This document shows, in pieces, positions 1-64,000 of a stretch of 64,000 nt of DNA. How positions within the stretch are numbered: the first letter of the stretch is position 1; each line of letters begins with the position of its first letter. The stretch lies in NCBI GenBank assembly GCA_964458855.1, contig CAYWJS010000003.1:1957-65956 (forward strand), in the 5' to 3' direction. The translations under genes were made by a program, and so were the position numbers. The notes beneath the pieces were generated by a model. It ran no database searches. It was not told the DNA's origin and saw only the letters and a list, made by a program, of their open reading frames with translations. This DNA is from an uncultured Erysipelotrichia bacterium (GTDB taxonomy: Bacteria > Bacillota_I > Bacilli_A > CAYWJS01).

Positions 1-293
1 CTACAGACAGTCATTATATTGATATTAAATCTGAGTTAGCAGACTGTAATAATTCCTTAATTCCTATAGTCCATAAATGGGCTGAATTTAATAAAGATTT
101 ACTTAGATGTTATTTCATTGATTGGAAAAGCTGCTATATTAACCAGAATGTATTGGATGGAACTCAATGGGAGCTTAATGTTACATTTGATAATGGTACA
201 ACAATTAAGCGTTATGGCAGTAATGCCTATCCACCCCATTGGGAAAAATTGATTGCGGCGTTTCATAAATACGGATTGCCTATAATTAGATGA
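1..293 (+). CDS. Partial CDS (C-terminal fragment, 5' end outside window), hypothetical protein; stop TGA at 291-293, 16 nt upstream of mcrB
   Basis: Open frame from window edge translating ...NGTTIKRYGSNAYPPHWEKLIAAFHKYGLPIIR*; same strand and GC-richer composition as mcrBC; no family recognised. Confidence 0.4.
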   Translation, partial: TDSHYIDIKSELADCNNSLIPIVHKWAEFNKDLLRCYFIDWKSCYINQNVLDGTQWELNVTFDNGTTIKRYGSNAYPPHWEKLIAAFHKYGLPIIR

Positions 294-309
294 TTAGAGG
301 TGAAAAGAT

Positions 310-2919
310 ATGGATTCAAATATTCAATTAAAAAATCAATTTGCCTGGACTTCTTTTTATATGGAGTTTGCTGATAAACTGTTGCCATATAAAAATAATC
401 GTTCGCACCTTCTTGAGTTGTTAAAAGACGTTTATAACGATTTAGGATTGCGCTATCCGTTTATAGAAAAGGACGGTATGCTGATTGACGATATTTGCCC
501 GTTTACCGTATTTGGCTGTTTTAATAAAGGGATTTCCAATGAAAATCGTATTGCTTTGATGAAAGGCATTGGCAGTAAACTCGGTGTTAAGACTTCAGTG
601 CCTACAGAATTTGACGGCATTCCGGTACTTAACAACATGAAGGCTTGGTTTTTCGCCGGTAAAAGTGAGCGAAAAGAAGATGACATTCCCAACCTATGGG
701 ACACATTTGAAGCCGGATTAAACTATGCAGACAATCCGTCAGAAGTCTCCAAGTCAGCATTTATAGCCTGTTATGATAAAGTAAGAAAGCAATTTGGAAT
801 TAAGTGGAATTTAACTATGGGACTGTATTGGATACGCCCCTTTTCCTACTTAAACCTTGATGATCGTAACAGAAGTTATCTGACACAAGATAGCTCTCCT
901 TATTATGCAAGTATTACTAAAATTTCTAACTTAAAGCAGCCTCCAAGTGCAAAAACCTATTTAGATCTCATTACTGTATGTAAAGAAATCTTTGCAAAGA
1001 GCGACAGTCCTTATCACAGTTTTCCCGAACTGTCCCACATAGCATGGGCTACAACAACTTCGGGAGCACGGAATAACAATATCACTTCAACCGCTAATAA
1101 AAAAATAGGCTGGATTTTTCAAGGTAATCCTAAATACTATGATGTTATGGGTGCTATTAAGGATCTTGATGTTGTAACATGGAGCGTAAAGCAATACCAA
1201 AACCAGATCAAAAAAGGCGATCGCGCTTATATATGGGTTTCAGGCCCTGAGGGTGGCATTGTTGCTTCAGGAGTTATTCTCTGTGACCCAGAAATCAGGG
1301 AAAATAATGAGCCTGACCCCTATGATCTTTCTGGCGATATAAGTACAGGAGAACGTCTTGTCGTAGATATTGAACTTACCCAAAAAATAACGGATGCTGT
1401 TATTAAGAGAGAAGATTTCTTAGCGGATGAACGCCTAAAAAACGCAAATATTATTTCTTTCCCAAATGTAACAAATTCTAGATTGACTTCCGAGCAGGCC
1501 GATGTTATAGACAGCATTATCAACGGCACCTATATACGTATAGAGCCAAAGAATTCAGATGAAACATCAGCCCCTTTAAGACGATACTGGATTTATGCCC
1601 CCGGCAGCAATTCTTCCAAATGGGAAGAGTTTTACTCTCAAGGAATTATGGGTATTGGATGGGATGAATTAGGCGACCTTAAACAATACCCCAGCAAAGA
1701 TGCCATGAAAGCCAAAATGAAGGAACTGTATGGCGCTGAATACTCATATATTAACTCAGTCCTTGCCACATGGCAGTTTGCTAATGAGATTAAAGTCGGC
1801 GATATTGTTTATGCAAAAAAAGGCATGCATAAAGTAATCGGGCGTGGCATAGTTGAATCCGACTATATTTTTAACGCAGATCGCGATGAGTATAAACATA
1901 TTCGTAAAATCAAATGGACACATAACGGGGAGTGGGAACACCCGGGACAAGCTGTCATGAAAACCCTTACCGACATAACTCCTTATACTGATTATGTACA
2001 AAAACTAGAAGCGCTCTTTATTGATGATGACTCTGTAGATATTGAAGAAAAAGAAATTGTGTATGAGTCCTACACCGAAGATAACTTCCTCAATGAAGTT
2101 TTCATGGATGCCGAACGTTACAATACTTTGGTTAATCTCTTAAAAACCAAGAAAAACATCATCCTGCAAGGAGCGCCCGGCGTTGGTAAAACTTTTGCTG
2201 CCAAAAGACTTGCTTTTTCCATAATGGGGCAAAAAGATACAAGCCGCGTTATGATGGTTCAATTCCATCAAAGTTACAGCTATGAAGACTTTATTATGGG
2301 ATTCCGGCCAACCAAAGACGGATTTGAGCTTACCCCCGGGCCTTTTTACCAGTTCTGCAAAACAGCACAGGATGACGATGAACGGGATTATTTCTTTATC
2401 ATTGACGAAATTAACCGCGGCAATGTAAGCAAAATTTTTGGTGAGTTGATGATGCTTATAGAAAAGGAAAAACGCGGTGAAAAACTACGCCTTCTTTACT
2501 CCAACGAGTTATTTTCTGTTCCCAAAAATCTCTACATTATCGGTATGATGAATACTGCCGACCGCAGCCTTGCCATAATCGATTATGCTTTGAGAAGAAG
2601 ATTCGCTTTCTTTGAACTCGAGCCTGCTTTTGACTCTGAAGGATTTAAAAAAATTATACAGCAAGCAAACAACCCCAAGTTTAATGCCCTGGTTGAGCAA
2701 ATTAAAGCTTTGAATGACTTTATCTGCAAGGATGAATCCCTTGGCAGTGGGTTCAGAATTGGACACAGTTATCTGTGCACAAATAGTGAGGTAACCGACG
2801 AATGGCTGGAATCCGTTATTAAGTATGAATTGTTGCCTCTTTTAAACGAATATTGGTTTGACGAACCATCCAAAATAGAACAGTGGACAAAAAGGCTGAG
2901 TGAGGTTTTATATGATTAG
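310..2919 (+). CDS. mcrB: McrB-like AAA+ GTPase subunit of a type IV (modification-dependent) restriction system, with a long N-terminal extension carrying two PUA-like (EVE/YTH-type) reader domains
   Basis: ORF track 869 aa; Walker A GAPGVGKT (nt ~2170-2193), McrB signature MMNTADRS, RBS GAGGTG before ATG; N-terminal segments with W/GD/G-rich beta-barrel-like pattern. Confidence 0.85.
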   Translation: MDSNIQLKNQFAWTSFYMEFADKLLPYKNNRSHLLELLKDVYNDLGLRYPFIEKDGMLIDDICPFTVFGCFNKGISNENRIALMKGIGSKLGVKTSVPTEFDGIPVLNNMKAWFFAGKSERKEDDIPNLWDTFEAGLNYADNPSEVSKSAFIACYDKVRKQFGIKWNLTMGLYWIRPFSYLNLDDRNRSYLTQDSSPYYASITKISNLKQPPSAKTYLDLITVCKEIFAKSDSPYHSFPELSHIAWATTTSGARNNNITSTANKKIGWIFQGNPKYYDVMGAIKDLDVVTWSVKQYQNQIKKGDRAYIWVSGPEGGIVASGVILCDPEIRENNEPDPYDLSGDISTGERLVVDIELTQKITDAVIKREDFLADERLKNANIISFPNVTNSRLTSEQADVIDSIINGTYIRIEPKNSDETSAPLRRYWIYAPGSNSSKWEEFYSQGIMGIGWDELGDLKQYPSKDAMKAKMKELYGAEYSYINSVLATWQFANEIKVGDIVYAKKGMHKVIGRGIVESDYIFNADRDEYKHIRKIKWTHNGEWEHPGQAVMKTLTDITPYTDYVQKLEALFIDDDSVDIEEKEIVYESYTEDNFLNEVFMDAERYNTLVNLLKTKKNIILQGAPGVGKTFAAKRLAFSIMGQKDTSRVMMVQFHQSYSYEDFIMGFRPTKDGFELTPGPFYQFCKTAQDDDERDYFFIIDEINRGNVSKIFGELMMLIEKEKRGEKLRLLYSNELFSVPKNLYIIGMMNTADRSLAIIDYALRRRFAFFELEPAFDSEGFKKIIQQANNPKFNALVEQIKALNDFICKDESLGSGFRIGHSYLCTNSEVTDEWLESVIKYELLPLLNEYWFDEPSKIEQWTKRLSEVLYD

Positions 2920-3946
2920 AATTCAAAATATATACTATATGCTTGCTTATGCTTTTCATGTCTTAAATGAAGAAGGCTATAAACAAGTAGCAACTGAAGA
3001 TTTCGAATATACTTCTGATTTATTTGCAGCAATTCTTTCCAAAGGTATTGCCAGCCAAATCAAAAGGGGATTAAGTAGGGAGTATATCAGCAAAACAGAA
3101 GCCGTTATTTCACCTACAGGTAAAATCAATGTCTCAGCCTCCATTGTACAGAATTCCATGCTTAAAAAGAAACTGGTCTGTGATTATGATGAGTTTACAG
3201 AAAACAGTTACTTGAATAAAATACTCAAAACCACTGCAATGCTTTTGATACGCTGTCCGGAAGTATCAACGCAGCATAAAAAAGCCTTAAGGAAAACAAT
3301 GCTTTATTTCAGTAATGTTGATGAAATAAATCCGCGCAGAATTCAATGGTCGAGTATCAGATACCATAGGAATAATGCCACCTATAAAATGCTGCTGAAT
3401 ATCTGCTATCTAGTTATCGAAGGTATGCTAATGACCGAGCAGGACGGTTCCCGAAAGTTGGCCCGCTATGTAGACGACCAGCGTATGCCCAGGCTTTATG
3501 AAAAATTTGTGTTGGAATATTATCGTAGGCATTATCCCCAGTTTAATGCTTCATCCACCATTATTGACTGGGATGTCGACGGTGGAGAAATAGAATATTT
3601 ACCTACTATGAAATCAGATATAACTCTTCGATATCGGGGCAAAACACTCATTATAGACACAAAATACTATAAGAAGACCATGCAGATAAACAGCTTGTTC
3701 AACAGCCGAACAATCCATTCTCACAATTTGTATCAGATATTTACTTATGTAAAAAACATGGATTTAGCTCGTTCGGGAAATATAAGCGGCCTTTTGCTTT
3801 ATGCCAAAACTGATGAAGATATTGTACCGGACAACGATTATATTATCGGCGGTAATCGTATTAGCGTTAAAACTTTGGACTTGAATACTGACTTTTCCAA
3901 CATATCAAAACAGTTGAACGCAATAGTAGAAAAGATGTTATTATAA
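2912..3946 (+). CDS. mcrC: McrC-like nuclease subunit (PD-(D/E)xK) of the McrBC system
   Basis: ORF track 2900..3946 starts at GTG; more likely ATG at 2912 with RBS GAGGT, overlapping mcrB stop (ATGATTAG); N-terminal IRIQNIYYMLAYAF typical of McrC; catalytic-like motif IIDTKYYKK. Confidence 0.8.
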   Translation: MIRIQNIYYMLAYAFHVLNEEGYKQVATEDFEYTSDLFAAILSKGIASQIKRGLSREYISKTEAVISPTGKINVSASIVQNSMLKKKLVCDYDEFTENSYLNKILKTTAMLLIRCPEVSTQHKKALRKTMLYFSNVDEINPRRIQWSSIRYHRNNATYKMLLNICYLVIEGMLMTEQDGSRKLARYVDDQRMPRLYEKFVLEYYRRHYPQFNASSTIIDWDVDGGEIEYLPTMKSDITLRYRGKTLIIDTKYYKKTMQINSLFNSRTIHSHNLYQIFTYVKNMDLARSGNISGLLLYAKTDEDIVPDNDYIIGGNRISVKTLDLNTDFSNISKQLNAIVEKMLL

Positions 3947-4002
3947 TCATGTGTTTTATCGCATAAAGATAATAAGCAGTAATACATCCATCCTGTATCC
4001 TC

Positions 4003-4025
4003 AACCCCCTATAAAAAAGGGGGTT
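4003..4025 (+). terminator. Hairpin downstream of mcrC (aaccccc-loop-gggggtt), putative intrinsic terminator
   Basis: Inverted repeat read directly; T-tract after the stem is weak. Confidence 0.35.
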
Positions 4026-4279
4026 ATCTAATCTGGTAACTCAACTATTAATTTTCAGGGTGGTTGATATGTTCCCGCAAACAATAAAAATAAGGGTTTC
4101 CTGACATTGCCTCATTCGGCAGATCGGCCTCGAGAAAAACTAAATGTCTGGAAACCCTTTATTTACAAGCATTTTTAACTTTCTATTTATCTACCCTTGT
4201 CATCAATACCACGCACTCAACATGGTATGTAAATTTATTTTCACCAATTTTTGTAATTATTACGCGTGATAAAATACAT

Positions 4280-4564
4280 TCATTCGCTACCATCTATTGA
4301 ATCTTTAATAATATCTATATAATTCTGTTCTTTTATATCTGTATATAATACTTCTTTCTTTTCTCCAATATCAGTTGGTAAAAGATTAGTATTATTTGTT
4401 AAATATATTTGGGCTTGCTTTACTAATAGCTCTTCATTCCTACGAAAAGCATTAAAACGATTCTTTTGAATAAGTGATGAAAAACTTGGGATTGCTATTG
4501 CAAGAATCAAACCCAGAATAACAATAACTGCAAGAAGTTCAATTAAAGTAAAACCTCGACTCAT
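4280..4564 (-). CDS. Prepilin-type N-terminal cleavage/methylation domain protein (type IV pilin or ComGC-like pseudopilin)
   Basis: 94 aa; MSRG|FTLIELLAVIVILGLILAIAIPS class III signal/hydrophobic helix; strong RBS AGGAGG; ends with TGA stop. Confidence 0.7.
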   Translation of the reverse strand: MSRGFTLIELLAVIVILGLILAIAIPSFSSLIQKNRFNAFRRNEELLVKQAQIYLTNNTNLLPTDIGEKKEVLYTDIKEQNYIDIIKDSIDGSE

Positions 4565-4631
4565 AATGCTTCCTCCTCATTAAGTTTCAAATTAATATTA
4601 GCGCAAAAACCATCATAAATAAACATTTGCA

Positions 4632-4663
4632 CTTAAAATAAAAAGCCAAAATTTATTTTTGGC
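4632..4663 (-). terminator. Rho-independent terminator after rpe
   Basis: Stem agccaaaa/ttttggct with loop, followed by a T-run on the minus strand. Confidence 0.55.
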
Positions 4664-4667
4664 TTAG

Positions 4668-5321
4668 TTATTTATTTCGTAATGAATTAATTGCCCCTTC
4701 TAAATTATTTTGTTTCAATAAATAATTACCAGATACTAAGATATCGGCACCACTTTCAATTGCAAGAGGAGCGGTAATATTATTAATTCCTCCATCTACT
4801 TCAATCAAAACATCTAAATTGTTTTTAATAATTTCTTTCTTTGCTTCCTTTATTTTTTCTAAAGAAAATTTTATAAACTCTTGACCACCTTTTCCTGGTT
4901 CAACTGACATAATTAATAATAAGTCAATTTCTTTTAATAAGTGTTTTATTTCAGAAACACTTGTTTTTGGTTTAATTGAAATACCACATTTTATTTTTTC
5001 TTTTTTTATCATTTTAATTAAATTATAGATATTATTCTTTATTGCTGCTTCATAATGAAAAGTTATAATTTCTGGTTTTATTTCAATATATTCTTTAATT
5101 TTTTCTTCCAAACTTTCAATCATTAAATGAACATCTAATTTCTTTTTGGATATTTTTTTTACCTTTTTTATAAGATCAATAGGAAAAGTTTTATTAGGAA
5201 CAAATTTTCCGTCCATAACATCAATATGAATATATTCACATGAGGTATTATTAAGAGAGTTTATAGTTTCTTCAATCTTATTAAAATCTGTTGAAAGAAT
5301 TGATGGAGAAATTTTTACCAT
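4668..5321 (-). CDS. rpe: Ribulose-phosphate 3-epimerase
   Basis: 217 aa; HIDVMDGKFVPN and overall Rpe pattern. Confidence 0.9.
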   Translation of the reverse strand: MVKISPSILSTDFNKIEETINSLNNTSCEYIHIDVMDGKFVPNKTFPIDLIKKVKKISKKKLDVHLMIESLEEKIKEYIEIKPEIITFHYEAAIKNNIYNLIKMIKKEKIKCGISIKPKTSVSEIKHLLKEIDLLLIMSVEPGKGGQEFIKFSLEKIKEAKKEIIKNNLDVLIEVDGGINNITAPLAIESGADILVSGNYLLKQNNLEGAINSLRNK

Positions 5322-5322
5322 A

Positions 5323-6195
5323 TTAATACCTCGGCTTTCTCTGTTTTATTTCTTCTGCAAATTTTAAGTAATTCTCATATCTACTAGATAAAATTCTTCC
5401 TTCTTCTAGTAGTTTTTTTATATTACAACCATCTTCTTCTATATGATTACAATTGCGATACTTACATTCACTTGCATTATCAAAAAATTCAGGGAAACTG
5501 TTACGTAAATCTTCTAGTTCTAATTCATTAAAATCAAGTTTTGAAAATCCTGGAGTATCTGCAACAAGTCCCCCTTGAATATTAATTAATTCAACATGAC
5601 GAGTAGTATGACGTCCTCTTCCTAAAGTTTTTGAAATAGGGCTTGTTTTAAGTTTAAAATTTTTATCTAAAGCATTTAATATACTACTTTTTCCTACCCC
5701 ACTTTGACCTGCAAGTACTGTTATTTTATCTTTAAATAAATTATTTAAAAGATTTATATTTTCTTTTGTTTTTGTTGATACCAATGTTGTTTTATAACCT
5801 ATATTTTCATAGTAATTTGCAAGGCTTTCTAAATTTTTTCGCTCTTTTTCGTTTAAAAGATCAATTTTATTAATAATAACAACCACATCAATATTTTTAA
5901 ACGTTACTGTTACTAGTATCTTATCTAATAAATTTAAACTTAATTCTGGTTCTTTTGCACTCATTACAACTATTGCTTGATCAACATTTGCAATAGGTGG
6001 TCTGATAAGAAAGTTTTTACGTGGAAGAAGTTCCATAATATAACCTTCTTTTTCATTAAACTTCACATAATCGCCAACTAGTAGTTTTATATTATCTTTT
6101 CGAAAAACTCCTCGACCTCGGCAAAAATATATTTTACTATCTGCAAGAACCAGAAAATTTCCGCTATCAGATTTTGTTATTATTCCTTTTATCAT
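5323..6195 (-). CDS. rsgA: Ribosome small-subunit-dependent GTPase A (RsgA/CpgA)
   Basis: GQSGVGKSSILNAL P-loop, C-terminal Cys/His zinc finger; ORF track extends to 6273 but overlaps prkC, so start taken at the internal Met just after the prkC stop. Confidence 0.85.
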   Translation of the reverse strand: MIKGIITKSDSGNFLVLADSKIYFCRGRGVFRKDNIKLLVGDYVKFNEKEGYIMELLPRKNFLIRPPIANVDQAIVVMSAKEPELSLNLLDKILVTVTFKNIDVVVIINKIDLLNEKERKNLESLANYYENIGYKTTLVSTKTKENINLLNNLFKDKITVLAGQSGVGKSSILNALDKNFKLKTSPISKTLGRGRHTTRHVELINIQGGLVADTPGFSKLDFNELELEDLRNSFPEFFDNASECKYRNCNHIEEDGCNIKKLLEEGRILSSRYENYLKFAEEIKQRKPRY

Positions 6196-6196
6196 A

Positions 6197-7981
6197 TTAT
6201 TCAGATTCATCTTCTGAAATTTCTTCCCCTTCTTCTGGAAATTCTGGTATTTCTTCTTCTGGGGCAAGGGCAATTTGAACTCTTAATGACGCACCTTTTA
6301 CAATATTTGTTCCTGGAGGTCTGTCTTGCCAAATAACAGTATCTGGTTCATGCTCTAATGTTTCAACATATTCAATACTTAGTTTCAACTCGTAATCTTC
6401 AGCAAATGCTTTTACCGCTTCTTCCGTCCAACCCTCTGCCATCATATCAGGGTATTTTAAAATCACATCTGGAATATATAAAGTTATTTCATCACCTGGT
6501 TTTAATAAGGTTCCTGGCTTTACAGATTGCCTAATAATTAAATCTGGATTAATACTTTTATCTTTTACTTCTTCTTTTTCAATAAAAACATTCAAACCAT
6601 ATATTTCCTCAAGTCTAACTTTTACAACATCATAATCTTGACCAACATAATCTTCAATTTCAATAGTTAGTTTTCCTTTTGATTCATAAATAATAACTTT
6701 TGTATTTTTCTTTACTGTTCTACCAGCTCGTGGACTAGTTCTTGTTACTAATCCCTTTTCAATTGTTTCGCTGTATTCTGATATAACTTCAAGTTCAACA
6801 TCAAGACCAGCATTTATCAATTTACGCTCCGCTTCAACAACACTCATTCCTGAAACATCAGGTACAACTACTTCTGAAACTTTAAAAATAATTGGAACAA
6901 TAAAGAAAATTAATAATACTAAAGCACATAATCCAGCAAAAATACTTCCTAAAATAATTATTGTTTTTTTATCTTGATTTCTCAAAACTGGTCCCCTACT
7001 TTCTAAAGTTTTTGTCTCTTCTGTTTTTGTTTGTTCTTCCTTTGAAACTTCTTTTTCTTTTTGAATTTTCTCTAATTCTTGTATTAAATCTTTTGTTTTT
7101 CTATTTGTATCAAAATATGCATATTCATATCTATTTTCATTTTCTCTTTGTTCATCAAGAACTGTTTTTAAGTCTTCAAACATTTCTTTCGTTCTATTAT
7201 AGCGATTTTCCTCATTTTTCGCGCAAGCTTTTAAAATTACATTTTCTACACTTTGCGGAATTGCAGGATTTATTTCTCTTACACTTGGAATTGGTTCATT
7301 AATGTGTTTCATGATAACATTTATTGGACTATCTCCATCAAATGGAAGTCTTCCTGTTAAAAGTTCAAACATTAAAATTCCCAAAGAATAAATATCAGAT
7401 TTAATATCAATTTTATCACCTGATGCACGCTCTGGTGCCATGTAATAAACTGAGCCCATTACTGAATCTGTTCGTGTAAGTTTTGAAGCATTTATTGCAA
7501 CAGCTAAACCAAAATCAGTAATTTTTACCGTTCCATCTTTTTGAATAATAATATTTTCTGGTTTTATATCACGATGAACTATTAAAGAAGAGTGAGCTTT
7601 AGAAAGTCCATCTGTCAACTGTTGCATAATGTCAACAACTTCCGTAATAGTTAAAGCTCCTCGCTCTTTAATCAACTTTTTCAATGTTTTTCCTTCAATA
7701 TATTCCATAACAATGTAATAATGACCATTATCTTCTCCGACATCGTAAATATCTACGATGTTTTTATGATGGAGGCTACTTGCTGATAAAGCTTCTCTTT
7801 GAAATCTTTTTAAAAAGTCTTCATTTGAAGCAAGTTCTCCTCTAAGAATCTTTATTGCTACCTTGCGATTTAAAACAGTATCATTTGCAAGGTAAACATT
7901 CGCCATACCACCTTCACCTATTAATCTTAAAATTTGATAACGTTCATTAATCATTGTTCCAATTACAAGCATATTACTCAC
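6197..7981 (-). CDS. prkC: Ser/Thr protein kinase with extracellular PASTA repeats (PrkC)
   Basis: 594 aa; kinase motifs HRDIKPENI, DFG, APE; single TM; C-terminal PASTA-like repeats. Confidence 0.9.
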   Translation of the reverse strand: MSNMLVIGTMINERYQILRLIGEGGMANVYLANDTVLNRKVAIKILRGELASNEDFLKRFQREALSASSLHHKNIVDIYDVGEDNGHYYIVMEYIEGKTLKKLIKERGALTITEVVDIMQQLTDGLSKAHSSLIVHRDIKPENIIIQKDGTVKITDFGLAVAINASKLTRTDSVMGSVYYMAPERASGDKIDIKSDIYSLGILMFELLTGRLPFDGDSPINVIMKHINEPIPSVREINPAIPQSVENVILKACAKNEENRYNRTKEMFEDLKTVLDEQRENENRYEYAYFDTNRKTKDLIQELEKIQKEKEVSKEEQTKTEETKTLESRGPVLRNQDKKTIIILGSIFAGLCALVLLIFFIVPIIFKVSEVVVPDVSGMSVVEAERKLINAGLDVELEVISEYSETIEKGLVTRTSPRAGRTVKKNTKVIIYESKGKLTIEIEDYVGQDYDVVKVRLEEIYGLNVFIEKEEVKDKSINPDLIIRQSVKPGTLLKPGDEITLYIPDVILKYPDMMAEGWTEEAVKAFAEDYELKLSIEYVETLEHEPDTVIWQDRPPGTNIVKGASLRVQIALAPEEEIPEFPEEGEEISEDESE

Positions 7982-8720
7982 CTACACCCATTTCAATATA
8001 GGCAACTGAAATATTATCAGTGCCACCTTTTTTATTAGCAGTTTTAATTAAATACATAACTTTATCATCTATTTCTAAATTTGCAGTTAAGATATTGTAG
8101 ATTTCACGATTAGTTAGCATCTCTGTTAAACCATCACTACAAAGTAAAAGTCCATCTATTTCTTTTGATACCTCAAAAATATCCATATTTGACTTTAGTC
8201 CTGCCCCCAGTGCTCGCATTAAGACGTTTTTTTGCGGATGATTATGAGCACCTAAGCTGTTAATTTCACCACTTTGAACAAGCATATTTACTAAAGTATG
8301 ATCTGTTGTAACTTGAAGAATATCTTCATCTTTTAAAATGTAAGCCCTACTGTCACCAACATTACCTACTATAATATAATCACGAGTAATAATGGCAGCA
8401 ACTAAAGTTGTTCCCATTCCTTCACAACGGGGATCAAGCTCAATTCTATCAAGGATTAAGTTAGTTATCTCTTTTGCTTCTTGTTTTAGCCAAGCAGCAG
8501 CTTGCTTTTTATCACCAATTGATTCTAATTTTCCCCATTTGCGACTAATATTGCTAATTGCTATTTCAGATGCAATCTCTCCAGCATTATGTCCTCCCAT
8601 TCCATCAGCAACTGCCATTAAATATTCACCAGATAAATTTTTTACAATAATAACACTATCTTCATTATGATTTCTTACTTTTCCAGTATCAGTCGCGTAA
8701 AAAAAATCCACATCAACCAC
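7974..8720 (-). CDS. prpC: PP2C-family Ser/Thr phosphatase (PrpC/Stp)
   Basis: 248 aa; ADGMGGHNAGEIAS motif; 8-nt overlap with prkC as in the conserved operon. Confidence 0.9.
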   Translation of the reverse strand: MVDVDFFYATDTGKVRNHNEDSVIIVKNLSGEYLMAVADGMGGHNAGEIASEIAISNISRKWGKLESIGDKKQAAAWLKQEAKEITNLILDRIELDPRCEGMGTTLVAAIITRDYIIVGNVGDSRAYILKDEDILQVTTDHTLVNMLVQSGEINSLGAHNHPQKNVLMRALGAGLKSNMDIFEVSKEIDGLLLCSDGLTEMLTNREIYNILTANLEIDDKVMYLIKTANKKGGTDNISVAYIEMGVGE

Positions 8721-9755
8721 CTATTTCCTCGTTTCATTAATTCTTAATTGACCACAAGCAGCATTAATATCAGATCCCTTTTCTCTTCTAATTGTAGCAC
8801 TAATTCCGTGTTTTTTCAAAACATCATAAAATTCTAAATACCTTGTTTTTAATGCTCGCTTAAAACCGGTTTCAGCTACATCATTATATGGTATTAAATT
8901 AACATAAGCATTAAGCCCCGAAATTAGCTTTGCAAGTTCTTTGGCATGTTCTAAAGAATCATTAATATCATGAAGTAGAATATATTCAAATGTTACACGC
9001 CGATTAGTTTTTTTAATATAATAACGAACTGCCTTTATAATTTCTTCTATTGGATACACTTTATTTATTCTCATTAATTTATTTCGAATTTCATTATTTG
9101 GAGCATGAAGACTAATGGCAAGATTTACTTGCAATGGAAAATCACTAAACTCATAAATCTTTGGTACAATGCCACATGTTGAAACTGTTATATGACGTGC
9201 TCCAATACCTAAACCTAAAGGATTATTTATAATTTTTATAAATTTCAAAACATTTTCATAATTATCAAAAGGCTCACCAATTCCCATAATAACAACATGT
9301 GAAAGTCGTTCATTATTTTTTACTAACTCTTTTTGAACTTTTATTACTTGTTCTACAATTTCCCCTGCTTTTAAATTTCTTACCTTTCCTTTTAATCCAC
9401 TCGCACAAAACGCGCATCCCATATTACAACCAACTTGGGTTGAAACACAAACGCTTAAACCATAATTATGACGCATTAACACAGTTTCTATTAATGAATC
9501 ATCTGACAGTCTAAATAAGTATTTTTCTGTTTTATCTTCCGACACCATTTTTTTTACAAGTTCTAGTGATGAAATATAAAAATTTTCTTTTAATAAATCT
9601 ATTGTTTCTTTTTTTACATTTTTAATTTCCTCGTAAGAACCAATAAAATTTTGATAAAGCCAATTATATAGTTGTTTAGCAACAAATTTTTTGCTTTCTC
9701 TATTTAATAAAAACTCTTCTAAGTCTTCTAAAGTTAAGCTATAAATACTCTCCAT
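8721..9755 (-). CDS. rlmN: 23S rRNA/tRNA adenine-C2 methyltransferase RlmN (radical SAM)
   Basis: 344 aa; CNMGCAFCASG radical-SAM cluster motif; position upstream of prpC-prkC. Confidence 0.9.
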   Translation of the reverse strand: MESIYSLTLEDLEEFLLNRESKKFVAKQLYNWLYQNFIGSYEEIKNVKKETIDLLKENFYISSLELVKKMVSEDKTEKYLFRLSDDSLIETVLMRHNYGLSVCVSTQVGCNMGCAFCASGLKGKVRNLKAGEIVEQVIKVQKELVKNNERLSHVVIMGIGEPFDNYENVLKFIKIINNPLGLGIGARHITVSTCGIVPKIYEFSDFPLQVNLAISLHAPNNEIRNKLMRINKVYPIEEIIKAVRYYIKKTNRRVTFEYILLHDINDSLEHAKELAKLISGLNAYVNLIPYNDVAETGFKRALKTRYLEFYDVLKKHGISATIRREKGSDINAACGQLRINETRK

Positions 9756-9835
9756 GAAAGCACCTCTTTTATAAGTAAAATTATATCACTAGTTATAATT
9801 TAAAGAAATGCTTTTAGAATATTTTTTAAAAATAA

Positions 9836-9856
9836 AAGGTGTCACTTTGACACCTT
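9836..9856 (-). terminator. Hairpin terminator overlapping the stop codon of the activase gene
   Basis: aaggtgtc/gacacctt stem flanked by A-run and T-run. Confidence 0.5.
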
Positions 9857-10804
9857 TACAAGCTTTGCCCCATTATCACACTTGTTTCCCCACGAATCAA
9901 TTAGTTCGTGATCTTTATAAACACATATTATCTCACAATTATTAGCACATACCTTGCACTCAACTCCCCGCGTTATAAAATCTATCTCAGCAAGTGAAAA
10001 ATTAAATGGTTTAGGACTCGTTGTATCTTTTGCCATAATAGCAACTCCTAAGGCCCCCATTAAATGTCCATTTTTATCAACATAGATTTTTTCACCAAGA
10101 ATTTTTTCAAAAGCTTGAACAACTCCAATATTTTTGCTTACACCACCTTGAAAAACAATTGGTGGTTTTATATTTTTGCCTTTACCAACATTATTTAAAT
10201 AATTTGCTACAACCGCCTCACAAAGTCCTGCAATAATATCTTCTTTTGAGTGTCCTATTTGGGCTTTGTGGACTAAATCACTTTCTGCAAAAACTGTACA
10301 ACGAGCAGCAATTTTGGTTGGTGTTTTTGATTTTTGAGCCCAAAGGCCAAATTCTTCAACTGGAATACCAAGCCTTCTTGCTTGCGAACTTAAAAAAGAA
10401 CCTGTTCCTGCGGCACACAATGTATTCATAGCATAATCAATAACTATTCCGTTTTCAATTAAAATAATTTTTGAATCTTGCCCACCAATTTCAAAAATTG
10501 TTTTTACATCAGGAAAAATACTTAAGGTTCCAATTGCATGTGCTGTAATTTCATTTTTTACAAGTCCTGCATCAAGAATTGTGCCAATTAGTTTTCGAGC
10601 AGAACCAGTTGTTCCAACATAACTTATCTTAATATTTTTATCACTTACTTGCTTATAAAGTAATTTTATTAAATTTTTGACTGCTTGAATTGGATTTCCT
10701 TCAGTCCAAATATATTCACTAGCAATTATGTTGTTATTTTTATCAACAATTACTCCTTTTGTTGAAATTGAACCAACATCAACTCCCAGTGCATATTCAG
10801 TCAT
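9842..10804 (-). CDS. BadF/BadG/BcrA/BcrD-type ATPase, CoA-substrate-specific enzyme activase (HgdC-like)
   Basis: 320 aa; N-terminal LGVDVGSISTKGVIV actin-fold ATPase motif, GGQDSK, C-terminal Cys cluster. Confidence 0.75.
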   Translation of the reverse strand: MTEYALGVDVGSISTKGVIVDKNNNIIASEYIWTEGNPIQAVKNLIKLLYKQVSDKNIKISYVGTTGSARKLIGTILDAGLVKNEITAHAIGTLSIFPDVKTIFEIGGQDSKIILIENGIVIDYAMNTLCAAGTGSFLSSQARRLGIPVEEFGLWAQKSKTPTKIAARCTVFAESDLVHKAQIGHSKEDIIAGLCEAVVANYLNNVGKGKNIKPPIVFQGGVSKNIGVVQAFEKILGEKIYVDKNGHLMGALGVAIMAKDTTSPKPFNFSLAEIDFITRGVECKVCANNCEIICVYKDHELIDSWGNKCDNGAKLVKVSK

Positions 10805-11873
10805 ATCGCTTTTCCTTTCTCATAAGAAGCATATCATAAAAGGCTTCTAATCTTGTTTTTACACCTGTCTCTGAAGTATGAGCATCAAAACTAAAATATA
10901 AAATGGGAATCTTATAATCATTACTTAAATTTTGCAGTATCGGTATTGCATTAACCTCAGGAGTGCATCCAAATGGTTTGATATGAATTATGCCATCAAA
11001 CTCAAGTTCAGCTAAGATTTTAGTACGAGCAACACTATCAGTTCCATCTGCACCAATTGGATATTTTAAATATTTTCCCGCATTTTTTAATAACTTTTTT
11101 TCTAACTTCGCTTTTTCAAATAAAAGATATGTTATATTCATAAATCTTGTTACCTGAATTCCTTTTTGAGCAAGTTCTTTTTCAATAAAATAATTACTAA
11201 AAGGCTCCATTAATACATATAACTCTCCTAATACTCCAATCCTAATTGGATTTTTAGGTTTATCTGTTTCTATGCTTTTAAAAAGTTTTAAATAGTTTCT
11301 TTTTAACTTTAAAAGATCTATAAATCCTTTAGTGTGTTTTAAATCTTCTAAAAATTTTTTACGCAGTCTTTCAAAACTTCCCTTTTCTTTTTCAAATCAC
11401 ACATTTTCTCGAATATAAAACTCTATTTCATCAAGAATGTAAGCCATTTTAATAGCAAGTAAAACATAATATAAAAACTTAAAAAATGAAAGTTTATTGT
11501 TCAATTTTCTAAAACTTTTAAAAAGAGTAATTGGTGTTACTTTTCCACTGCTACAAATATCAATAAATTCAAAATTATAACCTAAATCTTTTAAAATTTG
11601 CTCTTGAATTTCTCCATAATAACCAAACCTGCAACCACCACCTGCTTGTAAAATAATATCAGCCCCTAACTCCAGTGCTTCTATATAATTTCCTAAGTTA
11701 TATTTAAAAGGAATACAAACAAATTCTGGACTATATTTTGCTCCAAGTTCCAAAGTTTTTTTTGTAATTGGTGGCGGTACTAATACTTCAAAATCAAGGG
11801 TTTTGCGTGCTAAATACTCAAACACAACATGATAACTTCCCATATGCGGAAAAGTAACTTTTTTCTTTTTCAT
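10797..11873 (-). pseudogene. 2-hydroxyacyl-CoA dehydratase-like / DUF2229-type gene interrupted by a single in-frame TGA (minus-strand codon at 11397-11399); ORF-track fragments 11397..11873 and 10797..11210 are one frame
   Basis: Hand translation shows 62 sense codons with no candidate start between the TGA and the downstream Met, including a conserved-looking IRIGVLGELYVL strand. Confidence 0.4.
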
Positions 11874-12799
11874 ACTTTCTCCTCCAAAGTTTTTTTGTTT
11901 TTAATAATATCAATAAAACTTTCAAGACGAGTATGAAGTCCCGCTTCTCCTTGCAACTCATCTAAAACAATTACTGTAAGAGGTATATTTTTGATTTTCC
12001 GAAGACAAATTTCATTAACTAAAGAATCTGGTCCACAAGGAAATGTTGAAACTAAAATAATTCCATCAATTTTATCTTGATATTTACAAATTGCACTAAT
12101 AAGTTCCTTGTTATAAGTCCAATATAATGATCTTGTTACATCTTTTATAAGACTTTCACATTCAATATCTCCAATAAGGTCAGCATAAATTAAAGTTACA
12201 CCAAGACTTTCTAAGTATTTAATAATTGGTTTTCCTAGTAACTCATCGTAAGTATTATAAGGATGACTTACAATCATTATTTTTAAATTATCTGTTTCTT
12301 CTATTAATTTTTCTTGTTCTAACATAAACTCTTCTTTCTTTTTCTTTTCATATTTTTTTGCCAAAAAGTATGCTTTTGTTGTTTTTAAAACTCCACATCT
12401 TAAAAAAAGGCCCATTTTTAAAAATGCCTTAAATTCATTTTCACCCTTTTCATAATCAATGTTATAATCAAGAATTTTTATATTAGGGAACGTATTTCTT
12501 ACAATATCATACATGGCATTAAATTTAACACAGACAACTTCTCTCTTTCCAAAGCTTACGATTCTTGGAACTAGTATGTAATCAACTTTTTCTTTAAGCC
12601 AAAAAACATGTCCCATATAAACTTTGGCAGAAAGACAACTTTCATCAATTGAAAAATTAATTCCGTCCTTTAAAATTTCTTTATTTGTTTTAGGACTCAA
12701 GATAACTTTGCAACCAAGTTCTTTAAAAAAACGTTCCCATAAATATTGATATTTATAAAATAAAAAAGCACGAGGAATTCCTATCTTTATTTTTTCCAT
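11870..12799 (-). CDS. DUF2229-like protein associated with CoA-enzyme activases (dehydratase-like component)
   Basis: 309 aa; N-terminal IGIPRAFLFYKY...FFKELG pattern typical of activase-associated domain; Cys-rich; operonic with activase. Confidence 0.6.
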   Translation of the reverse strand: MEKIKIGIPRAFLFYKYQYLWERFFKELGCKVILSPKTNKEILKDGINFSIDESCLSAKVYMGHVFWLKEKVDYILVPRIVSFGKREVVCVKFNAMYDIVRNTFPNIKILDYNIDYEKGENEFKAFLKMGLFLRCGVLKTTKAYFLAKKYEKKKKEEFMLEQEKLIEETDNLKIMIVSHPYNTYDELLGKPIIKYLESLGVTLIYADLIGDIECESLIKDVTRSLYWTYNKELISAICKYQDKIDGIILVSTFPCGPDSLVNEICLRKIKNIPLTVIVLDELQGEAGLHTRLESFIDIIKNKKTLEEKV

Positions 12800-12863
12800 A
12801 AAAAAACACCTCTAGTTTTTATATATTCAAGACTCGTTTAAACTTATAACTTATTGTAAAAAA

Positions 12864-12890
12864 AAGATGACATTAAAAATGTCATCTTTT
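12864..12890 (-). terminator. Rho-independent terminator after ldh
   Basis: aagatgacat/atgtcatctt stem followed by T-run on minus strand. Confidence 0.55.
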
Positions 12891-12893
12891 GTA

Positions 12894-13814
12894 TTAATTA
12901 ACATTTAATTTTTTTATTTCATTTTTAATAATCTTTATTGACTGCTTAAACTTTTTAAGTTCACTTTCCGAAAGTTTAATATCAATAATACTTTCTACAC
13001 CTTGAGAATTTATAACGGCTGGCATTCCAATAAATAAATCATACTTCTTGTTATAGGTAGATACTGTAAGAATTGAATTTTCATCATCTAAAATAGCATT
13101 AGTAATTCTTAAAAGTACCATCCCTATTGCATAATAAGTTGCACCCTTTTTCTTAATAATTTCATAAGCTGCATTTTTAACTTTATTAGATATCTCTTCC
13201 AGAGAAGAAATATCTAAAATTTCCGTCATTAGGCGAGTTCCCACATAAGCATTTGACCAAGAAACAAATTCACTATCACCATGCTCTCCCATTACATAAG
13301 CATGAACATTTTTAGGATTTATATTTAATTTATCTCCAATTAGGTAGCGAAGTCGAATAGTATCTAAAGCAGTTCCTGTACCAATTACTTGGGAAGGTTT
13401 AAGATTTGAATGCTTATATGTAAGATAGGTCATAATATCAACAGGATTTGTGGCAACTAAAAAAATACCGTTAAAACCTGATATCATAACTTTCTTAATA
13501 ATTTCCGCAAAAATTTTATCGTTTTTATATAAAAGATCAAGTCTTGTTTCTCCTTCTTTTTGTTTGGCACCCGCTGAAAGAACAATTATACTTGCATCTT
13601 TACAATCTTTATAATCTCCCACTTTTATTTTAATCTTACTTGGTGAGAACGCTAGGCAATGATTTAAGTCCATTACCTCACCTATTACTCGCTCTTTATC
13701 AATATCAATTAAAACAAGTTCTGTAACTTTTGTTCTTTGATTTAAAAGTGCATAAGCATAGCTCATCCCCACATTACCGCAACCAATAATTACAACTTTA
13801 TTTTGCTTAATCAT
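12894..13814 (-). CDS. ldh: L-lactate / L-2-hydroxyacid dehydrogenase (LDH/MDH family)
   Basis: 306 aa; GCGNVGMSYA Rossmann motif, GEHGDS catalytic loop. Confidence 0.85.
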   Translation of the reverse strand: MIKQNKVVIIGCGNVGMSYAYALLNQRTKVTELVLIDIDKERVIGEVMDLNHCLAFSPSKIKIKVGDYKDCKDASIIVLSAGAKQKEGETRLDLLYKNDKIFAEIIKKVMISGFNGIFLVATNPVDIMTYLTYKHSNLKPSQVIGTGTALDTIRLRYLIGDKLNINPKNVHAYVMGEHGDSEFVSWSNAYVGTRLMTEILDISSLEEISNKVKNAAYEIIKKKGATYYAIGMVLLRITNAILDDENSILTVSTYNKKYDLFIGMPAVINSQGVESIIDIKLSESELKKFKQSIKIIKNEIKKLNVN

Positions 13815-14250
13815 TAACTTTTTTACTCCTAATTAAGTAATTTATTCCCTCTCCTATTAGTCCTAAAATTATACCAATTGCAAGAACAAATAAATATGAA
13901 ATAATACTTGTTAAATCCGCCCAACCAGTATCATTATTTTTTATTAAAATTATAAAATAATAAGTAATACTAATTACATTTGTAAGCATAAATACAGGGG
14001 AAAAAATCTCCATTCCAAAATAACCAAATGAAGAAATTCCCGAAATAACAATTGAAAGTAGGAAAAAAGATAAAATATTTTGAAAAGATAACTTAGGGAT
14101 TAAAATTCTTTGCCCTATTATTAAAGCTAAAAAGTTAATGATAAAAACAAGTAAAAAAACATATAACCATTTTTTTGATTTTGGTTTTGGAAGCAAAATC
14201 ATCATAATTACCCTCCTTAAATTTATTATGTCAATATCTAAAAATATCAT
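13807..14250 (-). CDS. Small multi-pass membrane protein, hypothetical
   Basis: 147 aa, four hydrophobic helices; no family recognised. Confidence 0.4.
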   Translation of the reverse strand: MIFLDIDIINLRRVIMMILLPKPKSKKWLYVFLLVFIINFLALIIGQRILIPKLSFQNILSFFLLSIVISGISSFGYFGMEIFSPVFMLTNVISITYYFIILIKNNDTGWADLTSIISYLFVLAIGIILGLIGEGINYLIRSKKVND

Positions 14251-14309
14251 AACACAACATAATATTATTTTCTTTTTTTATGCATAAAAAAATAACTAAG
14301 ATAACTTAG

Positions 14310-15335
14310 TTATTTTTCGAAATACTCAACACCTATTGCTTTTCTTACATTATTTAATGTTTCTTGTGCTACTTTTCTTGCTTTTATGCTTCCTTCTAAA
14401 AGTATTTTATATACTTCATCGATATTTTGTTCATATACTTTTCTTCGTTCACGAATTGGTTTTAATTCTTCTTGAAGTACTTCATTTAAGTATTTCTTAA
14501 CTGTAACATCACCTAATCCACCTTTTTTATAATGCGCTTTTAATTCTTCAAGTTTTTTTCTATCTTTACAAAAGGCATCAAGGTAAATAAATACAGGGTT
14601 ATTTTTTACATCACCAGGATCTTCAATTCGAATATGATTTGGATCAGTAAACATACTCATTACCTTTTTTTCAATTACTTCTGGTTCATCAGCAAGAAAG
14701 ATTGCATTTCCAAGTGACTTGCTCATTTTTGCTTTTCCATCAATTCCAGGAAGACGACGAGCTGTTTTGTTTTCTGAAAGAATTGCCTCAGGCATTATTA
14801 GCGTTTCCCCATAAATTGAATTAAAGGCATGCACAATTTCTCTTGTCTGTTCAATTAAAGCAAGTTGATCTTCCCCAACTGGAACATATTTTGCACCAAA
14901 TGCTGTTATATCAGCTGCTTGACTTACTGGATAACAAAGAAAGCCAATAGGAACACTTTTTTCAAAACCTCGTTCCTTTATTTCCGTTTTTATTGTTGGA
15001 TTTCTTTGAAGACGCGAAACAGTCACTAAATTCATATAATATGTTGTAAGTTCAGTAAGTTCTGGAATTTGTGATTGAATACAAATTGTTGTCTTTTTTG
15101 GATCGATTCCTACTGCTAAGTAATCTAAAGCAACTTCTAAAACATTTTCTTTAATCTTTTCAGGATTTTTTGCATTATCAGTTAATGCTTGCATATCTGC
15201 AATAAGTATAAATTGTTCAAATTTTCCTGATTCTTGAAGTTCTAAACGTTTTTTTAAAGAACCAACATAATGTCCAAGATGAAGACGTCCTGTTGGTCTA
15301 TCTCCAGTTAAAACTACTTCTTTTTTCTTACTCAT
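14310..15335 (-). CDS. trpS: Tryptophan--tRNA ligase
   Basis: 341 aa; class I HIGH-type motif GRLHLGHY and KMSKS. Confidence 0.9.
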   Translation of the reverse strand: MSKKKEVVLTGDRPTGRLHLGHYVGSLKKRLELQESGKFEQFILIADMQALTDNAKNPEKIKENVLEVALDYLAVGIDPKKTTICIQSQIPELTELTTYYMNLVTVSRLQRNPTIKTEIKERGFEKSVPIGFLCYPVSQAADITAFGAKYVPVGEDQLALIEQTREIVHAFNSIYGETLIMPEAILSENKTARRLPGIDGKAKMSKSLGNAIFLADEPEVIEKKVMSMFTDPNHIRIEDPGDVKNNPVFIYLDAFCKDRKKLEELKAHYKKGGLGDVTVKKYLNEVLQEELKPIRERRKVYEQNIDEVYKILLEGSIKARKVAQETLNNVRKAIGVEYFEK

Positions 15336-15381
15336 TTATTTCACCTCTTTTATTTCGGCCTCACTTATATTTTAACATACT

Positions 15382-17187
15382 TTACACTCTTTGTTTTAAT
15401 TCAAAATATAAAAGCGAAACTGTTGGTGGAAGGGCAAAAAGAATTGGTAAAATATAGCGGAAATAAGTGTTCACAGGACCAGCAACACAAGCAAGAATTA
15501 TAGAAAGTGCTGGAAGTATTACCGTAATATATTTACTATTTTTATTTACAATTAAAATCACTAAAATTAATAAATAAATCCAAACAATAACACCAATATT
15601 AACAATTAAACCAACAATTGGAACATATGGAAATGCTTCACCTATTCCTATTAAAATATTACGTCCAAATTCTAAGGAATCAATGTAGTGATAATCAAAT
15701 CCATCCTTTACCATATTAGGATTCATTCTATAATAAATATACCATCTACTAGTATTTGGATAAAAATACCCATAAACATTACTTATTGTCGCATCAAAAT
15801 AAGCACTTGGATGTCTAAAAAACATTTTAAACCAAACTTTAAAATATTGTTTTAGTTCTTCCCTTGTTGTATATTTATTATATTTATTTTTAACTGGATC
15901 AGATAAATCCGGTTGGTAGTTCTCTGCTAAGGTGTCATATTCTAAAATGTGATCAATTATTTTTCTTTCTTCTTCTGTTACATCATCACCATGATATTTT
16001 ACGTATCGTGCAGTTTGCTGAAACGGAATTGATAAAGCTTCTCTTATACTTGTATTTGGGATTTTAAAGTAAGGTAATAAAACATTGTTATAAGCAATAT
16101 AAAACAAAACATTTACAAAGAAAACTATTATTAATGGTTTTCTTGATTTTGATAAGATAAAAAACAATGCTGGAAAACTTAAAACAATTGTATAAATTCC
16201 ATTATTTCTAAACAAAGTTACAAGTAAAATGATTAATCCTAAAATAATATAATCTTTTATTGTTTGTTCGTTTTTTAATAAATTATAAAGTTTAATTACA
16301 TAAAGTACTATTAAAGAACTAAAAATTACATCTTTTACTGCTGTCATTGCATAAAAAGGAAAAACTGGAATTAAGGCATAGATTAAAAGTGCACCAATAA
16401 CAAAATTATCATGTACTTTTGCTTTTTTAAGATAAACAATAGTATAAGCAAAAACACTTATAACAATTGATAATTGAATAATTGTATAAAGAAATAGCCC
16501 AAAATTTTGATTACCTAATGTATACCCAAATTTAAATAATCCTCCAAGTAAAAATGTATGAATTAAGGGATTAAAATTAGTAAGTGTTACAGATTCATCT
16601 AACAAGATAACACTATCCAAGTAAAATGTATGAAGTCCTAACATTTCTCTTATTTGGTAACCACCATCATAATTTAAAATTACTGGATAAAAACAAATTA
16701 TATATGGTAAATAACAAATAAAAATGAAAAGGAAACTAAATAAAAAGGGGTGCTTATCTAAATATTTTGTTATTTTGGGAAAATAGTTCTTAAAATCTCT
16801 TTTTGTTACTAAATATCCATATAATAAATTTATTCCTAAATTAAAAAAAACAAAATAGCTAACTAGTCTTGCTAAAGCAATAATAAAAAATAATATATTT
16901 CCAAATACTAAGGAACTATCCCCAACCACATCATAACTATGGAATAAAACCATAAAAATACTAAAAATAAATGCTAACAGTGATAAAAGAAATTGAGAAT
17001 TTACTTTAAATAAATATTTTTTATAAAGAAAAAATACGGAAACAGCTATTAAACAAGCAGTTAATACTCCCGTGTTATTGCGAACAAATTCATAACTTGG
17101 GTAAGCAAGTTCAACTGTTAAGCTAAATGCTGTAAGAATGCTTAAAATAAGTGCAATAAAAATTCTTTTGTTTTTCATATTAACCAC
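15382..17187 (-). CDS. Large polytopic membrane protein, putative GT-C-type glycosyltransferase (YfhO/Gtr-like)
   Basis: 601 aa, >10 predicted TM helices; operonic with GtrA-like and GT2 genes. Confidence 0.5.
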   Translation of the reverse strand: MVNMKNKRIFIALILSILTAFSLTVELAYPSYEFVRNNTGVLTACLIAVSVFFLYKKYLFKVNSQFLLSLLAFIFSIFMVLFHSYDVVGDSSLVFGNILFFIIALARLVSYFVFFNLGINLLYGYLVTKRDFKNYFPKITKYLDKHPFLFSFLFIFICYLPYIICFYPVILNYDGGYQIREMLGLHTFYLDSVILLDESVTLTNFNPLIHTFLLGGLFKFGYTLGNQNFGLFLYTIIQLSIVISVFAYTIVYLKKAKVHDNFVIGALLIYALIPVFPFYAMTAVKDVIFSSLIVLYVIKLYNLLKNEQTIKDYIILGLIILLVTLFRNNGIYTIVLSFPALFFILSKSRKPLIIVFFVNVLFYIAYNNVLLPYFKIPNTSIREALSIPFQQTARYVKYHGDDVTEEERKIIDHILEYDTLAENYQPDLSDPVKNKYNKYTTREELKQYFKVWFKMFFRHPSAYFDATISNVYGYFYPNTSRWYIYYRMNPNMVKDGFDYHYIDSLEFGRNILIGIGEAFPYVPIVGLIVNIGVIVWIYLLILVILIVNKNSKYITVILPALSIILACVAGPVNTYFRYILPILFALPPTVSLLYFELKQRV

Positions 17188-17191
17188 CCCA

Positions 17192-17620
17192 TCAATTCCC
17201 GTGTTTAATAAAAATAATATATTTTTGAATTAAATAATTTACAACAAAAATCACTATATCAACAACAACTTTTATAATTGTAGCATTTATTTTTATTAAA
17301 TTGTAGATGGAAGATACTAAAAAGCCTGACAAAAACATTTGAATAATTACTAACAAATAATATTGAAAAACTGTTTTTCTTTCAATTGGTTTTCCATATA
17401 CATTAAAAACAAGATTTTTATTTAATAAATAGTTTATAAATGATGATATAATTCTTGCTAAAATAGTTGCAGCAATAATTATATCTAAACTAGTAATATT
17501 TTTTAATAAGTTATAAAAGAAAGTAAAAAGTAAAATATCTACACAAAAAGATATTCCAGCAGAAATAATATATTTTAAAAATGTTTTATAGTTATTTATT
17601 ACTTTCTTTAATTTTTTCAT
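17192..17620 (-). CDS. GtrA-family small membrane protein (lipid-linked sugar translocation)
   Basis: 142 aa, four TM helices, typical GtrA size and context. Confidence 0.55.
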   Translation of the reverse strand: MKKLKKVINNYKTFLKYIISAGISFCVDILLFTFFYNLLKNITSLDIIIAATILARIISSFINYLLNKNLVFNVYGKPIERKTVFQYYLLVIIQMFLSGFLVSSIYNLIKINATIIKVVVDIVIFVVNYLIQKYIIFIKHGN

Positions 17621-17963
17621 TTTCTAAATCCCCAACTCTTTTTTTCAAAATACTTAATTCTTGAACTAAAGATACTATTTCCATCTTTTGATGTGAAACA
17701 ATACTTGTTAAAATAAAACAAATGAATAACAAAATAATAAATCCTAAAAGGAAAACAAAATTTGAAGCAACTTCAATACCTATTAAATTTGCAACTTTTT
17801 GTAGAAAATTAGGAATTAAAGCTGCAACAAGCATTACAATTGGAAAACCAAGCCATGGTAAAGCATATTTAATTAAAATTTTCCCTTTTAAAATTAAACG
17901 ATATACAAAAAACATAAATATTAAACAAAAAAATATTAAAAATATTGTTAATTTTACTGGCAT
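17592..17963 (-). CDS. Small membrane protein (DUF2304-like) associated with the GT2 gene
   Basis: 123 aa, three hydrophobic segments; immediately downstream of GT2. Confidence 0.45.
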   Translation of the reverse strand: MPVKLTIFLIFFCLIFMFFVYRLILKGKILIKYALPWLGFPIVMLVAALIPNFLQKVANLIGIEVASNFVFLLGFIILLFICFILTSIVSHQKMEIVSLVQELSILKKRVGDLENEKIKESNK

Positions 17964-17965
17964 TT

Positions 17966-18682
17966 TTACTTCCCTTTCCCTTCTGAAACTGTTTTTATAA
18001 TAATTGCAATACTTACTTTTATCATAAAATATAATGTTTTTAAACTTCGAATTGAACTTCTTCCAGTTTGTCGTTCTTTCATTTCTACTGGAATTTCTGA
18101 ATGTTTATAATTATTCTTTATAACTGTAACAATCGAAACAGGTTCTGCATAATCAATTAGGTAGTCATGTGCAAATAATTTAATAACCTTTTTGTTACAA
18201 GCACGAAAACCACTAGTTGGATCATAAATTCTTGTTTTTGTACACCAATAAATTAAATTAGATAAAAATCCAATTCCTATTCTCCTTGTTTTAGTTGATC
18301 TAAATTTGCTTAATTTTTGAACAAAGCGAGAACCAATAACAATATCATAACCTTTATTTATTTCTGAAATTAACTTTTCAATATAGCTTGCTTCATGTTG
18401 ACCATCACCATCAAATTGAATAGCAATATCATAATCATTATATAATGCATATTTATATCCAGTTTGTACTGCCCCACCAATTCCTACATTAAATGGTAAG
18501 TCAATAAAATTAATATTATTTTTAAGACAAACTTCTTTTGTATTATCCGTTGAACCATCATTGATAACAACATAATCCAACTCAACATTTTTTATTTGAA
18601 GTTTCTTTAGGTTATTAACAACTGATAAAATACTATCCTCTTCGTTATATGCGGGAATAATTATTAATACTTTCACTTTCAC
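17966..18682 (-). CDS. Family 2 glycosyltransferase, polyprenyl-phosphate sugar transferase (GtrB/CsbB-like catalytic domain)
   Basis: 238 aa; IIIPAYNEE, INDGSTDNT, DGDGQH motifs. Confidence 0.8.
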   Translation of the reverse strand: MKVKVLIIIPAYNEEDSILSVVNNLKKLQIKNVELDYVVINDGSTDNTKEVCLKNNINFIDLPFNVGIGGAVQTGYKYALYNDYDIAIQFDGDGQHEASYIEKLISEINKGYDIVIGSRFVQKLSKFRSTKTRRIGIGFLSNLIYWCTKTRIYDPTSGFRACNKKVIKLFAHDYLIDYAEPVSIVTVIKNNYKHSEIPVEMKERQTGRSSIRSLKTLYFMIKVSIAIIIKTVSEGKGK

Positions 18683-18788
18683 ACCACTTTTCTTTTTGAA
18701 TTTCTAGGAACATTACTTATTCAATTATACCATCCATTTTATTTTTTAAAAATAAAAACCGAACTATTATTAGTTCGATTTATTTTTT

Positions 18789-18864
18789 TGGTAACCCGTA
18801 TGGGATTCGAACCCACACATACTACCTTGAGAGGGTAGCGTGTTAACCATTTCACCAACGGGTC
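18789..18864 (-). tRNA. tRNA-Glu, anticodon read as CUC by hand folding
   Basis: 76-nt cloverleaf with acceptor GACCCGT/ACGGGTT, TPsiC loop TTCGAAT, 3' CCA encoded; anticodon loop CTCTCAA; close similarity to Firmicute tRNA-Glu. Confidence 0.75.
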
Positions 18865-18870
18865 ATAAAA

Positions 18871-18889
18871 AATGACTTTTTAAGTCATT
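18871..18889 (-). terminator. Hairpin between gltX and tRNA-Glu (terminator or processing site)
   Basis: aatgactt/aagtcatt stem flanked by A- and T-runs. Confidence 0.4.
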
Positions 18890-18917
18890 TTTTATTATAT
18901 CTTAAATTTATTTAATT

Positions 18918-20570
18918 TCAATAAAATCTTTGAAATCTTTTTTCCATACGCTCTCTTCCCAAAAGCTGAATAATATCATAAAGGTTTGGTGTCATATCAC
19001 GTGTTGTTAAAGCAACGCGAATAACAGTTGTAACATCTGCAACATTCCCTTTATAAGCATCAGGATTTTTTCTATACTCTTTCATTTCAGCAGCATATCC
19101 AAGTTTAGAAGACATTTCTTTAATTTTTGCAAACCAAGTTGGTTGATCATCTTCTTCGTTATAATATTCAGTAATAAATGTCTTAAGAATTGTTTTAATT
19201 TCTTCTGGATTATTGATTTTTTTAAATTTATAATCTAAGTCTCCTGTAAATAACTCATCATACATATACCATACTTCATCTTTAATTTTGCCAAATGTAA
19301 CATAATCTTTCCTTGGGTTTTCTCGTTCCCTTTCAATATTAAAAATTTTAATTGAATAATCTGAATATTTCATTAAAAGTTCTGCAAATTCTAAATCATA
19401 TTCCTTAGCATGCTTTAAAGCTCTTTCATATACTTCTTTTGCCGTAAGACGACTAATAAAATTTTTTGAAATATGAAGAAGTTTTTCAAGATCAAAAAGC
19501 GAGCCACTAGTACTTACTTTTTTAAAATCAAATTCAAAGTTTTCAATTGTTGCATCTGGATTACTTTCATACCATTCTTCAAAATTAGAATTTGCAACTG
19601 TCATAATATAAAGCAAAACTGCTTCCGTTGGTATTCCTTTTTCATAATAATAACTTACTGCTGCTTCTGGATCTTTTCTTTTACTTAATTTTCTTCTTGA
19701 ACCTGTCTCATCTATTTTCATAAGGGGTGAAAGATGTGCATATTTTGGTGGTTCAAAACCAAAAACTTGAAATAGTTGCACATGTATTGGAAGTGATGAA
19801 AGCCATTCATCCCCTCGAATTACATGCGTTGTTCTCATTAAGTAATCATCTACAAGATGTGCAAAGTGATATGTTGGAAGCCCATCTCCTTTTATTAAGA
19901 CAACATCCAAATCATTTTCAGGAAACTCTACTCTTCCTTTTACTAAATCTTCAAAAACAATTTTGTTTTCAAAGTTTCCTGGTGATTTTAGACGAATTAC
20001 ATAAGGCTTTCCAGCACGAATTTTCTTTATTGCTTCTTGAAAAGTAAGATTTCTACATTTCGCATACTTTCCATAATAACCAATTCTTGCTTTTACCCCT
20101 TCTTGACTTTTTCTTTCTTCTTCTAGTTCTTCTTCAGTACAAAAACAAGGGTATGCAAGCCCTTTTTCTATTAGATGGCGAGCAAAAGCATGATAAATTT
20201 CTTTTCTTTTACTTTGAATATAAGGGCCATAATTTCCAATCTCTTCTGTTTCACTAATCATTCCTTCATCAAAGGTAATGTTAAAGTTTTTAAGATCACG
20301 AATAATATTTACAATTCCGTTTTTAACACTTCGTTTTTGATCTGTATCTTCAATTCTTAAGAAAAATACACCACCTGTTTGTTCTGCAACTTTCTTAGCA
20401 ATAAAAGAAGAAAACAAAGAACCAAGATGTACAAAGCCCGTTGGGCTTGGTGCAAATCTTGTTACTACTTGTCCTTCTTTTAAATTTCTTTTTGGATAAA
20501 TTTTTTCATAGTCTTCTACTGTTTTTGTAATATTAGGAAACAAAATATCAGCAAATTCTTTGTTTGTCAT
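18918..20570 (-). CDS. gltX: Glutamate--tRNA ligase (GluRS-type class I synthetase, longer than usual)
   Basis: 550 aa; RFAPSPTGFVHLG HIGH-type motif, RIEDTD, KLSKR (KMSKS-like). Confidence 0.85.
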   Translation of the reverse strand: MTNKEFADILFPNITKTVEDYEKIYPKRNLKEGQVVTRFAPSPTGFVHLGSLFSSFIAKKVAEQTGGVFFLRIEDTDQKRSVKNGIVNIIRDLKNFNITFDEGMISETEEIGNYGPYIQSKRKEIYHAFARHLIEKGLAYPCFCTEEELEEERKSQEGVKARIGYYGKYAKCRNLTFQEAIKKIRAGKPYVIRLKSPGNFENKIVFEDLVKGRVEFPENDLDVVLIKGDGLPTYHFAHLVDDYLMRTTHVIRGDEWLSSLPIHVQLFQVFGFEPPKYAHLSPLMKIDETGSRRKLSKRKDPEAAVSYYYEKGIPTEAVLLYIMTVANSNFEEWYESNPDATIENFEFDFKKVSTSGSLFDLEKLLHISKNFISRLTAKEVYERALKHAKEYDLEFAELLMKYSDYSIKIFNIERERENPRKDYVTFGKIKDEVWYMYDELFTGDLDYKFKKINNPEEIKTILKTFITEYYNEEDDQPTWFAKIKEMSSKLGYAAEMKEYRKNPDAYKGNVADVTTVIRVALTTRDMTPNLYDIIQLLGRERMEKRFQRFY

Positions 20571-20610
20571 ATTATCCCTCTTTTATCTTAAATGCTACCT
20601 TATATTATAA

Positions 20611-20642
20611 CAAAAAAAAAGAACTATTAATAGTAATAGTTC
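20611..20642 (-). terminator. Rho-independent terminator after tRNA-Met
   Basis: gaactatta/taatagttc stem followed by a 9-nt T-run on the minus strand. Confidence 0.5.
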
Positions 20643-20655
20643 TATTTATTTTCAT

Positions 20656-20732
20656 TGGTAGCGATGGAGGGACTTGAACCCCCGACCTGCCGGGTATGAA
20701 CCGGACGCTCTAGCCAACTGAGCTACATCGCC
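20656..20732 (-). tRNA. tRNA-Met (anticodon CAU), elongator type by acceptor and anticodon stem; tRNA-Ile2 (lysidine) not excluded
   Basis: 77-nt cloverleaf, D-stem GCTC/GAGC, anticodon loop TTCATAC, TPsiC GGGGG/TTCAAGT/CCCTC, CCA encoded. Confidence 0.85.
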
Positions 20733-21015
20733 ATCTGCTCTATAATAATAGCAAATTTTTTCAAAAGATGCAATATTAAAAATTTTGCATTATAAAGTTA
20801 ATTCTTTCGTAAAACCTTTTCTTTTTTTCTTACTATTTTTTTCAAAATTTTCTAATTTAAAAGATGGAACTATAATTGCTTCTGTTTTTTCGTTATTATA
20901 TAAATCGTTTTTATGATCATCTAAATTAAGTAAAAATAATTGGTACTTTTTTGTTTTTCTTTTTCCTCTCCCCTAATTATGCACTATATAATAACATTCA
21001 ATTAAATTTAATGCA

Positions 21016-21046
21016 ACCAAAAAAAGAAGTCAAAGAAATGACTTCT
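21016..21046 (-). terminator. Hairpin terminator downstream of the small basic ORF
   Basis: agaagtca/tgacttct stem with T-runs on both strands. Confidence 0.45.
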
Positions 21047-21063
21047 TTTTTCTTCTATAACTT

Positions 21064-21228
21064 TTATAACTTTAATTCCAAAGACTTTCCTTTTTCCTTT
21101 TTTTGGTAATGGTAATAAGGGAAACCTTTTTTTCTTTTACAAACTAATTGATATTCTAATTTTTTTACTTGTCTAATTAATTGTTCTTTTTCTTTATCTT
21201 TAATCTTCCTTCTGGTTTTATAGCTCAT
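21064..21228 (-). CDS. Small highly basic protein (56 aa), hypothetical; below the ORF-track length cut-off
   Basis: Hand translation MSYKTRRKIKDKEKEQLIRQVKKLEYQLVCKRKKGFPYYHYQKKEKGKSLELKL*; perfect RBS GGAGG about 8 nt upstream of ATG; own terminator. Confidence 0.35.
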   Translation of the reverse strand: MSYKTRRKIKDKEKEQLIRQVKKLEYQLVCKRKKGFPYYHYQKKEKGKSLELKL

Positions 21229-21250
21229 ATATAAAACCTCCTCTAAGTCA

Positions 21251-22507
21251 TTACTCGTAGCGCAAAATATATTTATCTTTAAACTTCTCTTTATTTAGTG
21301 TATGCGGACTATACTCAGGAAATACTATTGTATCTTGATTTCCATCAGAAACATAACGTGAATCCTTATAAGAGGCAAAAGCATTATCAATTATTTCTGG
21401 TGGAGCACCCCAATTAATTTCATCATTTGCTTCATTAGTTGCTCTTATTCTTGGAATATTATAAATATCTATTTTTTCATCATATATTGAGCGACTAAAC
21501 CATTTTCCTATATTTAACGCTGCTTGCATTTTATAGGGAACTCCATTATATGAACCTGACTTTAAAGCAGGAAAGTTTGCATGATTTGGATCTGTAAGAG
21601 AACCATTTGGTTTAGCAAGAACTTGTAAATGACGCCCTGGAACAATGCTTTCTAAAAGTTGCTCAATCTTTCCTATTTCTTCTTCTACTTTTTCATAAGA
21701 GACCTTATCTAAAGGAGTATGACTATAAGTATGATTTGCTACCTCATAACCATTTTCAACAAGCCACTTTATTTTGAGTTCTTCATGTGTTCTACCATTA
21801 AATAATCCTTTATTTAAAAAGAAAGTTGCGGTAACATTATAATCTGGATATTTTTTCTTAAATTCTTCTAAAATACCTACAGCACATTTTGGATCAATTA
21901 TAATGTTTCCGTCTTCATCAAATCCTAAAATATTAAAATTATCACGATTTCCATCATCAAAAGTTAAAACAATTGGTGAATATCCAAGTGGTGTTGAAAT
22001 ATTACCACTAATGAAGTCCCCAAGAGTAATCATGCGGTATCCTTCTTCATAAAAAAACTCTAAATCTTTTTTAAAATCTTCATAATAACGGTTATAACCT
22101 GCATAATCCACTTGTTCTCTCGTTGCTCGTATTCCATGGTACATCATAATTGGGACATACCCAAGTTCATTAACTTTATACCTTGCTATTTCTTCTGGAT
22201 CAAGTGAACCTTTTGAAATAACAATTTGTTCTTTTCCTTTAAAATCATTTAATATTGTGTTTGGTTCAATAGTTTGTGAAATTATTTTTCCCTTTGGAAC
22301 ATTAGTTGTATAAATATAAGTTATCTCATAATCTAAGTTTACTTTTTCAGCAAACGCAATAAACTCAGCCTCCCTTTTCCCCACAAAGTTTGGCATTTTA
22401 ACACGTGAAAATTGATAATACAAAAATACGCCCACTATTATTAAAGTTATAACGAGAAGTGTTCTTTTTAAAAATACCATCTTATTAAATCTTCTTCGCC
22501 TATACAT
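21251..22507 (-). CDS. Membrane-anchored polysaccharide deacetylase (NodB homology domain)
   Basis: 418 aa; N-terminal TM, NodB motifs LTFDDG and H-containing motifs. Confidence 0.75.
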   Translation of the reverse strand: MYRRRRFNKMVFLKRTLLVITLIIVGVFLYYQFSRVKMPNFVGKREAEFIAFAEKVNLDYEITYIYTTNVPKGKIISQTIEPNTILNDFKGKEQIVISKGSLDPEEIARYKVNELGYVPIMMYHGIRATREQVDYAGYNRYYEDFKKDLEFFYEEGYRMITLGDFISGNISTPLGYSPIVLTFDDGNRDNFNILGFDEDGNIIIDPKCAVGILEEFKKKYPDYNVTATFFLNKGLFNGRTHEELKIKWLVENGYEVANHTYSHTPLDKVSYEKVEEEIGKIEQLLESIVPGRHLQVLAKPNGSLTDPNHANFPALKSGSYNGVPYKMQAALNIGKWFSRSIYDEKIDIYNIPRIRATNEANDEINWGAPPEIIDNAFASYKDSRYVSDGNQDTIVFPEYSPHTLNKEKFKDKYILRYE

Positions 22508-22515
22508 TTTACCAC

Positions 22516-23568
22516 CTACCTTATATAATTTCGTTTTAATCTTTTATCTAAGTTAGTTACCACTTCATAATTAATTGTTCCCGCCTTTTCTGCAATTTCA
22601 TCTACAGTAATATTGGGTCCAATTAATTCAACAGTATCACCTACTAAAACTTTATCATCTACCTCAACCATTAGAAGGTCCATACAAATGCGTCCTACAA
22701 TTCTGTAATGTTTATCGGAAATTACAACTGGTACATCTTCATACCTTCTTAACCAACCATCACCATAACCAATAGGAATAACTGCAATTTTCGTATCTTT
22801 TTTGGCAACATACTTTGGCCCATAACTTACAAATTCGCCTTTTTTTAAGTTTTTAATTTGAACAACATTACTATATAAACTAAGTATTGGTTTTAAATTA
22901 AGATCAAGATTAGGTGCTGGTTTTAGACCATATAAAGCAAGTCCTGGTCGAACTGCATTTGTAAAATCTTCTTTCTGCTTTATTAAAGCAGCTGAAGCAG
23001 AGGTATGAATATATTTAAAATCATAATCAATTTCATTTAAAATTTGAACAAAAAAATCCCTTTGTTTAAAGTAAAGTTCATCATTTGTATCAACAGTTGC
23101 ATAATGCGTGTATATTCCTTCTAAGCATAAGTTTTCATTATTTTTTATAATACTTATTGCTTCCTTTATCTCATCAATACTTTTTAACCCCAATCTATTC
23201 ATTCCAGTGTCAACTTTTAAATGAAGTTTTATTTTTTCTTTTGGAGTTATTTTTTTTAACCAATCAAGAGAAAATATTGTAAGAGTTAAATCATTTTCTA
23301 AAGCAAGTGAAATATCACTTGGATCAATTGGACTTAAAATAAGTATTGGTGTTTTTATATTTGCTTTTCTTAAAATGAGTGCCTCACTTATCCTTGCAAC
23401 AGCAAGATAAGCAACTCTTTCTTTTTCTAAAACTTTGGCAATTTCTACAGCACCATGTCCATATGCATCAGCTTTTACCACAGCAATAATTTTTTTATTA
23501 GTATGTTTTTTTATTTGATTTAAATTATAAATTAGGTTTGTTAAGTTGATAACACAATTTTTGTCCAT
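22516..23568 (-). CDS. alr: Alanine racemase
   Basis: 350 aa; AVVKADAYGHG PLP-lysine motif, GYGDG, GRICMD. Confidence 0.85.
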   Translation of the reverse strand: MDKNCVINLTNLIYNLNQIKKHTNKKIIAVVKADAYGHGAVEIAKVLEKERVAYLAVARISEALILRKANIKTPILILSPIDPSDISLALENDLTLTIFSLDWLKKITPKEKIKLHLKVDTGMNRLGLKSIDEIKEAISIIKNNENLCLEGIYTHYATVDTNDELYFKQRDFFVQILNEIDYDFKYIHTSASAALIKQKEDFTNAVRPGLALYGLKPAPNLDLNLKPILSLYSNVVQIKNLKKGEFVSYGPKYVAKKDTKIAVIPIGYGDGWLRRYEDVPVVISDKHYRIVGRICMDLLMVEVDDKVLVGDTVELIGPNITVDEIAEKAGTINYEVVTNLDKRLKRNYIR

Positions 23569-23624
23569 TTTTATACACCTTCATTTTTTATTTTAACATA
23601 AAAAAATCTAAATAAAAATCTATG

Positions 23625-24059
23625 TTACTTACCTTTATTTGCCAAAGACTCATAAATTTTAAATACTTCCGGTAAATATTTATTTATCATTACAGGACGA
23701 AAAGTTTTTGTTTCTACACAAACAACAGTTGATGTTCCCTCTACTAATAATTCTCCTTTCTCATTAAAAATTTTATGAGCATATGTTGTCCTTACTTTGT
23801 TAAATTCTAAAACTTTTGTTTTTACTTTTACTTTATCCCCAAAACGAGCTGGGCGAAAATATTTTATATTGATTTCCCTTACTGGAAATATTATTCCCCT
23901 TTCTTTTACCTCATTTAAAGTAAAACCTAACTCTTCAAAAAAACTAGTGCGTCCTAAATCAAACCAAATTAAGTAATTTGCATGATACACAACACCCATT
24001 TCATCTGTCTCGTTATATCTTACACTTAACTCAATTTCATTTTCCATCTTTATTATCAC
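23625..24059 (-). CDS. Acyl-CoA thioesterase, hotdog fold (YbgC/4HBT family)
   Basis: 144 aa; N-terminal RYNETDEMGVVYHANYL signature. Confidence 0.7.
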   Translation of the reverse strand: MIIKMENEIELSVRYNETDEMGVVYHANYLIWFDLGRTSFFEELGFTLNEVKERGIIFPVREINIKYFRPARFGDKVKVKTKVLEFNKVRTTYAHKIFNEKGELLVEGTSTVVCVETKTFRPVMINKYLPEVFKIYESLANKGK

Positions 24060-24118
24060 CCTATTTGTATTGTAGCATAAAACATTTTAAGTGTAATAAT
24101 AAAATTGTTGAAAAAATG

Positions 24119-24127
24119 TGCTATAAT
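24119..24127 (+). promoter_or_regulatory. Extended -10 promoter element TGcTATAAT upstream of the thioredoxin-like gene
   Basis: Read directly; about 24 nt upstream of RBS GAAGGAG and ATG at 24151; -35 not clear. Confidence 0.35.
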
Positions 24128-24150
24128 TTTTTTATAGAAGGAGCGTTCTT

Positions 24151-24417
24151 ATGAAAGTTTTAGTATTTGGTGCAGTTTGGTGTCCTGAATGCATTATTAT
24201 GAAACCAATTTTAGAAGAAATCCAAAGTGAAATAAAAAATATTAAGATTGAATATTATGACTGCGATGAACATAAAGAATTAGAAAAAAAATGGAATGTA
24301 AAAAAAGTTCCAACTTATATTTTTCTAAATAAAAATAATGAAGAAGTTGAAAGAAAAACTGGAATATTATCAAAGAAAAAATTTCTTTCTTACATTGAAA
24401 AATATAATAACAATTAA
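24151..24417 (+). CDS. Small cytoplasmic thioredoxin/glutaredoxin-like protein with WCPEC active site
   Basis: 88 aa; CxxC motif in thioredoxin-fold context. Confidence 0.7.
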   Translation: MKVLVFGAVWCPECIIMKPILEEIQSEIKNIKIEYYDCDEHKELEKKWNVKKVPTYIFLNKNNEEVERKTGILSKKKFLSYIEKYNNN

Positions 24418-24428
24418 TGGAGGTTAAC

Positions 24429-25622
24429 ATGAAAAAAATATTAAAAGGATTATTAATGCTACTTATTTTTCTTACAATTTTCTTACCAAATATAGCACTC
24501 GCACAAGAGAAAAATATTACAATTCATGTCTTTGGAACTTATACGTGTTCAAATTGCGAGAATGCAAAAATGTATTTAAATACATTAAAAGATAAATACG
24601 AAAATATTAATATCATTTATTACGAAATAAATGAAAAAGAAAACTCTACATTTTTTAACAAAACCCTTAAGTTTTTCAACCAAAAAACACCAAGAGTTCC
24701 TTTTATTGTAATTGGAAATCAAACACTTACAGGTTTTTCTTTAGGTATTACTGATAAACAAATTGAAACAATTATTATTAACTACCAAATAGGCAAAAAT
24801 GAATATCATGATTATGTTGATGCAATCTTAAAAGATGAAACAGAAAAACTTCCGCCACTTAAAGAAAACATTATTCCAGAAAAAATAAACATTCCTTTTT
24901 TTGGAGATATTACTCTTAAAAATTTATCACTTCCTATAATTACTATCATTTTGGGGGTATTGGATGGATTTAATCCTTGTGCAATGTGGGTGCTTTTATT
25001 TTTAATTAGTACCCTTTTAGGACTCAATGACAAGAAAAAAATTAAGATTTATGGATTTACTTTTATCCTTACCTCGGCAGTTATTTACTATATTTTTATG
25101 AGCGCCTGGTTAAATCTTGCAATTTTTGCTAGTACGTTATTTTGGTTCCGCTTACTAATTGCAATAATTGCTTTTATTGGTGGTAGTATTAATATTTATA
25201 ATGCTTTTAAAGAAGATGATGGTTGTACCGTAATTGATGAAAAAAAGCGAACAAAAATTTTCACTAGAATTAAAAGTTTTGTTCAAGAAAAACAACTTGT
25301 ATTAGCACTACTTGGTATAATTTTTCTTGCCATTTCAGTAAATATAATTGAATTATTTTGCTCAGCAGGATTTCCAGTTATTTATACTCAAATTCTTGCT
25401 ATGAATAATCTTTCACCTATTTTCTATTATTTATACTTAATTTTTTATGTTTTATTCTTTATGCTTGATGATATACTTATTTTCTTGGTTGCAATAAAAA
25501 CTCTTGAGTTAAAAGCCTTTTCAACAAAATATAGTCGTATTACTAAAATTATCGGTGGAATATTAATGATTATAATTGGATTATTGCTTTTAATTAATCC
25601 TAATCTGTTAAGTTTTAGTTAA
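24429..25622 (+). CDS. Fusion of an extracytoplasmic thioredoxin-like domain (CSNC) with a CcdA/DsbD-type transmembrane thiol-disulfide electron relay
   Basis: ORF track starts at 24417; likely start ATG 24429 after RBS GGAGG; signal/TM, CxxC domain, then TM core with GFNPC and LFCSAGFP cysteines. Confidence 0.65.
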   Translation: MKKILKGLLMLLIFLTIFLPNIALAQEKNITIHVFGTYTCSNCENAKMYLNTLKDKYENINIIYYEINEKENSTFFNKTLKFFNQKTPRVPFIVIGNQTLTGFSLGITDKQIETIIINYQIGKNEYHDYVDAILKDETEKLPPLKENIIPEKINIPFFGDITLKNLSLPIITIILGVLDGFNPCAMWVLLFLISTLLGLNDKKKIKIYGFTFILTSAVIYYIFMSAWLNLAIFASTLFWFRLLIAIIAFIGGSINIYNAFKEDDGCTVIDEKKRTKIFTRIKSFVQEKQLVLALLGIIFLAISVNIIELFCSAGFPVIYTQILAMNNLSPIFYYLYLIFYVLFFMLDDILIFLVAIKTLELKAFSTKYSRITKIIGGILMIIIGLLLLINPNLLSFS

Positions 25623-25704
25623 ACTTTACATAATTTGATATCTGTTATTTTAAAAAATTATGTCTTATAATGTGGATAAGAGTATTAAGGGGAGAGGATA
25701 ATCT

Positions 25705-27804
25705 ATGTTGGAAAAAGTAATTAAAAGATCAGGAAGATTACAAACTTTTAATCGCAAAAAGATTGAGATTGCAATATACAAAGCAATTATTAACACAAGA
25801 ACTGATATTAGTATTCAAAAAGCAAAAGAAATGAGTGAACTTGCAACAAATATTGTGATTTTTAAATTAAATATGAAAAATGAACCAATTGTTCACTTAG
25901 AAGAAATTCAAGATGCAGTAGAAGAGACCCTAATGAATCTTGGTATGACTGATGTTGCAAGAAGTTATATTCGATATCGTTTCCAACGCGAACAAATTAG
26001 AAACGATAAAAAGGCAGCAACTACTGTTGAAAAAATGATTAAAAATTATATCAGAGAAGATGATTGGGAAGTTAGGGAAAATTCCAATATAGATTATTCC
26101 TTACAAGGATTAAATAATTATATTGTTACTAATATTACAAGAGAATTCTGGTTAAATTATGTTTTCTCACCAGAGCAAAGAAAAGCCCATGAAGAAGGAG
26201 ATCTTCATATTCATGATTTAGGAATTCTTTCAACTTATTGCTGTGGATGGGATTTAGAAGCATTACTTTTAAAAGGATTTACTGGTGTTAAAAATAAAAT
26301 TCAAAGTAAACCACCAAAACACTTTAAAACTGCTTTAGGACAACTTGTAAACTTTTTTTATACTCTGCAAGGAGAAGCAGCAGGAGCACAAGCTGTATCA
26401 AATTTTGATACCCTTCTTGCACCTTTTATAAGATACGATAATCTTTCATACAAAGAAGTTAAACAAGCAATGCAAGAATTTATTTTTAATCTAAATGTTC
26501 CAACAAGAGTTGGTTTTCAAACACCTTTTGTAAATATTACAATGGATATTACTGTTTCACCTTTATATAAAGACAAACCAATTATTATTGGCGGTGAATA
26601 TAAAGAAGAAAAATATGGTGATTTCCAAAAAGAAATGAACATGATTAACCGTGCTTTCTGTGAAATAATGGTTGAGGGAGATGCAAGTGGAAGAGTATTT
26701 ACCTTCCCAATTCCAACTTATAACATTACCAAAGATTTTGACTGGGATAATGAAGTTGTTGATGACATCATGAAAATGACTAGCAAATATGGTATTCCTT
26801 ATTTTTCAAACTTTGTTAATAGTGATATGAAACCAGAAGATGCAAGAAGTATGTGTTGTCGTCTAAGACTTGATAATAGAGAACTAAGAAAACGTGGTGG
26901 CGGTCTATTTGGTGCCAACCCATTAACAGGAAGTATTGGGGTTGTTACAATTAACTTACCACGCTTAGGTTATCTTTATAAAACAAAAAGTGAATTCAAA
27001 GAAACTTTAAGAATTTTAATGGATATTGCTAAGGGGATTCTTGAAGCAAGAAGAAAATTAATTGAAAAAAATACTCAAACGGGTCTTTATCCTTACAGTG
27101 CTTTCTATTTAAGTGATGTCTACGAAAGATTTGGTGAATACTGGAAAAATCACTTTAATACAATTGGAATTGTAGGAATGAATGAGTGTATTAGGAATTT
27201 TTACAATGATAAAGAAAATATCACTACTCAAAAAGGTCAAAAGTTTGCAAATGATATTTTAGACTTTATGCGTAAGGTTATTACTGAATACCAAAAAGAT
27301 GGTGATCTTTATAACTTAGAGGCAACACCTGCTGAAAGTACAGCTTATCGTCTAGCGAAAAAAGATAAAGAAAAATATCCAGATATTATTACCGCTGGTG
27401 ATAAAGAACCATATTACACAAATAGTAGTCAACTCCCAGTTGGCTATACAGACGATCTTTTTGAAGCCCTTAACTTACAAGATTCACTACAAGCAAAATA
27501 TACTGGAGGGACAGTATTCCATGCTTATCTTGGAGAAAAGATTGATGATTACCTTGTAACAAAAAATATAATAAAAAATATCTTTAGAAATTATACTTTA
27601 CCTTATTTTTCAATTACTCCAACTTTCTCAATTTGTAAAGATCATGGGTATTTAAATGGTGAACAATTTAAATGTCCAGAATGTGGTAGTGAAACTGAGG
27701 TTTGGACAAGGGTTGTAGGATTCTATCGTCCAGTACAAAACTTCAATAAAGGAAAACAAGAAGAATATAAAGATCGCCTAGAATTTGTTGTAGAAACGAA
27801 GTGA
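25705..27804 (+). CDS. nrdD: Anaerobic ribonucleoside-triphosphate reductase (class III RNR)
   Basis: 699 aa; N-terminal ATP-cone, C-terminal CPECG zinc ribbon and glycyl-radical region RVVGFYRP. Confidence 0.9.
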   Translation: MLEKVIKRSGRLQTFNRKKIEIAIYKAIINTRTDISIQKAKEMSELATNIVIFKLNMKNEPIVHLEEIQDAVEETLMNLGMTDVARSYIRYRFQREQIRNDKKAATTVEKMIKNYIREDDWEVRENSNIDYSLQGLNNYIVTNITREFWLNYVFSPEQRKAHEEGDLHIHDLGILSTYCCGWDLEALLLKGFTGVKNKIQSKPPKHFKTALGQLVNFFYTLQGEAAGAQAVSNFDTLLAPFIRYDNLSYKEVKQAMQEFIFNLNVPTRVGFQTPFVNITMDITVSPLYKDKPIIIGGEYKEEKYGDFQKEMNMINRAFCEIMVEGDASGRVFTFPIPTYNITKDFDWDNEVVDDIMKMTSKYGIPYFSNFVNSDMKPEDARSMCCRLRLDNRELRKRGGGLFGANPLTGSIGVVTINLPRLGYLYKTKSEFKETLRILMDIAKGILEARRKLIEKNTQTGLYPYSAFYLSDVYERFGEYWKNHFNTIGIVGMNECIRNFYNDKENITTQKGQKFANDILDFMRKVITEYQKDGDLYNLEATPAESTAYRLAKKDKEKYPDIITAGDKEPYYTNSSQLPVGYTDDLFEALNLQDSLQAKYTGGTVFHAYLGEKIDDYLVTKNIIKNIFRNYTLPYFSITPTFSICKDHGYLNGEQFKCPECGSETEVWTRVVGFYRPVQNFNKGKQEEYKDRLEFVVETK

Positions 27805-28478
27805 TGAAAATGATTTTTGGTTTAACTAAAACATCATTTGTTGATTATCCAGGGGAAGTATCATTTGTTATATTTTTAGGGGGCTGCAATATGCGATGCC
27901 CCTATTGTCACAATAAATCAATTGTTAATAAAGAAAACAGTATCTACGAGTTAAATACTGTTTTAGAAATGATAAAAGAAAGAAAAGGTTTTCTTAATGC
28001 TGTTGTTATTACTGGTGGTGAACCAACTGTTCATGGTGAACAATTAATTGAACTAATAAAAAAAATAAAAGCTTTAGGTTTTAAAGTAAAACTCGATACA
28101 AACGGCACACATCCGAACTTAGTTAATAAAATTATCAGTAATAACTTAATTGATTATATTGCAATGGATATTAAAAATACTTTCTCTAAATATGAACTAA
28201 CAACAAATGTAAAAATCAATATTGAGAAAATAAAAGAATCGATTAAATTAATTGAAAGTAGTAATATCCCTTATGAGTTCAGAATGACAGTGAATAAAAA
28301 TATGCAGTCAGAAGAAGATATTAAAGAAGTGTTTACTTATATTGAAGAACCAGAAAAATTAAAACTCCAAGCATATCGTTATAGTACTGAACAACTAGAG
28401 AATATAGAGTTTGAAACTTATAGTGATGAAGAATTAAATAACTTAAAAGAAGAAGTAATTTCAATAAATCAAAAATAA
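27801..28478 (+). CDS. nrdG: Anaerobic RNR activating protein (radical SAM)
   Basis: 225 aa; CNMRCPYCHN cluster motif; 4-nt overlap with nrdD. Confidence 0.85.
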   Translation: MMKMIFGLTKTSFVDYPGEVSFVIFLGGCNMRCPYCHNKSIVNKENSIYELNTVLEMIKERKGFLNAVVITGGEPTVHGEQLIELIKKIKALGFKVKLDTNGTHPNLVNKIISNNLIDYIAMDIKNTFSKYELTTNVKINIEKIKESIKLIESSNIPYEFRMTVNKNMQSEEDIKEVFTYIEEPEKLKLQAYRYSTEQLENIEFETYSDEELNNLKEEVISINQK

Positions 28479-28505
28479 TAAAGTATTAATATCATTTAAA
28501 ATTAA

Positions 28506-28695
28506 TAATTATGTTATCATGTTTATAGATACTTGTTTTTATTAGGATTACGATAGGAAGTGGATATTTTGCAAAATGGAAAAGGATTTACATTAATCGA
28601 TAATTATGTTATCATGTTTATAGATACTTGTTTTTATTAGGATTACGATAGGAAGTGGATATTTTGCAAAATGGAAAAGGATTTACATTAATCGA
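28506..28695. repeat. Perfect tandem duplication, 2 x 95 bp (28506-28600 and 28601-28695), covering promoter, RBS and the first codons of the downstream pilin-like gene
   Basis: Both copies read base by base and are identical. Confidence 0.9.
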
Positions 28696-29560
28696 ACTTT
28701 TAGCAGTCATTGTCATTATGGGGATAATCCTTGCAATTGCAGTACCTAGTACAATGAGAATAATAGAAAATTCACAACAAAAATCTTTAGCTAAAGTAGC
28801 AAACGGAATAGTTAGAGCCGCAAAATATGAATACCCTCGCGAAATTATTAGAGAACAAGATGCAACAGAAATAATCTTTAATTATGAGGACGGCATAGAG
28901 AGTTCTAATGTTGAAGGAGAAAATTTAAAATACACAGGTAAGAAACCAAAAGATGGGATTGTTAAAATTAGCCCAGAAGGTAAAATTGCTATTGCAATCC
29001 ATGATGGTAGGTATTGTGCAACAAAATCATATTTAGAAAGCGAAGTAACAATAAACAATATCACAAAAGATGAATGCATGAGTTCATTAAGTGAATCAAG
29101 AGAAATTGTTGCCACTAGAATTGAAGAAAAACTGAGCGACGGTTTTTTTATTTTTAATTATATGGCTCAATTTTCTAATAATTTAAATTTAACAGTAGGA
29201 AAAAAATATGAGGTAATATTAAAAACTGATCAAGGTACAATTAAATTAGAAAACATAATTTGCGAGCTAGATGATACATTTAACCAGTTCCCAACATTGC
29301 GTTACACTCCTGGCTATGACGGTGGTCCAGAGGACTTTCATCACATATATGATAAAGGTAAAGAATTTGTAGAAACTACCTTACCACTAATTCAACATAT
29401 ATATGAAACGCATGGACCAGGTTTTTTTGGAGTAAATTTAACAGCATTAGAAACACTTCAAAAATTTTCTGAGAATGGTGAGTCTTGGATACTAGAAATT
29501 GGTGAACTTTCTTCAATTCAAGCACCAAATATCGAAGAAATAACAATTATTGAACATTAA
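28655..29560 (+). CDS. Prepilin-type N-terminal methylation domain protein, large type IV pilin-like protein
   Basis: 301 aa; ORF track starts at GTG 28655; likely start is TTG 28664 after RBS AGGAAG, giving leader MQNGKG|FTLIELLAVIVIMG. Confidence 0.65.
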   Translation: MDILQNGKGFTLIELLAVIVIMGIILAIAVPSTMRIIENSQQKSLAKVANGIVRAAKYEYPREIIREQDATEIIFNYEDGIESSNVEGENLKYTGKKPKDGIVKISPEGKIAIAIHDGRYCATKSYLESEVTINNITKDECMSSLSESREIVATRIEEKLSDGFFIFNYMAQFSNNLNLTVGKKYEVILKTDQGTIKLENIICELDDTFNQFPTLRYTPGYDGGPEDFHHIYDKGKEFVETTLPLIQHIYETHGPGFFGVNLTALETLQKFSENGESWILEIGELSSIQAPNIEEITIIEH

Positions 29561-29561
29561 A

Positions 29562-29591
29562 ATATCCACCTATTAAGGTGGATATTTTTTG
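29562..29591 (+). terminator. Bidirectional hairpin terminator between the pilin-like gene and the convergent ABC transporter gene
   Basis: atatccacc/ggtggatat stem followed by a 6-nt T-run. Confidence 0.55.
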
Positions 29592-29593
29592 TT

Positions 29594-31420
29594 TTAATCT
29601 TCAAATTGGGAATTATATAGTTTTGCATAAAAACCATTCTTTGCCAGCAACTCTTCATGACGGCCTTGCTCAACAATTTTTCCTTCATCAATTACTAAGA
29701 TTAAGTCAGCACTTCTAATTGTTGATAGACGATGGGCAATTACAAATGTAGTTCTTCCCTTCATTAACTCTTCCATCGTTTTTTGAATCAAGACTTCTGT
29801 TCTGGTATCAACATTACTTGTTGCCTCATCTAAAATTAATATTTTTGGATCAGCAAGAATAGCCCTTGCAATCGTTAATAGTTGTTTTTGCCCACTTGAA
29901 ACATTATCTGACTCTTCATTTAACTCCATATTGTAACCGCTAGGTAAAGTTTTGATAAAGTTATGAACAGATGCCGCTTTTGCTGCCTTAATAACTTCTT
30001 CATCTGTTGCTCTTAAATTTCCATAACGAATATTTTCCATGATTGTTCCTGTAAATAGCCACGTATCTTGTAAGACCATTCCAAAAATTTCCCTTTTTGC
30101 TTCATCACTTAAATCATTAACATTATAGCCATCAATTAAGATTGAACCTTCATTAACAGGATAGAATCCCATCAGTAATTTTACAATTGTTGTCTTACCA
30201 GCACCTGTTGGTCCAACAATTGCAACTTTTTCACCTGCTTTTAACTTAATATTTAAACCTTTGATAATTGGTTCTTCTGCTTTATAACCAAAACTAACAT
30301 TTTGAAATTCAACATTACCTTTAATCCCATCTTTAATAATGTTTTCTTTTGCTATTTCCATTTCCTTTTCTTCCAAAAATTCAAATACTCTTTCTGCTGC
30401 TGCTATCATTGATTGAAACATATTCGAACCATTGGCAATTCGCACAATTGGATGAGTAAAACTTCTCATGTATTGAATAAATGATTGAATATTACCTACT
30501 GTAATCGTTCCTTGAATTGCGTAATATCCGCCTAAAATTGCAATAATTGCATACCCTATATTAGCAACAAAGTGCATAATTGGATGCATTAGACCTGATA
30601 AAAATTGACTTTTCCAAGCTGATTGATAAAGAACTTTATTGTCTTTTTCAAAACTATTTATCATTTTCTCTTCAGCATTAAATGCTCGAAGAACTGTATG
30701 TCCCGAAAACATTTCTTCAACTTTTCCATTAACAAATCCTAAGTAGTCTTGTTGGGCTTTAAAATACTTTTGTGATTTTTTAATTACAAATATTGTTAAG
30801 AAGAAAGAAAGCGGAATCATTAATAACGAAATTAAAGTCATTGGAACATTAATTGAAAACATCATGATAACTACTCCAACAATAGTTACAACTGACGTGA
30901 TAAACTGCGTTGCAATTTGATTTAGACTCTGTGTTAGAGTATCAATATCATTTGTTACAATTGTTAGAATTTCCCCATGAGTTTTCTGATCAAAATAACT
31001 CATCGGTAAACGATTTATTTTCTCACTTAAAGCTTTGCGCAGATTAAACGATACTTTCTGTGAAATACCAGTCATAATGTAGCCTTGAATATATGAAAAA
31101 ACTAAACTCAAAATATAAAGTCCAAGGAGTGTAAGAAGAGTTGTTGCAATTTTTGCAAAATTAATTCCCTCTCCTCCTGTGTACTTACTAATTACTCCTT
31201 CAAATAAAAGGGTTGTTGCATTCCCCAATATTTTTGGTCCGATAATTGAGAAGATAGTACTACCAACAGCAAAGATAATTACAACTAATAACCCTACTTT
31301 ATACTGAGAAATGTATTTCATTAATTTTTTAAATGTTCCTTTAAAATCTTTTGGTTTTTCAAAGGAGAATCTCCCACCACCCATTGGTCGCATGGGAGCA
31401 CTACTTTTTTTATTTTTCAT
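29594..31420 (-). CDS. ABC exporter, fused permease/ATPase half-transporter (heterodimeric multidrug-type)
   Basis: 608 aa; six-TM domain, Walker A GPTGAGKTT, signature LSSGQKQ, Walker B ILILDEATS. Confidence 0.85.
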   Translation of the reverse strand: MKNKKSSAPMRPMGGGRFSFEKPKDFKGTFKKLMKYISQYKVGLLVVIIFAVGSTIFSIIGPKILGNATTLLFEGVISKYTGGEGINFAKIATTLLTLLGLYILSLVFSYIQGYIMTGISQKVSFNLRKALSEKINRLPMSYFDQKTHGEILTIVTNDIDTLTQSLNQIATQFITSVVTIVGVVIMMFSINVPMTLISLLMIPLSFFLTIFVIKKSQKYFKAQQDYLGFVNGKVEEMFSGHTVLRAFNAEEKMINSFEKDNKVLYQSAWKSQFLSGLMHPIMHFVANIGYAIIAILGGYYAIQGTITVGNIQSFIQYMRSFTHPIVRIANGSNMFQSMIAAAERVFEFLEEKEMEIAKENIIKDGIKGNVEFQNVSFGYKAEEPIIKGLNIKLKAGEKVAIVGPTGAGKTTIVKLLMGFYPVNEGSILIDGYNVNDLSDEAKREIFGMVLQDTWLFTGTIMENIRYGNLRATDEEVIKAAKAASVHNFIKTLPSGYNMELNEESDNVSSGQKQLLTIARAILADPKILILDEATSNVDTRTEVLIQKTMEELMKGRTTFVIAHRLSTIRSADLILVIDEGKIVEQGRHEELLAKNGFYAKLYNSQFED

Positions 31421-33632
31421 GTCCTAACTCCTCCTCTGATAACTGTGATAAGGCAATTTCACGATAAACTTCACAAGACTCTAATAACTCATTGTGGGTA
31501 CCTATTCCCACTACTTTCCCATTATCTAATACGATAATTTGATCAGCATTTAAAACTGTACTTATTCTTTGTGCTACAAGTAAAATTGTACTATCCTTTA
31601 TTTCTTTATTTAAAGCTGCTCGTAAGTTTTTATCAGTTTTAAAATCAAGAGCTGAAAAACTATCATCAAAAATAAATATTTTTGGTTTAAGTGCAATTGC
31701 TCTAGCAATTGATAATCTTTGTTTTTGTCCCCCAGATAAGTTAGTTCCACCCTGACTTACTTGAGCTTCATACTTATCTTCTTTACCCTCAATAAACTCT
31801 GTTGCTTGGGCAATACTTACAACACGATCAATTTCTTCATTATTTATGTTTTCATTACCAATTAAAATATTTGATTTGATTGTTCCTGAGAACAACACTC
31901 CCCTTTGTGGAACATAACCAATATTTGCTCTTAAATCACTAATTTTAAGATCTCTAATATCAAGTCCATCAATTAAAATTTCTCCACTTGTTACATCATA
32001 AAAACGTGGTATTAAATTAATTAATGTTGATTTACCTGACCCAGTTGAACCAATAATTGCGGTTGTCCCATTACCTGCTTTAAAAGAAATATTCTCTAAA
32101 ACATTTTCTTCTGCTCCAGGATATTTAAATGATACATTTTTAAATTCAATTATTCCTTCTTTAATTACATTTTTCTTTACTTTTTCTTTTTCCTTAATTG
32201 ATAAATCCGTATTTAATACTTCTGCAATTCTTTTCATCGAAACCCAAGATCTCGGTAAAATCACTGACATAGCTGAAAACATTAAGAATGCCATTATGAT
32301 TTGCATTGTATAAGAAATGAAAGCAATTAAACTACCTACTTGCATCGTACCAGCATCAATTCTACTTGCTCCCACCCAAATAATTAAAATACTAGTTGCA
32401 TTCATAATGAATGTCATCATTGGCATCATAAATGTCATCACACGATTTACAAAGAGATTAGTTTTCATTAAATTATGATTAGCTTCATCAAATCTTTTTT
32501 CTTCAAATTTTTGATTAGAGAAGGCACGAATTACAGGTATTCCCGTTAATATTTCTCTTGTTATTAAGTTTAATTTATCAATTTGATTTTGAACAATTTG
32601 AAACTTTGGAAGAGCAACAACTAACAATGTAATTACTAAAATCAAAATTGCAAGCACTCCAACCCCAATTACCCATGACATTGAATTACCACTTACCTTG
32701 GTATAGGCCCCAATACCAATAATCGGTGCATAAATTACCATTCTAAGTGACATTACAATTAACATTTGTATTTGTTGAATATCATTTGTACATCTTGTGA
32801 TAAGTGAAGCAATTGAGAAATGTTCTAACTCTTGATTTGAAAAACTCATTACTTTACTCACAATTTTGCTTCGCAGATCCCGACTAAAACGAGCTGCCAC
32901 TCTTGCTGCTAAATATGAAATAGTAATTGCGACCACCATAATCAGAAAAGTAATTCCTAACATTTTCAAACCTGTTGTAATAATATAATTTAGTTGCAAT
33001 CCATTTGTATCAATTCCTATGACTTGATACTCATTCTTTAAATAAGAGATCGAAACTTGCTTCACTAATTGTGGTTCAAGATTTTCCATCTTTTCATAAA
33101 TTCGAGTTAAGATTTCATTTAATTCCTCTTGTCCCATTAACTTAAATACATCTAAAAGAGTCATGCCCTCCGGAATCTTTGGAATACCAAAACTCTCAAG
33201 CAACAAAAGAAAACTAACATCATTAGATGAAAACATGTTAACTAAATATATTTGATACTCAATTTTTTCATTTAGTTCTGTTCTTTCTTTCTCACTAATA
33301 TCCTTTAAAAGATATAAATCATTCGTTTCCAAAATAGGATAATCTTTTAGATAATCTTGATCACCTTTTTTTATTAATAAATAATTCTTTAAGATAGACT
33401 CATCATCCTGAGTAAATAAAAGGATTTTTTCTAATTCTTCTTTTCTAATAGCTTTGGGAACCGAGTCTTCAATTCCACCCTGTTGAATTCCAACATTAAC
33501 AATTCTTGCTGTATAATCTGGCAATTGTAAGTCAAGCATTGCTTGTACAAATAAAAACGTTATTACAACTAAGATTGGAAATGCTGATTTACTTAATATT
33601 TTAAATATCTGTTTCATTTTCTCACCTATCAC
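31410..33632 (-). CDS. ABC exporter half-transporter partner with a ~170-aa extracytoplasmic insertion between TM1 and TM2
   Basis: 740 aa; Walker A GSTGSGKST, signature LSGGQKQ, degenerate Walker B IFIFDDSFS; overlaps partner by 11 nt. Confidence 0.85.
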   Translation of the reverse strand: MIGEKMKQIFKILSKSAFPILVVITFLFVQAMLDLQLPDYTARIVNVGIQQGGIEDSVPKAIRKEELEKILLFTQDDESILKNYLLIKKGDQDYLKDYPILETNDLYLLKDISEKERTELNEKIEYQIYLVNMFSSNDVSFLLLLESFGIPKIPEGMTLLDVFKLMGQEELNEILTRIYEKMENLEPQLVKQVSISYLKNEYQVIGIDTNGLQLNYIITTGLKMLGITFLIMVVAITISYLAARVAARFSRDLRSKIVSKVMSFSNQELEHFSIASLITRCTNDIQQIQMLIVMSLRMVIYAPIIGIGAYTKVSGNSMSWVIGVGVLAILILVITLLVVALPKFQIVQNQIDKLNLITREILTGIPVIRAFSNQKFEEKRFDEANHNLMKTNLFVNRVMTFMMPMMTFIMNATSILIIWVGASRIDAGTMQVGSLIAFISYTMQIIMAFLMFSAMSVILPRSWVSMKRIAEVLNTDLSIKEKEKVKKNVIKEGIIEFKNVSFKYPGAEENVLENISFKAGNGTTAIIGSTGSGKSTLINLIPRFYDVTSGEILIDGLDIRDLKISDLRANIGYVPQRGVLFSGTIKSNILIGNENINNEEIDRVVSIAQATEFIEGKEDKYEAQVSQGGTNLSGGQKQRLSIARAIALKPKIFIFDDSFSALDFKTDKNLRAALNKEIKDSTILLVAQRISTVLNADQIIVLDNGKVVGIGTHNELLESCEVYREIALSQLSEEELGHEK

Positions 33633-33737
33633 ATAAATATGTTATACCTTTTCATTATATGGTATTAAATCCAAGTTCTCAACCTATAAAAAAACTACTA
33701 ATACGAACATTAGTAGGTTTTTATTTTATTTTAATTA

Positions 33738-33824
33738 TGGTGCCAGTGGAGGGACTCGAACCCTCACGAGTATTACCTCATCGGATTTTGAGTCCGACGC
33801 GTCTACCAATTCCACCACACTGGC
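33738..33824 (-). tRNA. tRNA-Leu (anticodon CAA), long variable arm
   Basis: 87-nt class II tRNA, anticodon loop CTCAAAA, TPsiC GGTTCGAGTCC, CCA encoded. Confidence 0.85.
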
Positions 33825-33875
33825 AAGTAATGCAAAATAATAATATCAAATTATTAGCATTACTACAAGATATAA

Positions 33876-34469
33876 TTATTCATTTTCTAAATCATTATCA
33901 TTATTCTTCTCTTGATACTTTGACATAAATAAATCTACTTCATCACGAATTTCTTCTTCAGTAAATTCTTCTAGTTTTGGTAAGTCATCAATTGATGATA
34001 AATTAAAGTGATCTAAGAATTCATCAGTAACACTATAAAGTGTTGGTCTTCCTGGTGTATCTGCTCGTCCTACTTCTTTGATTAAACCTCTTGCAAGTAA
34101 TTTAACTACAATTCCATCTGAATTAACTCCTCTAATTTCTTCAATTTGTGATCTTGTAATTGGTCCGTTATAAGCAATTATGATTAGGGTTTCTAATGCT
34201 GCTTGACTTAAAATATTAGTGTTTGGACTGTCAATTAACCTTTCATAATATTTTGAGTGTCCTGGTTTTGTAGTAAGTTTATACTTGTTTCCCAAATAAA
34301 CAAGTTGTACCCCTCTATTTTCACTTTCATATTCTTCTTTTAATTTATTAATTAATTCTTTAGTTGTTGTCTCATCTGTTTCTAAAACATGTCTAATTCC
34401 AGCAAGAGAAATTCCTTCTTCTCCAACTAAAAATAAAATTCCTTCTAATACTGCTTTTAGATTATCCAT
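33876..34469 (-). CDS. scpB: Segregation and condensation protein B
   Basis: 197 aa; tandem winged-helix pattern, downstream of scpA with 8-nt overlap. Confidence 0.85.
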   Translation of the reverse strand: MDNLKAVLEGILFLVGEEGISLAGIRHVLETDETTTKELINKLKEEYESENRGVQLVYLGNKYKLTTKPGHSKYYERLIDSPNTNILSQAALETLIIIAYNGPITRSQIEEIRGVNSDGIVVKLLARGLIKEVGRADTPGRPTLYSVTDEFLDHFNLSSIDDLPKLEEFTEEEIRDEVDLFMSKYQEKNNDNDLENE

Positions 34470-35196
34470 TTACTTCACCTTCTTTTAAGTTAATTAAAAT
34501 GTCATCAAAATTTTTGTTTTGACGAAGTTCAATAACATTGTTTTTTGCAAGTTCTAAAATTGATAAAAATGTTGTAATAATATAATCTTTTGTTAATATT
34601 TCAAACAAATCTGAAAAATTTACTTTTTTATCTTTAATAAGCCTATTTTTTATTTCTTTCATTCTTTCTTCTACAGTTATACCTATTTTTGTAACAGTTG
34701 TTTCAAGTGGCCTCATTAATGCCTTTCTTCTCATTAATTTTTGAAATGCACTCATTAAATCATAAATACTAATATCACTAGAAAGTGGTGGTATATCTTT
34801 CATATAAGGTGTTAAATCACCCTGTGGTCTTGTGTAATATAGTTGTCTGTTTTCACTTAATTTTCTAAATTTTGTTGTTGCTTCTTTATATTTTTTATAT
34901 TCAAGCAACCTTCTTATCAATTCTTCTTTTGGATCTTCTTCATATTCATCAGATGTTTCTAACTTTTCATTTGGAAGTAAGAGTCTTGATTTAATATAAA
35001 TAAGTTCAGCTGCCATTGTTAAGTATTCTGATGCAATTTCAAGCTCTAACTCTTCCATTGCTCTTATATAATTTAAGTACTGGTCTGTTATTTCACTAAT
35101 TGAAATATCCCAGATACTCATTTTTGCTTCTTTTATTAAATGTAACAGTAAATCAAGCGGTCCTTCAAATTCATTAATTTTAACATTATATTCCAC
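34462..35196 (-). CDS. scpA: Segregation and condensation protein A (kleisin)
   Basis: 244 aa; N-terminal FEGPLDLLLHLI motif. Confidence 0.85.
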   Translation of the reverse strand: MEYNVKINEFEGPLDLLLHLIKEAKMSIWDISISEITDQYLNYIRAMEELELEIASEYLTMAAELIYIKSRLLLPNEKLETSDEYEEDPKEELIRRLLEYKKYKEATTKFRKLSENRQLYYTRPQGDLTPYMKDIPPLSSDISIYDLMSAFQKLMRRKALMRPLETTVTKIGITVEERMKEIKNRLIKDKKVNFSDLFEILTKDYIITTFLSILELAKNNVIELRQNKNFDDILINLKEGEVNG

Positions 35197-35230
35197 AAGT
35201 TAACACCTCGTAATTATTATAACATAAAAA

Positions 35231-35249
35231 AGCCACTTATAAAGTGGCT
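35231..35249 (-). terminator. Hairpin terminator at the end of the spoVA genes
   Basis: agccactt/aagtggct stem flanked by A-run and T-run. Confidence 0.5.
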
Positions 35250-35252
35250 TTT

Positions 35253-35639
35253 TTATGATTTTGGTTTAAATAAAATTGCAACTAAAAAAGCAAAGAAGAT
35301 GGCACTGGTTATTCCTGCTGTTGTAAGGTCAAACATTTTCATAGCAATCCCAAAAAAACCATATTGATCAGTGTGATCTAAGGCACTATGAATCAAGGAG
35401 TGACCAAAACTTGTAATTGGAACAAGGGCTCCTCCACCACCAAACTCAACAATTCTGTCATAAATACCAAAAATATCAAGACCAGCACCTAAAACAACAA
35501 ATAAACTTGTAACATGTCCAGGCGTAAGAAGTGTATTTTCCAAAATTAATTGTCCAATAACACAAGTAATTCCAGCTACTAAAAAAGCATTTATATAATC
35601 CATTATATCGCCTCCAAACTTACTGCATGAGCAATACAA
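35253..35639 (-). CDS. spoVAEB: Stage V sporulation protein AEb (SpoVAC/SpoVAEb family membrane protein)
   Basis: ORF track 128 aa; likely start at internal Met (MDYINAFLVAG...) overlapping spoVAD stop; glycine-rich TM pattern. Confidence 0.75.
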   Translation of the reverse strand: MYCSCSKFGGDIMDYINAFLVAGITCVIGQLILENTLLTPGHVTSLFVVLGAGLDIFGIYDRIVEFGGGGALVPITSFGHSLIHSALDHTDQYGFFGIAMKMFDLTTAGITSAIFFAFLVAILFKPKS

Positions 35640-36610
35640 GGAATAGTTTCTTTTTGTTGAATCATAGTGGGACTAAAGAGAGCCCCTGTTGCAACTAAAA
35701 GAATTCTTTTTAATTTCCCTGTTTCTAATCTATTTTTCAAAAACCCAAAAGTAACTAAAGCAACACAAGCTGAACCACTACCCCCAGAAAATACTTCTTG
35801 GTTTTTCAAATCATAAAGCATTAGTCCACAATCATTATAATTTTTAGAAATATCCAATTTATATTCCTTTTTTAAATAATCAACCAAAACTTTACTTCCA
35901 ATATCACTTAAATCTCCTGTTACAATTAAATCATAATAATCAGGTGTTCTGTTTGTGTCTGTTAAATGTTGATTAATAGTATCTGCTGCAGCAGGTGCCA
36001 TAGCACCTCCTAAATCAAAGGGATTATTCATTCCCATATCAATTACTTTTCCTATTGTTACTGATTCAAGCTTAATTTTTGCTTTTTTCTTAGATAAAAG
36101 AACTGATGCAGCACCTGTTGCAGTAAAGGTTGCTGTCTGTGGTTTTTGTCCTCCATATTCATTAGGATAACGATATTGACGTTCAGCTGTAGAATTGTGG
36201 GATACTGTTGAACAAATTACATTATTTGCATTTTTACTATTAACTAAAATACCTCCAATAATTAAACTTTCCACGATATTTGCACAAGCTGCATAAACCC
36301 CTAGAAAAGGAAACCCAAATTCACGAGCAACATAATTAGAACTTACATTTTGGTTTAATAAATCCCCTGAGACAAAAAGATCAATATCAAATTTTGTAAG
36401 ATTAGTTTTACTTAAAACTTTAATAATACTTTCTTTTAATAATTTTCTTTCAGCAAGTTCATAGTTTTTCTCTTCGCAATATACATCACTAAAAGTTTTA
36501 TCAAAATATTTACCAAGTGGTCCCTCACTCTCCATTGGACCTGCTATAGTTGTAGCTTCATTTATATAAACACCATTTTTAAATGTTATTGTTTGCTCTC
36601 CTTGTTTCAT
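35603..36610 (-). CDS. spoVAD: Stage V sporulation protein AD (thiolase-like fold)
   Basis: 335 aa; position and overall pattern between spoVAC and spoVAEb. Confidence 0.85.
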   Translation of the reverse strand: MKQGEQTITFKNGVYINEATTIAGPMESEGPLGKYFDKTFSDVYCEEKNYELAERKLLKESIIKVLSKTNLTKFDIDLFVSGDLLNQNVSSNYVAREFGFPFLGVYAACANIVESLIIGGILVNSKNANNVICSTVSHNSTAERQYRYPNEYGGQKPQTATFTATGAASVLLSKKKAKIKLESVTIGKVIDMGMNNPFDLGGAMAPAAADTINQHLTDTNRTPDYYDLIVTGDLSDIGSKVLVDYLKKEYKLDISKNYNDCGLMLYDLKNQEVFSGGSGSACVALVTFGFLKNRLETGKLKRILLVATGALFSPTMIQQKETIPCIAHAVSLEAI

Positions 36611-36611
36611 T

Positions 36612-37067
36612 TTATCCTCCCATCACAAAGTATCTAATTATTCCAAAAATATATGCACTTACTACTCCATAAACAATTACTGTTCCTGCTAGCTTAAACA
36701 TATTTGTACCAATTCCGTAAACTAAACCTTCTCGTTTATGTTCTAAAGCTGCACTTGTCATAGAATTTGCAAACCCGGTAATGGGAATAATTGTTCCTGC
36801 TCCTGCCCACTGCCCAATTTTATCAAAAACACCAAAACCAGTTAAAAAACTTGCAAGAGCAATGAGAGTAACAATCATTGGAGTTGATGCTGCTTTTGCT
36901 GAAATATTTAAAACTTTGCTATAAAATTGAATAAGAAATTCAGCAAAAACACCAATTAAACCACCTACAATAAATGCTCTAAATACTTTTGTTCCCATCT
37001 TTTTGGGGGGATAAAAAGTTTTTACATAATCTTTATAACTTTCTTTTTTCACATAATCACTCCTCAA
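36612..37067 (-). CDS. spoVAC: Stage V sporulation protein AC
   Basis: ORF track starts at TTG 37067; likely start GTG 37052 after RBS GAGGAG; membrane protein of SpoVAC family. Confidence 0.8.
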   Translation of the reverse strand: MRSDYVKKESYKDYVKTFYPPKKMGTKVFRAFIVGGLIGVFAEFLIQFYSKVLNISAKAASTPMIVTLIALASFLTGFGVFDKIGQWAGAGTIIPITGFANSMTSAALEHKREGLVYGIGTNMFKLAGTVIVYGVVSAYIFGIIRYFVMGG

Positions 37068-37108
37068 TTGTTAGTATGTAAAAAATATCTTTAAAAATAC
37101 AAAAAAGA

Positions 37109-37819
37109 TTACACAATTTGTAATCTTTTTCGTAAATCATTTATTACTTTGTTTTCCATTCTTGATACTTTTACTTGTGAAATTCCGAGTCTTTTTGCAA
37201 CCTCAACCTGAGTTTGTTCTAAATTATATCTCATTTTAATTAATAATTTTTCAGTTGGGTCAAGCTTTTCTAATTCTTCAGTCAGCTCTAGTTTTTCAAA
37301 TTCACGTTTTGCACTCTCATCTAAAATTGTATTGTGAAGTGTATTAGTCTCATTATCATATGCTTGATCCATACTTAAAATATATTCTTTTGATTCAAGT
37401 GCATCCAAAATTTCACTCTTTGAAACTCCAAGATAATTAGTTATTTCATTTATAGTTGGAGTTCTCATATATTTTTGAGTAAGAATTTCTGTTGCTTCTT
37501 CTATTTTTTGAGCAATTGCAATAATATTTCTATTATATTTTACAAGTCTTTCATTTCTTAGGTATTGTCTTACTTCACCTAAAATTATAGGAAAAGCATA
37601 GGTTGTAAGTTTTGCTCCATGTGCTTTATCATAATTTTTTACAGCTTTAATAAACCCTATAACAGCAACTTGATACAAATCATCCTCATTATAACAGGTT
37701 CGAAACCTATTAATAATAGAATAAATTAAACCCTCATTACTTTTAATTAGCTCAGCTAAAGCTTCTTTTTCATTATTCTTAGCCCTCTCTACTAATTTAT
37801 CTACATTTTGTTTAGACAT
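37109..37819 (-). CDS. sigF: Sporulation sigma factor (sigma-F by operon position after spoIIAA-spoIIAB)
   Basis: 236 aa; sigma-70 regions 2 and 4; 8-nt overlap with spoIIAB. Confidence 0.8.
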   Translation of the reverse strand: MSKQNVDKLVERAKNNEKEALAELIKSNEGLIYSIINRFRTCYNEDDLYQVAVIGFIKAVKNYDKAHGAKLTTYAFPIILGEVRQYLRNERLVKYNRNIIAIAQKIEEATEILTQKYMRTPTINEITNYLGVSKSEILDALESKEYILSMDQAYDNETNTLHNTILDESAKREFEKLELTEELEKLDPTEKLLIKMRYNLEQTQVEVAKRLGISQVKVSRMENKVINDLRKRLQIV

Positions 37820-38252
37820 TTTCTAAAACCTCAGCTAATTTTAAATTTTTGGTAATTATAAGTTCTGTTCCTTTATTTGAACTATTTATTTTTAAATCAT
37901 CAGAAAAAGTTTCAATAATTGTAAATCCCATTCCTGACCTTTCTTTATCAGGCTTTGATGTATACATTGGTTGTCTTGCAAGTTCAATGTTTTCAATTCC
38001 ACAGCCTTCATCTTTTACAACGATTTTAACACTTTTATCTTTTATACTAACTTCTAAAATTACTTGTTTTTCAGGGTCTTCTTTATACCCATGAATAATT
38101 GCATTTGTTACAGCTTCTGAGATAATTGTTTTAATTTCTAAAATTTCATCAACAGTTGGATTTAAAGGGGCAATAAAACTACTAACAGCCATTCGCGCAA
38201 ATAATTCATTTTCACTTTTTGCATCAAAAATAATTTTTATTTTATTTTCCAT
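37812..38252 (-). CDS. spoIIAB: Anti-sigma F factor (GHKL-type Ser kinase)
   Basis: 146 aa; HATPase_c motifs (E...N...G.GLGF-like). Confidence 0.85.
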   Translation of the reverse strand: MENKIKIIFDAKSENELFARMAVSSFIAPLNPTVDEILEIKTIISEAVTNAIIHGYKEDPEKQVILEVSIKDKSVKIVVKDEGCGIENIELARQPMYTSKPDKERSGMGFTIIETFSDDLKINSSNKGTELIITKNLKLAEVLENV

Positions 38253-38253
38253 A

Positions 38254-38595
38254 TTAAACCCCCATTAACTCTATCGCCATAATTTCTGAATCTGCTTCAC
38301 AAACCAAATCAAACAAGCCACTCATAGAAAATAAATTTCTTAAATGCGCGTTTAAGCCACAAACAACAATTTTCCCGCCCCTACTTTCAACTTGTTTATA
38401 TCTACCCAAAATTACTCCAAGCCCACTGCTGTCCATAAAGTTAACTTCTCGAAAGTTTAAAACTAAAAACTTTATTCCGTACTCATCAATAAGTGGTGCA
38501 ACTTTTTTGCGAAATTTTCCAGCACTGTGATCATCTAATTCCCCGCGAATTCTTACAAATAAAATTCCCTTCCGAAACTCCATGTCTATATCCAT
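38254..38595 (-). CDS. spoIIAA: Anti-sigma F factor antagonist (STAS domain)
   Basis: 113 aa; phospho-serine motif FMDSSGLGVILGRY. Confidence 0.85.
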   Translation of the reverse strand: MDIDMEFRKGILFVRIRGELDDHSAGKFRKKVAPLIDEYGIKFLVLNFREVNFMDSSGLGVILGRYKQVESRGGKIVVCGLNAHLRNLFSMSGLFDLVCEADSEIMAIELMGV

Positions 38596-38701
38596 TTTAT
38601 TCCCCCTTCGGAAACTACTTTATCATAGTTTTTTTAAAATGGTTTATTTTCGACAAAAGAAGTTTTTTTGTATAAAAAAAATGGACTTTTAGTCCATTTT
38701 C

Positions 38702-39268
38702 TTATTTAAAAATATTCATTCTTGATATAATTTGCATTCTCTCTCTCAAGTCGGTGGCACCCTTAAAAAGCTTGTTAAGAGTATGGCCAATATAAATATT
38801 GAAAAATCCAACAATAATTATTGCTAACATAATTAGTAAGTTTGAAATACTTGTAATTAAATCAGGAATAAATATTAAAACTAAACCAATAACAAGAATA
38901 AATAAATTATAATATTTTTTGATATCACCCATAATTTTGTTAGTAGTAAAAAAACCTATTATTGATTTCAAAATTAACCAACTACCAATAATTTGTACTA
39001 ATAAATTAATATTATCTGTTCCAACTAAATACAACAAAGAAACAGCAATTAAAATAGAAATTATATTATCTGTTATTGTAACCCAAAGCTTTTCACTAAA
39101 ATCTTTCATTTTGTAATTAATTATTAATTTTTCAATTGCTTGACTCATAATTAATAAACTAATAAAAATGATAATAAATTGAGGTCCCATATCTGGATTG
39201 AAAAATAATCCATAAAGACCAAACGCAATAAATACAATTCCTTTTATTATTCTTAAAGTTCCGTTCAT
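38702..39268 (-). CDS. Small polytopic membrane protein (possibly HdeD/DUF308-like), hypothetical
   Basis: 188 aa, about six hydrophobic helices; immediately downstream of the HerA-like ATPase with a 2-nt gap. Confidence 0.45.
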   Translation of the reverse strand: MNGTLRIIKGIVFIAFGLYGLFFNPDMGPQFIIIFISLLIMSQAIEKLIINYKMKDFSEKLWVTITDNIISILIAVSLLYLVGTDNINLLVQIIGSWLILKSIIGFFTTNKIMGDIKKYYNLFILVIGLVLIFIPDLITSISNLLIMLAIIIVGFFNIYIGHTLNKLFKGATDLRERMQIISRMNIFK

Positions 39269-39270
39269 TT

Positions 39271-41109
39271 TTAACCTCCTATTATTTTATTTTGGTACCA
39301 AACATTTGCAATATCAGCACTTGAGCTATATGGGTCAGGTACTGGACGTTCAATATTAACCATAACTGGTAAATTTACCGCCGTTCCAAAAGCGATGCAA
39401 GTTCCAACTTGTAAGTAAGTTAGCTTATCAAGAATTGCTGTTGTAATATTTGGGACCATCTCTCGCATATAAGCTAAATCACGTGGGTGGTTTATTCTAA
39501 ATAATATGACATTTGAACATTGTGAAACAATTGTTTCACTTACTTCAGATGGGCGTTGTGAGACAAGTCCTAAGATAATTCCGTATTTTCTTCCTTCTTT
39601 AGAAATCCTTTCAAATATGTTATAACCTAAAATCTCAATATCAGTATCTTTTTGAGCATAGCGATGTGCTTCTTCCAAAATAATATGAATTGGAAATGAT
39701 GTTCTATCTTTTAATGATTTTGTATAATTAAAAAACATTTTTGAATATATTTTTGTAATAACTTTTGCAAACCTATCATCAACACCATGAATATTAAAGT
39801 TAATAATTTGCGCCTTCTTTTCTCCTTCAATTAAAACAAGGGATTTTATGTATTCCTCTAATGAATTATATTCAGTTTCTCCAAAATAGTCATTATATGA
39901 ACCATTAATTATTGAATCAAGTCGAACTTTTAAAACATTTGTGTAATCATAAACACTATCACTACTTAATTCACCTTCAGAAATAATTGCAAAATCTAAA
40001 GCTTTTTTGAAATCCTGCAAATCATATTTTACCAATTTATCAACATAATTTAAATCAAACTCTTCTTTAATAAATTGACTAAAAAACTTAGTAATTAACT
40101 CCATCTCTCTAAGTTTTCCATGTTCATCAATTAAAAAGCATTGTTTTAAAGTCCTAATGACACCTGGCTGTACAATTTTTGCTTCTAAATTAATTTCTTC
40201 TGTATTAAAATTAACTAATACTGAAAACACTCGATCACGTGCCGTTGAAGATGAACCTGAATTAGTTAAAATTGTCATTATTGCTTTTGCTAAAATGTGA
40301 TTTTTTAAATCATTTGCTTCCTTACTACCCAATTTAAAGACTTTTACTAGATTAAGTGCTTTTTCTAAGATTGGAAGTTGAATATGGCGGTCAACACCCA
40401 AAAGTAATGCCCAATCATCAACATCTAAAAGCCATACCGGAATTTTAATTAATCGATCAGTATCTGTTGTATCAGCAGTTGTATAAGATTTAAAATTTAA
40501 TTCTGGATTAATTTTTGAAAGCTCACTAAAAGCTTGGTGATATTCACCATAAGCATCAAAAATAAAGATATTAGCATTGTATGGTACACCCTCTGTTTTA
40601 GAAAATACATTTTGGAGAATTCTTGCTACTGCATTTGATTTACCACTACCTGTATTACCAAAAATAGCAAAGTGATTACTTAAAAAATCATTTACTCTTA
40701 AATATATTGGTAAACCAAAAATTGGTGATGTACCAAGTTCAAGTTGTTTTCTCTTGTCATATAAATTAGATCCTAAAATTAATTTCACTTCTGACTTTTT
40801 AGCAAACCTAACAGTTGCTGCAAAAGACGGATTAACAGATGTTCCAAATTTAAAACGGTCATCAGAAAACTCACCTACAAAGGAAGCATAGGCATAACTT
40901 TTATCTCCTTTTTTAAAAACATCTTGAATTTCACCAATAATTTGTGATTCTGCTTCTTCAAAAATAATAAAAACATTAATTAAACTTTTGGCACGATTTA
41001 AATCAAAATTTAACTCTATTTCAACAATTGAATCTTTAATTGTCAATATCTTCCCAATCATTAAAACCACTCCTATGGTAATTTTAACACTTTTATAAGG
41101 AAGATTCAA
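39271..41109 (-). CDS. HerA/FtsK-superfamily ATPase (DUF87-like) with N-terminal HAS-barrel-like domain
   Basis: 612 aa; Walker A FGNTGSGKSN, Walker B-like HIILEEAHRY, arginine-finger region LVSQRPSEV. Confidence 0.6.
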   Translation of the reverse strand: MNLPYKSVKITIGVVLMIGKILTIKDSIVEIELNFDLNRAKSLINVFIIFEEAESQIIGEIQDVFKKGDKSYAYASFVGEFSDDRFKFGTSVNPSFAATVRFAKKSEVKLILGSNLYDKRKQLELGTSPIFGLPIYLRVNDFLSNHFAIFGNTGSGKSNAVARILQNVFSKTEGVPYNANIFIFDAYGEYHQAFSELSKINPELNFKSYTTADTTDTDRLIKIPVWLLDVDDWALLLGVDRHIQLPILEKALNLVKVFKLGSKEANDLKNHILAKAIMTILTNSGSSSTARDRVFSVLVNFNTEEINLEAKIVQPGVIRTLKQCFLIDEHGKLREMELITKFFSQFIKEEFDLNYVDKLVKYDLQDFKKALDFAIISEGELSSDSVYDYTNVLKVRLDSIINGSYNDYFGETEYNSLEEYIKSLVLIEGEKKAQIINFNIHGVDDRFAKVITKIYSKMFFNYTKSLKDRTSFPIHIILEEAHRYAQKDTDIEILGYNIFERISKEGRKYGIILGLVSQRPSEVSETIVSQCSNVILFRINHPRDLAYMREMVPNITTAILDKLTYLQVGTCIAFGTAVNLPVMVNIERPVPDPYSSSADIANVWYQNKIIGG

Positions 41110-41135
41110 TTAATATCTTTAATATAAAATACCCT

Positions 41136-42293
41136 CTAAGAGGGTATTTTACCTGTTAACATTTCTACTAAGTAGCGGTTAAATAAATCCCAAATATTTG
41201 CCTTTTCTATTTTTTCTAAGGTAATTACTGGTACTGAAAGCAATACTTTATTATTATCTATAACATTTAAAGTACCTATTCTTGCTCCTGCTTTTAAAGG
41301 AACAGTAATTTTATCAATTTCTAATTTATAAGTTACATTTCTTTTTGGTTTTCCTTTTTGATTTAAAATGTATAAATCATCTTCTAGTACTGCTTTAACT
41401 GTTGTTTTTTTAGCTTTTGCAACAAAAATTTCCTTTAACACTTGCCCTTTTGATAAAGTTTTTTCAACTTCATATTGCTGAAAAGCATAATCTAAAAGTT
41501 TCGTTGTTTCATAATTACGATAACTTTTATCAGCAATTCCCATTACTACTGATATAACACGTAAGTTATTCCTTTTTGCAGTTGCAGTTAAACAATATTT
41601 TGATTTTGTTGTATGTCCGGTTTTTATCCCGTCTACCCCTTCATAGAAACGAACTAAGTTATTTGTATTTACAAGCCAAAATTTTTCATCTGTATCTTGT
41701 CTTAAATAATCTTCATAGATTGATGTGTATTTTAAAACCTCTGGATATTTTAATACTAATTCCCTTGCCATTACTGCAAGATCATAAGCAGATGAATAAT
41801 GGTTTTCTTCATCAAGACCTGATGAATTTACAAAGTTAGTATTTTTTAAACCTAATTCCTTTACTTTTTTATTCATTTGTTTAACAAATTCCTCTTCTGT
41901 TCCAGCTACTCGTTCTGCTAAAGCAACTGTGGCATCATTAGCACTAGCAATTGCAACTGCTTTAAATAAATCCTCAACACTCATTATTTCACCTGGTTCA
42001 AGGTAAATTTGACTTCCACCAAAAGAAGCAGCATTTGCACTTACCTGAATTTTTTCATCCCAAGTAAGTCCACCAGATTTAATATCTTCTAAAATTAACA
42101 TCATACTCATTATTTTTGTCATTGATGCTGGTGCAAGTCTTTTATGAGGATCCTTTTGGTAAAGAATTTCACCCGTTGTTACTTCCATTAAAATTGCACT
42201 TTCTGATTTTGGTGTTAAATCAAGCGTTTCTCCTTTTACTGGAAGCGGCATCATTAAAAGAATTAACACCAAAATAAACATTTTCCTTTTCAT
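41136..42293 (-). CDS. dacF: D-alanyl-D-alanine carboxypeptidase (S11, DacF-like)
   Basis: ORF track to 42344; likely start ATG 42293 after RBS GAGGTG giving signal peptide MKRKMFILVL; SMTK (SxxK), SAN, KTGHT motifs. Confidence 0.8.
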   Translation of the reverse strand: MKRKMFILVLILLMMPLPVKGETLDLTPKSESAILMEVTTGEILYQKDPHKRLAPASMTKIMSMMLILEDIKSGGLTWDEKIQVSANAASFGGSQIYLEPGEIMSVEDLFKAVAIASANDATVALAERVAGTEEEFVKQMNKKVKELGLKNTNFVNSSGLDEENHYSSAYDLAVMARELVLKYPEVLKYTSIYEDYLRQDTDEKFWLVNTNNLVRFYEGVDGIKTGHTTKSKYCLTATAKRNNLRVISVVMGIADKSYRNYETTKLLDYAFQQYEVEKTLSKGQVLKEIFVAKAKKTTVKAVLEDDLYILNQKGKPKRNVTYKLEIDKITVPLKAGARIGTLNVIDNNKVLLSVPVITLEKIEKANIWDLFNRYLVEMLTGKIPS

Positions 42294-42340
42294 ACATAAC
42301 ACCTCAATAAATGTTATGCTTAAAAAATTGTAAAAATGAA

Positions 42341-44254
42341 TCATATTTTTCTACCATAAATATAGCCACCAATAATTATAACTCCAAAAAATAGTGACAA
42401 TTTAATCAATAAATGTTGTGAATTATTATTCTTTTCATTTTGAATGTTACTTTCTTTTAGGGTTTCTTTTTCTGTTGATTTCTTGCTTGTATTTTTAAGT
42501 AAGTTGTTTTCTCCAAGCGAAACAGTAACCGTTAAAGTGTCGTTTTTTCTTATTTCAGAGGGAAAGATATTAATTATTTTTCCTTTAGGAACTTTTTCTA
42601 AATATTTATAAAGAAGTTGAGTTTTAACATTTTTGTTTTGTAACCATTTTTCCAAATCAGAATATTTTTCAAATTTTGGGATTTTTATTTTTCCACTTGA
42701 AATGATTACTTCTAAAACATCATTTTTATTAAGAACTTTTTCATCATAAGAAAGCACTTTATTTTTCTCTTCTAAACTCTCTACTATTTTATATTTAACA
42801 TTTATTCCCTGTTTTTTTGCCCATGTATTTATTTCTTCTTTAGACCACTCATAAATATTCGGTATAGTAAAATTTCCTTTCGATAAAAGAACTTCAAAAG
42901 TTTCACCTGTATTTAGCTTTTGCTTATTAACGTCAATTACTGTATCTTTGGGTTCAATGCTTTCTATTATTTGAAATTTAGGATTAACCCTATTTTGAAA
43001 TGCCCAACTTTGAACTTCTTCTTTTTTCCAACCTATCATATTAGGAACATTTACTTCTTTTGGTAATACTTTTAAAGTTAAATTTATTTTAAGCTTATCA
43101 ATTAAAATACTTATTGGTTGAATTCCTATTTTTTTAGTATCAACTTCTTCTTTTATCTTAATACTATTTTTAGGATTTGTACTTTTAACATAATCATAAA
43201 TATTAAACTTATCTCCCCAATATATTTTTATTTCATTTTTAACTTCAATTTTATCTCTTGTACGAAAACGATAGAAAACTTTTTTAGTCGTCTCATCTTT
43301 TATATATGGAGCAAGCACATCATTTTCATAAGTGTCTAAATAAATTTTTTCAATATTGTAATACTTAAACATTTTTTCGCGCACACGATACTCTTTTTCA
43401 ATTTTTACTTCTCTTATTAATGATGATGTTACTTTCTCAAGGGATTCTTTCCATGGTTCCCATTTTGGATTTACTAAATTTTCTGCTTTTACTTCGTGAG
43501 TAAAACTATATTCTGAATAATAGTTGCTCATAAATTGATAGTTTCCTTTTATTTGGGCATAAATTCCAGAGTCTAAAGAGTTAGAATCTAAAAAATTAAG
43601 AGTGTATTTTTTAGTTGCAGTTCCTTTATCATATAAATAAATTTTTATTTTTATTTCATCAATATTATAAAATGCTTTCAAATCAATTAATATTGTGCCA
43701 TCATTTTCTAAAAAAGACATGTTTTCCTCTGCATTATTATTGTTTATAAAGTCTTTAAACTCAGGATTACATTTAGTACAACTTACACTATAATTTATTT
43801 TTTTATTATTTACATAAATATTTATTTCGGGAATTCTTAAAGCATTATATGAGCCTCGAACATCAGTAATATAAATATATCTTACTTTTTTCATGTTTCG
43901 ATATTTATAAACATTTCGAGTATCTATTTCATTAAACTCATTTTTTAAAATCTCTTTTTTTTGCCAAGAACTAAATTCTCCCCAAATAAAATCATCATCC
44001 AAACGATAAGGATATTCTTTTGGATTTTTCCCATTATAATAGTAATCATTTGTATAATTAATCTGTTCTTTATACCACTTCCATTTTATAATACTTTGAA
44101 CATTAACAAGCTCACTTGGTATTACTTTTTCTTCACTCCAATCACTAAAATTACTCCATTCGGTATAATAAACACTACTTTCTGCTTGTACTTTTATTGG
44201 TTTTAATAAAACAAATAATAGTAACAAAATTTTTAATACTTTTTTTACATTCAT
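42341..44254 (-). CDS. Secreted, C-terminally membrane-anchored protein with three PASTA-like repeats, hypothetical
   Basis: 637 aa; signal peptide ending VQA, W/Y/K-rich N-terminal region, three ~65-aa repeats with PASTA-like pattern, C-terminal TM LFFGVIIIGGYIYG. Confidence 0.5.
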   Translation of the reverse strand: MNVKKVLKILLLLFVLLKPIKVQAESSVYYTEWSNFSDWSEEKVIPSELVNVQSIIKWKWYKEQINYTNDYYYNGKNPKEYPYRLDDDFIWGEFSSWQKKEILKNEFNEIDTRNVYKYRNMKKVRYIYITDVRGSYNALRIPEINIYVNNKKINYSVSCTKCNPEFKDFINNNNAEENMSFLENDGTILIDLKAFYNIDEIKIKIYLYDKGTATKKYTLNFLDSNSLDSGIYAQIKGNYQFMSNYYSEYSFTHEVKAENLVNPKWEPWKESLEKVTSSLIREVKIEKEYRVREKMFKYYNIEKIYLDTYENDVLAPYIKDETTKKVFYRFRTRDKIEVKNEIKIYWGDKFNIYDYVKSTNPKNSIKIKEEVDTKKIGIQPISILIDKLKINLTLKVLPKEVNVPNMIGWKKEEVQSWAFQNRVNPKFQIIESIEPKDTVIDVNKQKLNTGETFEVLLSKGNFTIPNIYEWSKEEINTWAKKQGINVKYKIVESLEEKNKVLSYDEKVLNKNDVLEVIISSGKIKIPKFEKYSDLEKWLQNKNVKTQLLYKYLEKVPKGKIINIFPSEIRKNDTLTVTVSLGENNLLKNTSKKSTEKETLKESNIQNEKNNNSQHLLIKLSLFFGVIIIGGYIYGRKI

Positions 44255-44332
44255 TTTTTCACCTCCTATTTTATTTTTCTTTAAAATCTTTAAAAATCTT
44301 TCTCAAATAAAAAAATACGGCTTTTGCCGTAT

Positions 44333-45640
44333 TTATCTAACTACTCCGTGAATTATTTTTAAAGGTTTTGCACGTTTTCTCGTAATTTTATATGCATATG
44401 TTACAAGTTTTAGAGCTTCTTCACATTTAATATCATTTACATGAAGATAAGCAACTGGTGTATCTTTTGTTACTCTATCCCCTACCTTGCAATTTAAAAC
44501 GACTCCAACAAGTGGATCAATATCATCTTCTTTTTTATTTCTACCTGCTCCTAAAATTCTAGCTGCTTTACCAATATTTAAGGCATTTAGGGATGCTACA
44601 TACCCCTCTTTATTTAAGTACACTGGAATTATTCTTTTTGCTTTTGGAATTAAATCTGGATTATCAATCCACTTTACATTGCCACCTTGATATTTTACAA
44701 ATTCTCTAAACTTTTTAAAAGCCTCTTCACTTTCAAGCTTTTCTTTTAAAATTTTTCTTGCTTCCTTTTGATTTGGAGCAATTTTACCTAAAACAAGCAT
44801 TTCAGAAGCAAGAGCAAGAGACACCTCTAAAACATCTTTTGGACCTTTACCTTTTAAAATATCAATTGCTTCTTTTACCTCTAAAATATTTCCCACAGCA
44901 TATCCTAATGGTTCATTCATATCAGTAATATAAGCAACCGTTTCTTTACCTAGATTTTTCCCAATTTCAACCATGGTATTTGCAAGAATTGTTGCATCAA
45001 TTTTATTTTTCATAAATGCACCATGTCCAACTTTTACATCAAGTACTATCTTATCTGCACCACCTGCAAGTTTTTTTGCCATTATACTTGATGCAATAAG
45101 AGGAATTGAGTCAACAGTTCCTGTTACATCTCTTAGAGCATATATTTTTTTATCAGCAGGAGCAAGATCTTCTGTCTGACCAATAATTGCAATTTTTATA
45201 TCATTTACCTGTTTATAAAAATTTTCTAAACTTATATTTGTTTTAAAACCATCAATTGATTCAAGTTTATCAATTGTTCCTCCAGTATAACCAAGACCTC
45301 TACCACTCATTTTGGTAAATGAAAGCCCCGTGCTTGCAACAAGTGGTCCAAGAACAAGTGTTACTTTATCACCAACTCCACCTGTTGAATGTTTATCTAC
45401 TCTAATTCCTTTTATTTTACTTAAATCAATTGTTTTTCCACTATTTAAAATTTCTTCTGTTAATTTAATACATTCTTCTTTACTCATTCCGTTATAATAT
45501 ATTGCCATAAGAAGTGCACTCATTTGATAATCTGGTATCTCATCAGAGGTATAATTTTGAATAACATATTCAATTTCTTCAGAAGTCAAAGTTTCCCCAT
45601 CACGTTTTTTTTCAATAATATCAACCATTCTCATAATCAT
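44333..45640 (-). CDS. pdp: Pyrimidine-nucleoside (thymidine) phosphorylase
   Basis: 435 aa; N-terminal IEKKRDGETLTSEEI and glycine-rich phosphate-binding region. Confidence 0.85.
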   Translation of the reverse strand: MIMRMVDIIEKKRDGETLTSEEIEYVIQNYTSDEIPDYQMSALLMAIYYNGMSKEECIKLTEEILNSGKTIDLSKIKGIRVDKHSTGGVGDKVTLVLGPLVASTGLSFTKMSGRGLGYTGGTIDKLESIDGFKTNISLENFYKQVNDIKIAIIGQTEDLAPADKKIYALRDVTGTVDSIPLIASSIMAKKLAGGADKIVLDVKVGHGAFMKNKIDATILANTMVEIGKNLGKETVAYITDMNEPLGYAVGNILEVKEAIDILKGKGPKDVLEVSLALASEMLVLGKIAPNQKEARKILKEKLESEEAFKKFREFVKYQGGNVKWIDNPDLIPKAKRIIPVYLNKEGYVASLNALNIGKAARILGAGRNKKEDDIDPLVGVVLNCKVGDRVTKDTPVAYLHVNDIKCEEALKLVTYAYKITRKRAKPLKIIHGVVR

Positions 45641-45688
45641 TACCTCTTTCCTTTTATATTATACCATAAAAAAAGATACCCCTAGGTA

Positions 45689-46057
45689 TCATTTTTTTAA
45701 TTTTTTATCAATTAATTTTACAGTGTTTTCTAAATTATTTACTAAATTATTATACAAATTTGGGTATTTTTTTATTTCTTGTAAAATTTTTAAATCAACA
45801 TCAGAAACTTTTATTTTATATTCTTCTGAATCTTCAGAAACTAAATTAATTTCCCTTCCCAATAAATAATCTATAGTAACTCCTAAAGCATCTGCAATAT
45901 CAATTAAGGTTTCAATATTTGGAGTTCGATTACCATTCTCATATCCTGAAATTGATACTTTTGTTACATTTACAAGATTTCCTAATTTATTTTGAGTTAA
46001 ACCATGTTTTTTACGAAGTTCCTTTAGTCTTTTTCGAAACACTTCCATCAGTATCAC
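45689..46057 (-). CDS. XRE-family helix-turn-helix transcriptional regulator (repressor-like)
   Basis: 122 aa; HTH LTQNKLGNLVNVTKVSISGYENG. Confidence 0.65.
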   Translation of the reverse strand: MILMEVFRKRLKELRKKHGLTQNKLGNLVNVTKVSISGYENGNRTPNIETLIDIADALGVTIDYLLGREINLVSEDSEEYKIKVSDVDLKILQEIKKYPNLYNNLVNNLENTVKLIDKKLKK

Positions 46058-46082
46058 CCTTTATTAACTACATTTTTATTGT

Positions 46083-46145
46083 AAGTTAACAAAGAGTAAA
46101 TTTGGCAAAAGTTAACTAATAAGGAACTTTTTGCTTGAAGTTAAC
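46083..46145. promoter_or_regulatory. Three copies of AAGTTAAC (palindromic core GTTAAC) at 46083-46090, 46109-46116 and 46138-46145 in the divergent intergenic region; candidate operators
   Basis: Read directly; third copy overlaps the -35 (TTGAAG) of a near-consensus promoter with -10 TATAAT at 46158-46163. Confidence 0.4.
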
Positions 46146-46182
46146 TTCTGGTTTACCTATAATATTATTAGAGGTGAATATA

Positions 46183-46398
46183 ATGTGTTATGTTAAACTT
46201 AAACACCTCCGTAAAAATTATGGCTACACACTTGATGATATGGCAAAAAAATTAAAAATTAGTAAAACTTATTATTGGCAGATTGAAAATAATAATCGAA
46301 AGCTTTCCTATGAAATAGCTTTTAAAATAGCATCCATTTTTAACACAACGCCAGATGATATTTTTTATGAAGATTTTAAAATAATAAAAAAATTCTAG
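46183..46398 (+). CDS. Small XRE-family HTH protein (Cro-like), divergent from the 122-aa regulator
   Basis: ORF track starts at TTG 46135, which is probably the -35 box; likely start ATG 46183 after RBS GAGGTG; HTH YTLDDMAKKLKISKTYYWQIEN. Confidence 0.6.
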   Translation: MCYVKLKHLRKNYGYTLDDMAKKLKISKTYYWQIENNNRKLSYEIAFKIASIFNTTPDDIFYEDFKIIKKF

Positions 46399-46407
46399 TT
46401 TACCCTC

Positions 46408-47106
46408 CTAGAATTTTTTTAAGTTATTTTCAATTATTTCTCTTATTTTAAGTGCTAGATCATTACTTCCAAGATTTTGATATTCTTCTTTAGTAATTGG
46501 TTTGTCAAAAATAATTGTAACTTTTGTCTTTCGCGGAAATCTATTTTTAATATCCTTTGCACCAATTATTGTAACTGGAATAATTGGAGCATCAACTTTT
46601 GTTGCAAGACGAAATGCACCTAATTTAAACTCTAATAACTTACCTGTTTTACTTCTTGTTCCTTCAGGAAAAACAACCATTACTTTTCCATTTTTAATTT
46701 TTTTAGATGCAACATCAATTACTTTAACACTTTCCCTAATGCTTTTTCTGTTAATAAATTCACTTTCAGTAATTTTAACAAGATCACGAATAAAAAATAT
46801 TTTTTTCAATTCTATTTTGGCAAGAAAACCAGAAAGCACACCAAAAACTTGAAAAAATATTACATCAAAATTACTTTGATGATTTGGTGTAATTAAATAC
46901 CCACCATCACGAGGTAAATTTTCTAAACCTTGAATGTCAAGTTCAATACGAAATAGTTTTAAAGCTATTTTTGCTAAAAAACTAATATATTTTTGACGTT
47001 TTTTAATTGGTAATTTCTTATATATCTTAAATGAAGCTAAAATTAAGATTATCAAAACTAGTATTAAAATTAATAAAAATATAAGTGTATTTATTAATAT
47101 ATCCAC
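46408..47106 (-). CDS. plsC: 1-acyl-sn-glycerol-3-phosphate acyltransferase
   Basis: 232 aa; N-terminal TM, acyltransferase motifs NHQSNFD and FPEGTRS. Confidence 0.8.
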   Translation of the reverse strand: MDILINTLIFLLILILVLIILILASFKIYKKLPIKKRQKYISFLAKIALKLFRIELDIQGLENLPRDGGYLITPNHQSNFDVIFFQVFGVLSGFLAKIELKKIFFIRDLVKITESEFINRKSIRESVKVIDVASKKIKNGKVMVVFPEGTRSKTGKLLEFKLGAFRLATKVDAPIIPVTIIGAKDIKNRFPRKTKVTIIFDKPITKEEYQNLGSNDLALKIREIIENNLKKF

Positions 47107-47167
47107 CTTAATCTACTCCTTTATATAAAATTATTATAACACAAAAAAATAATTTCCTTTTCGGAAA

Positions 47168-47494
47168 TTATTTTTTACCACTACTTAGAAATGTAACCTT
47201 TTCCGCAACTACTTCAGTTGTATATTTTTTATTATTTTCACCATCTTCAAAGACCCTAGACTGGATTCTTCCTTTAATCCCAATAATATCTCCTTTTTTG
47301 CAGTATTCAACGGTCGATTCAGCAATTCCTTTCCAAAGTACACAGTCAATAAAATCTGTTTCATATTCTCCTTCCAGATTTTTAAATGATCTTGTTACTG
47401 CTAAAGTAATATTTGTAACTTTTTTCCCACTTTCCGTTTCCCTTAGTTCAGGATCTCTTACTAATCTTCCTACAAGTACAGCTTGATTTAACAT
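47168..47494 (-). CDS. ssb: Single-stranded DNA-binding protein lacking the acidic C-terminal tail (SsbB-like)
   Basis: ORF track to 47545; likely start ATG 47494 after RBS AGGGAGGG; OB-fold pattern MLNQAVLVGRLVRDPELR; ends ...SSGKK with no D/E-rich DIPF tail. Confidence 0.75.
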   Translation of the reverse strand: MLNQAVLVGRLVRDPELRETESGKKVTNITLAVTRSFKNLEGEYETDFIDCVLWKGIAESTVEYCKKGDIIGIKGRIQSRVFEDGENNKKYTTEVVAEKVTFLSSGKK

Positions 47495-47646
47495 ATTTTC
47501 CCTCCCTTTCGCAATAATAATAAAAACTTTAAAACAATTTTGCAAATAGCAAACTTTAAAAAATTGAATTAAAAATATTGCAAAAATTGAAGTTTTGCCT
47601 TACAGAATTTAAAAAATGGACATATTTTAATGTCCATTTTTTAAGT

Positions 47647-48918
47647 TTATGCTTTTGGCTTAATAATAAAACTTGTCATATTTTCTTCTTTAAATAATTT
47701 TGCAAATTCACTTATTACTTCATCATAAGTTAAATCTTTTACAATATCTATTTCTTCAAAAATATTAATTCCTGATAAATATTTTCTCGTAAAAAGATTT
47801 GCTACTGTTTCAATATTATCAAATAAAAGTAGATTTTGTGTAATCATTGCCTGTTTTTCTCGCATAAATTCTTCTTCTGTAATTTTTCTATAATTTTTTA
47901 AAATACTTTTTACATTTTTAATAAATTCTTCTGGTTTAAGAGTATTACCATCAATAATAATTACTCCTGTATCACGATTTATTAAATAGTCAAAACTAAA
48001 CGTATCATTAATTATTTCTTCTTTTAAAAGTCTCTCATAATTATCAGTACTAATAGACAATAGAGAACTTAAAACAAGATTAATAATAACTTTTTGATAA
48101 AAAGTTTTCTTTTCATCACCAAATATTTTTACTGCAACTCCCGCCATTGGAATATTTACATCCATTTCTTTTTCTTTATGCACATTTCTTACTTTGTTTG
48201 GTTCATTTATTCTTTCTCTTTTAATTTCAACATTTTCTTTTCTTAATTCTTTTTGTGACTGATTTTTTATAATTAATTTCATAATTTGTTCTGGATTAAA
48301 ATTTCCTGCCACAAAAAGCATCATATTTTGTGGATTATAAAACTTCTTATAACATTTTAAAAGCAAATCCTTATTAATTTTGTTGATTGACTCAATAGTT
48401 CCCAAAATTGGAATATGAATTGGATTATTTATATATAGATTTTCAAGCAAACCATAAAAAAGTTGTGCTTCTGGGCTATCATTATACATTTTTATTTCTT
48501 GGGCAATTATTCCTTTTTCTTTTTCTACGTTTTCATCAGTAAAATAAGGTTCTTGAACAAAGTCTAAAAGTATTTCTAAGTTTTTTTCTAAATTTTCAGT
48601 ACAAGTAAACAAATATGATGTTTGACCAAAAGATGTGAAAGCATTTGCATTTGCTCCATTTTCTGCAAAATCAAAGAAAACATCACGGTCTTTTTTTTCA
48701 AATAATTTATGTTCAAGGAAGTGAGCTATTCCTTCTGGAACTTTTATTATTTCTTCATCTTCTAAATTAAAACTATTATCTACTGAACCAAATTTTGTCG
48801 TAAAAATAGCATAAGTTGAATTAAAATTTTTCTTTGGCATTAAAAATACTTCTAAACCATTAAAAAGTTTCTCATAATATAAAGTTTCTCCTAAGTTCTT
48901 ATATTCAAGGCGCTCCAT
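47647..48918 (-). CDS. M16-family zinc peptidase, active subunit (YmfH-like)
   Basis: 423 aa; inverted zinc-binding motif HFLEH. Confidence 0.8.
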   Translation of the reverse strand: MERLEYKNLGETLYYEKLFNGLEVFLMPKKNFNSTYAIFTTKFGSVDNSFNLEDEEIIKVPEGIAHFLEHKLFEKKDRDVFFDFAENGANANAFTSFGQTSYLFTCTENLEKNLEILLDFVQEPYFTDENVEKEKGIIAQEIKMYNDSPEAQLFYGLLENLYINNPIHIPILGTIESINKINKDLLLKCYKKFYNPQNMMLFVAGNFNPEQIMKLIIKNQSQKELRKENVEIKRERINEPNKVRNVHKEKEMDVNIPMAGVAVKIFGDEKKTFYQKVIINLVLSSLLSISTDNYERLLKEEIINDTFSFDYLINRDTGVIIIDGNTLKPEEFIKNVKSILKNYRKITEEEFMREKQAMITQNLLLFDNIETVANLFTRKYLSGINIFEEIDIVKDLTYDEVISEFAKLFKEENMTSFIIKPKA

Positions 48919-50180
48919 TACGATTCACCCCCAGTTAGAAAAAAGACGGAATCCTTTATAAGTTTTTTTGCTACACCTCTTACATTCTCAAAAGTAACAT
49001 CATTTATTTTTTTAATATACTCATCTGGATTTATAAATTTATGAGCAACTGACCATCGAAAATAGTAATTAATTGGTCCTTGATATGTATCAAGACTTGA
49101 TTTTAATGAGTTAATTATTGCAAGTTTTGCTTGTTCCAATAGTTCACTTGAAAAATCACCATTTATAATTTTTTCAAGTTCTTCGTCAACTACCTCTATT
49201 ACTTTATCTTTTTTATCAGGATCAATTCCAGTATGAACAATTAAATTTCCAACTAAAGCATCGTATTTACTGTAAATACTATAACAATAAGATTTTTTTT
49301 CACGAATATTAGTAAATAATACTGAGTTAGGAATACCACCAAAAATAGCATTAAATACATTCATTGCAAAAAATTCTTCATCATCTATGTTAACATTACT
49401 ACGATAACCTATATTTAATTTTGCTTGGCTAACGTTTTGTGTCTCTGAAATTTCTTTTACTTTTTCTATTTTCTTTTTATTTTTATATATTCCTTCAAGT
49501 TCCTTTAAATTATTTTTGAATGGTAAATATTTTTTGATTAATTTTATAAATTCGGTTTCTAAAACATCTCCAATTACATAAACTTCTACACTATCATTTT
49601 TTATTACATCTTGCCAATAATCATACATTTCTTCGCCAGTAATATTTTTAATTTTTTCAATACTTTCTTTAGTTAAAAAAGGAATTTCACCTTGATACAT
49701 TATTTCATATAACCTTTGCATCGAATATTTAGTTTTATTATTATAAGTTGCTTCAATTTTTTCAATTAATAATCTTTTATTTTCATTTAATATTTCATCA
49801 CTAAATTTATTATCACTAACATTAGGATGAAATATAAATTGATTTAAAGCAGCAAAACAATTCTCATAAATATCATTTAATTTAATAAAATCGTGATGAG
49901 GTAAAGTTAAAGAGATATTAATACTATTTATAAGGCCAATGCGAGAAGAATTAATAAAAAAATCTGTGGCATTAATTTCTTTTAAATGACGCGCTAAAAG
50001 TTTGCGTAATGGATATTTTTCTGATCCACTATGAAGAAGAAAAGGTAAGAGAGAACGCTTTTCAATCTCTTTTTCAAAATTTTTCCGGTTCAAGCGGACA
50101 CTAACTGTTATGCCTTTAAATTTTGTTGTTGGGATAAAAAAAACTTTCATGCCTGAAAATTTTGTTTCTTTAATTTTCAT
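48918..50180 (-). CDS. M16-family peptidase-like protein lacking the HxxEH motif (non-catalytic partner, YmfF-like)
   Basis: 420 aa; M16 fold pattern without zinc motif; stop/start overlap with partner. Confidence 0.7.
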   Translation of the reverse strand: MKIKETKFSGMKVFFIPTTKFKGITVSVRLNRKNFEKEIEKRSLLPFLLHSGSEKYPLRKLLARHLKEINATDFFINSSRIGLINSINISLTLPHHDFIKLNDIYENCFAALNQFIFHPNVSDNKFSDEILNENKRLLIEKIEATYNNKTKYSMQRLYEIMYQGEIPFLTKESIEKIKNITGEEMYDYWQDVIKNDSVEVYVIGDVLETEFIKLIKKYLPFKNNLKELEGIYKNKKKIEKVKEISETQNVSQAKLNIGYRSNVNIDDEEFFAMNVFNAIFGGIPNSVLFTNIREKKSYCYSIYSKYDALVGNLIVHTGIDPDKKDKVIEVVDEELEKIINGDFSSELLEQAKLAIINSLKSSLDTYQGPINYYFRWSVAHKFINPDEYIKKINDVTFENVRGVAKKLIKDSVFFLTGGES

Positions 50181-50233
50181 AAAGTCACCTCATACTTATT
50201 ATAAACAAAATTGAAAAAAATAATCAAAAGGGA

Positions 50234-50935
50234 CTAAATTAGTCCCAAAGCAATTTCAATCATTTCAGTAAATCTTTTTTCACGTTCTTCACTAGTTGTT
50301 TTTTCTTTTGTTACAAGTGAATCAGAAACAGTAAGTAGACAAGCTGCTTTTTTGCCTAAGACATTTGCATTATGAAAGAGTGCAAACGACTCCATCTCAA
50401 CAGCAATACAACCATGATTTTCATAAATTTTTTTATAAGCATCTTTATCTTCCCTGTAAAATACATCTGAACAAGAAACCTTTCCTTCAATAATATTTAT
50501 TCCAAGTTCTTGTGCTTTTTCCTTTATTTTTTGATTTAATTCTAAATTTGGTTTTAGTTCGCATGATTTAACATTGTTTTGTACCAAAGCATAACTAGAT
50601 TCACTAAAAGATTCCGTAACTAAAATAACATCATATAAATTTAAAGCTTTTGTATAAGCACCACACGAACCAATTCTAATGATATTTTCTACATCATAAA
50701 ATTTAAAGAGCTCATAAGAATAAATTCCCATACTTGGAATTCCCATACCCGATGGAAAAATTGTAACTTTTTTCCCTTTATATTCACCCGTATATGCGGT
50801 CATACCTCTTACACTATTTACAAGTTTATAATTATCTAAAAAATTTTCAGCAATAAATTTTGCTCGTTTTGGATCTCCTGGCATTAATACTGTTTTTGCA
50901 ATATCTTCTTTTTTCGCCTCAATATGTGGTGTCAT
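50234..50935 (-). CDS. deoD: Purine/uridine nucleoside phosphorylase (PNP/UDP family, DeoD-like)
   Basis: ORF track to 51085 overlaps ftsK; likely start ATG 50935 (MTPHIEAKKEDIAK) after RBS GGAGGG. Confidence 0.8.
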   Translation of the reverse strand: MTPHIEAKKEDIAKTVLMPGDPKRAKFIAENFLDNYKLVNSVRGMTAYTGEYKGKKVTIFPSGMGIPSMGIYSYELFKFYDVENIIRIGSCGAYTKALNLYDVILVTESFSESSYALVQNNVKSCELKPNLELNQKIKEKAQELGINIIEGKVSCSDVFYREDKDAYKKIYENHGCIAVEMESFALFHNANVLGKKAACLLTVSDSLVTKEKTTSEEREKRFTEMIEIALGLI

Positions 50936-51020
50936 TTTATCCCTCCTAAAATTATTATAACACCTATTTAAAAAACAAAAAACCTTTAAAGTTAGTATAA
51001 ACTTTAAAGGTTTATAACTT

Positions 51021-53255
51021 TTATTCTTGTTCATTAAGTTTAACAAGAACTTCTCTTGGTTTAGACCCTCTTTTTGGTCCCACAATCCCCCGTGCTTCCA
51101 TTATATCTATTAATCTCGCTGCACGGTTATAACCTATTTTAAATCTTCGTTGAAGTCGAGAAGCACTAGCTTCTTGTTCTTCAATTACAAATTTTACTGC
51201 ATCTTCATAAAGTACATCTTCTTCATCAGCAAAATCTTTTTTTTCTTCAACTGATTCTATTTCAAGCTTCATCATATTCTCATCATACTCAACTTTTTGC
51301 TGTTTTTTTACATAATCTACTACTTGTTTGATTTCCATTTCTGAAACATAAGAACCTTGAATTCTAATAGGTACATTTTGCCCCATTGGAAGGAATAACA
51401 TATCTCCCTTACCAATTAATTTTTCAGCACCCGTCATATCAAGAATTGTTCTTGAATCAATACTACTTGAAACACTAAATGCAATACGTGATGGTATATT
51501 TGCTTTAATAAGTCCTGTAATAATATCAGCTGATGGACGTTGTGTAGCAGCAATCAAATGAATCCCTGCTGCTCGTGCCATTTGTGTAATCCGCATAATT
51601 GACTCTTCTACCTCTTTTGCTGCAACAAGCATCAAATCAGATAACTCATCAATAATTACAACAATAAATGGAAGTTTCTTTTCTCTGCCAACATAGGCAT
51701 TATAACCAGCAATATTTTTACATCCTATCTCCGCAAACAATTCATAGCGATGCTCCATTTCTTGAATAATTTTCTTAAGAGCAATGCTTGCTTTTTTAGG
51801 ATCAGTTACAACAGGCATTAAAAGATGAGGTAACCCATCGTAATAACTTAATTCAACAATTTTAGGATCGATTAATACAAATTTTAATTCATCCGGCCTT
51901 TTATGCATAAGTAGTGAAATAATTATTGAATTTATACAAATTGATTTTCCGCTTCCTGTAGCTCCCGCAACAAGAAGATGAGGCATTTTACTTAAATCTG
52001 CATGAATAGGTTGTCCTTTAATATCACGACCAAGACCAATTATTAGTTTATCTTTATCAAAATTTTCAATAGTCTCTAATACTTCTCGCAATGTTACAAT
52101 TTTATTTTTTTCGTTTGGAATTTCAATTCCAATTGTGTGTTTTCCAGGAATTGGTGCTTGAATTCTAACATCTTTTGCAGCAAGTGCAATTGCAATTTCT
52201 CGATTCAAGCTTACTACTCTGCTAACTTTAGTACCTGATGTAATTTCAAGCTCATATTGTGTTACAGTTGGTCCAACATTGGCAGCAACTACCCGTGAAT
52301 TAATACCAAAATCACGTAGTAGGCTTTCTAACTTTTCAACTACTTCTGTTATTGTTTTTTGATTAGCAATACTATCACCATCATCAACACCACGTTTTAA
52401 TATGTTTATTGGTGGTAACTGATAATCACCCATCTCTAAAAATTCATGTTTTTCTTCCAAGTCTTTTGGAGTTTCTGATATAGTTTCAGGTTGGATACTT
52501 TCTTCTTTTATTTCTACTTCTTCTTTTTGTTTCTTTAGCAAATCATCAATACTTGAAATAATGATTTGACCTTCACCTTTTTCAAATTCTTGTTCAGCTT
52601 CTTTTACCTTTTCTAAATTTTTCTTTCGTTTAGAAGATACAAAATTGTAAATTTTTTTACTTACTTTTATTATAAACTCCGTTAATGATTTACCAGTAAT
52701 CAACATAATAGCAAATATCATTAAAGCAAGGGTTACAATTTTTGCTCCTTCTTTACCTGTTGCAAAAGAAATAATTGATAAAAATATTGACCCAATCATT
52801 CCTCCCCCAACAGGAATTGTTCCAGGGCGACTTAAAGCAAGAGTTATTTGTTCCCATGTTCTACTAATTATATCAAGGTTTTCTTCACCATGATTAACAT
52901 GACTCCAAACTGTTATTGTGATAATTAAAAAATAAAAACCTATTAATTTTGAACTATAAAAATTTGGCCATGCTTTTTTTATCATTAAATAAATTCCCAA
53001 AACTATTGTTGAAAGTGGTACAATAACATACCACGAACCTACTAAAAATTGAGAAAATTTAGACAAAATATCTCCTAACCAACCAAATGGACCAAGAGCA
53101 ATTATACTAAGGAGAATTAAAATCATCCCATTTAGTTCAACATACAACTCCTTATTTTTTTTCTTCTCTTGTTTTCTTTTCTTCTTTTTAGACATAAGGA
53201 ACACCTCAATGTTATTATAACATAATAATAGATTTATTAATATGAAAAAACACAA
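51021..53255 (-). CDS. ftsK: DNA translocase FtsK/SpoIIIE
   Basis: 744 aa; N-terminal TM domain, Walker A GATGSGKS, C-terminal gamma winged helix. Confidence 0.9.
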   Translation of the reverse strand: MCFFILINLLLCYNNIEVFLMSKKKKRKQEKKKNKELYVELNGMILILLSIIALGPFGWLGDILSKFSQFLVGSWYVIVPLSTIVLGIYLMIKKAWPNFYSSKLIGFYFLIITITVWSHVNHGEENLDIISRTWEQITLALSRPGTIPVGGGMIGSIFLSIISFATGKEGAKIVTLALMIFAIMLITGKSLTEFIIKVSKKIYNFVSSKRKKNLEKVKEAEQEFEKGEGQIIISSIDDLLKKQKEEVEIKEESIQPETISETPKDLEEKHEFLEMGDYQLPPINILKRGVDDGDSIANQKTITEVVEKLESLLRDFGINSRVVAANVGPTVTQYELEITSGTKVSRVVSLNREIAIALAAKDVRIQAPIPGKHTIGIEIPNEKNKIVTLREVLETIENFDKDKLIIGLGRDIKGQPIHADLSKMPHLLVAGATGSGKSICINSIIISLLMHKRPDELKFVLIDPKIVELSYYDGLPHLLMPVVTDPKKASIALKKIIQEMEHRYELFAEIGCKNIAGYNAYVGREKKLPFIVVIIDELSDLMLVAAKEVEESIMRITQMARAAGIHLIAATQRPSADIITGLIKANIPSRIAFSVSSSIDSRTILDMTGAEKLIGKGDMLFLPMGQNVPIRIQGSYVSEMEIKQVVDYVKKQQKVEYDENMMKLEIESVEEKKDFADEEDVLYEDAVKFVIEEQEASASRLQRRFKIGYNRAARLIDIMEARGIVGPKRGSKPREVLVKLNEQE

Positions 53256-53270
53256 GATTACTCTTGTGTT

Positions 53271-54917
53271 TTATATTTCTTGGGTAATACTAATAATCAT
53301 TGGACGAGCTTTTGTTTTGTTATATAAGTAATCGCCAACAACTCTTCTGATTTCCTTTTTTGCTTCATTATAATCGATGTAGTTGTTTTTGATATTTTGT
53401 TCAATAACTTTTTTTGTTAATTTTTGTGTGTCATTAATTATCTCTTGGTTATCCTTTAAAAAAACAAAACCTTTTGTTAATACTTCTGGGCCAGATATTA
53501 TTTTCTTTGTTTTTTTATCTAAAACAACACTAATTACAACAATTCCACCGTTTGCTAAAACCTCACGATCTTTTAAAACAACATCTCCCAAGTTATCAGT
53601 ATTAATTCCATCAATTAAAACATCACCAACTGGTACTTTATCTACAATTGGCATTAGTTTCCCATCTTTAAATTCAACAACATCACCATTATCAACCAAA
53701 ATAATTTGATTCTCTTTCATTCCAAACATAAGAGCTGCTTCTTTACTTGCAACTTGGTTTCTATATTCTCCTCGAACTGGCATCAAATATTTAGGTTGAA
53801 TTAAATTTATCATCATAAGCAAATCTTCGCGTGATGCATTATATGAATTAAAATATTGTTTTGGCAATTGATAATACTTTGTCCCCTTTTTACAAATTAA
53901 GTCCATAATTGATGCCATCATTACTTCTGCACCCATTAAAACTGGATGGAACAATACAAACGCATCAGTATTTTTTAGTTTTATTAATTTATCATGATCA
54001 TGTGCAATTTTGTTAATTGTATTGAAAAGTTCAATTGAGTCATCTCCAACTAAAATAACTGCTTTATCACTATTTATATCATTAATTGAACCAAATAATT
54101 TTTTATTAAACTTTAAATATTTAAGTTCAATACTACGATCAACTAAATTTTTAAACTTTTTACCAACTATTATTAACTTACGATGGTTAAGTGCTACTTG
54201 GTTCATTACTTCTTGGATATAATAGTAATTTGTTGAAAATGTAGAAATTATAATACGCTTATTATGGGTTGCAAAAATATCTTCTAAAAATATTTCTGGA
54301 TGATCAAAAGTTCCCGCATGTGATAAGTTATCAGTTGCTGTAGAATCAGTAAGTAAACAAAGCACTTGTTGTTGTTTTCCAATATAGGCAAGCTTTCCAA
54401 TATCAGTTTGATAAGTTCCTACTGCAACTGGATTAAAAACAAAGTCTCCCGTATAAATAATATTTCCATCACTTGTATTTATTACAAACCCCAAAGCATC
54501 TGGGATTGAGTGACTAACTTGAATAGGAAAAATACTTACATCACCAAAATCTATTTTTCGGTGTGCTTTTATAACATTTAAATTAGTAGCATTAATTACT
54601 GTTTCTTCAAGTAGTAATTTTAATATTTCAATTGTTAAATTTGACCCGTAAACAGGAAGATTAGGAATTAACTCAAGTAGTTCTGGCATTGCACCAATCG
54701 CATCAAAATGACCATGAGTTAAAAAGATTCCTTTTATTTTTTCTTGATTTTTTTCAATATAAGTAAAATCAGGAATTATTTTATCGATTCCAAATTGACC
54801 TTCTGGAATTTTAAGTCCAGCATCAAAAATAAACATTTGTTTTTCGACTTCTACAACATACATATTTTTTCCTACTTCATCTAATCCACCAATAGCAAAT
54901 ATTTTTATCTTACTCAT
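53271..54917 (-). CDS. rnj: Ribonuclease J, J2-like paralogue with degenerate metallo-beta-lactamase motif (HGHFDA instead of HxHxDH)
   Basis: 548 aa; beta-lactamase/beta-CASP architecture; motif read directly. Confidence 0.85.
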   Translation of the reverse strand: MSKIKIFAIGGLDEVGKNMYVVEVEKQMFIFDAGLKIPEGQFGIDKIIPDFTYIEKNQEKIKGIFLTHGHFDAIGAMPELLELIPNLPVYGSNLTIEILKLLLEETVINATNLNVIKAHRKIDFGDVSIFPIQVSHSIPDALGFVINTSDGNIIYTGDFVFNPVAVGTYQTDIGKLAYIGKQQQVLCLLTDSTATDNLSHAGTFDHPEIFLEDIFATHNKRIIISTFSTNYYYIQEVMNQVALNHRKLIIVGKKFKNLVDRSIELKYLKFNKKLFGSINDINSDKAVILVGDDSIELFNTINKIAHDHDKLIKLKNTDAFVLFHPVLMGAEVMMASIMDLICKKGTKYYQLPKQYFNSYNASREDLLMMINLIQPKYLMPVRGEYRNQVASKEAALMFGMKENQIILVDNGDVVEFKDGKLMPIVDKVPVGDVLIDGINTDNLGDVVLKDREVLANGGIVVISVVLDKKTKKIISGPEVLTKGFVFLKDNQEIINDTQKLTKKVIEQNIKNNYIDYNEAKKEIRRVVGDYLYNKTKARPMIISITQEI

Positions 54918-55021
54918 TATCTAACCTCCTTTCTTTTTGTTTAAACCTTTTAAAATTATACCATATAATCTTAAAAAAGATAATTATTTGCTCATAAAAA
55001 AAAGCACATATTGTGCTTTTT

Positions 55022-55855
55022 TTATTTCATTGCTTTTTTTATTTTTTCCTTTAAAGAATCAGTAATATCAACTAAAGGAAGTCTAGGAACTCCAACATCA
55101 ATTCCTTTTTGGCGTAATGCAAATTTGATTGGAGCTGGATTTGGTTCAGCAAATAACAACTTAATTATTTTTGAAAGTTTATTCATCAACTTTTCATTTT
55201 CAGTCTCTATTACTTCTCTAAGTTCAGGACCAATAATATGACTTGCAACACTTACAACACCTTCTGCCCCAAGTTTTACAAAATCAAGTGTTGTAATATC
55301 ATCTCCACTATAAACGTAAAGATCAGTATGTTCAATTAATTTTTTTACTGTTTCCAAATCATTGTGGGAGTATTTCACAGCTTTTACATTTTCTAGTTTT
55401 GCAAGTTTTACTAATGTTTCATATTCAATATTTACAACTGAACGACCTGGAATATTATAAACCATTATGGGGGTTCGAACAGCGTCACTAATTTGTTTGA
55501 AATGTTCATAAATTCCTTCCTGACTTGGCTTGTTATAATAAGGGGCAACAACTAAAAATCCATCTACCCATATTTTTTCAATTTTTTTTGCAAAGTGAAC
55601 AGTTTCTTTTGTATTGTTAGTTCCTACTCCAACAATTAAAGGAATTCTTCCTTTTAAAATTTTCTTTATATATTTTACAAATTTAATTTTCTCTTTTTCA
55701 TCTAAAGTAGGAGCTTCTCCTGTTGTTCCAAGGATAACTAAACTATCAGTACCAGTATTAATTAAGTGCTCCACTAATTCTTTTGCCACCTCATAGTTAA
55801 TATCACCATTTTCTTTAAACGGAGTAACCATTGCGGTTACAAGTTTACCATACAT
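55022..55855 (-). CDS. dapA: 4-hydroxy-tetrahydrodipicolinate synthase
   Basis: 277 aa; N-terminal VTAMVTPF and GTTGE motifs. Confidence 0.85.
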   Translation of the reverse strand: MYGKLVTAMVTPFKENGDINYEVAKELVEHLINTGTDSLVILGTTGEAPTLDEKEKIKFVKYIKKILKGRIPLIVGVGTNNTKETVHFAKKIEKIWVDGFLVVAPYYNKPSQEGIYEHFKQISDAVRTPIMVYNIPGRSVVNIEYETLVKLAKLENVKAVKYSHNDLETVKKLIEHTDLYVYSGDDITTLDFVKLGAEGVVSVASHIIGPELREVIETENEKLMNKLSKIIKLLFAEPNPAPIKFALRQKGIDVGVPRLPLVDITDSLKEKIKKAMK

Positions 55856-55857
55856 AT

Positions 55858-57039
55858 TTATCCTCCTAATTTAAAGTAATCATGAATAAGATTTAAGGAT
55901 TTAGCTAAATCTTTTTTTTCTACTAATAACCAAACTGTAGTATAACTATTACTAACATTTAAAATATTGATATCATTTTTTAATAAATAAGAAATTGCTT
56001 TAATAATAAAATTGCTGTTATAGTTTGGGTTGTTATTTACAAGGGCAATTTTGGCACATTCTTTAACAAGAGATACTTTTATTTCTTTTTTTTCAAAAGT
56101 TTTATTTAAAATTTCACTATCTATATCATTAATAACAAATTTTATTTCTTTTGGTGAAAAGACTAAAAAATCTATTTCTATGTTAAATTTCGAAAGAATT
56201 TTGAAAAATTCATCCTGTTTTAGGTGAAGATTGTCTTTAAAATTAATTACTAAATATAATAGATTTTCAATTGAACCTAAACCAATTATTTTTTTCTTTT
56301 TATAATTTATATGTTTTACAACTGTTCCTGGATCATTGTTTAAAGCTGAACGAAGTTCAATTTCAATATTATGCTCTTTTGCATATTCAACTGCTTTATA
56401 ATGCACTACTTTTGCTCCTTGATATGACATATTAATAACTTCGTCGTAACCAATTGTACGAATTAGTCTTGCATCTTTTACTTCTTTTGGGTTTGCTGTC
56501 ATAAGACCTTGAACATCAGAATAAATTTTTACTCTTTTGGCACCAAATTGGTGTGCTAAAACAACTGCTGAAAAATCACTTCCTCCCCGCCCCAATGTTG
56601 TTACTTTTCCCTCTTCATCTATTCCTTGAAACCCCGGAACTACCAAAACATCATATAAATCTAAATATTTATTTAAATATTCTTTATTTACTTTTATTAT
56701 ATTTGCATTATTAAATTCACTATTTGTTGCAAACCCAAGTTCATAGGTATTAATGGCAATGCTTTTTATATTTTTATTTTTTAATTCACTTGAAAGAACT
56801 ACCGTAGAAATTGTTTCACCAACACTCATCAATAAATCCATTTCTTGCAGACTGGCATTTGGGGCAAGACGTCTTAAACTATCTGTTGCATAATAATCTG
56901 GATACCTTCCAATAGCTGAAACAACAACAATTACTTTATTGTTTTGTTTTATTAAACTTTGAATTATTTTTACAACTTTTTCTCGCATTTTTTTAGTTTT
57001 TAGACTTGTTCCACCAAACTTTATTACTTCAACATTCAT
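55858..57039 (-). CDS. lysC: Aspartate kinase
   Basis: 393 aa; N-terminal KFGGTSL motif, C-terminal ACT-like region. Confidence 0.85.
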   Translation of the reverse strand: MNVEVIKFGGTSLKTKKMREKVVKIIQSLIKQNNKVIVVVSAIGRYPDYYATDSLRRLAPNASLQEMDLLMSVGETISTVVLSSELKNKNIKSIAINTYELGFATNSEFNNANIIKVNKEYLNKYLDLYDVLVVPGFQGIDEEGKVTTLGRGGSDFSAVVLAHQFGAKRVKIYSDVQGLMTANPKEVKDARLIRTIGYDEVINMSYQGAKVVHYKAVEYAKEHNIEIELRSALNNDPGTVVKHINYKKKKIIGLGSIENLLYLVINFKDNLHLKQDEFFKILSKFNIEIDFLVFSPKEIKFVINDIDSEILNKTFEKKEIKVSLVKECAKIALVNNNPNYNSNFIIKAISYLLKNDINILNVSNSYTTVWLLVEKKDLAKSLNLIHDYFKLGG

Positions 57040-58076
57040 GATTTATTTTTTCCTTTAAGCAAATTTTTTGAAATTAAAAGTTCTGCAATTTGAACTGCAT
57101 TAAGTGCCGCGCCCTTTAACAAATTGTTAGAAACAACCCAAAGTGCGCAAGCATTATTATGCTTTAAATCCATACGAACACGTCCAACATAAACAAAAGG
57201 ACTATCTATAACATCTCTTGGTACTGGATAACTTTGTGTTTTTGGATTATCTATTAAAATTACTCCTTTGGAACTATTTATAATGCTTTTCAATTTAATT
57301 AAATCCATTGGTTTTTCAGTTTCAAGATAAATACTTTCAGAATGACCCACTTTTACAGGAACCCTTACACAAGTTGCACTAATTTCAATGCTTGGGTCTT
57401 TGAAAATTTTTTGTGTTTCATAAACCATTTTCATTTCTTCTTTGGTATAATTATTATCCAAAAATTCATCTACCTGAGGAATTACATTATAAGCAATTTT
57501 ATAGTGCTTAATGTTTGATTTAATTGGTAAAATTTTAGGTTCTGTATCACCTTCAATTTGTGATTCTAGTTCTAAAAGAGCATCTTTTCCTGCTCCACTA
57601 ACAGCTTGATAGGTAGAAACAATAATTTTTTTAATTTTATATTCTTTATGAATATTATTTAAAGCAACTACAAGTTGAATAGTAGAACAATTTGGATTTG
57701 CAATAATTCCTTGGTGGTAAACTAAATCTTCACCATTTACTTCTGGTACAATTAAAGGAACTCCTTTTTCCATGCGAAAAGCACTTGAATTATCAATTAC
57801 TAATACTCCTTTATTACGTGCATAATTTACATACTCTTTTGCAAGACTGCTTAATACCGCAAAAAAAAGAATATCAATTCCAGAAAACGAGTCTTTTGTA
57901 AGTTCTAAAACATCTATTTCTTGATCCTTAAATTTTATTTTTTTACCAAGACTTTTTTCACTTGCAAAAAGTTTTAACTTTCGTATTGGGATACTCGTTT
58001 TTTCTAAACACTTTATTATCATTTCTCCAACTAAACCTGTTGCACCAACAACTCCTATTACATAGTCTTTACTCAT
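57036..58076 (-). CDS. asd: Aspartate-semialdehyde dehydrogenase
   Basis: ORF track to 58130; likely start ATG 58076 (MSKDYVIGVVGATGLVG) after RBS AGGAG. Confidence 0.85.
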   Translation of the reverse strand: MSKDYVIGVVGATGLVGEMIIKCLEKTSIPIRKLKLFASEKSLGKKIKFKDQEIDVLELTKDSFSGIDILFFAVLSSLAKEYVNYARNKGVLVIDNSSAFRMEKGVPLIVPEVNGEDLVYHQGIIANPNCSTIQLVVALNNIHKEYKIKKIIVSTYQAVSGAGKDALLELESQIEGDTEPKILPIKSNIKHYKIAYNVIPQVDEFLDNNYTKEEMKMVYETQKIFKDPSIEISATCVRVPVKVGHSESIYLETEKPMDLIKLKSIINSSKGVILIDNPKTQSYPVPRDVIDSPFVYVGRVRMDLKHNNACALWVVSNNLLKGAALNAVQIAELLISKNLLKGKNKS

Positions 58077-58656
58077 TTTTAAACTCCTGTAAAACCGGTT
58101 GCAGTTGGCGTCCTTGTAATGCTTCTTCAATCGTTGGAATAATTAAGTCAAAATGCGATGATAAAGATTGTGGTTTAGCTTTAAAGTTGTCTTGCCCAAA
58201 AGGAACAAGATAAATATTTTTTCTATTTAGAAGTTCCATAATATTTACACCATTTGCACCAAGTCCATCATTAGTAGTAAATGCTATAACAACCGGCGAG
58301 TTATTTCTAAGGGTTGCTTTTGCTGCCATAATAACGGCACTATCAGTATGACCATGTAAAAGTTTACTAAGAGTGTTTCCCGTTGCAGGTGCAATCACAA
58401 GAATATCAAGAGGTTCAATAGAACCAAATTTTTCTGCTTCAACTATTGTACTTACTACTTCTTTTTTAGTTATTTCTTCAAGTTTTTTTACAACTTCTAT
58501 CGCTTTTTTAAATCTTGTATCGGTAGTTACTACTCTTTCACTTGCAATTGGTACTATTTCATGACCCAAATCTACTAATTTTTGAATCTCATCATAAACC
58601 TTATCAAAAGAACAATGAGATGCAGTTAGAGCAAATCCAATTTTAGACACTTTCAT
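58069..58656 (-). CDS. dpaB: Dipicolinate synthase subunit B (flavoprotein)
   Basis: ORF track starts at TTG 58680; likely start ATG 58656 after RBS GAGGGGAG; flavoprotein pattern KIGFALTASHCS. Confidence 0.8.
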   Translation of the reverse strand: MKVSKIGFALTASHCSFDKVYDEIQKLVDLGHEIVPIASERVVTTDTRFKKAIEVVKKLEEITKKEVVSTIVEAEKFGSIEPLDILVIAPATGNTLSKLLHGHTDSAVIMAAKATLRNNSPVVIAFTTNDGLGANGVNIMELLNRKNIYLVPFGQDNFKAKPQSLSSHFDLIIPTIEEALQGRQLQPVLQEFKNE

Positions 58657-59521
58657 CACTCCCCTCACTAATAATTTCAAGTATTGCTTCCGCTAAAATT
58701 TTCCCTGCTGTTTTAGGAGCAACAAGTCCAGGTATTCCTAATACTAAATCAGCTTTTAAACCGCGTTTTTTGGCATACTCAAAATCTACTCCTCCTGGTT
58801 TGCTTGAAATATCTAAAATAAATGTATTAACATTTACCTCATCTAAAATATCTCGCGTTATAACAAGAGCTGGTACTGTATTAATAATAATATTTGCATC
58901 AGAAATTTTTGCTTTTACTTTCTCAATATATAGAGGATTCATTTTTAATTCTTTAACGCGAGCATAATTTTTTTTGCTTCTAACTACTACTGTTACATTA
59001 GCACCTAAATTTTTTAAGGTTCTTGCTAAAGTTTCCCCAACACGACCAAACCCAAAAACATAAATATTAGAACCAAAAATTGTGTAATCTGTATTTTCAA
59101 CAAGCATCATAATAACGCCTTCTACTGTTGGAATTGAATTATAAATTGCAACATCATCACGCTCCATTAAAATATAAGCATCACGGTTTGCAAATTCTAA
59201 CATTTCTTCTAATCTTTTGGTTTTAATTCCAGTAAATATTTTTACATTTTCTTTTGTATTACTAAAAAAATTAAGGGGTAATATAAAGTCTTCATTAGAA
59301 AATAAAGTCCTAACTTTTCCTTCATCTGAAACCCCGTTAACTGGTAAAATTATTACATCATAAATATTAATATTTAACTCTTTTAAACTAACTTTTCTTG
59401 CCTCAACAAATGATTGCATAAGTTGATGGAATCCTAAAAGATGAATATTTGCTTTTTTTTCTTTGAAAATTCTAATCATTTCCAGTTGTCTTTGGTCGCC
59501 ACCAACAAATAAAACATTCAT
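58643..59521 (-). CDS. dpaA: Dipicolinate synthase subunit A
   Basis: 292 aa; Rossmann-like GFGRVG motif; immediately upstream of dpaB. Confidence 0.8.
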   Translation of the reverse strand: MNVLFVGGDQRQLEMIRIFKEKKANIHLLGFHQLMQSFVEARKVSLKELNINIYDVIILPVNGVSDEGKVRTLFSNEDFILPLNFFSNTKENVKIFTGIKTKRLEEMLEFANRDAYILMERDDVAIYNSIPTVEGVIMMLVENTDYTIFGSNIYVFGFGRVGETLARTLKNLGANVTVVVRSKKNYARVKELKMNPLYIEKVKAKISDANIIINTVPALVITRDILDEVNVNTFILDISSKPGGVDFEYAKKRGLKADLVLGIPGLVAPKTAGKILAEAILEIISEGSDESV

Positions 59522-59543
59522 TATAACACCTCATTTTCTAATC

Positions 59544-59552
59544 TATTGTATG
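59544..59552 (-). promoter_or_regulatory. Candidate sigma-K-type -10 element (CATACAATA, matching CATAnnnTA) upstream of dpaA
   Basis: Read directly on minus strand about 20 nt upstream of the dpaA ATG; single-motif match only. Confidence 0.25.
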
Positions 59553-59573
59553 AATAATGGTGGCTTTGGTTCT

Positions 59574-60455
59574 CTAACGATTAGAACTTAGGTGTTCTTT
59601 TAAAGGCATAATTTTGAGTTTTTTTACTTTTGCTACTTCCTTAATAACATTTAAATACGTGTCAAGTTTTTCATCATTTGGAACATGAATTATTACTCCA
59701 GCACTTATTTTTTTTATAAGTTCAAGTTTTAAAGAATTATTAGAAAGCATACTTAATTCTTTTAAAAAAACAGTCGGAAGAACAAATTTTGTTTTTGCAT
59801 TATCAATTGTTTTCAAAAAATCAACATCATATTCTTTTTTTTCATTGCTTACATAAAGAGGTTTGTTCATTGTTAGGGTATTAATATCATTTTTAGTACT
59901 TACAATCTCTTCTTTTTTAGTTGCATTAATTTCAAGTTCATGACCATTAATATAAAGACGCATTGCATCTACCTTATTTTTATTCAACCAATTCTTACTA
60001 ATAAAAAAAGTTGCTTTCAAATCATACTTTATAAGTAGTTTAAAATGTTCTTCTATTTCTTCATTTTCATTTAAATAAAATATAATACTTGCCCCTTCTT
60101 TCTTTGGGTTTCCTTCTTTAATTATTTTTTCTTTATAATTCCATATTGTCTTTTCTGGTGTTGTTTCTTTTAAAACTAATAAATCCACATCAAATTTTCC
60201 CTTTTCTTTCATTACATAATAACTTTTATTTACATCTATTTTGATTCCATTATAACCAGGAATAACTTGATTATTGGAAATTAAATATGCATTAAAGGCT
60301 TCTTCATAGTATTCATCTTTTAATTTGTTTATTTCAATCATGATTGGATCTCGATTTTTCATAATAGTTACAATTTGGTCAGTGGTATAAAAAGAACCTA
60401 AAATAAGAATTGTTAATATAAAAAATTTCAATGCTTTTTTCATCTTATCACCCAT
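59574..60455 (-). CDS. Secreted/membrane-anchored hypothetical protein; in the position occupied by the sporulation deacetylase YlxY in Bacillus, but NodB motifs not recognisable
   Basis: 293 aa; N-terminal hydrophobic segment. Confidence 0.35.
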   Translation of the reverse strand: MGDKMKKALKFFILTILILGSFYTTDQIVTIMKNRDPIMIEINKLKDEYYEEAFNAYLISNNQVIPGYNGIKIDVNKSYYVMKEKGKFDVDLLVLKETTPEKTIWNYKEKIIKEGNPKKEGASIIFYLNENEEIEEHFKLLIKYDLKATFFISKNWLNKNKVDAMRLYINGHELEINATKKEEIVSTKNDINTLTMNKPLYVSNEKKEYDVDFLKTIDNAKTKFVLPTVFLKELSMLSNNSLKLELIKKISAGVIIHVPNDEKLDTYLNVIKEVAKVKKLKIMPLKEHLSSNR

Positions 60456-60507
60456 TAAATTATATGAAAATAAAAAATAAAAAAAACCTATTTAAAAATA
60501 GGTTTTT

Positions 60508-60948
60508 TTACTCTAATGTTAAAGTTTTTTCTTTTTCTTTATATCTTGTGTAGGCGTTATCTTTTGCATTAAGTTCTGGTAATAAATCATGAATAAAGGT
60601 AGCTAAACCATAATCTAAATCGCTTCCCAAATTTTTTACTGTTTCTGAAAACTTCTTAGATAGATGTGATACTCCATGATGATGAGCAACTTCTAAAACT
60701 AAATTGCTTGAAACTTCTTTACAGTTAAAAAATTCTCTCAACTTATCTAGTAATTCTTCGCTACATTTTTTTCTTAAATAATTATTATTTAAAATATATA
60801 TAATTTCATTTGCAAGTTGAATTTTTTGGGTTTTATCTAAATCTTTTTTTACACCCTCTACATTATTATAAGGATAGTTTTTTACATACTCTTCAAAAAA
60901 ATTAATTGAAGAAAGAAAATTTATTACTTTTTCAGCATCATACCCCAT
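60508..60948 (-). CDS. Hypothetical protein
   Basis: 146 aa; own terminator downstream; no family recognised. Confidence 0.35.
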   Translation of the reverse strand: MGYDAEKVINFLSSINFFEEYVKNYPYNNVEGVKKDLDKTQKIQLANEIIYILNNNYLRKKCSEELLDKLREFFNCKEVSSNLVLEVAHHHGVSHLSKKFSETVKNLGSDLDYGLATFIHDLLPELNAKDNAYTRYKEKEKTLTLE

Positions 60949-61035
60949 AAATTTACCACCACTTTCAAAATTTTACTATATATATTAATACTTGTATTAT
61001 GAACTGTCAAGTTTTTACAATATTTTTAGTTGCTT

Positions 61036-63144
61036 TTAAGAATTTGTTTGCTTTAAAGCTTCTTTTCGTGATAAATTTAGTCTTCCTCGCTCATCACGCT
61101 CAATTACTTTTACTAAAATTTCATCACCAATTTTTACAACATCTTCTGCTTTTTCTACTCGTTTTTCATCTAATTGAGAAATATGAATTAGTCCTTCACA
61201 ACCTGGCCACAGCTCAACAAATACTCCAAACTTTTCAATGCGGATAACTTTTGCACTATATATCTCTCCAATTTTTGCTTCTCTTGTTAATTCTTCAATT
61301 ATTTTTGCTGCTTTTTCAATCATTGCATAATCATGGTGATAAATTATAATTCTTCCATCTTGTTCAATATCAATCTTAACATCATCTGATTCCTCAATAA
61401 TTTTGTTAATTACTTTTCCACCTGGACCAATAATATCTCGAATTTGATCTGGATCAATTCTTAATTGTTTAATTTTTGGTGCATACTTACTTAACTCTTT
61501 GCGTGGTTCACTAATTGTTTCATTCATATTTTTAAGAATTTCCATTCTTCCTTTTCGGGCTTGTTCAAGTGCGTCTTTTAAAATTTTTTCGCTTAATCCT
61601 GAAATTTTAATATCCATCTGTAAAGCACAAATACCATTTTTTGTTCCAGCTACTTTAAAATCCATATCTCCTGATCGATCTTCTATTCCTTGAATATCAG
61701 TTAAAATTATATGTTTTTTTCCATTACTTATAAGTCCCATTGCAATACCTGCAACTTGGTCTTTAATTGGTACCCCTGCTGACATTAAAGCCATAGAAGC
61801 AGCACAAATACTTGCTTGGCTACTTGAACCATTACTTTCTAAAACCTCTGATACAAGTCTAATTGTATAAGGGAATTCCTCTTCTGAAGGAATTACTTGT
61901 AAAAGAGCTCGTTCTCCTAAAGCACCATGACCAATTTCGCGTCTGCCTGGTGCTCCATATCTTCCAACTTCTCCAACACTGAATGCTGGGAAATTGTAAT
62001 GGTGCATAAAACGCTTATCTTCTTCAACACCTAAACCATCTAAAATTTGGTGTTCACCAAGTGCTCCAAGCGTACAAACACTTAATACTTGTGTTTGTCC
62101 TCTTGTAAATAATGCTGAACCATGAGTTCTCGGTAAAATATCAACTTGTGAGTTTAAAGCACGAATCTCATCTGGTTTTCTTCCGTCTGGTCGAATCTTT
62201 TTCTCAATAATTAATTTTCTAACTTCTTCTCTTTCAATATCATCTAAAACTAATATTACTTGTTTTAAAATTTCTTCAAGCTTTTCATCTTCACTATACT
62301 CATTTTCAATTTGTTCTAAAACTTGTTCTCTTATAGCGTTTAATTTTTCTTCCCGTTCTTTTTTCTCTTTTGTTTGAATTGCTGTTATTATTTTCTCTCT
62401 TGCAATATTTTCCACCTTATTTTTCAAAATGTCATCTGCTTCAAACATTTCAAAAGCAAATTTTTCGCGTCCTACTTCTTTTATTATTTTATTTTGAAAT
62501 TCAATTAACTTCTTAATTGCCTTATGACCAAACATAATTGCACTCAATATATCTTTTTCTGGCACCTCTTTTGCATCAGCTTCTACCATGTTAACTGCAT
62601 CCGTTGTTCCTGCAACTGTTAAATTAATATCACTTTTTTCAAGTTCAGAAGGAGTTGGGTTAATTATAAACTTACCATCAATCCTTCCTACTACTACTCC
62701 TGCTACAGGACCATTAAATGGAATTTCAGAAATTGAAAGTGCTAAAGAAGATGCAAAAAGGGCAGTCAGTTCCGGTGATTTATCTTGGTCAACAGATAGT
62801 ACTGTATTTACTACTTGTACTTCATTACGAAAACCTTCTGGAAATAATGGACGGAGCGGACGGTCAATTAAGCGTGCTGTTAAAGTTGCATGCTCACTTG
62901 GACGTCCTTCCCTTTTAATAAATCCACCCGGAATTTTTCCCACAGCATAAAATTTTTCATTATATAAAACTGTAAGTGGAAAAAAATCTAAATTCATTTG
63001 GTCTTTTGAAACTGTTACAGCAGTTAAAACAGCTGTATCACCATACCTTACTAAACAAGCAGAATTTGCTTGTTTGGCAAGTTCTCCAATTTCAATAACG
63101 ATTTTAGTATTATTAAATTCTAATTCAAACACTCTTTTCTCCAT
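61036..63144 (-). CDS. pnp: Polyribonucleotide nucleotidyltransferase (PNPase)
   Basis: 702 aa; two RNase PH domains, KH and S1 domains. Confidence 0.9.
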
Positions 63145-63229
63145 AACAATCTCCTTACTTATATAGACTACATCTTTTATTATAATACCATAAAATTTAA
63201 ATAAATAGAAAATAAGTTGCTATAGCAAC

Positions 63230-63499
63230 TTATTTTCTTAATTTTAATTTATCAATTATATTGCGATAACTATTTATATCCTTTTTCTTTAAATGTTCTA
63301 ATAATTTGCGACGATGCCCAACTTTTTGAAACAACCCTCTTCGTGAATGGAAATCATGTTTATGTGTCTGCAAGTGTTTTGTTAAAAGTTCAATTTCCTT
63401 AGTTAAAAGGGCAATCTGTACTTCTGGTGATCCTGTGTCACCTTCGTGTTTTGCAAACTTTTTTATAATCTTTTCCTTTTGTTCTTTTGTTAAAGCCAT
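63230..63499 (-). CDS. rpsO: 30S ribosomal protein S15
   Basis: 89 aa; canonical S15 sequence (…[14 protein letters not shown]…). Confidence 0.9.
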
Positions 63500-63620
63500 C
63501 TTTTTACTCCTTTCTTTATTTTACCCCTAAATCCAAGTTTAACATCGGAGTATAAGTTAAACCTCGAAATAGGACAAAACTATTATAACTTATTACTTAA
63601 TTATAATCAATTAAAAATTT

Positions 63621-64000
63621 TTATATACCTCGCATGCAACTATAAGTATTATTATTTTCTTTTTTATAAATAGCAAGTTCTTCATAATTATCATTTAAAA
63701 TCAGTACTATATCATCTTTTATATTTAATTTAATTTTTGCTCCGTTTTTTACCTTTTTTTCAAGCTCTTTTTTTACAATTACTTGTTTGCAATTTTTTAG
63801 TGCTTCTTTAATACTTAATAAAGTGTACTCTTTTTTTTCAAGTTTTTCTAAAGTAATACATTCATTTAAAGTATACATTCCTTGTTTTGTCCGAACAAGT
63901 CTTCCTAAATGAGCGGGATAACCCAATCTTTTTCCAATTTCTGTTACAAGGGTTCTAATATAGGTTCCTTTACTAACATTACATTTAATTTGAAACTTTA
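63621..64000 (-). CDS. truB: tRNA pseudouridine-55 synthase TruB, C-terminal part (5' end outside window)
   Basis: Hand translation upstream of the ORF-track start gives ...KGTYIRTLVTEIGKRLGYPAHLGRLVRT...; frame stays open to the window edge. Confidence 0.7.
   Translation of the reverse strand, partial: KFQIKCNVSKGTYIRTLVTEIGKRLGYPAHLGRLVRTKQGMYTLNECITLEKLEKKEYTLLSIKEALKNCKQVIVKKELEKKVKNGAKIKLNIKDDIVLILNDNYEELAIYKKENNNTYSCMRGI

Follow-up and report, generated by a model that had tools for sequence, protein, structure and literature searches.

A McrBC restriction module beside a rumA-type junction, probably in the cargo slot of an integrated temperate phage, in an uncultured Erysipelotrichia bacterium

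Results

Gene content of the island

The window, that is the whole stretch of 64,000 nucleotides analyzed here, opens with a plus-strand restriction cassette composed of mcrB (positions 310-2919) and mcrC (2900-3946), in which mcrB lies upstream and the two genes overlap by 20 nt. The cassette stands against a minus-strand housekeeping flank (a prepilin-like gene, rpe, rsgA, a PASTA kinase, a PP2C phosphatase and rlmN), an arrangement that had been noted in a preliminary description and that the ORF layout and the family matches bear out. mcrB is a single ORF of 869 aa, with three N-terminal domains followed by an AAA+ GTPase motor. According to precomputed Pfam hits, residues 1-250 of McrB form the helical domain DUF8425 (310-1059, plus strand). 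It is followed, on the same strand, by an EVE (PUA-like) domain, presumed to read modified bases (1102-1539, residues about 265-410; Pfam EVE, E = 5e-7, score 30.3 bits, cut-off 23), and by DUF8426 (1582-2019, residues about 425-570), which has the form of a beta-alpha barrel and is possibly another PUA-like domain. In the structure model the EVE region has a confidence of only 50-75. DUF8426 is modeled with a pLDDT of about 90 and the element order beta-alpha-beta-alpha-alpha-beta-beta-beta-beta, and PADLOC PDC-S02 models match McrB residues 427-539. The fold matches of the McrB model are EVE, YTH and ASCH structures, given without the aligned domain (EVE or DUF8426) being reported.

Regarding the motor, Pfam AAA_5 recognizes it with E = 7e-24, and residues 586-863 (278 residues) align to E. 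coli McrB (PDB 6hz4) with E = 3e-89; a Walker A (GAPGVGKT, 2170-2193), a Walker B (FIIDEINR, 2395-2418) and an NTAD signature (NxxD, 2548-2568) are present. The GTPase part alone matched the NCBIfam McrB model (305 bits, below the cut-off of 637), because the E. coli-type N-terminal reader is replaced by a 585-residue DUF8425/EVE/DUF8426 region. McrC, the activator and PD-D/ExK nuclease subunit, has 348 aa when read from the GTG at 2900, or 344 aa from an alternative ATG at 2912. It is matched by Pfam McrBC (PF10117, E = 3e-35) and by the NCBIfam McrC equivalog (383.7 bits, cut-off 338), aligns over its full length to E. coli McrC (6hz4_M, E = 5e-38), and keeps the catalytic D...D-x-K (SDITLR at 3614-3631 and IIDTKYY at 3650-3670). 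The catalytic motifs are intact in both McrB and McrC, and the cassette is, judging by its sequence, an ordinary McrBC type IV restriction module.

The module resembles the McrBC of E. coli K-12 (PDB 6hz4, 6ut6) in its GTPase domain motifs, in the full-length McrC with D...D-x-K and in the upstream mcrB overlapping mcrC. In contrast, the E. coli protein carries a DUF3578/ADAM reader of 5mC, where 585 residues of DUF8425 (helical), EVE and DUF8426 are found here. The EVE domain lies N-terminal to the McrB GTPase, the arrangement that defines the EVE-McrB subfamily, and there is no essential difference from that family. Among prokaryotic EVE fusions, that with McrB is the most frequent (Bell et al. 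2020, PMC7641849), and such fusions are abundant in Firmicutes (PMC7641849; McrBC census PMC11090510). A search with the N-terminal region of McrB gives more than 5000 database proteins at E < 1e-5. Among the matches listed, a DUF8425...DUF8426-McrB scaffold is common to the N-terminal homologues, and sister proteins either have an Mrr_N winged helix in place of the middle domain or lack that domain.

Upstream of mcrB, a plus-strand ORF (1-293) runs in from the start of the window. It had been listed as an unknown gene; the ORF is there, but its translation corresponds to codons about 129-224 of a 224-aa ORF, a 3' remnant whose 5' part was lost in a deletion. At about position 1-4 the remnant joins a truncated type I hsdM, of which the 5' end is left, and 3364 bp are deleted relative to L018 (6331-9694 of that contig), with a GCAT microhomology at the joint. 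The contig L001, 100% identical to the window, reaches 1144 bp further upstream. It had been suggested that more defence genes may lie in that direction, and relatives indeed have a type I hsdM-hsdS pair there, but the 3.4-kb deletion removed it in the window's strain. The intact 224-aa protein has no match among the Pfam, NCBIfam and PADLOC families.

Base composition and edge of the island

The average G+C content is 37.8% in 1-4222 and 28.3% in 4223-64000 (z = 6.5), and none of 278 same-size windows from the rest of the stretch exceeds 31.1%. In 1-kb bins, it is 35-41% in each bin across 1-4000 and 22-33% in all 60 later bins; at a finer scale the fall is placed between about 4200 and 4300. 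The G+C content of the third codon position (GC3) also changes, from 0.375 in mcrB and 0.378 in mcrC to 0.12-0.18 in the host genes (the pilin-like gene, rpe, rsgA, pknB, the PP2C gene and rlmN). These values bear out the GC-richer first ~4.2 kb that had been proposed, and a sharp step is found where a quantitative plot was expected to place it. The end of the island had been set at 4270; its edge is placed instead at 4217-4225.

Conserved end and junction

The sequence 3' of mcrC (3947-3984) is cargo-specific, being common only to the loci with McrBC cargo (L001, L018, L019, L020 and L026). The conspecific contig L015 departs from the window exactly at 3984, and the inner edge of the cargo slot lies at 3984/3985. 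From there, 3985-4182 is the non-coding part of a conserved phage end of ~240 bp that is kept whatever the cargo: it adjoins different cargo in L015, L109/L183, L180, L181, L184, L179, L176 and L182, and nine IMG/VR viral contigs contain an exact copy of one of its 22-mers. The non-coding part contains, on the minus strand (4087-4164), an imperfect 22-nt inverted repeat (I1) followed by a U-run, whose RNA fold (-35.3 kcal/mol, z = -3.2) was equaled by 0 of 200 shuffles. This hairpin looks like a terminator, putatively for the rumA reading frame entering the element; a simple terminator scan gave no call at it.

The last 42 nt of the island (4183-4224, minus strand) are a rumA-like 3' fragment encoding HVECVVLMTRVDK and a stop, which matches the C-terminus of the RumA 23S rRNA methyltransferase of L020 (ending in EHVECVVMMSREK and a stop). 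In the window's fragment, HVE-CVVLMTRVDK and a stop, the 11th-last codon is the GAG at 4216-4218. Real rumA ORFs enter the same end in L177-L180, and in L178 a complete one reads directly into it. Codon 11 of rumA is the target of serine-integrase elements (PMC4120198, PMC4701971), with the crossover at the GA of the GAG codon, 11th from the 3' end (PMC4120198). Homology with L018, L020 and L026 stops at 4224-4225, and an unrelated flank then follows in each. These end points delimit the island/host junction (4216-4225), presumed to be the recombinase crossover region and a likely rumA-type attachment point.

On the host side, 4226-4564 (minus strand) comprises a 54-nt spacer and an orphan prepilin-like gene (4280-4564) with an N_methyl motif; some 20 conspecific contigs share this flank at 99-100% identity. 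Only the 54 nt of spacer separate the end of the pilin-like gene from the junction and there is no rumA gene within the 64-kb window, so that the phage end sits at a secondary site or at a relic. Read in frame, the spacer gives ...KFTY ahead of HVE, resembling the FPNTY that precedes HVE in real rumA genes, and may be either a rumA relic or a look-alike site. Other relatives are inserted in a response-regulator gene or a histidine-kinase gene. A Tn7-like transposon, for which repeated transposase-binding sites at both ends, tnsABC genes and a 5-bp target duplication would be expected, was considered and dropped, the GTTGAG...AGATnGAT motifs of the element being confined to this one end. No inverted copy of the element end was found in the 22-kb relatives, and no transposase genes are linked to the element in the relatives, save for an unrelated IS3 in L026.

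Comparison with other genomes

The DNA of 4-4225 is 96-98% identical to L018 (a Christensenellales MAG, contig of 3.4 Mb), L020 (a Clostridia MAG) and L026 (the isolate Alkalithermobacter thermoalcaliphilus), and these three copies end at the same nucleotide as the island. L019, a Caldicoprobacterales MAG, matches at 96% up to 4164, and L021, a Sporotomaculum isolate, is 88% identical. The G+C content of the element is 38-39% in L018, L019, L020 and L026 and 41% in L021, beside host sequence with anything between about 25% and 52%. Over rpe and the pilin-like gene, conspecific contigs agree with the window at 99-100% identity, and they then differ past the same junction, where L015 has an M78-like gene and hsdR, L004 a methylase, and L012 and L007 other sequence. 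The marks of a horizontally acquired island are present: its composition is atypical, conspecific strains lack it, and it is nearly identical to DNA of distant taxa. It is thus strongly supported that the island is horizontally acquired foreign DNA. The preliminary description had already supposed as much, and the GC step, the differing conspecific cargo and the identity to unrelated Clostridia agree with it; related genomes with the same genes and composition at the same locus would have spoken against it, and the conspecific contigs carry other DNA there.

Carrier phage and cargo slot

We consider that a temperate phage, whole or as a remnant, is probably integrated here, and that 1-4225 is its end on the rumA side, with a cargo slot that holds McrBC. 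The carrier phage family is widespread. Contigs sharing the end and the immunity region encode an SNF2 helicase, PolA, a primase, Ant, an HNH gene and TerS, and the ORFs downstream of TerS probably specify structural and tail proteins. At the far end of the IMG/VR contigs L370 and L407, one or two serine recombinases (about 520-530 aa), oriented like rumA, were identified, and recombinase and 240-bp end occur on the same IMG/VR contigs (L370 with L183; L407 with L178). The integrase, tRNA or att sites that had been thought worth seeking are represented by a rumA-type attachment point and by these recombinases of related carriers; no tRNA was found. The recombinase ORFs of the phage family are not fused to rumA codons but end in C-termini of their own, and the 0.1-1.5 kb of sequence downstream of them contains no rumA 3' fragment, so that we infer both the crossover and the enzyme responsible. 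In the window's strain, the cargo and, via L001, an HTH gene and the start of an M78-like gene are seen. The rest of the phage, with its recombinase and far junction, lies beyond the sequence covered for this genome, and the window's copy may be a remnant.

The slot is bounded on one side by the conserved end of 240 bp and on the other by the immunity genes, one M78/ImmA-like and one HTH. Among the copies, its cassettes include type I hsdM/hsdS with McrBC, type III Mod/Res, an LlaJI-type system, hsdR and a Trk potassium transporter (TrkH/TrkA). Some copies are decayed: L026 keeps McrBC alone beside an IS3 element, and much of the interior of L407 is deleted.

Discussion

Three readings other than the integrated phage end were weighed. 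It is unlikely that the join between McrBC and the host flank is an assembly artefact, with a crossover within a shared 120 bp, McrBC coming from another organism in the metagenome and the host's phage end carrying other cargo. The stretch 3985-4104 is identical in L018, L109, L180, L183 and L176, which have different cargo and different hosts, and among the Logan unitigs of SRR8925798, L001 stops at 4041 and L002 starts at 4141, breaks that indicate branches in that sample. The exact McrB and McrC were retrieved only on L001, to which the cluster table adds a 72.5-kb NCBI contig, presumably the source of the window; conspecific contigs crossing the junction have other cargo or stop at 3985, and no independent contig links McrBC to the host flank, a link that rests on the window's own assembly. 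However, 150-nt paired reads normally resolve a 120-bp repeat, assemblers break more often than they mis-join, and the deposited contig, 72.5 kb in all, passes through the shared stretch. Moreover, 4105-4135 is of the host-specific type and 1-4041 is 100% identical to L001, so a clean path exists.

We regard it as distinctly improbable that the carrier in the window's genome is an integrative conjugative or mobilizable element, or a decayed island, and has no more in common with phages than the rumA-type end and the slot. The rumA-targeting serine-integrase elements of the literature are conjugative (PMC4701971, PMC4120198), decayed copies are known (L026 and L407), and phage structural genes are not among the parts seen in the window's strain (cargo, HTH, M78-like start). 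Every longer relative with the shared end and the immunity region nevertheless leads into phage replication and packaging genes, no conjugation genes were found in those longer relatives, and the HTH gene and M78-like start of L001 are the same as in the phage copies. As for a native, vertically inherited island whose odd composition reflects gene-specific constraints, we give it hardly any credence: McrBC systems are common as chromosomal genes and nothing else favors this reading, against which stand the 96-98% DNA identity to other orders with adjacent G+C contents of about 25% to 52%, the conspecific strains without the island at this locus, and the sharp edge at a known recombinase target.

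Prophages and satellites have defence-gene hotspots, for example those of P2 and P4 in E. coli. The slot described here is likewise a fixed one, where unrelated defence cassettes interchange among near-identical phages, but it belongs to another phage family, of anaerobic Firmicutes, lies at the attachment-site end and also takes non-defence TrkH/TrkA cargo. The immigration control region of E. coli K-12 (hsdRMS-mrr-mcrBC) similarly gathers type I restriction-modification genes and McrBC in one variable island, whereas the present one is probably phage-borne, has no adjacent hsdR in the McrBC copies and has lost hsdM/hsdS in the window's strain. With the rumA serine-integrase elements (vanG, ICE-r, CTn5, Tn1549-type; PMC4120198, PMC4701971) it shares the GAG 11 codons before the rumA stop and an end that supplies a RumA-like C-terminus; related copies of the carrier also have serine recombinases at the opposite end in rumA orientation, and tandem accretion and secondary-site insertions occur. 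A further mark of those elements is a 2-bp direct repeat at both ends. Those elements are conjugative, unlike the probable phage carrier here, and there is no rumA at the window's site; in the streptococcal rumA elements of the literature the recombinase ORF is fused to rumA codons, whereas in the present phage family it is unfused.

Under the preferred reading of an integrated phage end, phages of this family, with their far-end large serine recombinases, would integrate at the 11th-last codon of rumA or at look-alike sites, and the phage end would bring a replacement RumA C-terminus (HVECVVLMTRVDK and a stop) together with the terminator-like hairpin. Different cassettes would exchange in the slot between the 240-bp end and the immunity genes, and in the window's strain a microhomology deletion would have taken out hsdM and hsdS, sparing McrBC. 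By analogy with the E. coli system, the N-terminal readers of McrB (EVE and perhaps a second PUA-like domain) would bind DNA with modified bases, and its AAA+ domain would assemble GTP-dependent hexamers, which McrC would join, boosting GTP hydrolysis and cutting DNA via its PD-D/ExK site. The lysogen would thereby be shielded from phages and plasmids with modified bases.

Composition and gene content of the island

The first 4.2 kb of the window is set apart from the rest by composition and by gene orientation. G+C content is 35-41% in each 1-kb bin over the first 4 kb and 22-33% in every later bin, and the drop was placed between approximately 4200 and 4300 at 200-nt resolution. Positions 1-4222 have 37.8% GC versus 28.3% for the remainder (z = 6.5), in which the maximum among 278 windows of the same size is 31.1%. 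These profiles bear out the GC step that the preliminary description had proposed, and codon composition agrees with them, third-position GC being 0.375 and 0.378 in the two large plus-strand genes versus 0.12-0.18 in six minus-strand neighbours. The ORF map likewise has plus-strand mcrB and mcrC against minus-strand housekeeping genes, as described. An ORF that enters from the window start stops at 293 (+), and is followed by mcrB (869-aa ORF, 310-2919, +) and mcrC (348-aa ORF, 2900-3946, +). Beyond these lie a prepilin-like gene (4280-4564, -) and rpe, rsgA, PASTA kinase, PP2C phosphatase and rlmN genes, all on the minus strand. Sequence comparison argues that the island is prophage cargo with an ordinary EVE-type McrBC system, the neighbouring type I genes of which have been deleted. 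The earlier interpretation as an acquired restriction island is thereby supported and sharpened as to cargo, rumA-type boundary and deletion.

Two further features of the host part were observed. The segment 15382-18682 has the lowest GC of the window (22-23%) and a reversed AT skew; the annotation of an identical Logan contig lists DUF6020, GtrA-like, DUF2304 and glycosyltransferase products, which suggests a surface-glycan cluster. A second strain-level indel is a 1.4-kb segment (10008-11414) that takes in a 137-aa HGD-D gene and most of the 320-aa gene for a BcrAD_BadFG activator; the window and contig L002 have it, and the conspecific contigs L003, L004, L005 and L012 do not.

Loss of the type I genes

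The upstream side was followed in other sequences. Logan contig L001 (SRR8925798) is 100% identical to window 1-4041, and extends 1144 bp further; an HTH gene is found on it, together with a 263-aa ORF in which an HSDR_N_2 domain was recognized. In three metagenome-assembled genomes (L018, L019 and L020) this DNA goes on in the order of a 794-aa type I methyltransferase, hsdS, a 224-aa ORF, mcrB and mcrC. Relative to L018, 3364 bp (6331-9694) are missing from the window strain, with the joint at about window position 4 and GCAT microhomology. The "unknown gene" previously placed ahead of mcrB is thus not a whole gene: by comparison with L018-L020, only the last third (3') of the 224-aa ORF is left, and in the window strain the type I genes have been destroyed. 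No more than 3 nt separate the window start from the joint between hsdM and the 224-aa ORF, an indication that the source contig probably starts where the assembly branches. The exact McrB, rpe and RlmN proteins are listed for an NCBI contig of 72,503 bp.

A probable rumA-type attachment site at the junction

On the minus strand, window 4224-4183 codes HVECVVLMTRVDK, followed by a stop, and this peptide is recognizable as the C-terminus of RumA/RlmD-type 23S rRNA uracil-5-methyltransferases. The intact RumA of L020 ends in ...DMFPWTEHVECVVMMSREK, and variant ends in conspecific contigs code for related but distinct peptides, VECVVMMSKVEK, HVETVCLMSRK and HVESVVLITRA (translated by eye from the alignment). 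An exact 22-mer of the conserved end is present in nine IMG/VR viral contigs, and in four of them (L177-L180) a true rumA gene makes up the flank; that of L178 is a complete rumA ORF, which reads ...FDMFPNTYHVECVTLMSKVE into the element. The GAG at 4216-4218 is the 11th codon counting from the stop, and rumA-specific serine-integrase elements of several Gram-positive genera insert after the GA of the 11th-last codon (PMC4120198; PMC4701971). The island thus ends at 4217-4225 in what seems to be a rumA-type attachment junction; the edge described near 4.2 kb stands, at this position and not at 4270. The window itself has no rumA gene. Its 54-nt host spacer reads in frame ...KFTY before HVE, comparable to ...NTY before HVE in L178, and has partial nucleotide similarity to the L178 rumA over a very short stretch; the spacer is either a rumA relic or a look-alike site.

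Tandem accretion and secondary-site insertion are known for the published rumA-specific elements (PMC4120198; PMC4701971), and the same phenomena are found here. In L020, rumA is followed by a small, degenerate element whose serine recombinase is truncated, then by the rumA-like 3' fragment and McrBC. The isolate locus L026 has, at 13920-14030, two stacked rumA-like half-sites (MDIFPPTDS... and AVDMFPRTD) and a 34-bp insert before HVECV, with no rumA body beside the junction; these half-sites have the look of scars left by several rounds of integration and deletion. The arrangement in locus L176 resembles them. In L018 (13908-15571) the phage end lies inside a response-regulator gene that is without the first ~32 receiver-domain positions, and in the contigs L109/L183 it continues in frame into a 540-aa membrane ORF, histidine-kinase-like by motifs only. 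The two insertions into two-component genes may be a coincidence or may reflect a preferred look-alike site.

Within the conserved 240-bp end that adjoins the junction (from 3985) is an inverted repeat of 22 nt, behind which the rumA strand has a U-run; the pair is a predicted terminator of the restored rumA frame. A promoter/terminator scan of 1-4700 gave results no better than shuffled sequences. A Tn7-like or Mu-like transposon end was considered on account of a TGT terminus and three GTTGAG...AGATnGAT motifs in 3985-4222. It was rejected: the motif recurs nowhere else in the loci, the end has no inverted copy within 22 kb, transposition genes are not linked, and the "terminus" consists of the rumA His-Val-Glu codons. 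An RNA gene in the spacer 3947-4279 was also discarded, with no Rfam match at gathering thresholds and a relaxed search returning only a spurious lncRNA (E = 0.14).

A probable carrier phage and its cargo slot

In L018 the genes to the left of the cargo encode an M78/ImmA-like product, an SNF2 helicase and a DUF7307 protein. When metagenomes were scanned with the leftmost of the L018 proteins, contig L109 was obtained, which is 100% identical to an IMG/VR contig fragment (L183) and has further genes for DNA polymerase A, an anti-repressor, primase, Abi_2, an HNH protein and the small terminase subunit. Further along the same IMG/VR contig, 3300033167_000322 (L187, L266 and L370), there is a run of plus-strand ORFs, which by position and size probably encode the large terminase, portal and tail proteins, and a large serine recombinase at the contig end. 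A second IMG/VR contig, 3300031485_000166 (L178 and L407), combines within 21 kb the 3' half of rumA, the 240-bp end, LlaJI-type cargo, two serine recombinases of ~522 aa and an internal SNF2-to-tail deletion; at L407 9092-11932 the gene of the SNF2 helicase breaks off at residue 308 and adjoins a tail gene from residue 183. The contig is a defective prophage: genes for replication, packaging and the head are gone, and the rumA end, cargo and recombinases remain. Together, the gene contents of these contigs argue that the carrier is a temperate phage family, the body and recombinases of which are known from contigs of relatives and not from this genome. Its small-terminase gene has 363 matching stretches in IMG/VR. 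In members of the family such as L195 (416-1267) and L207 (691-3522), the small terminase gene is preceded, at a distance of ~4-6 kb, by one or two additional serine recombinase genes, which may reflect nested elements.

The cargo between the immunity region and the 240-bp end differs from copy to copy. It consists of type I hsdM/hsdS and McrBC in the window and L018-L020, type III Mod/Res in L180, two methylases with a LlaJI-type AAA protein and a nuclease in L109/L183, a helicase pair in L179, and an M78-like gene with hsdR in L015. In locus L184 (oriented 816-2832) it is a TrkH/TrkA potassium-uptake pair with no restriction system, and L181 (oriented 4292-6347) has ORFs that match TrkH/TrkA in size and layout only. 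This is a cargo slot of a kind known from other prophages. As for integration, we infer the enzyme and the exact crossover, because the recombinase ORFs of the family have their own C-termini with no fusion to rumA codons, and no displaced rumA 3' fragment was found downstream of them within the available 0.1-1.5 kb. In this the family differs from the streptococcal rumA elements.

Horizontal transfer and variation at the locus

Window 4-4225 has 96-98% DNA identity to three chromosomes: a 3.4-Mb contig of a Christensenellales MAG (L018), a Clostridia MAG (L020) and the isolate Alkalithermobacter thermoalcaliphilus (L026). A Caldicoprobacterales MAG (L019) matches at 96% as far as window 4164, and the isolate Sporotomaculum syntrophicum (L021) has 88% identity over window 241-4175. 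L018, L020, L026 and the window share the end nucleotide, ...CACTCAAC(A/G)TG(G), and unrelated flanking DNA follows it in each. The element has a GC content of 38-39% in L018, L019, L020 and L026 and 41% in L021, and the adjacent host DNA has 52% in L018, 42% in L019, 42-45% in L020, 25-34% in L026 and 28% in the window. The cassette is thus near-unchanged across hosts with adjacent DNA from ~25% to 52% GC.

Around 20 contigs from other samples are conspecific with the window strain, since they are 99-100% identical over rpe and the pilin-like gene, and they carry different DNA past the junction. L015 (GCA_029780625.1) keeps 3985-4225 and continues into its M78-like and hsdR genes, and L004, L012 and L007 with L016 have three other diverged versions of the end with other cargo. 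Past rpe and the pilin gene, the same genes at host-like composition were not found in these relatives. With the same cassette in unrelated hosts and other cargo at this locus in conspecifics, the horizontal acquisition proposed initially holds.

It is still conceivable, though improbable in our judgement, that an assembly mis-join within 120 bp shared among phages connects the McrBC cargo to this particular host flank. In favour of a mis-join, several variants of the phage have the identical sequence over window 3985-4104, and the unitigs from SRR8925798 are interrupted at 4041 and 4141; no independent contig spanning mcrC and the pilin flank was found, and look-ups with the exact McrB and McrC for an independent McrBC-host link returned L001 only. 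Even in that case a phage end of the family would be present in the host at this position, as loci L006 and L015 show.

The McrBC module

The 348-aa protein matches Pfam PF10117 (E = 3e-35), exceeds the NCBIfam McrC equivalog cut-off, aligns with E. coli McrC over its full length and keeps the D...D-x-K nuclease motif, and is accordingly McrC. Residues 586-863 of the 869-aa protein match the E. coli McrB GTPase (E = 3e-89), with Walker A, Walker B and NTAD signature all found, which identifies it as McrB. Its N-terminal 585 residues differ from the 5mC reader of E. coli McrB: they comprise a helical domain listed as DUF8425 (residues 1-250) and a beta-alpha barrel listed as DUF8426 (residues ~425-570), both confidently modelled, on either side of a Pfam EVE domain (residues 268-400). 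A profile comparison of EVE with DUF8426 gave 95.7% probability with an alignment out of register, the EVE-column alignment mixing domain types. The N-terminal region has more than 5000 matching database proteins, and in sister proteins the middle domain is swapped for an Mrr_N winged helix or is absent. EVE-McrB is reported to be the commonest EVE fusion among prokaryotes (PMC7641849; also PMC11090510). The module belongs to a well-populated family; it is a standard type IV restriction system, apparently intact, and in itself ordinary, EVE-McrB systems being abundant and the motor and nuclease close to those of E. coli. An archaeal Methanomethylovorans MAG contig (L038, 5418-9102) carries mcrBC at 82% DNA and 91% McrB protein identity, which is either a cross-domain transfer or a binning error.

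Significance

EVE-McrBC, prophage defence cargo and rumA-directed integration are already known. The useful result is an explanation of the compositional island as prophage cargo with a nucleotide-precise edge at a rumA-type attachment point, and the first 4.2 kb should not be counted as core genome of the organism in annotation. The near-identity of phage end and cargo across diverse hosts could be the sole aspect beyond the ordinary. On a broader reading, which we hold as possible but doubtful, one temperate phage lineage with at least 96% DNA identity over 8-14 kb has integrated across several orders, with the rumA codon-11 site and its look-alikes as a near-universal landing pad, and acts as a community-wide shuttle exchanging restriction cassettes through one end slot. 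Host GC would run from 52%, in a Christensenellales genome, to 28% in the organism studied here, of which a conspecific MAG (GCA_012841885.1) has proteins labelled Tenericutes/Mycoplasmatota bacterium. If true, this would mean an unusually wide phage host range and a defined route for defence genes in anaerobic digesters. If the cross-order spread represents real infections and not older transfers, the family would be a concrete vehicle, with a concrete landing site, that moves restriction systems through anaerobic communities.

Follow-up and report, generated by a model that had tools for sequence, protein, structure and literature searches.

What is the open reading frame that runs up to mcrB at the left end of this DNA: a third gene of an McrBC operon, or something less? 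The window, by which we mean the whole 64,000-nt stretch analysed, opens inside this frame. Translation gives 96 codons on the plus strand at 3–293, ending in a TGA at 291–293, and 16 nt (294–309) separate that stop from the mcrB ATG at 310, the spacing already given in an earlier note on this DNA. We conclude that window 3–293 is very probably the 3′ remnant of a gene some 200 codons long, halved by a 3,364-nt deletion, and that it is a pseudogene and no working third part of McrBC. The features on which the argument turns are these.

1–3, plus strand: junction bases CTA from the methyltransferase side; the intact small gene reads CAT there
2–22, plus strand: tail of a truncated Type I-like methyltransferase ORF, its last six codons YRQSLY, with a TGA at 20–22
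3–293, plus strand: stump of a zinc-ribbon/DUF6438-like gene, codons 109–204 of a 204-codon parent, plus the TGA at 291–293
281–286, plus strand: perfect TATAAT hexamer seen in the sequence, 24 nt ahead of the mcrB ATG and lacking a good −35
294–309, plus strand: spacer with the mcrB ribosome-binding site, Shine-Dalgarno-like AGAGGTG at 296–302
310–2919, plus strand: mcrB, intact, 869 aa, with domains DUF8425-EVE-DUF8426-AAA_5-McrB_lid
2900–3946, plus strand: mcrC, intact, its start overlapping the mcrB end
3947–4225, plus strand: right-hand island tail; L020, L021 and L024 align no further than 4224–4225

Canonical McrBC, of the E. coli K-12 type, consists of two genes. The genes downstream of the stump likewise encode an McrB-type AAA_5 protein, here with an EVE reader domain, and McrC, and their identification as mcrBC in the earlier note is borne out: the 869-aa McrB matches AAA_5 at 7e-24 and also matches EVE, and the McrC product matches PF10117 at 3e-35. 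The small gene represented by the stump is homologous to neither McrB nor McrC, unlike the parts of the canonical two-gene system. In a published McrBC census (PMC11090510), EVE–McrB fusions are described as the commonest EVE fusion, and a term search of the paper returned no mention of DUF6438. McrB residues 427–539 (DUF8426, between EVE and AAA_5) were matched at 2e-18 by the PADLOC candidate-system models PDC-S02; a domain related to DUF8426 is therefore present also in stand-alone candidate defence proteins.

The stump resembles mcrBC in composition, as had been claimed (GC 0.33 versus 0.34–0.42), and GC is 0.20–0.32 in the host flank past ~4200. This drop beyond ~4200 indicates that the whole block 1–4200 is foreign to the host. 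GC reaches the host level at ~4225, where similarity to the islands of other genomes ends. The right edge of the island (~4225) abuts a minus-strand 94-aa ORF with a prepilin-type N-terminus, GFTLIELLAV (window 4225–4564), followed by a host cluster of rpe, rsgA, a Ser/Thr kinase and a PP2C phosphatase.

A chance origin of the open frame is ruled out by its protein matches, among them one at E = 1.6e-56 (P0001). The first protein search with the 96 residues returned only five clusters, 88–168 aa long, whose N-termini were mutually unrelated. Reading the DNA of these clusters in three frames revealed similarity extending upstream, across frameshifts and stops, into a zinc-ribbon motif, CPRCGS...LGGC...HHCxxC. 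A search with the frameshift-corrected reconstruction found intact relatives of 190–204 aa at up to 81% identity (alignment A3), in which the invariant positions include C11, C14, C58 and C61 of the N-terminal zinc ribbon. The parent gene has 200–204 codons and consists of a four-cysteine zinc ribbon (CPxC...HHCxxC) at the N-terminus and an alpha/beta domain at the C-terminus. Members of the family start with the motif M-x-RRICPxCGS; in the intact island L020 the ribosome-binding site AAGGTGA is followed by a TTG start. The stump contains the motifs of the C-terminal domain (W..F...L..CY..DW, DGTQW and GSNAYPPHW). It has no zinc ribbon, since homology to the intact genes begins at codon 109 (window base 4), and it has no start codon or ribosome-binding site of its own.

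We built an AlphaFold2 model of the intact protein P0155 with alignment A3 (mean pLDDT 91, pTM 0.83). It places the zinc ribbon at ~1–65, strands at 76–85, 90–96 and 103–109, a helix at 131–142, strands at 162–170 and 175–181, and a helix at 188–197. The strands at 76–85, 90–96 and 103–109, the first three of a six-stranded sheet, all lie upstream of the breakpoint and are gone from the stump. With the ribbon and half of the sheet missing, the stump should be unable to fold into the native domain.

As for the parent family, it is real and under purifying selection, with dN/dS of 0.10–0.17 between intact copies at dS near 1. Among 1.84 billion cluster representatives searched by profile, 709 proteins matched at E ≤ 0.001, mostly 130–210 aa, some with a signal peptide replacing the ribbon and one with a WYL-WCX fusion. 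It is an existing uncharacterised family, of which the stump is a degenerate member. Two distant members have unusual architectures: P0022 (413 aa) has the zinc-ribbon and DUF6438-like module fused to WYL and WCX, and P0020 (557 aa) has the same module with a long N-terminal extension. WYL domains are ligand-sensing regulators that are frequent in defence loci, and the WYL/WCX fusion in P0022 hints at a regulatory or sensor role of the module.

The earlier note did not recognise the family and had proposed profile and structure searches. The profiles gave a placement, in PHROG 24571 and at a distance in DUF6438; Foldseek gave nothing significant against the PDB or viral structures. Matches to PHROG 24571 lie at 1e-9 to 1e-15 for the C-terminal domain in the parent family and at E = 1.4e-9 for the stump. 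Pfam DUF6438 (PF20033) scores the stump at 14.2 bits (E = 0.052), below its gathering threshold of 30 bits; the stump and its close relatives lie at 13–18 bits, and the distant relative P0008 alone passes, at 32.8 bits. The motifs DGxQW and GSNxYP are shared by the family with DUF6438 and PHROG 24571, and the zinc-ribbon fusion typical of the ~200-aa subfamily is absent from both models. The C-terminal domain is a distant relation of DUF6438. Pfam and NCBIfam searches of the stump and intact relatives otherwise produced only generic zinc-ribbon noise, and literature searches returned no papers on DUF6438 or on a bacterial Mago-like fold.

The modelled fold recalls that of Mago nashi (PDB 1hl6_B), in which two helices back a flat antiparallel sheet, at 15% sequence identity. 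Foldseek found nothing in the PDB at E ≤ 0.001, and a PDB sequence profile search found nothing below E = 0.2. The predicted likeness is at the fold level only, and the stump would hold half of that fold. Searches of phage genomes by tblastn with the intact member P0174 gave no match, and of plasmids with P0155 just four matches, partial and weak. None of the PADLOC-DB 2.0 models matched the stump or five intact members.

Exact look-up of the McrB and McrC of the window returned a single metagenome contig, L001, which equals window 1–4041 at 100% identity and reaches 1,144 nt further upstream. Positions 1–1148 of L001 align to 1813–2961 of the L020 island at 98.6%, and positions 1148–5185 align to L020 6326–10360 at 97.8%, so that L001 corresponds to the L020 island with 3,364 nt removed. 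At the junction, the left parent has ...CGCATCTA up to the break and TGGCG after it, the right parent has ...GTGGCAT before the break and CAGACAGTC after it, and in L001 and the window ...CGCATCTA is joined directly to CAGACAGTC. The pentamer GCATC is common to both parents beside the break. The 3,364 nt missing from L001 comprise, in L020, two-thirds of the methyltransferase gene at its 3′ end, all of the gene for a 473-aa specificity subunit, and codons 1–108 of the small gene. The intact methyltransferase of L020 has 794 aa (HSDR_N_2, N6_Mtase and Eco57I; PADLOC MTase_I, 717 bits), versus an abruptly ending ORF of 263 aa in L001 (HSDR_N_2 at 6.5e-25), whose tail enters the stump in a different frame. 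Because both genes are whole in L020 and both are cut at one point in L001, deletion is the parsimonious direction. Recovery of the full gene had been proposed; the 204-codon parent is intact in L019–L021, and L001 shows the truncation.

The truncated state is read mainly from L001, a contig from a different sample that stops short of the host flank; the window proper displays three junction bases only. Those three bases are CTA, as at the L001 junction, and L019, L020, L021, L041 and L059, all with the gene intact, read CAT there; every intact copy aligns to the window from base 4 only, which is codon 109. As bases 1–3 match the methyltransferase side and not the intact gene, the window itself carries the junction. 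One might object that just 293 nt are visible and that the gene could be whole in the source genome and cut only by the window edge, L001 being a deleted variant from another population; two contigs whose McrB is 99% identical to that of the window, L041 and L059, do have the small gene intact. The junction bases speak against this, as does the identity of 100% to L001 over 4,041 nt versus at most 97.5% to any intact island, and we regard it as extremely improbable. The earlier note was right to call the ORF partial, and its 96 codons are real, but the gene itself is truncated in the genome, with bases 1–3 already at the junction. If the deletion reading is true, the source contig would read ...ATTTTCGCAT before CTACAGACAG, and then an HSDR_N_2 methyltransferase fragment and an HTH_26 gene.

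The same island was found at 96–99% identity in three genome bins and five metagenome contigs; at ~8.5 kb and 96–99% nucleotide identity it occurs in bins from different clostridial orders and in an Alkalithermobacter isolate. Ancestrally it ran from an HTH_26 regulator through the Type I-like methyltransferase (794 aa), the specificity subunit (473 aa) and the small gene to mcrB and mcrC, with the six genes on one strand, at gaps of ≤ 54 nt, some overlapping. A single 3,364-nt deletion then joined what was left of the methyltransferase gene to the small gene at codon 109. The stump would be transcribed passively as the leader of the mcrBC mRNA, from the HTH/methyltransferase promoter or from a weak internal one; it would yield no functional protein, and mcrBC would work without it. 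Known gene remnants in restriction and defence islands also include two neighbours cut at one breakpoint with a short shared sequence (here GCATC), and known island deletion scars lie beside an intact flanking system in foreign base composition, as in the window. The scar is nothing unusual: island cargo ordinarily ends this way.

The residues of the stump are 97–98% identical to the matching part of intact L020 and L021, with 2–3 substitutions in 288 nt, 0–1 of them synonymous. Decay of the stump itself is unmeasurable because there are just 2–3 substitutions in those 288 nt. In other cassettes the same gene has decayed independently, by different lesions. A 5′ deletion to L019 position 6055 fused the small gene to the HTH gene in L015 and L025, and L025, an Acholeplasmatales bin, also has an internal deletion and an in-frame stop. 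A 5′ deletion to L019 position 6201 is found in L006–L014 and L016, which share a TGA in place of a conserved Trp and also have a frameshift, and one to position 6239 in L024, the Alkalithermobacter thermoalcaliphilus isolate. L002, L003 and L004 have a frameshift between ribbon and domain; in-frame stops are found in L006, L016 and L025; L044 keeps the N-terminal 45 residues only, 67 nt from mcrB. Between the shared-nonsense copies L006 and L016 dN/dS is 0.74, versus 0.10–0.17 between intact copies. Despite the broken small gene, mcrB and mcrC are full length in L006, L023 (the same locus as L004) and L024; in L002 mcrC is divided into two ORFs.

The source database had translated the TGA in L016 as Trp (protein P0003, whose gene has two in-frame TGA codons on the L016 contig). 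We rejected that reading for the related L006 copy, which shares the in-frame TGA (the Trp of TQWELN) and on whose contigs the neighbouring genes are called full length, in keeping with TGA being a stop codon in L006. The TGA in L006 and L016 is most likely a shared nonsense mutation, not recoding.

Two structural oddities were seen among these cassettes. In L002 a 292-nt direct repeat of 95% identity (8700–8991 and 14146–14437) flanks the ~5.2-kb mcrBC island in a Clostridiales DTU086-type context; the repeat lies within a DUF4846 gene and no integrase is visible, and on insertion the island seems to have duplicated, or brought along, the end of its target gene. L003 1–565 is an inverted version of L002 9142–9706, the 565 nt upstream of the small gene, methyltransferase remnant included, in contigs otherwise 99.7% identical. 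L003 ends at this stretch, which may be a genuine inversion or an artefact of assembly.

These broken copies bear on whether the stump still makes something. In L001 its frame is open upstream to an ATG at 1075 or 1108, inside out-of-frame methyltransferase sequence, which gives an ORF of 120 or 109 aa according to the ATG used. A chimeric protein of 109–120 aa, with 13–24 out-of-frame methyltransferase residues ahead of the C-terminal 96, might on this basis be made and serve as an accessory to McrBC; the gene caller did call the ORF, and DGTQW and GSNAYPPHW, the best conserved motifs in the family, lie in the retained part. No Shine-Dalgarno motif precedes either ATG, however, the zinc ribbon and half of the predicted sheet are gone, and the same region carries nonsense or frameshift changes in other cassettes whose mcrBC is intact. 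The deletion is also recent (97.8% identity to L020; 0–1 synonymous changes in the stump), which also counts against it. We consider an accessory of this kind highly improbable, though the open frame might still be translated into a chimeric peptide.

How regularly does the intact gene accompany McrBC? Scanning GTDB genomes with A3 located the intact 204-codon gene upstream of the same mcrBC in three bins (L019–L021), assigned to Caldicoprobacterales, Christensenellales and unclassified Clostridia, its stop 16–18 nt before the mcrB ATG. Further loci with the intact gene ahead of mcrB are L036, L037, L038, L041, L042, L050, L051 and L059. We then took an McrB-seeded sample of 80 metagenome loci, unbiased for the small gene, and scanned it with an HMM from A3. 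Where McrB was at least 92% identical to that of the window, the small gene was intact in 5/5 loci, ending 25 nt upstream (HMM coordinates). Among the 13 loci at 79–87%, remnants were found in L043, L103, L047 and L044 (in L044 an N-terminal piece only), and no small gene in L045, L046, L061, L083 and L091; L057 and L089 cover just ~110 nt upstream and are uninformative, and L094 and L097 are partial-length matches with no small gene. At 44–74% McrB identity the small gene was absent within 5 kb in all 62 loci. An intact small gene upstream of mcrB is limited to McrB of ~92% identity or more, plus one more locus. From these counts, the neighbourhood is specific to one recent cassette lineage, and the small gene beside mcrBC would be a feature of that lineage, not a component that McrBC needs.

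Seeding with the small gene gave a matching picture. Copies of at least ~75% identity mostly adjoin this mcrBC (L019–L021, L036–L038), the exceptions among close copies being L029 (74%, mcrBC deleted) and L039 (73%, no mcrBC), and more distant intact copies, at 39–74% identity, do not have mcrBC adjacent. No McrB or McrC was found in the fetched flanks, up to 6–8 kb, of L017, L018, L022, L026–L031, L039 and L040, where L017 and L018 were short contigs. The neighbours in these places include a TetR regulator and an ADP-ribosylglycohydrolase (L039), LacI and EamA (L040), a helicase-HD-NERD island (L022), a serine recombinase, DUF3841 and Fic (L026), methyltransferases (L028) and a Type ISP fragment (L017). 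In L029, from Tepidibacillus infernus (6606–6700), decay went the other way: all that remains of mcrB behind an intact small gene is its first 17 codons (MESNIQSKNQFAWTSFY). The opposite strand of L029 carries a Rep-like and an RloB-like gene. Together with the full-length mcrBC that sits beside a broken small gene elsewhere, L029 shows that McrBC and the small gene each persist without the other.

The island of L022 and L005 has the order 1,378-aa protein, 1,617-aa DEAD/Helicase_C/MZB helicase, HD-domain protein, 394-aa protein, small gene, NERD-HRDC, and looks like an uncharacterised defence locus. It also supplies a case of decay outside the McrBC context, a 2,463-nt deletion in L005 relative to L022. 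The ORF had for a time been considered as the C-terminus of the large helicase upstream in L005; this was rejected, the helicase having its own stop codon and L005 being the deletion derivative of L022, in which the small gene is intact and separate.

The idea of an operon-like third gene survives in part. There is a real gene that is neither McrB nor McrC, on the same strand, 16–25 nt upstream and with no terminator between, and its intact form is a constant neighbour of mcrBC in the closest relatives, but here it is a 5′-truncated stump. Co-occurrence across genomes, by which the earlier note had proposed to judge it, is complete at McrB identities of at least 92% (5/5), but the gene is mostly broken or absent at 79–87% and never present at 44–74%. 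An accessory component of McrBC is not what this distribution describes, with 0/62 loci in the last group and homologues below ~75% identity not beside mcrBC.

At McrBC-linked loci with an intact small gene, the upstream DNA covered encodes RM genes in every one: L019–L021, L036, L041, L042 and L051 have full-length methyltransferase and specificity genes, L059 a specificity gene only (the contig begins there) and L050 partial RM matches only. Loci without those RM genes have a broken small gene in every case. L036 has a different RM module upstream but the layout of L020: HTH_26, RM module, small gene, mcrB, mcrC. The joint loss is mostly trivial, in that one deletion takes both. In L002 the deletion spares the small gene and a separate frameshift breaks it, which leaves room for the small protein to be functionally linked to the methylation module. 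The intact parent, with its ribbon and Mago-like platform, could then be an adaptor or regulator linking the methylation module to EVE-McrBC, a reading that we hold to be quite unlikely. If it were true, McrBC might, for example, be tuned to tolerate the methylation of its own island, and loss of the methyltransferase would make the small gene dispensable, the window being one such decay event.

Specificity subunits vary widely across loci, at 30–99% identity. Those of L019, L021, L041, L042, L051 and L059 include ones only 30–68% identical to that of L020, in islands otherwise 96–99% identical, and that of L021 is conserved in its C-terminal half alone. Such variation is the pattern expected of target-recognition domain swapping.

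A remaining question is whether the stump is kept for a role in cis, as promoter, 5′ untranslated region or upstream frame delivering ribosomes to mcrB, which would be compatible with its coding sequence being a pseudogene. The TATAAT at 281–286, also present in L020, might act as a weak promoter inside the gene. All cassettes conserve the final ~40 nt of the gene together with the 16-nt spacer and AGAGGTG, and four independent 5′ deletions found with the C-terminal query all end before codon 109. The query that found those loci was the C-terminal 96 residues, however, and longer deletions would escape such a search; L044 keeps the N-terminal 45 residues only, and five loci at 79–81% McrB identity have no remnant at all. 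A consensus promoter scan of the plus strand at 1–310 called nothing, TATAAT included. No terminator-like sites were found in window 1–310 and no Rfam match between stump and mcrB, and RNA structure at 200–330 was nothing unusual (z = 0.67). On balance a retained cis role is unlikely, if less so than an accessory protein, and we keep to a pseudogene left by deletion.

The stump in the window should accordingly be neither annotated as a gene nor counted as a new McrBC accessory. Its deletion scar dates the point at which an island gained by horizontal transfer lost the Type I-like methylation module next door. The island decays in modular fashion, with mcrBC retained and its neighbours lost. 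The intact family, with ~700 cluster representatives and a confident predicted fold, is a modest lead, tied only loosely to McrBC.

Follow-up and report, generated by a model that had tools for sequence, protein, structure and literature searches.

The characterised members of the DUF2229 family are the lipid ester reductases PlsA/PlsR and Ger, which need no CoA-transferase (PMC13159169, PMC12838417). An architecture of two PF01869 domains plus PF09989 has been published for both Ger and PlsA (PMC13159169; PMC12838417; PMC8788747); in Ger, short D and H matches come after this BBD core (PMC13159169), while validated PlsA orthologues share 41-55% identity with the C. perfringens proteins (PMC12838417). 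Also close are the double-cubane cluster proteins (DCCPs), which carry a seven-Cys motif for an [8Fe-9S] cluster (bioRxiv 10.1101/2022.07.06.499078), and the activase-dependent 2-hydroxyacyl-CoA dehydratases. An earlier note on the DNA analysed here had called DUF2229 poorly characterised: this no longer holds entirely for the family, given PlsA/PlsR and Ger, but does hold for its split form, which still has no characterised member.

We analysed a 64-kb stretch of DNA (the window), in which a lactate dehydrogenase gene, ldh, is followed by three genes that we call Red1, Red2 and Act, all on the minus strand (Table 1). The earlier note had described an LDH-family dehydrogenase, a DUF2229-like protein, an interrupted dehydratase-like gene and a BcrAD_BadFG-type activase, all co-directional. 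Profile HMMs bear out these family assignments, the gene order was confirmed, and the interruption proved to be one in-frame TGA. The pseudogene state of the cassette in this species had gone unnoticed in the note. Our reading, which we consider probable, is that an ordinary LDH gene lies beside a decaying cassette for an ATP-driven reductase of the PlsA/Ger type in a split variant, the lipid role being assigned by analogy.

Table 1. Features of the locus, in window coordinates.
Feature	Position	Strand	Basis
ldh, intact gene for a 306-aa NAD-dependent L-lactate dehydrogenase	12894-13814	-	Ldh_1_N/Ldh_1_C, TIGR01771, NF000824
Terminator-like hairpin, 13-bp stem, then T-run; 4 nt past ldh stop codon	12853-12890	-	RNA fold
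Red1, DUF2229 subunit, 309 aa, intact	11870-12799	-	PF09989 E 9e-47
Red2, PlsR-like HGD-D/DUF2229 subunit, 358 codons, pseudogene by one nonsense codon	10797-11873	-	PF06050, PF09989
In-frame TGA replacing near-invariant Gly159 (GGA to TGA)	11397-11399	-	Translation, homologue alignment
Act, single-domain BcrAD_BadFG electron-transfer ATPase, 320 aa	9842-10804	-	PF01869 E 7e-49; TIGR00241
Terminator-like hairpin overlapping activase stop codon, then T-rich tail	9835-9857	-	Scan
1,409-bp segment missing from most other conspecific genomes	10006-11414		BLAST, junction sequences

The Red1-Red2-Act cassette and its fused relatives

Red1 covers positions 1-217 of the 218 in the PF09989 profile, and alignment identifies Cys55, Cys90 and Cys255 as invariant. 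Its paralogue Red2 (hhalign probability 93%) matches PF09989 at the N-terminus (residues 24-74, E 7e-7) and PF06050 at the C-terminus (residues 285-349, E 3e-7, profile positions 277-342 only), with Cys53, Cys81 and Cys303 invariant. Homologues of Red2 are uninterrupted proteins of 356-366 aa with at most 67% identity, and a search of the PDB with the Red2 profile gave a marginal match to HadC (3o3m_B, E 5e-4). Act scores 196 bits against TIGR00241 (cutoff 125) and has, in addition to the cluster cysteines Cys130 and Cys169, a conserved C-terminal motif formed by C283, C286, C290 and C309. The earlier note had proposed a check for Fe-S ligands, and the two Red triads and the Cys130/Cys169 pair of Act, all conserved, are the predicted ones. 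The three genes overlap and have their own terminator (dG -12.3 kcal/mol, z -3.65).

Among 84 homologous loci in other genomes, Red1 and Red2 are adjacent in 83, the exception ending at a contig edge, and Act lies directly downstream in about 56. LDH, RlmN and TrpRS are cassette neighbours in none of the 84. The cassette is one of a widespread and self-contained family of Red1-Red2-activase units, whose members number in the thousands and come from Clostridia as well as from uncultured gut Bacilli/'Tenericutes'. An intact example is found in Desulfitobacterium dehalogenans (Desde_0520 and the next two genes).

When concatenated, Act, Red1 and Red2 align over 98-100% of the length, at ~30% identity, with fused proteins of ~1,400 aa that contain two PF01869 domains plus PF09989. 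It is through this architecture, and not through alignment with the validated proteins (Q8XL48, Q8XL47, Q835P9 and AGL49404), that the cassette is linked to PlsA and Ger. Identity to these architecture-matched proteins is 27-32% for Red1 and 22-27% for Red2. Red2 aligns with their C-terminal 370-400 residues (E down to 4e-27), and Act aligns best with their second activase domain, including the Cys-rich tail. The cysteine sets of Red1, Red2 and Act are invariant across split-family members and the 10 fused proteins compared, as are ~30 further residues in each Red subunit.

On sequence grounds, the intact cassette appears to be a split DUF2229-branch member of the BCR/HAD (benzoyl-CoA reductase / 2-hydroxyacyl-CoA dehydratase) superfamily. 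By analogy, an Act homodimer with a bridging [4Fe-4S] cluster on Cys130 and Cys169 would hydrolyse ATP and thereby supply a Red1/Red2 heterodimer with an electron of low potential. Both subunits of the heterodimer would hold a [4Fe-4S] cluster on their three invariant cysteines, and catalysis would proceed by ketyl-radical chemistry. The most likely reaction, again by analogy, would reduce a membrane glycerolipid at its sn-1 acyl ester to give a vinyl or alkyl ether, and such an ester reduction would need neither a CoA-transferase nor a 2-hydroxyacid dehydrogenase. Databases label thousands of split-cassette genes "2-hydroxyacyl-CoA dehydratase" or "acyl-CoA dehydratase activase-related". Because the closest characterised relatives are lipid ester reductases, such labels are probably misleading when the metabolism of gut anaerobes is reconstructed. 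If the activity is shared, radical chemistry of the plasmalogen/ether-lipid type would be simpler to study in the split form, having three small proteins and a single activase, than in the 160-kDa fusions.

Beside this end-to-end homology to fused BBD-type proteins stands a different lead, the adjacency of queuosine-related genes: Vut_1/YhhQ-like transporters occur in 18 loci and QueG-like genes in three, and no other neighbour family is found in more than 18 of the 84. The split family could be no ether-lipid synthase but a third functional class of the DUF2229 branch of ATP-driven [4Fe-4S] radical enzymes, with another non-CoA substrate, a possibility that we find doubtful. Were it true, the copy in the window would show this function in the course of being lost from one species.

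It is unlikely that the intact family is a DCCP/YjiM-like small-molecule reductase instead of a lipid enzyme. The best Foldseek matches to the predicted Red1 structure (AF2, pLDDT 86.8) do include the DCCP entries 6eno and 7yyl (E 1e-8, TM ~0.6), and, like DCCP with DCCP-R, the cassette is a free-standing unit that brings its own ATPase. However, HadC (3o3n_B) and BzdO (8s02_B) are also among the best matches to the model, with TM-scores to HadC that are equal or higher, and sequence homology to the fused DUF2229 proteins is far stronger. Moreover, where the DCCP motif has seven cysteines, just three are invariant in Red1 and three in Red2, and neither protein gave an NCBIfam match at E <= 0.01, a search that covers the DCCP model NF040772 if that model is within release 20.0.

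A nonsense codon and a deletion in the species

The lesion in Red2 is confined to one codon: there is no frameshift, the frame continues unchanged, and the TGA aligns with a Gly conserved in all 17 aligned homologues. GGA, the commonest Gly codon, lies one base away. Truncation at this point would remove the third cluster ligand, Cys303.

We compared the locus with ten other conspecific assemblies, four of them (L002, L004, L005 and L006) by BLAST with the window region. Two (L001 and L003) carry the same TGA codon, and the other eight samples carry the 1,409-bp deletion, with 2 nt of microhomology at its junction. The deletion removes Red2 from codon 154 on, together with all of the activase gene except its last 164 nt (stop included), and the resulting truncated Red2 product of 160 aa was found on 43 contigs. 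No intact allele of the species turned up in the ten other assemblies or among 5.8 billion protein clusters, the best match having 66-67% identity. In the window copy, not all three cassette frames are uninterrupted, Red2 being stopped at codon 159. We conclude that the cassette is non-functional in this species and is a decaying pseudogene cluster.

It might be argued that the TGA is decoded, either as selenocysteine or as Gly or Trp through recoding or programmed read-through, such that the cassette functions where the allele is full-length. The frame is perfectly preserved apart from the TGA, with all family-invariant residues kept, and the same TGA recurs in three assemblies, but these may stem from the same or sister samples. 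Against decoding, TGA terminates 10 of 58 ORFs, TGG encodes Trp 104 times, and this TGA is the only in-frame one in the 64-kb window. At this alignment position, split-family proteins have Gly and fused ones have Pro or Ala, and Cys never occurs; downstream of the TGA there is no Rfam match, no significant hairpin and no SECIS-like structure (z -1.5), and no suppressor tRNA was found in the window. In addition, the region is deleted in most conspecific genomes, implying that the function is dispensable. Decoding is therefore very improbable, while low-level UGA read-through may occur in strains with the TGA allele.

The adjoining ldh gene

The ldh product scores 377 bits against the TIGR01771 equivalog model (cutoff 303.55) and 399 bits against NF000824, and its top PDB matches are all L-LDHs (4q3n, 4lmr, 3pqd and 1ldn; E 1e-101 to 1e-92). 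The hairpin behind the gene has a dG of -13.3 kcal/mol and a z of -6.0, matched by none of 200 shuffles; the scan lists its palindrome on the plus strand. The spacer between ldh and Red1 yielded no consensus promoter, so it is this one hairpin that argues for separate transcription of ldh and the cassette. Wherever a conspecific contig extends over ldh, the gene is intact, also in the cassette-deleted strains. The locus would then consist of two unrelated units, ldh ending at its own terminator hairpin and the self-contained cassette downstream. We conclude that ldh encodes an ordinary fermentative NAD-dependent L-lactate dehydrogenase that adjoins the cassette without being part of it. The earlier note had named an ordinary, separately transcribed ldh as one outcome that would overturn its proposal, and at the level of prediction the L-LDH match and the stable hairpin with its T-run point to exactly that.

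That proposal implied a pathway in which the 2-hydroxyacid of the LDH, once activated as its CoA ester, serves as substrate for an activase-dependent 2-hydroxyacyl-CoA dehydratase made by the three downstream genes, comparable to the lactoyl-CoA dehydratase pathway. Adjacency, shared direction and the presence of an activase speak for it, as do the match of the C-terminal 65 residues of Red2 to HGD-D and HadC and the resemblance of the predicted Red1 fold to HadC. It is contradicted by the absence of LDH from the cassette's neighbours in the homologous loci, by the terminator hairpin between ldh and Red1, by the retention of ldh where the cassette is deleted, by the full-length DUF2229 match of Red1 without any HGD-D match, and by the broken state of the gene in all genomes sampled. 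Pfam detected no CoA-transferase family among the window's ORFs of 100 aa or more, in agreement with the earlier note, nor does one occur among the conserved neighbours. We consider the proposed unit highly improbable; with an ordinary LDH next to a dead cassette, no new fermentation pathway is encoded here. Least credible of all is that an error in sequencing or assembly produced the stop codon in an intact gene, as the one-base difference from the commonest Gly codon might suggest, because the NCBI contig shares this base with two Logan assemblies, each from a separate run, and an independent, much larger lesion affects the same locus in eight other samples.

Comparison with known systems

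The ldh product shows no notable difference from bacterial fermentative L-LDHs, and in alignment with such enzymes (e.g. Geobacillus stearothermophilus 1LDN) the QKEGETR, DTxRxR and GEHGDS motifs are kept. The cassette resembles several systems in part.

DCCP with DCCP-R (E. coli YjiM/YjiL type) provides the best structural match to Red1 and likewise pairs a stand-alone reductase with a dedicated ATPase, but DCCP forms a homodimer whose [8Fe-9S] site has seven cysteines, whereas the cassette encodes two paralogues, Red1 and Red2, with three cysteines each. With the 2-hydroxyacyl-CoA dehydratases (HgdAB/HgdC, HadBC/HadI, FldBC/FldI and LcdAB/LcdC) the cassette shares a paralogous heterodimer with a separate ATP-dependent BcrAD_BadFG activase, a three-Cys [4Fe-4S] site per subunit (the cluster being predicted in the cassette), a similar fold in the Red1 model (TM 0.62 to 3o3n_B) and a weak sequence match between Red2 and HadC. 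Unlike in those enzymes, neither subunit has a full-length HGD-D match, the conserved neighbours include no CoA-transferase or 2-hydroxyacid dehydrogenase, and Act has an extra conserved Cys-rich tail.

Ger (e.g. Thermotoga maritima Tmari_0479 and Desulfatibacillum alkenivorans SHJ90043) belongs to the same superfamily: Red1 corresponds to its D module, Red2 shows the same D...H mosaic, and ATP-driven electron injection is presumably common to both. Ger differs in being a single fused polypeptide, and it makes saturated alkyl ethers. PlsA/PlsR comprises C. perfringens CPE1194/CPE1195, with single-gene PlsA in Enterococcus faecalis, Lactococcus cremoris and Bifidobacterium longum. Its domains run Act1-Act2-Red1 and then Red2, against three genes in the order Red1-Red2-Act here; the cassette has one activase domain where both PlsA/PlsR and Ger have two tandem BcrAD_BadFG domains (the 'BB' of the BBD core), and the copy in the window is a pseudogene. 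Shared features are a BcrAD_BadFG activase, a DUF2229 module (Red1), a mixed DUF2229/HGD-D module of ~360 aa and thus PlsR-sized (Red2), a stand-alone operon without a CoA-transferase in anaerobes (PMC12838417) and, with the architecture-matched fused proteins, conservation of the Cys triads and of the Cys-rich tail that follows the activase domain.

Gene order and the status of ldh

Profile searches bore out the families that the earlier note had read from the sequence of this cluster (ldh, DUF2229, HGD-D and BcrAD_BadFG), as well as its remark that a CoA-transferase is missing: no such family matches any ORF of 100 aa or more in the 64-kb window. The cassette comprises the genes for Red1 (the DUF2229 subunit), Red2 (the HGD-D/DUF2229, PlsR-like subunit) and Act (the BcrAD_BadFG activase), with overlaps of 4 nt (Red1/Red2) and 8 nt (Red2/Act). 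Downstream of Act lie rlmN and then genes for a PP2C phosphatase and a PASTA kinase. The 147-aa ORF is a multi-pass membrane protein without a family match that shares 8 nt with the start of ldh and is annotated as 131 aa, from a later start codon, in other assemblies; it may be co-transcribed with ldh.

Features of the window, with family assignments
Feature	Position	Strand	Size	Assignment or remark
Membrane ORF	13807-14250	minus	147 aa	First in transcription order, ahead of ldh
ldh	12894-13814	minus	306 aa	Ldh_1_N and Ldh_1_C; TIGR01771, 377 bits (cutoff 303.55)
ldh-Red1 spacer	12800-12893		94 nt	
Red1	11870-12799	minus	309 aa	Full-length DUF2229 match, E 9e-47
Red2	10797-11873	minus	358 codons	Short N-terminal DUF2229 match; C-terminal HGD-D match
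In-frame TGA of Red2	11397-11399			Codon 159
Segment lost in deletion allele	10006-11414		1,409 bp	
Act	9842-10804	minus	320 aa	BcrAD_BadFG and TIGR00241 matches
Act C-terminal tail	9842-10000		40 residues	After the ATPase domain
McrBC-type restriction system	310-3946			
Endospore-former gene set	35253-38595, 41136-42344, 55022-59521			

The earlier note implied that the LDH gene and the dehydratase-like genes form one unit, unless ldh proved to be transcribed separately and to encode the ordinary fermentative enzyme. As far as sequence analysis goes, the latter is the case, because a 13-bp hairpin with a T-run lies 4 nt past the ldh stop codon (dG -13.3 kcal/mol, z -6.0), the solved structures nearest to the ldh product are without exception bacterial L-LDHs (E 1e-101 to 1e-92), and LDH is a neighbour of the Red1-Red2 pair in none of 84 loci compared from other genomes (80 species representatives and four others). 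RlmN and TrpRS are likewise neighbours of the pair in 0/84 loci, and a second hairpin ends the cassette after Act (z -3.65). A caveat on separate transcription is that the ldh-Red1 spacer holds no consensus promoter match. An LDH-coupled 2-hydroxyacyl-CoA dehydratase is contradicted by both the comparative context and the domain evidence; judged from its sequence, ldh is an ordinary LDH gene beside a decaying gene cluster.

Elsewhere, the window carries a gene set typical of endospore formers that includes SpoVAC/SpoVAD/SpoVAEB, a SpoIIAA-SpoIIAB-sigma-F-like operon, a DacF-like carboxypeptidase and a DpaA/DpaB-like dipicolinate synthase with asd, dapA and aspartokinase, together with alanine racemase and PASTA-domain proteins. 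The NCBI label of the MAG is 'Tenericutes/Mycoplasmatota bacterium'; contrary to this label, the organism looks like a walled, spore-forming member of the Bacillota. The restriction system consists of a McrB-like AAA_5 ATPase with an N-terminal EVE domain, followed by a McrC component.

Inactivation of the cassette

The sole defect of Red2 is one in-frame TGA, after which the frame continues unchanged to the normal stop. Red2 homologues are uninterrupted single proteins of 356-366 aa, and all 17 aligned homologues have Gly at this position, within an R-x-N-[IV]-G-F-E motif. The window's commonest Gly codon is GGA, so a single G-to-T change accounts for the stop. The truncated protein of 158 aa keeps Cys53 and Cys81 and loses Cys303, and the next possible start codon after the TGA is Met222.

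Recoding of the TGA is contradicted by codon statistics, by the aligned residue and by the deletion allele described below. The genome uses the standard genetic code, since 10 of the window's 58 ORFs end with TGA, Trp is encoded by TGG (104 times), and no second in-frame TGA separates two long ORF segments anywhere in the 64 kb, which rules out codes 4 and 25. Selenocysteine is also ruled out, because the aligned residue is never Cys (fused relatives have Pro or Ala there), the TGA region has no Rfam match, and the folding energy of the downstream sequence is in the range of shuffled sequence (z -1.5), with no prominent hairpin.

An exact look-up of Red1 retrieved conspecific loci from ten other samples, at 99.8-99.98% DNA identity. 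The TGA recurs in two of these samples (SRR8925797 and SRR8925798), and the three assemblies with this allele may come from the same or sister samples. The other eight have a 1,409-bp deletion instead, with 2-nt microhomology at the junction, a length that allows for the 2-nt overlap and agrees with the shift of rlmN. This deletion joins codon 153 of Red2 to the tail of the activase gene, yielding a product of 160 aa and leaving only the last 164 nt of Act. The 160-aa product is on record for 43 contigs, against 2 for the 158-aa product, and ldh is intact in all contigs that cover it. A sequencing error as the source of the stop is contradicted by two observations: separate runs show the same TGA, and the locus carries an independent deletion in other samples.

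One metagenome sample, ERZ2647901, contains both the deleted allele (L006/L101) and an undeleted one (L091), and the locus is therefore polymorphic within a community. The contig of the undeleted allele (926 bp) is uninformative on the TGA, since it begins about 30 nt downstream of that site. No intact ancestral allele was found, the best protein-database match being 66-67% identical, and JGI metagenome contigs gave no match to either of two exact patterns, of which one spans the TGA site and the other lies within the deleted segment. The TGA aside, Red1, Red2 and Act have lost none of the residues that are invariant in the family, and the inactivation is therefore recent. We conclude that the cassette in the window is inactivated and that the gene cluster is decaying. 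A conspecific ENA contig of 21.9 kb encodes a 470-aa chimera of Red1 and truncated Red2 (P0125), in which the N-terminus is altered and the junction frameshifted; it is a further decay allele, or else the assembly contains indel errors.

The cassette in other genomes

Red1 and Red2 are adjacent and in constant order in 83 of the 84 loci, the exception lying at a contig edge, and Act follows Red2 directly in about 56. The flanking genes are wholly different between lineages: each of the other gene families is found in at most 18 of the 84 loci, and no functional neighbour conserved across lineages was found among them. Given the constant pair and the differing flanks, the cassette is an autonomous module. 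A natural Red2-Act fusion (P0262; 723 aa, 19.5-kb ENA contig), whose order matches that of the separate genes, supports a physical partnership of Red2 and Act. In about 25 of the 84 loci (e.g. L029, L040, L054, L063), the flanks retrieved contain no activase gene; either the activase is encoded elsewhere in the genome, or Red1-Red2 is itself decaying there.

In 18 loci from gut 'Bacilli' MAGs without an adjacent activase (L027, L030, L035, L036, L038, L047, L051, L055, L057, L070, L071, L074, L077, L079, L080, L083, L087 and L089), one or, mostly, two tandem membrane proteins of about 220 aa are encoded just downstream of Red2. The single one with a Pfam match falls into Vut_1/YhhQ, a family of queuosine-precursor transporters. 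In three further loci from Bacilli MAGs (L009:11010-11942, L018 and L019), a gene for a QueG-like epoxyqueuosine reductase comes after the cassette. These adjacencies may be lineage synteny only, or may reflect a link to queuosine salvage.

Cysteines, fold and fused proteins of the PlsA/Ger architecture

In Act, C130 and C169 are the two Cys expected for the bridging cluster. A C-terminal motif, C-x2-C-x3-C...C, is conserved as well, the tail of Act reading E-C-x2-C-x-N-x-C-E-x-I-C...W-G-N-x-C. Four Cys of this tail are invariant in both the split family (separate Red1, Red2 and Act genes) and the fused proteins. They are candidate ligands of an additional metal or Fe-S site, a feature that to our knowledge the classical HgdC-type activators lack.

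Red1 is a paralogue of Red2 (hhalign probability 93% over 288 aligned columns), and each has three invariant Cys: C55, C90 and C255 in Red1, and C53, C81 and C303 in Red2. The profile of Red2 gives a weak match to HadC. The AlphaFold model of Red1 (pLDDT 86.8) resembles catalytic subunits at a TM of about 0.6, namely those of DCCP, 2-hydroxyisocaproyl-CoA dehydratase and benzoyl-CoA reductase BzdNO. A DCCP-like enzyme is nevertheless contradicted by the three-Cys sites found here, as against seven in DCCPs (bioRxiv 10.1101/2022.07.06.499078), and by the lack of an NCBIfam match.

A concatenated Act+Red1+Red2 query found proteins of about 1,400 aa with two BcrAD_BadFG domains followed by DUF2229, to which 98-100% of the query aligned at about 30% identity; these unnamed or MAG-derived proteins are likened to PlsA/PlsR/Ger by architecture. 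Act aligns best to their second ATPase domain (43-49%, Cys-rich tail included), Red1 to the DUF2229 module (27-32%) and Red2 to the C-terminal 370-400 residues (22-27%). Split and fused forms share, without variation, the Cys named above and about 30 other residues in each subunit. This "BBD plus short D/H" architecture is that published for glycerol ester reductase Ger and plasmalogen synthase PlsA/PlsR, members of the BCR/HAD superfamily that act under anoxic conditions to reduce glycerolipids at the sn-1 ester (PMC13159169, PMC8788747, PMC12838417, PMC9702350, PMC10191378). Literature searches on the split form, by DUF2229 and by NCBI product name, returned nothing, and a search on plasmalogen in Anaeroplasma returned nothing usable.

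In intact homologues, ATP hydrolysis by an Act dimer would drive a low-potential electron into a Red1/Red2 heterodimer, where reduction and dehydration would proceed through ketyl-radical chemistry at two [4Fe-4S] clusters. The analogy with PlsA and Ger suggests a membrane acyl ester as the substrate and a vinyl or alkyl ether as the product, and such a mechanism would explain why neither a CoA-transferase nor a dehydrogenase is a conserved partner. We consider a lipid-ether function of the split family to be possible, at an even chance or slightly less, because identity in the catalytic subunits is 22-32%, there is one activase domain, and the comparators are matched by architecture; a function distinct from that of PlsA/Ger is less probable but plausible. 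In the window the question is moot, since the cassette is inactivated. With one activase domain, whereas the PlsA/Ger-type fused proteins have two, the split organisation is an uncharacterised variant that is abundant in databases under generic names.

Follow-up and report, generated by a model that had tools for sequence, protein, structure and literature searches.

A probable nonsense allele in a three-gene cluster for a putative activase-dependent Fe-S enzyme in an uncultured anaerobic-digester bacterium

A gene of 358 codons is interrupted by an in-frame TGA

The window, by which we mean the whole 64-kb stretch of DNA that was analyzed, contains a gene that is interrupted by an in-frame TGA, and this is very probably a genuine nonsense allele in a gene cluster that is decaying. 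Our best explanation is that the cluster is being lost in an uncultured, low-GC bacterium from anaerobic digesters that is labelled Mycoplasmatota or “Tenericutes,” and the nonsense allele represents ordinary gene loss.

The gene is located on the minus strand, where the plus-strand triplet “tca” at positions 11397–11399 reads TGA. Translation of positions 11873..10797 (minus strand) in a single frame gives 158 amino acids, a stop, another 199 amino acids and the final stop. The gene is composed of an ORF of 158 codons (11873..11400), the TGA (11399..11397) and 199 open codons (11396..10800), all on the minus strand, in agreement with the sequence-only reading, which had placed two ORFs of 158 and 137 amino acids in one frame with a TGA between them.

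The 5′ part (11400..11873, minus strand) codes for the first alpha/beta domain and for half of the helical region in the middle, as judged from the ORF, the Pfam matches and the structural model of a homolog (P0003), and the fragment of 158 amino acids is the sole product expected under normal termination at positions 11397–11399. The TGA is followed by 62 open codons (11211..11396, minus strand; sequence and alignment) that contain no ATG, GTG or TTG, as had also been seen earlier, and in which the invariant residues F160, K205, P206, G213, G216, E217 and Y219 are still encoded. The first of these start codons past the TGA is the ATG at position 11210, which opens the ORF of 137 codons (10797..11210, minus strand; terminal TGA at 10797–10799). 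This ORF is the 3′ end of the gene and, according to sequence, Pfam and alignment, it contains the second alpha/beta domain with a match to HGD-D. An AGGAG-like motif is located 12–14 nt ahead of the ATG at 11210, a spacing that is longer than usual.

Homologs are continuous across the stop and have a glycine at its position

A protein search with the joined sequence of 358 amino acids recovered more than 4000 homologs. The best 120 of these more than 4000 matches, to which the figures for length and coverage refer, are 344–383 amino acids long and cover 96–100% of the query at identities of at most 67% and with E-values down to 1e-164. Intact homologs of 357–364 amino acids span 99% of the joined gene at identities of up to 67% (E about 1e-164), which bears out the earlier proposal of one gene of about 358 codons.

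We also inspected 80 related loci taken from the GTDB representative genomes. All 80 are contiguous across the position of the TGA; a TGA at the position of codon 159 is present in none, and none is split or truncated at this point. The sequence-only reading had considered that homologs might be naturally split here, with the downstream part having a start of its own, and no such case is found among the 80 loci. It had also suggested an alignment with intact homologs as a means to identify the residue at the TGA site. This residue is a glycine in all 21 aligned proteins, within the motif (E/K)N-I-G-F-E, and in 79 of the 80 loci, encoded by GGC (27 loci), GGT (27), GGA (21) or GGG (4), while the one remaining locus has a valine. 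A cysteine is found at the aligned position in 0 of the 80 loci. According to the sequence, the homolog alignment and the genomic loci, the TGA at codon 159 (11397..11399, minus strand) replaces a near-invariant glycine codon, and since GGA is used for this glycine in 21 loci, a single change from GGA to TGA (G to T) is sufficient to explain it. Two features that define a pseudogene were thus found: a premature stop at a position where full-length homologs have a sense codon, and no restart that rescues the downstream part, given the 62 codons without a start and the poorly spaced AGGAG-like motif.

The stop aside, the only departures of the window protein from columns that are invariant in all 21 other sequences are L to I and I to V, which is fewer than in several of the intact homologs, and every invariant residue 3′ of the stop in the 21-protein alignment is retained. 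With no decay of the gene apart from the stop, the data fit a nonsense lesion that is evolutionarily recent. The intact downstream frame would equally fit continued translation by read-through or recoding, which makes the same prediction, and recoding keeps a small share of the probability for that reason.

The stop codon is reproduced in separate assemblies

The exact product of 158 amino acids, together with the TGA, was recovered on Logan contigs from two separate assemblies, of SRR8925797 and SRR8925798, both of them metagenomes of the digestate of full-scale biogas plants (PRJNA533495; PMC7842101). The two contigs, L084 and L085, are 99.98% identical to the window, from which L084 differs at positions 9697 and 16038 and L085 at position 10747. 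Because the window and these contigs differ by SNPs, the TGA is present on three haplotypes. Both runs belong to one project and the window contig may share data with them, so that the independence is one of runs and haplotypes, not of studies. At the level of assemblies, with two runs and three haplotypes, the TGA is a true feature of the population.

These results bear on the suggestion that the true codon is GGA, that the gene is intact and that the TGA was introduced by an error in sequencing or assembly. The contig is derived from a metagenome, and a single-base difference would be enough to generate the stop, but the TGA was found in two separately assembled runs and on haplotypes that differ at positions 9697, 10747 and 16038. 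The change is also a substitution, not a homopolymer indel, and no GGA version of the gene of this species is present among the protein matches. We consider such an error to be exceedingly unlikely. The sequence-only reading had listed three possible causes of the stop, and sequencing error is the one that is disfavored by the reproduction of the TGA in separate assemblies (two runs of one project) and on several haplotypes.

In the search for an intact allele of the species, no close full-length match was found among the protein matches, and two exact-pattern scans of the JGI metagenome contigs gave no match. A segment of 81 amino acids that spans the stop had zero protein matches, which is a weak negative result, with only one candidate that shared words with the query. 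The species is absent from the GTDB representative genomes, among which the best match, Clostridium polyendosporum, is 67% identical.

TGA is used as a stop codon elsewhere in the window

The 58 long ORFs in the window terminate in TAA (41), TAG (7) or TGA (10, including the TGA at 11397–11399). The nine other genes that end in TGA include both neighbors of the interrupted gene in the cluster, and four of the TGA codons are located in ATGA overlaps. If only TAA and TAG are taken as stops, the TGA at 11397 is the one TGA in the 64 kb that lies well within a long ORF, the others being located at the ends of ORFs. It had been noted before that TGA is a genuine stop elsewhere, as in the pilin gene, and we find that this pilin-like gene (4280..4564, minus strand), with its N_methyl motif, indeed terminates in TGA. 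The genome-wide use of code 4 (UGA as Trp) or code 25 (UGA as Gly) was rejected because nine other genes end in TGA and only one internal TGA is seen in about 58 genes. Selenocysteine was rejected on the grounds that the aligned residue is Gly and not Cys, that a SECIS-like structure is lacking and that no Rfam family matches.

More broadly, the UGA could be decoded as selenocysteine, as glycine by a suppressor tRNA with the anticodon UCA (similar to code 25) or by programmed read-through, any of which would give a full-length, active protein. The downstream frame is wholly intact and conserved, as such a mechanism predicts, and the aligned residue, glycine, is the amino acid given to UGA in genetic code 25. 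Yet sites of selenocysteine normally align with cysteine, whereas glycine is found in 79 of the 80 loci, and Rfam, searched at its gathering threshold and also with E≤10, gave no meaningful match to a SECIS element or any other family after the TGA. A segment of 76 nt around the UGA and 3′ of it, with a minimum free energy of -10.4 kcal/mol (z = -1.47 relative to shuffles) and a local hairpin of A-U pairs only, folds no better than shuffled sequences. The tRNA genes found in the window are those for tRNA-Glu, tRNA-Met and tRNA-Leu, and neither a tRNA-Sec nor a tRNA with anticodon UCA is present within it. TGA terminates nine genes of the window, and no gene other than the interrupted one has an internal TGA. 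In E. coli, a U that follows UGA provides a strong context for efficient termination, and the U after the stop in this gene would also favor termination. Finally, the region is simply deleted in sister strains. Taking both sides into account, we regard a decoded UGA as very unlikely, and recoding, another of the causes that had been listed, was not upheld: the stop replaces a near-invariant glycine, no SECIS element was found and the organism uses TGA as a stop.

There is a very slight chance that UGA is a stop everywhere except at codon 159, where it would be decoded as glycine or by near-cognate read-through, yielding low amounts of the full-length enzyme, with the allele being maintained. 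If such decoding at one site were true, it could mark the beginning of a reassignment similar to code 25 in a lineage of the Mycoplasmatota or Bacilli.

The interrupted gene is the middle gene of a three-gene cluster

All three genes of the cluster are encoded on the minus strand. The upstream gene (11870..12799) is intact and codes for a DUF2229 protein of 309 amino acids (Pfam, 159.9 bits), and its TGA overlaps the start of the next gene (ATGA); the same overlap of the first two genes is present in the homologous cluster at locus L008. The downstream gene (9842..10804), which is intact in the window, codes for an ATPase of 320 amino acids of the BcrAD_BadFG or acyl-CoA dehydratase activase type (Pfam, 167.3 bits), and this protein also matches the NCBIfam model TIGR00241, “acyl-CoA dehydratase activase,” with a score of 195.9 versus a cut-off of 125.4. 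The sequence has a terminator-like hairpin with a T-run (9835..9857, minus strand) at the end of the cluster. The gene order and the protein sizes (about 310, 357–363 and 315–320 amino acids) recur in the nine homologous loci inspected, which are from Clostridium and Bacilli MAGs, and at locus L024 the middle gene is duplicated in tandem and the third ORF is shorter.

The middle protein matches two Pfam domains, DUF2229 (PF09989) at residues 24–74 (29.5 vs. 29.4 bits) and HGD-D (PF06050) at residues 285–349 (65 residues; 30.6 vs. 28.4 bits), and both matches are marginal and partial. None of the NCBIfam models matches the protein. The structure considered here is the AlphaFold2 model of P0003, which is a homolog with 67% identity and not the window protein itself. 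The model (pLDDT 85.7) has two alpha/beta domains that are joined by long helices, and Gly161, which is the equivalent of the TGA site, is positioned in the turn after helix 132–159. A Foldseek search of the PDB matched the fold over its full length, with E-values of 2.9e-9 to 3.9e-7, TM scores of 0.53–0.59 and identities of 10–16%, to the double-cubane cluster protein (7yyl, 6eno), the beta subunit of 2-hydroxyisocaproyl-CoA dehydratase (3o3m_B) and the benzoyl-CoA reductase proteins BzdO/MbdO (8s02, 9g87). The corresponding profile-to-PDB match at the sequence level is weak (3o3m_B, E 8e-4) and covers the last 65 or so residues. Three cysteines, at positions 53, 81 and 303, are invariant in the alignment.

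Based on the Pfam matches, the neighboring genes and the similarity in fold, the middle protein is predicted to be a divergent core subunit of the superfamily of ATP-dependent, activase-driven Fe-S radical enzymes; as in other members of this superfamily, its gene is adjacent to a gene for an ATP-dependent activase of the cognate type. P0003 shares the two-domain alpha/beta fold with the core subunits of the BCR/HAD/DCCP group (benzoyl-CoA reductases, 2-hydroxyacyl-CoA dehydratases and double-cubane cluster proteins) over the full length, but the partner in the cluster is a DUF2229 protein and not a second HGD-D subunit, and the identity is only 10–16%. The term “dehydratase-like,” which had been applied to the gene, is appropriate in a loose sense, in that there is a marginal HGD-D match and the homolog has a fold of this group, but it does not hold as a strict label. 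We rejected a bona fide 2-hydroxyacyl-CoA dehydratase (HgdAB/HadBC) given that the HGD-D match is confined to residues 285–349, that the partner is of the DUF2229 type and that no NCBIfam model matches.

The combination of BcrAD_BadFG, DUF2229 and a short HGD-D/DUF2229 has been described for the glycerol ester reductase Ger of T. maritima and for the plasmalogen synthase PlsA/PlsR of C. perfringens (PMC13159169, PMC12838417). The cluster contains the same three Pfam domains, with the short DUF2229 (24–74) and HGD-D (285–349) matches located in the middle protein. Unlike PlsA and Ger, which have two fused N-terminal activase domains, the cluster consists of separate genes for the DUF2229, DUF2229/HGD-D and BcrAD_BadFG proteins, with a single activase gene at the 3′ end. 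By analogy with the domain set of PlsA/PlsR and Ger described in these papers, a lipid may be the substrate of the cluster, which we consider to be a lead.

The best homologs of the middle protein are from Clostridium species (66–67% identity), while the best non-self matches of the adjoining RlmN protein are from MAGs of the Bacilli/Erysipelotrichaceae (64% identity). These values suggest that the lineage has no close sequenced relatives, and as judged from the sequence matches the cluster might be of clostridial origin.

A deletion in sister strains removes parts of two genes of the cluster

We compared the window to loci L086–L103; most public contigs of the species do not contain the segment at 10006..11414. 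As estimated from the contig alignment, the segment missing from the common sister-strain allele is 1409 bp long, with ends that are defined to within 2 nt and a microhomology of 2 nt (“AT”). The deletion contigs are more than 99.8% identical to the window on both flanks, with a clean gap in the alignment. The interrupted gene loses its 3′ 205 codons to the deletion and the activase gene its codons 1–266, and codon 153 of the former is fused to codon 267 of the latter out of frame, such that the product ends in ...EIEFY followed by LIFHLLR and a stop. The resulting gene of 160 codons is directly followed by rlmN in the deletion contigs. Consistently, the other short proteins in the 90%-identity cluster of the 158-amino acid fragment end in ...EIEFYLIFHLLR, and not in ...EIEFYIRENV.

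The deletion allele was seen in at least 10 other samples and is much commoner than the TGA allele in public data. Its main product, P0122 (160 amino acids), is indexed in 47 collection blocks, and the ten loci displayed for it represent ten other samples (ENA, JGI and Logan). A one-residue variant of this protein, P0123, corresponds to HHX93491.1 at NCBI, where the label is Tenericutes/Mycoplasmatota bacterium. The undeleted form is the ancestral structure, since its gene order matches that of other Firmicutes. Judging from the sequences, the species has two different alleles that would disable the same gene, the TGA and the deletion. The breakpoint of the deletion is located 16 nt upstream of the TGA, a distance expected by chance in roughly 1–3% of cases, and their nearness may be an unexplained coincidence. 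Across all loci, about 25 SNPs were observed, mostly nonsynonymous in every gene, corresponding to a strain diversity of about 0.1%, which is too little to gauge selection.

Both alleles converge on residues 1–153, and it could be argued that the 158-amino acid fragment is functional, possibly together with a separately started fragment of 137 amino acids, and that the gene has been truncated or split without loss of its role. The first 153 codons are kept in both alleles, which differ only in their tails (IRENV vs. LIFHLLR), and each of the 16 contigs that were read has an intact DUF2229 gene upstream. Against this stands the fact that 0 of the 80 homologous loci are split or truncated here. 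Moreover, the truncation point is located within the helices of the middle region and not at a domain boundary, with the loss of C303 and the conserved second domain; a start codon is absent from the 62 codons after the TGA, and the 137-amino acid ORF has a poor Shine-Dalgarno spacing. In the deletion allele, the activase, which is needed by this class of enzymes, is destroyed as well, variants of the fragment are changed at conserved residues (P55T in P0123 and E to K in P0125), and the divergence among strains is too low for retention of the 5′ part to imply selection. A functional truncation or split is thus unlikely.

Two other contigs differ from the window in this region. Contig L104 (ERZ2647901 NODE_61234; 926 bp) contains the undeleted 3′ part of the gene and terminates 30 nt before the site of the TGA. 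Its first 55 nt match the LDH gene (window 13702..13648), from where the alignment jumps to position 11313. Because 55 nt equals a k-mer size commonly used by assemblers, this junction is probably a graph artefact; alternatively, it could reflect another deletion, of about 2.3 kb. The sample from which L104 originates contains the deleted and undeleted alleles together. The other is an ENA contig (window 11400–12799) with a fusion protein of 470 amino acids, P0131, which joins the DUF2229 gene to the truncated fragment. The changes at its N-terminus and at its junction could be explained by indels close to the A-rich boundary between the genes, and the fusion is either a further step of decay or a low-coverage error.

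Other features of the window and its surroundings

The GC content of the window is 26–30%, except in the first 4 kb. This part contains an McrBC-like restriction module (310–3946, plus strand), in which a protein of 869 amino acids with the domains EVE and AAA_5 precedes an McrC-family protein of 348 amino acids. As the GC content is raised in this part of the window and nowhere else in it (0.378 vs. about 0.28), the module is probably a horizontally acquired island.

The pilin-like protein encoded at 4280–4564 (minus strand) is 94 amino acids long and has the N-terminal methylation motif of type IV pilins and pseudopilins (ComGC-like), in a genome labelled Tenericutes/Mycoplasmatota. In a related Bacilli MAG (locus L008), a protein of 523 amino acids with the same N-terminal motif is encoded right after the homologous three-gene cluster.

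Contig L087 (SRR31933951) differs from the window in the region around 15336–17187, where its positions 1–1452 code for YfhO, a GT2 glycosyltransferase and GtrA, whereas the window has a DUF6020 protein. These differing genes are located upstream of a gene for a tRNA synthetase of the tRNA-synt_1b family (Trp/Tyr type), and mismatches are clustered at the junction (15311–15351). The region looks like a strain-variable locus for surface glycosylation.

Probable loss of function and its implications

Of the three causes put forward in the sequence-only reading, the one named first, a nonsense mutation, is best supported by the alignment at the glycine, the separate assemblies and the usage of TGA. 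The most economical path to the premature stop would be a GGA-to-TGA transversion at the conserved codon for Gly159. Ribosomes would then terminate at codon 159 and release a fragment of 158 amino acids that would lack the second alpha/beta domain, the invariant C303 and about half of the invariant residues of the family. The 3′ part would not be rescued, with 62 codons that lack a start and an ATG at 11210 whose Shine-Dalgarno motif is poorly spaced. Without the second domain and half of the invariant residues, the truncated enzyme is most likely inactive, as predicted from the sequence and the model of the homolog. The enzyme would be lost although the partner genes are still intact in the strain with the TGA, and the 1.4-kb deletion in the majority lineage would have occurred in parallel or subsequent to the nonsense mutation. 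We infer that selection on the cluster is relaxed or negative.

The pattern resembles that of the unitary pseudogenes that arise by a premature stop in bacteria with reduced genomes: one nonsense codon occupies a position where a sense codon is conserved, translation is not restarted further along, the species has a second disabling allele and the gene is otherwise intact, as for a recent lesion. The sole oddity in our case is the deletion breakpoint 16 nt from the stop.

For annotation, the ORFs of 158 and 137 amino acids should be merged into a single pseudogene instead of being listed as two hypothetical proteins, and the gene should neither be marked as a selenoprotein nor be taken as evidence for an alternative code. 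For the biology of the organism, the results point to a single digester species with two loss-of-function alleles of the same cluster for an activase-dependent Fe-S enzyme, which suggests that the cluster is dispensable or disfavored in that niche. If the cluster were to encode a lipid reductase similar to the plasmalogen synthase, the alleles would predict a difference in membrane lipids between strains.
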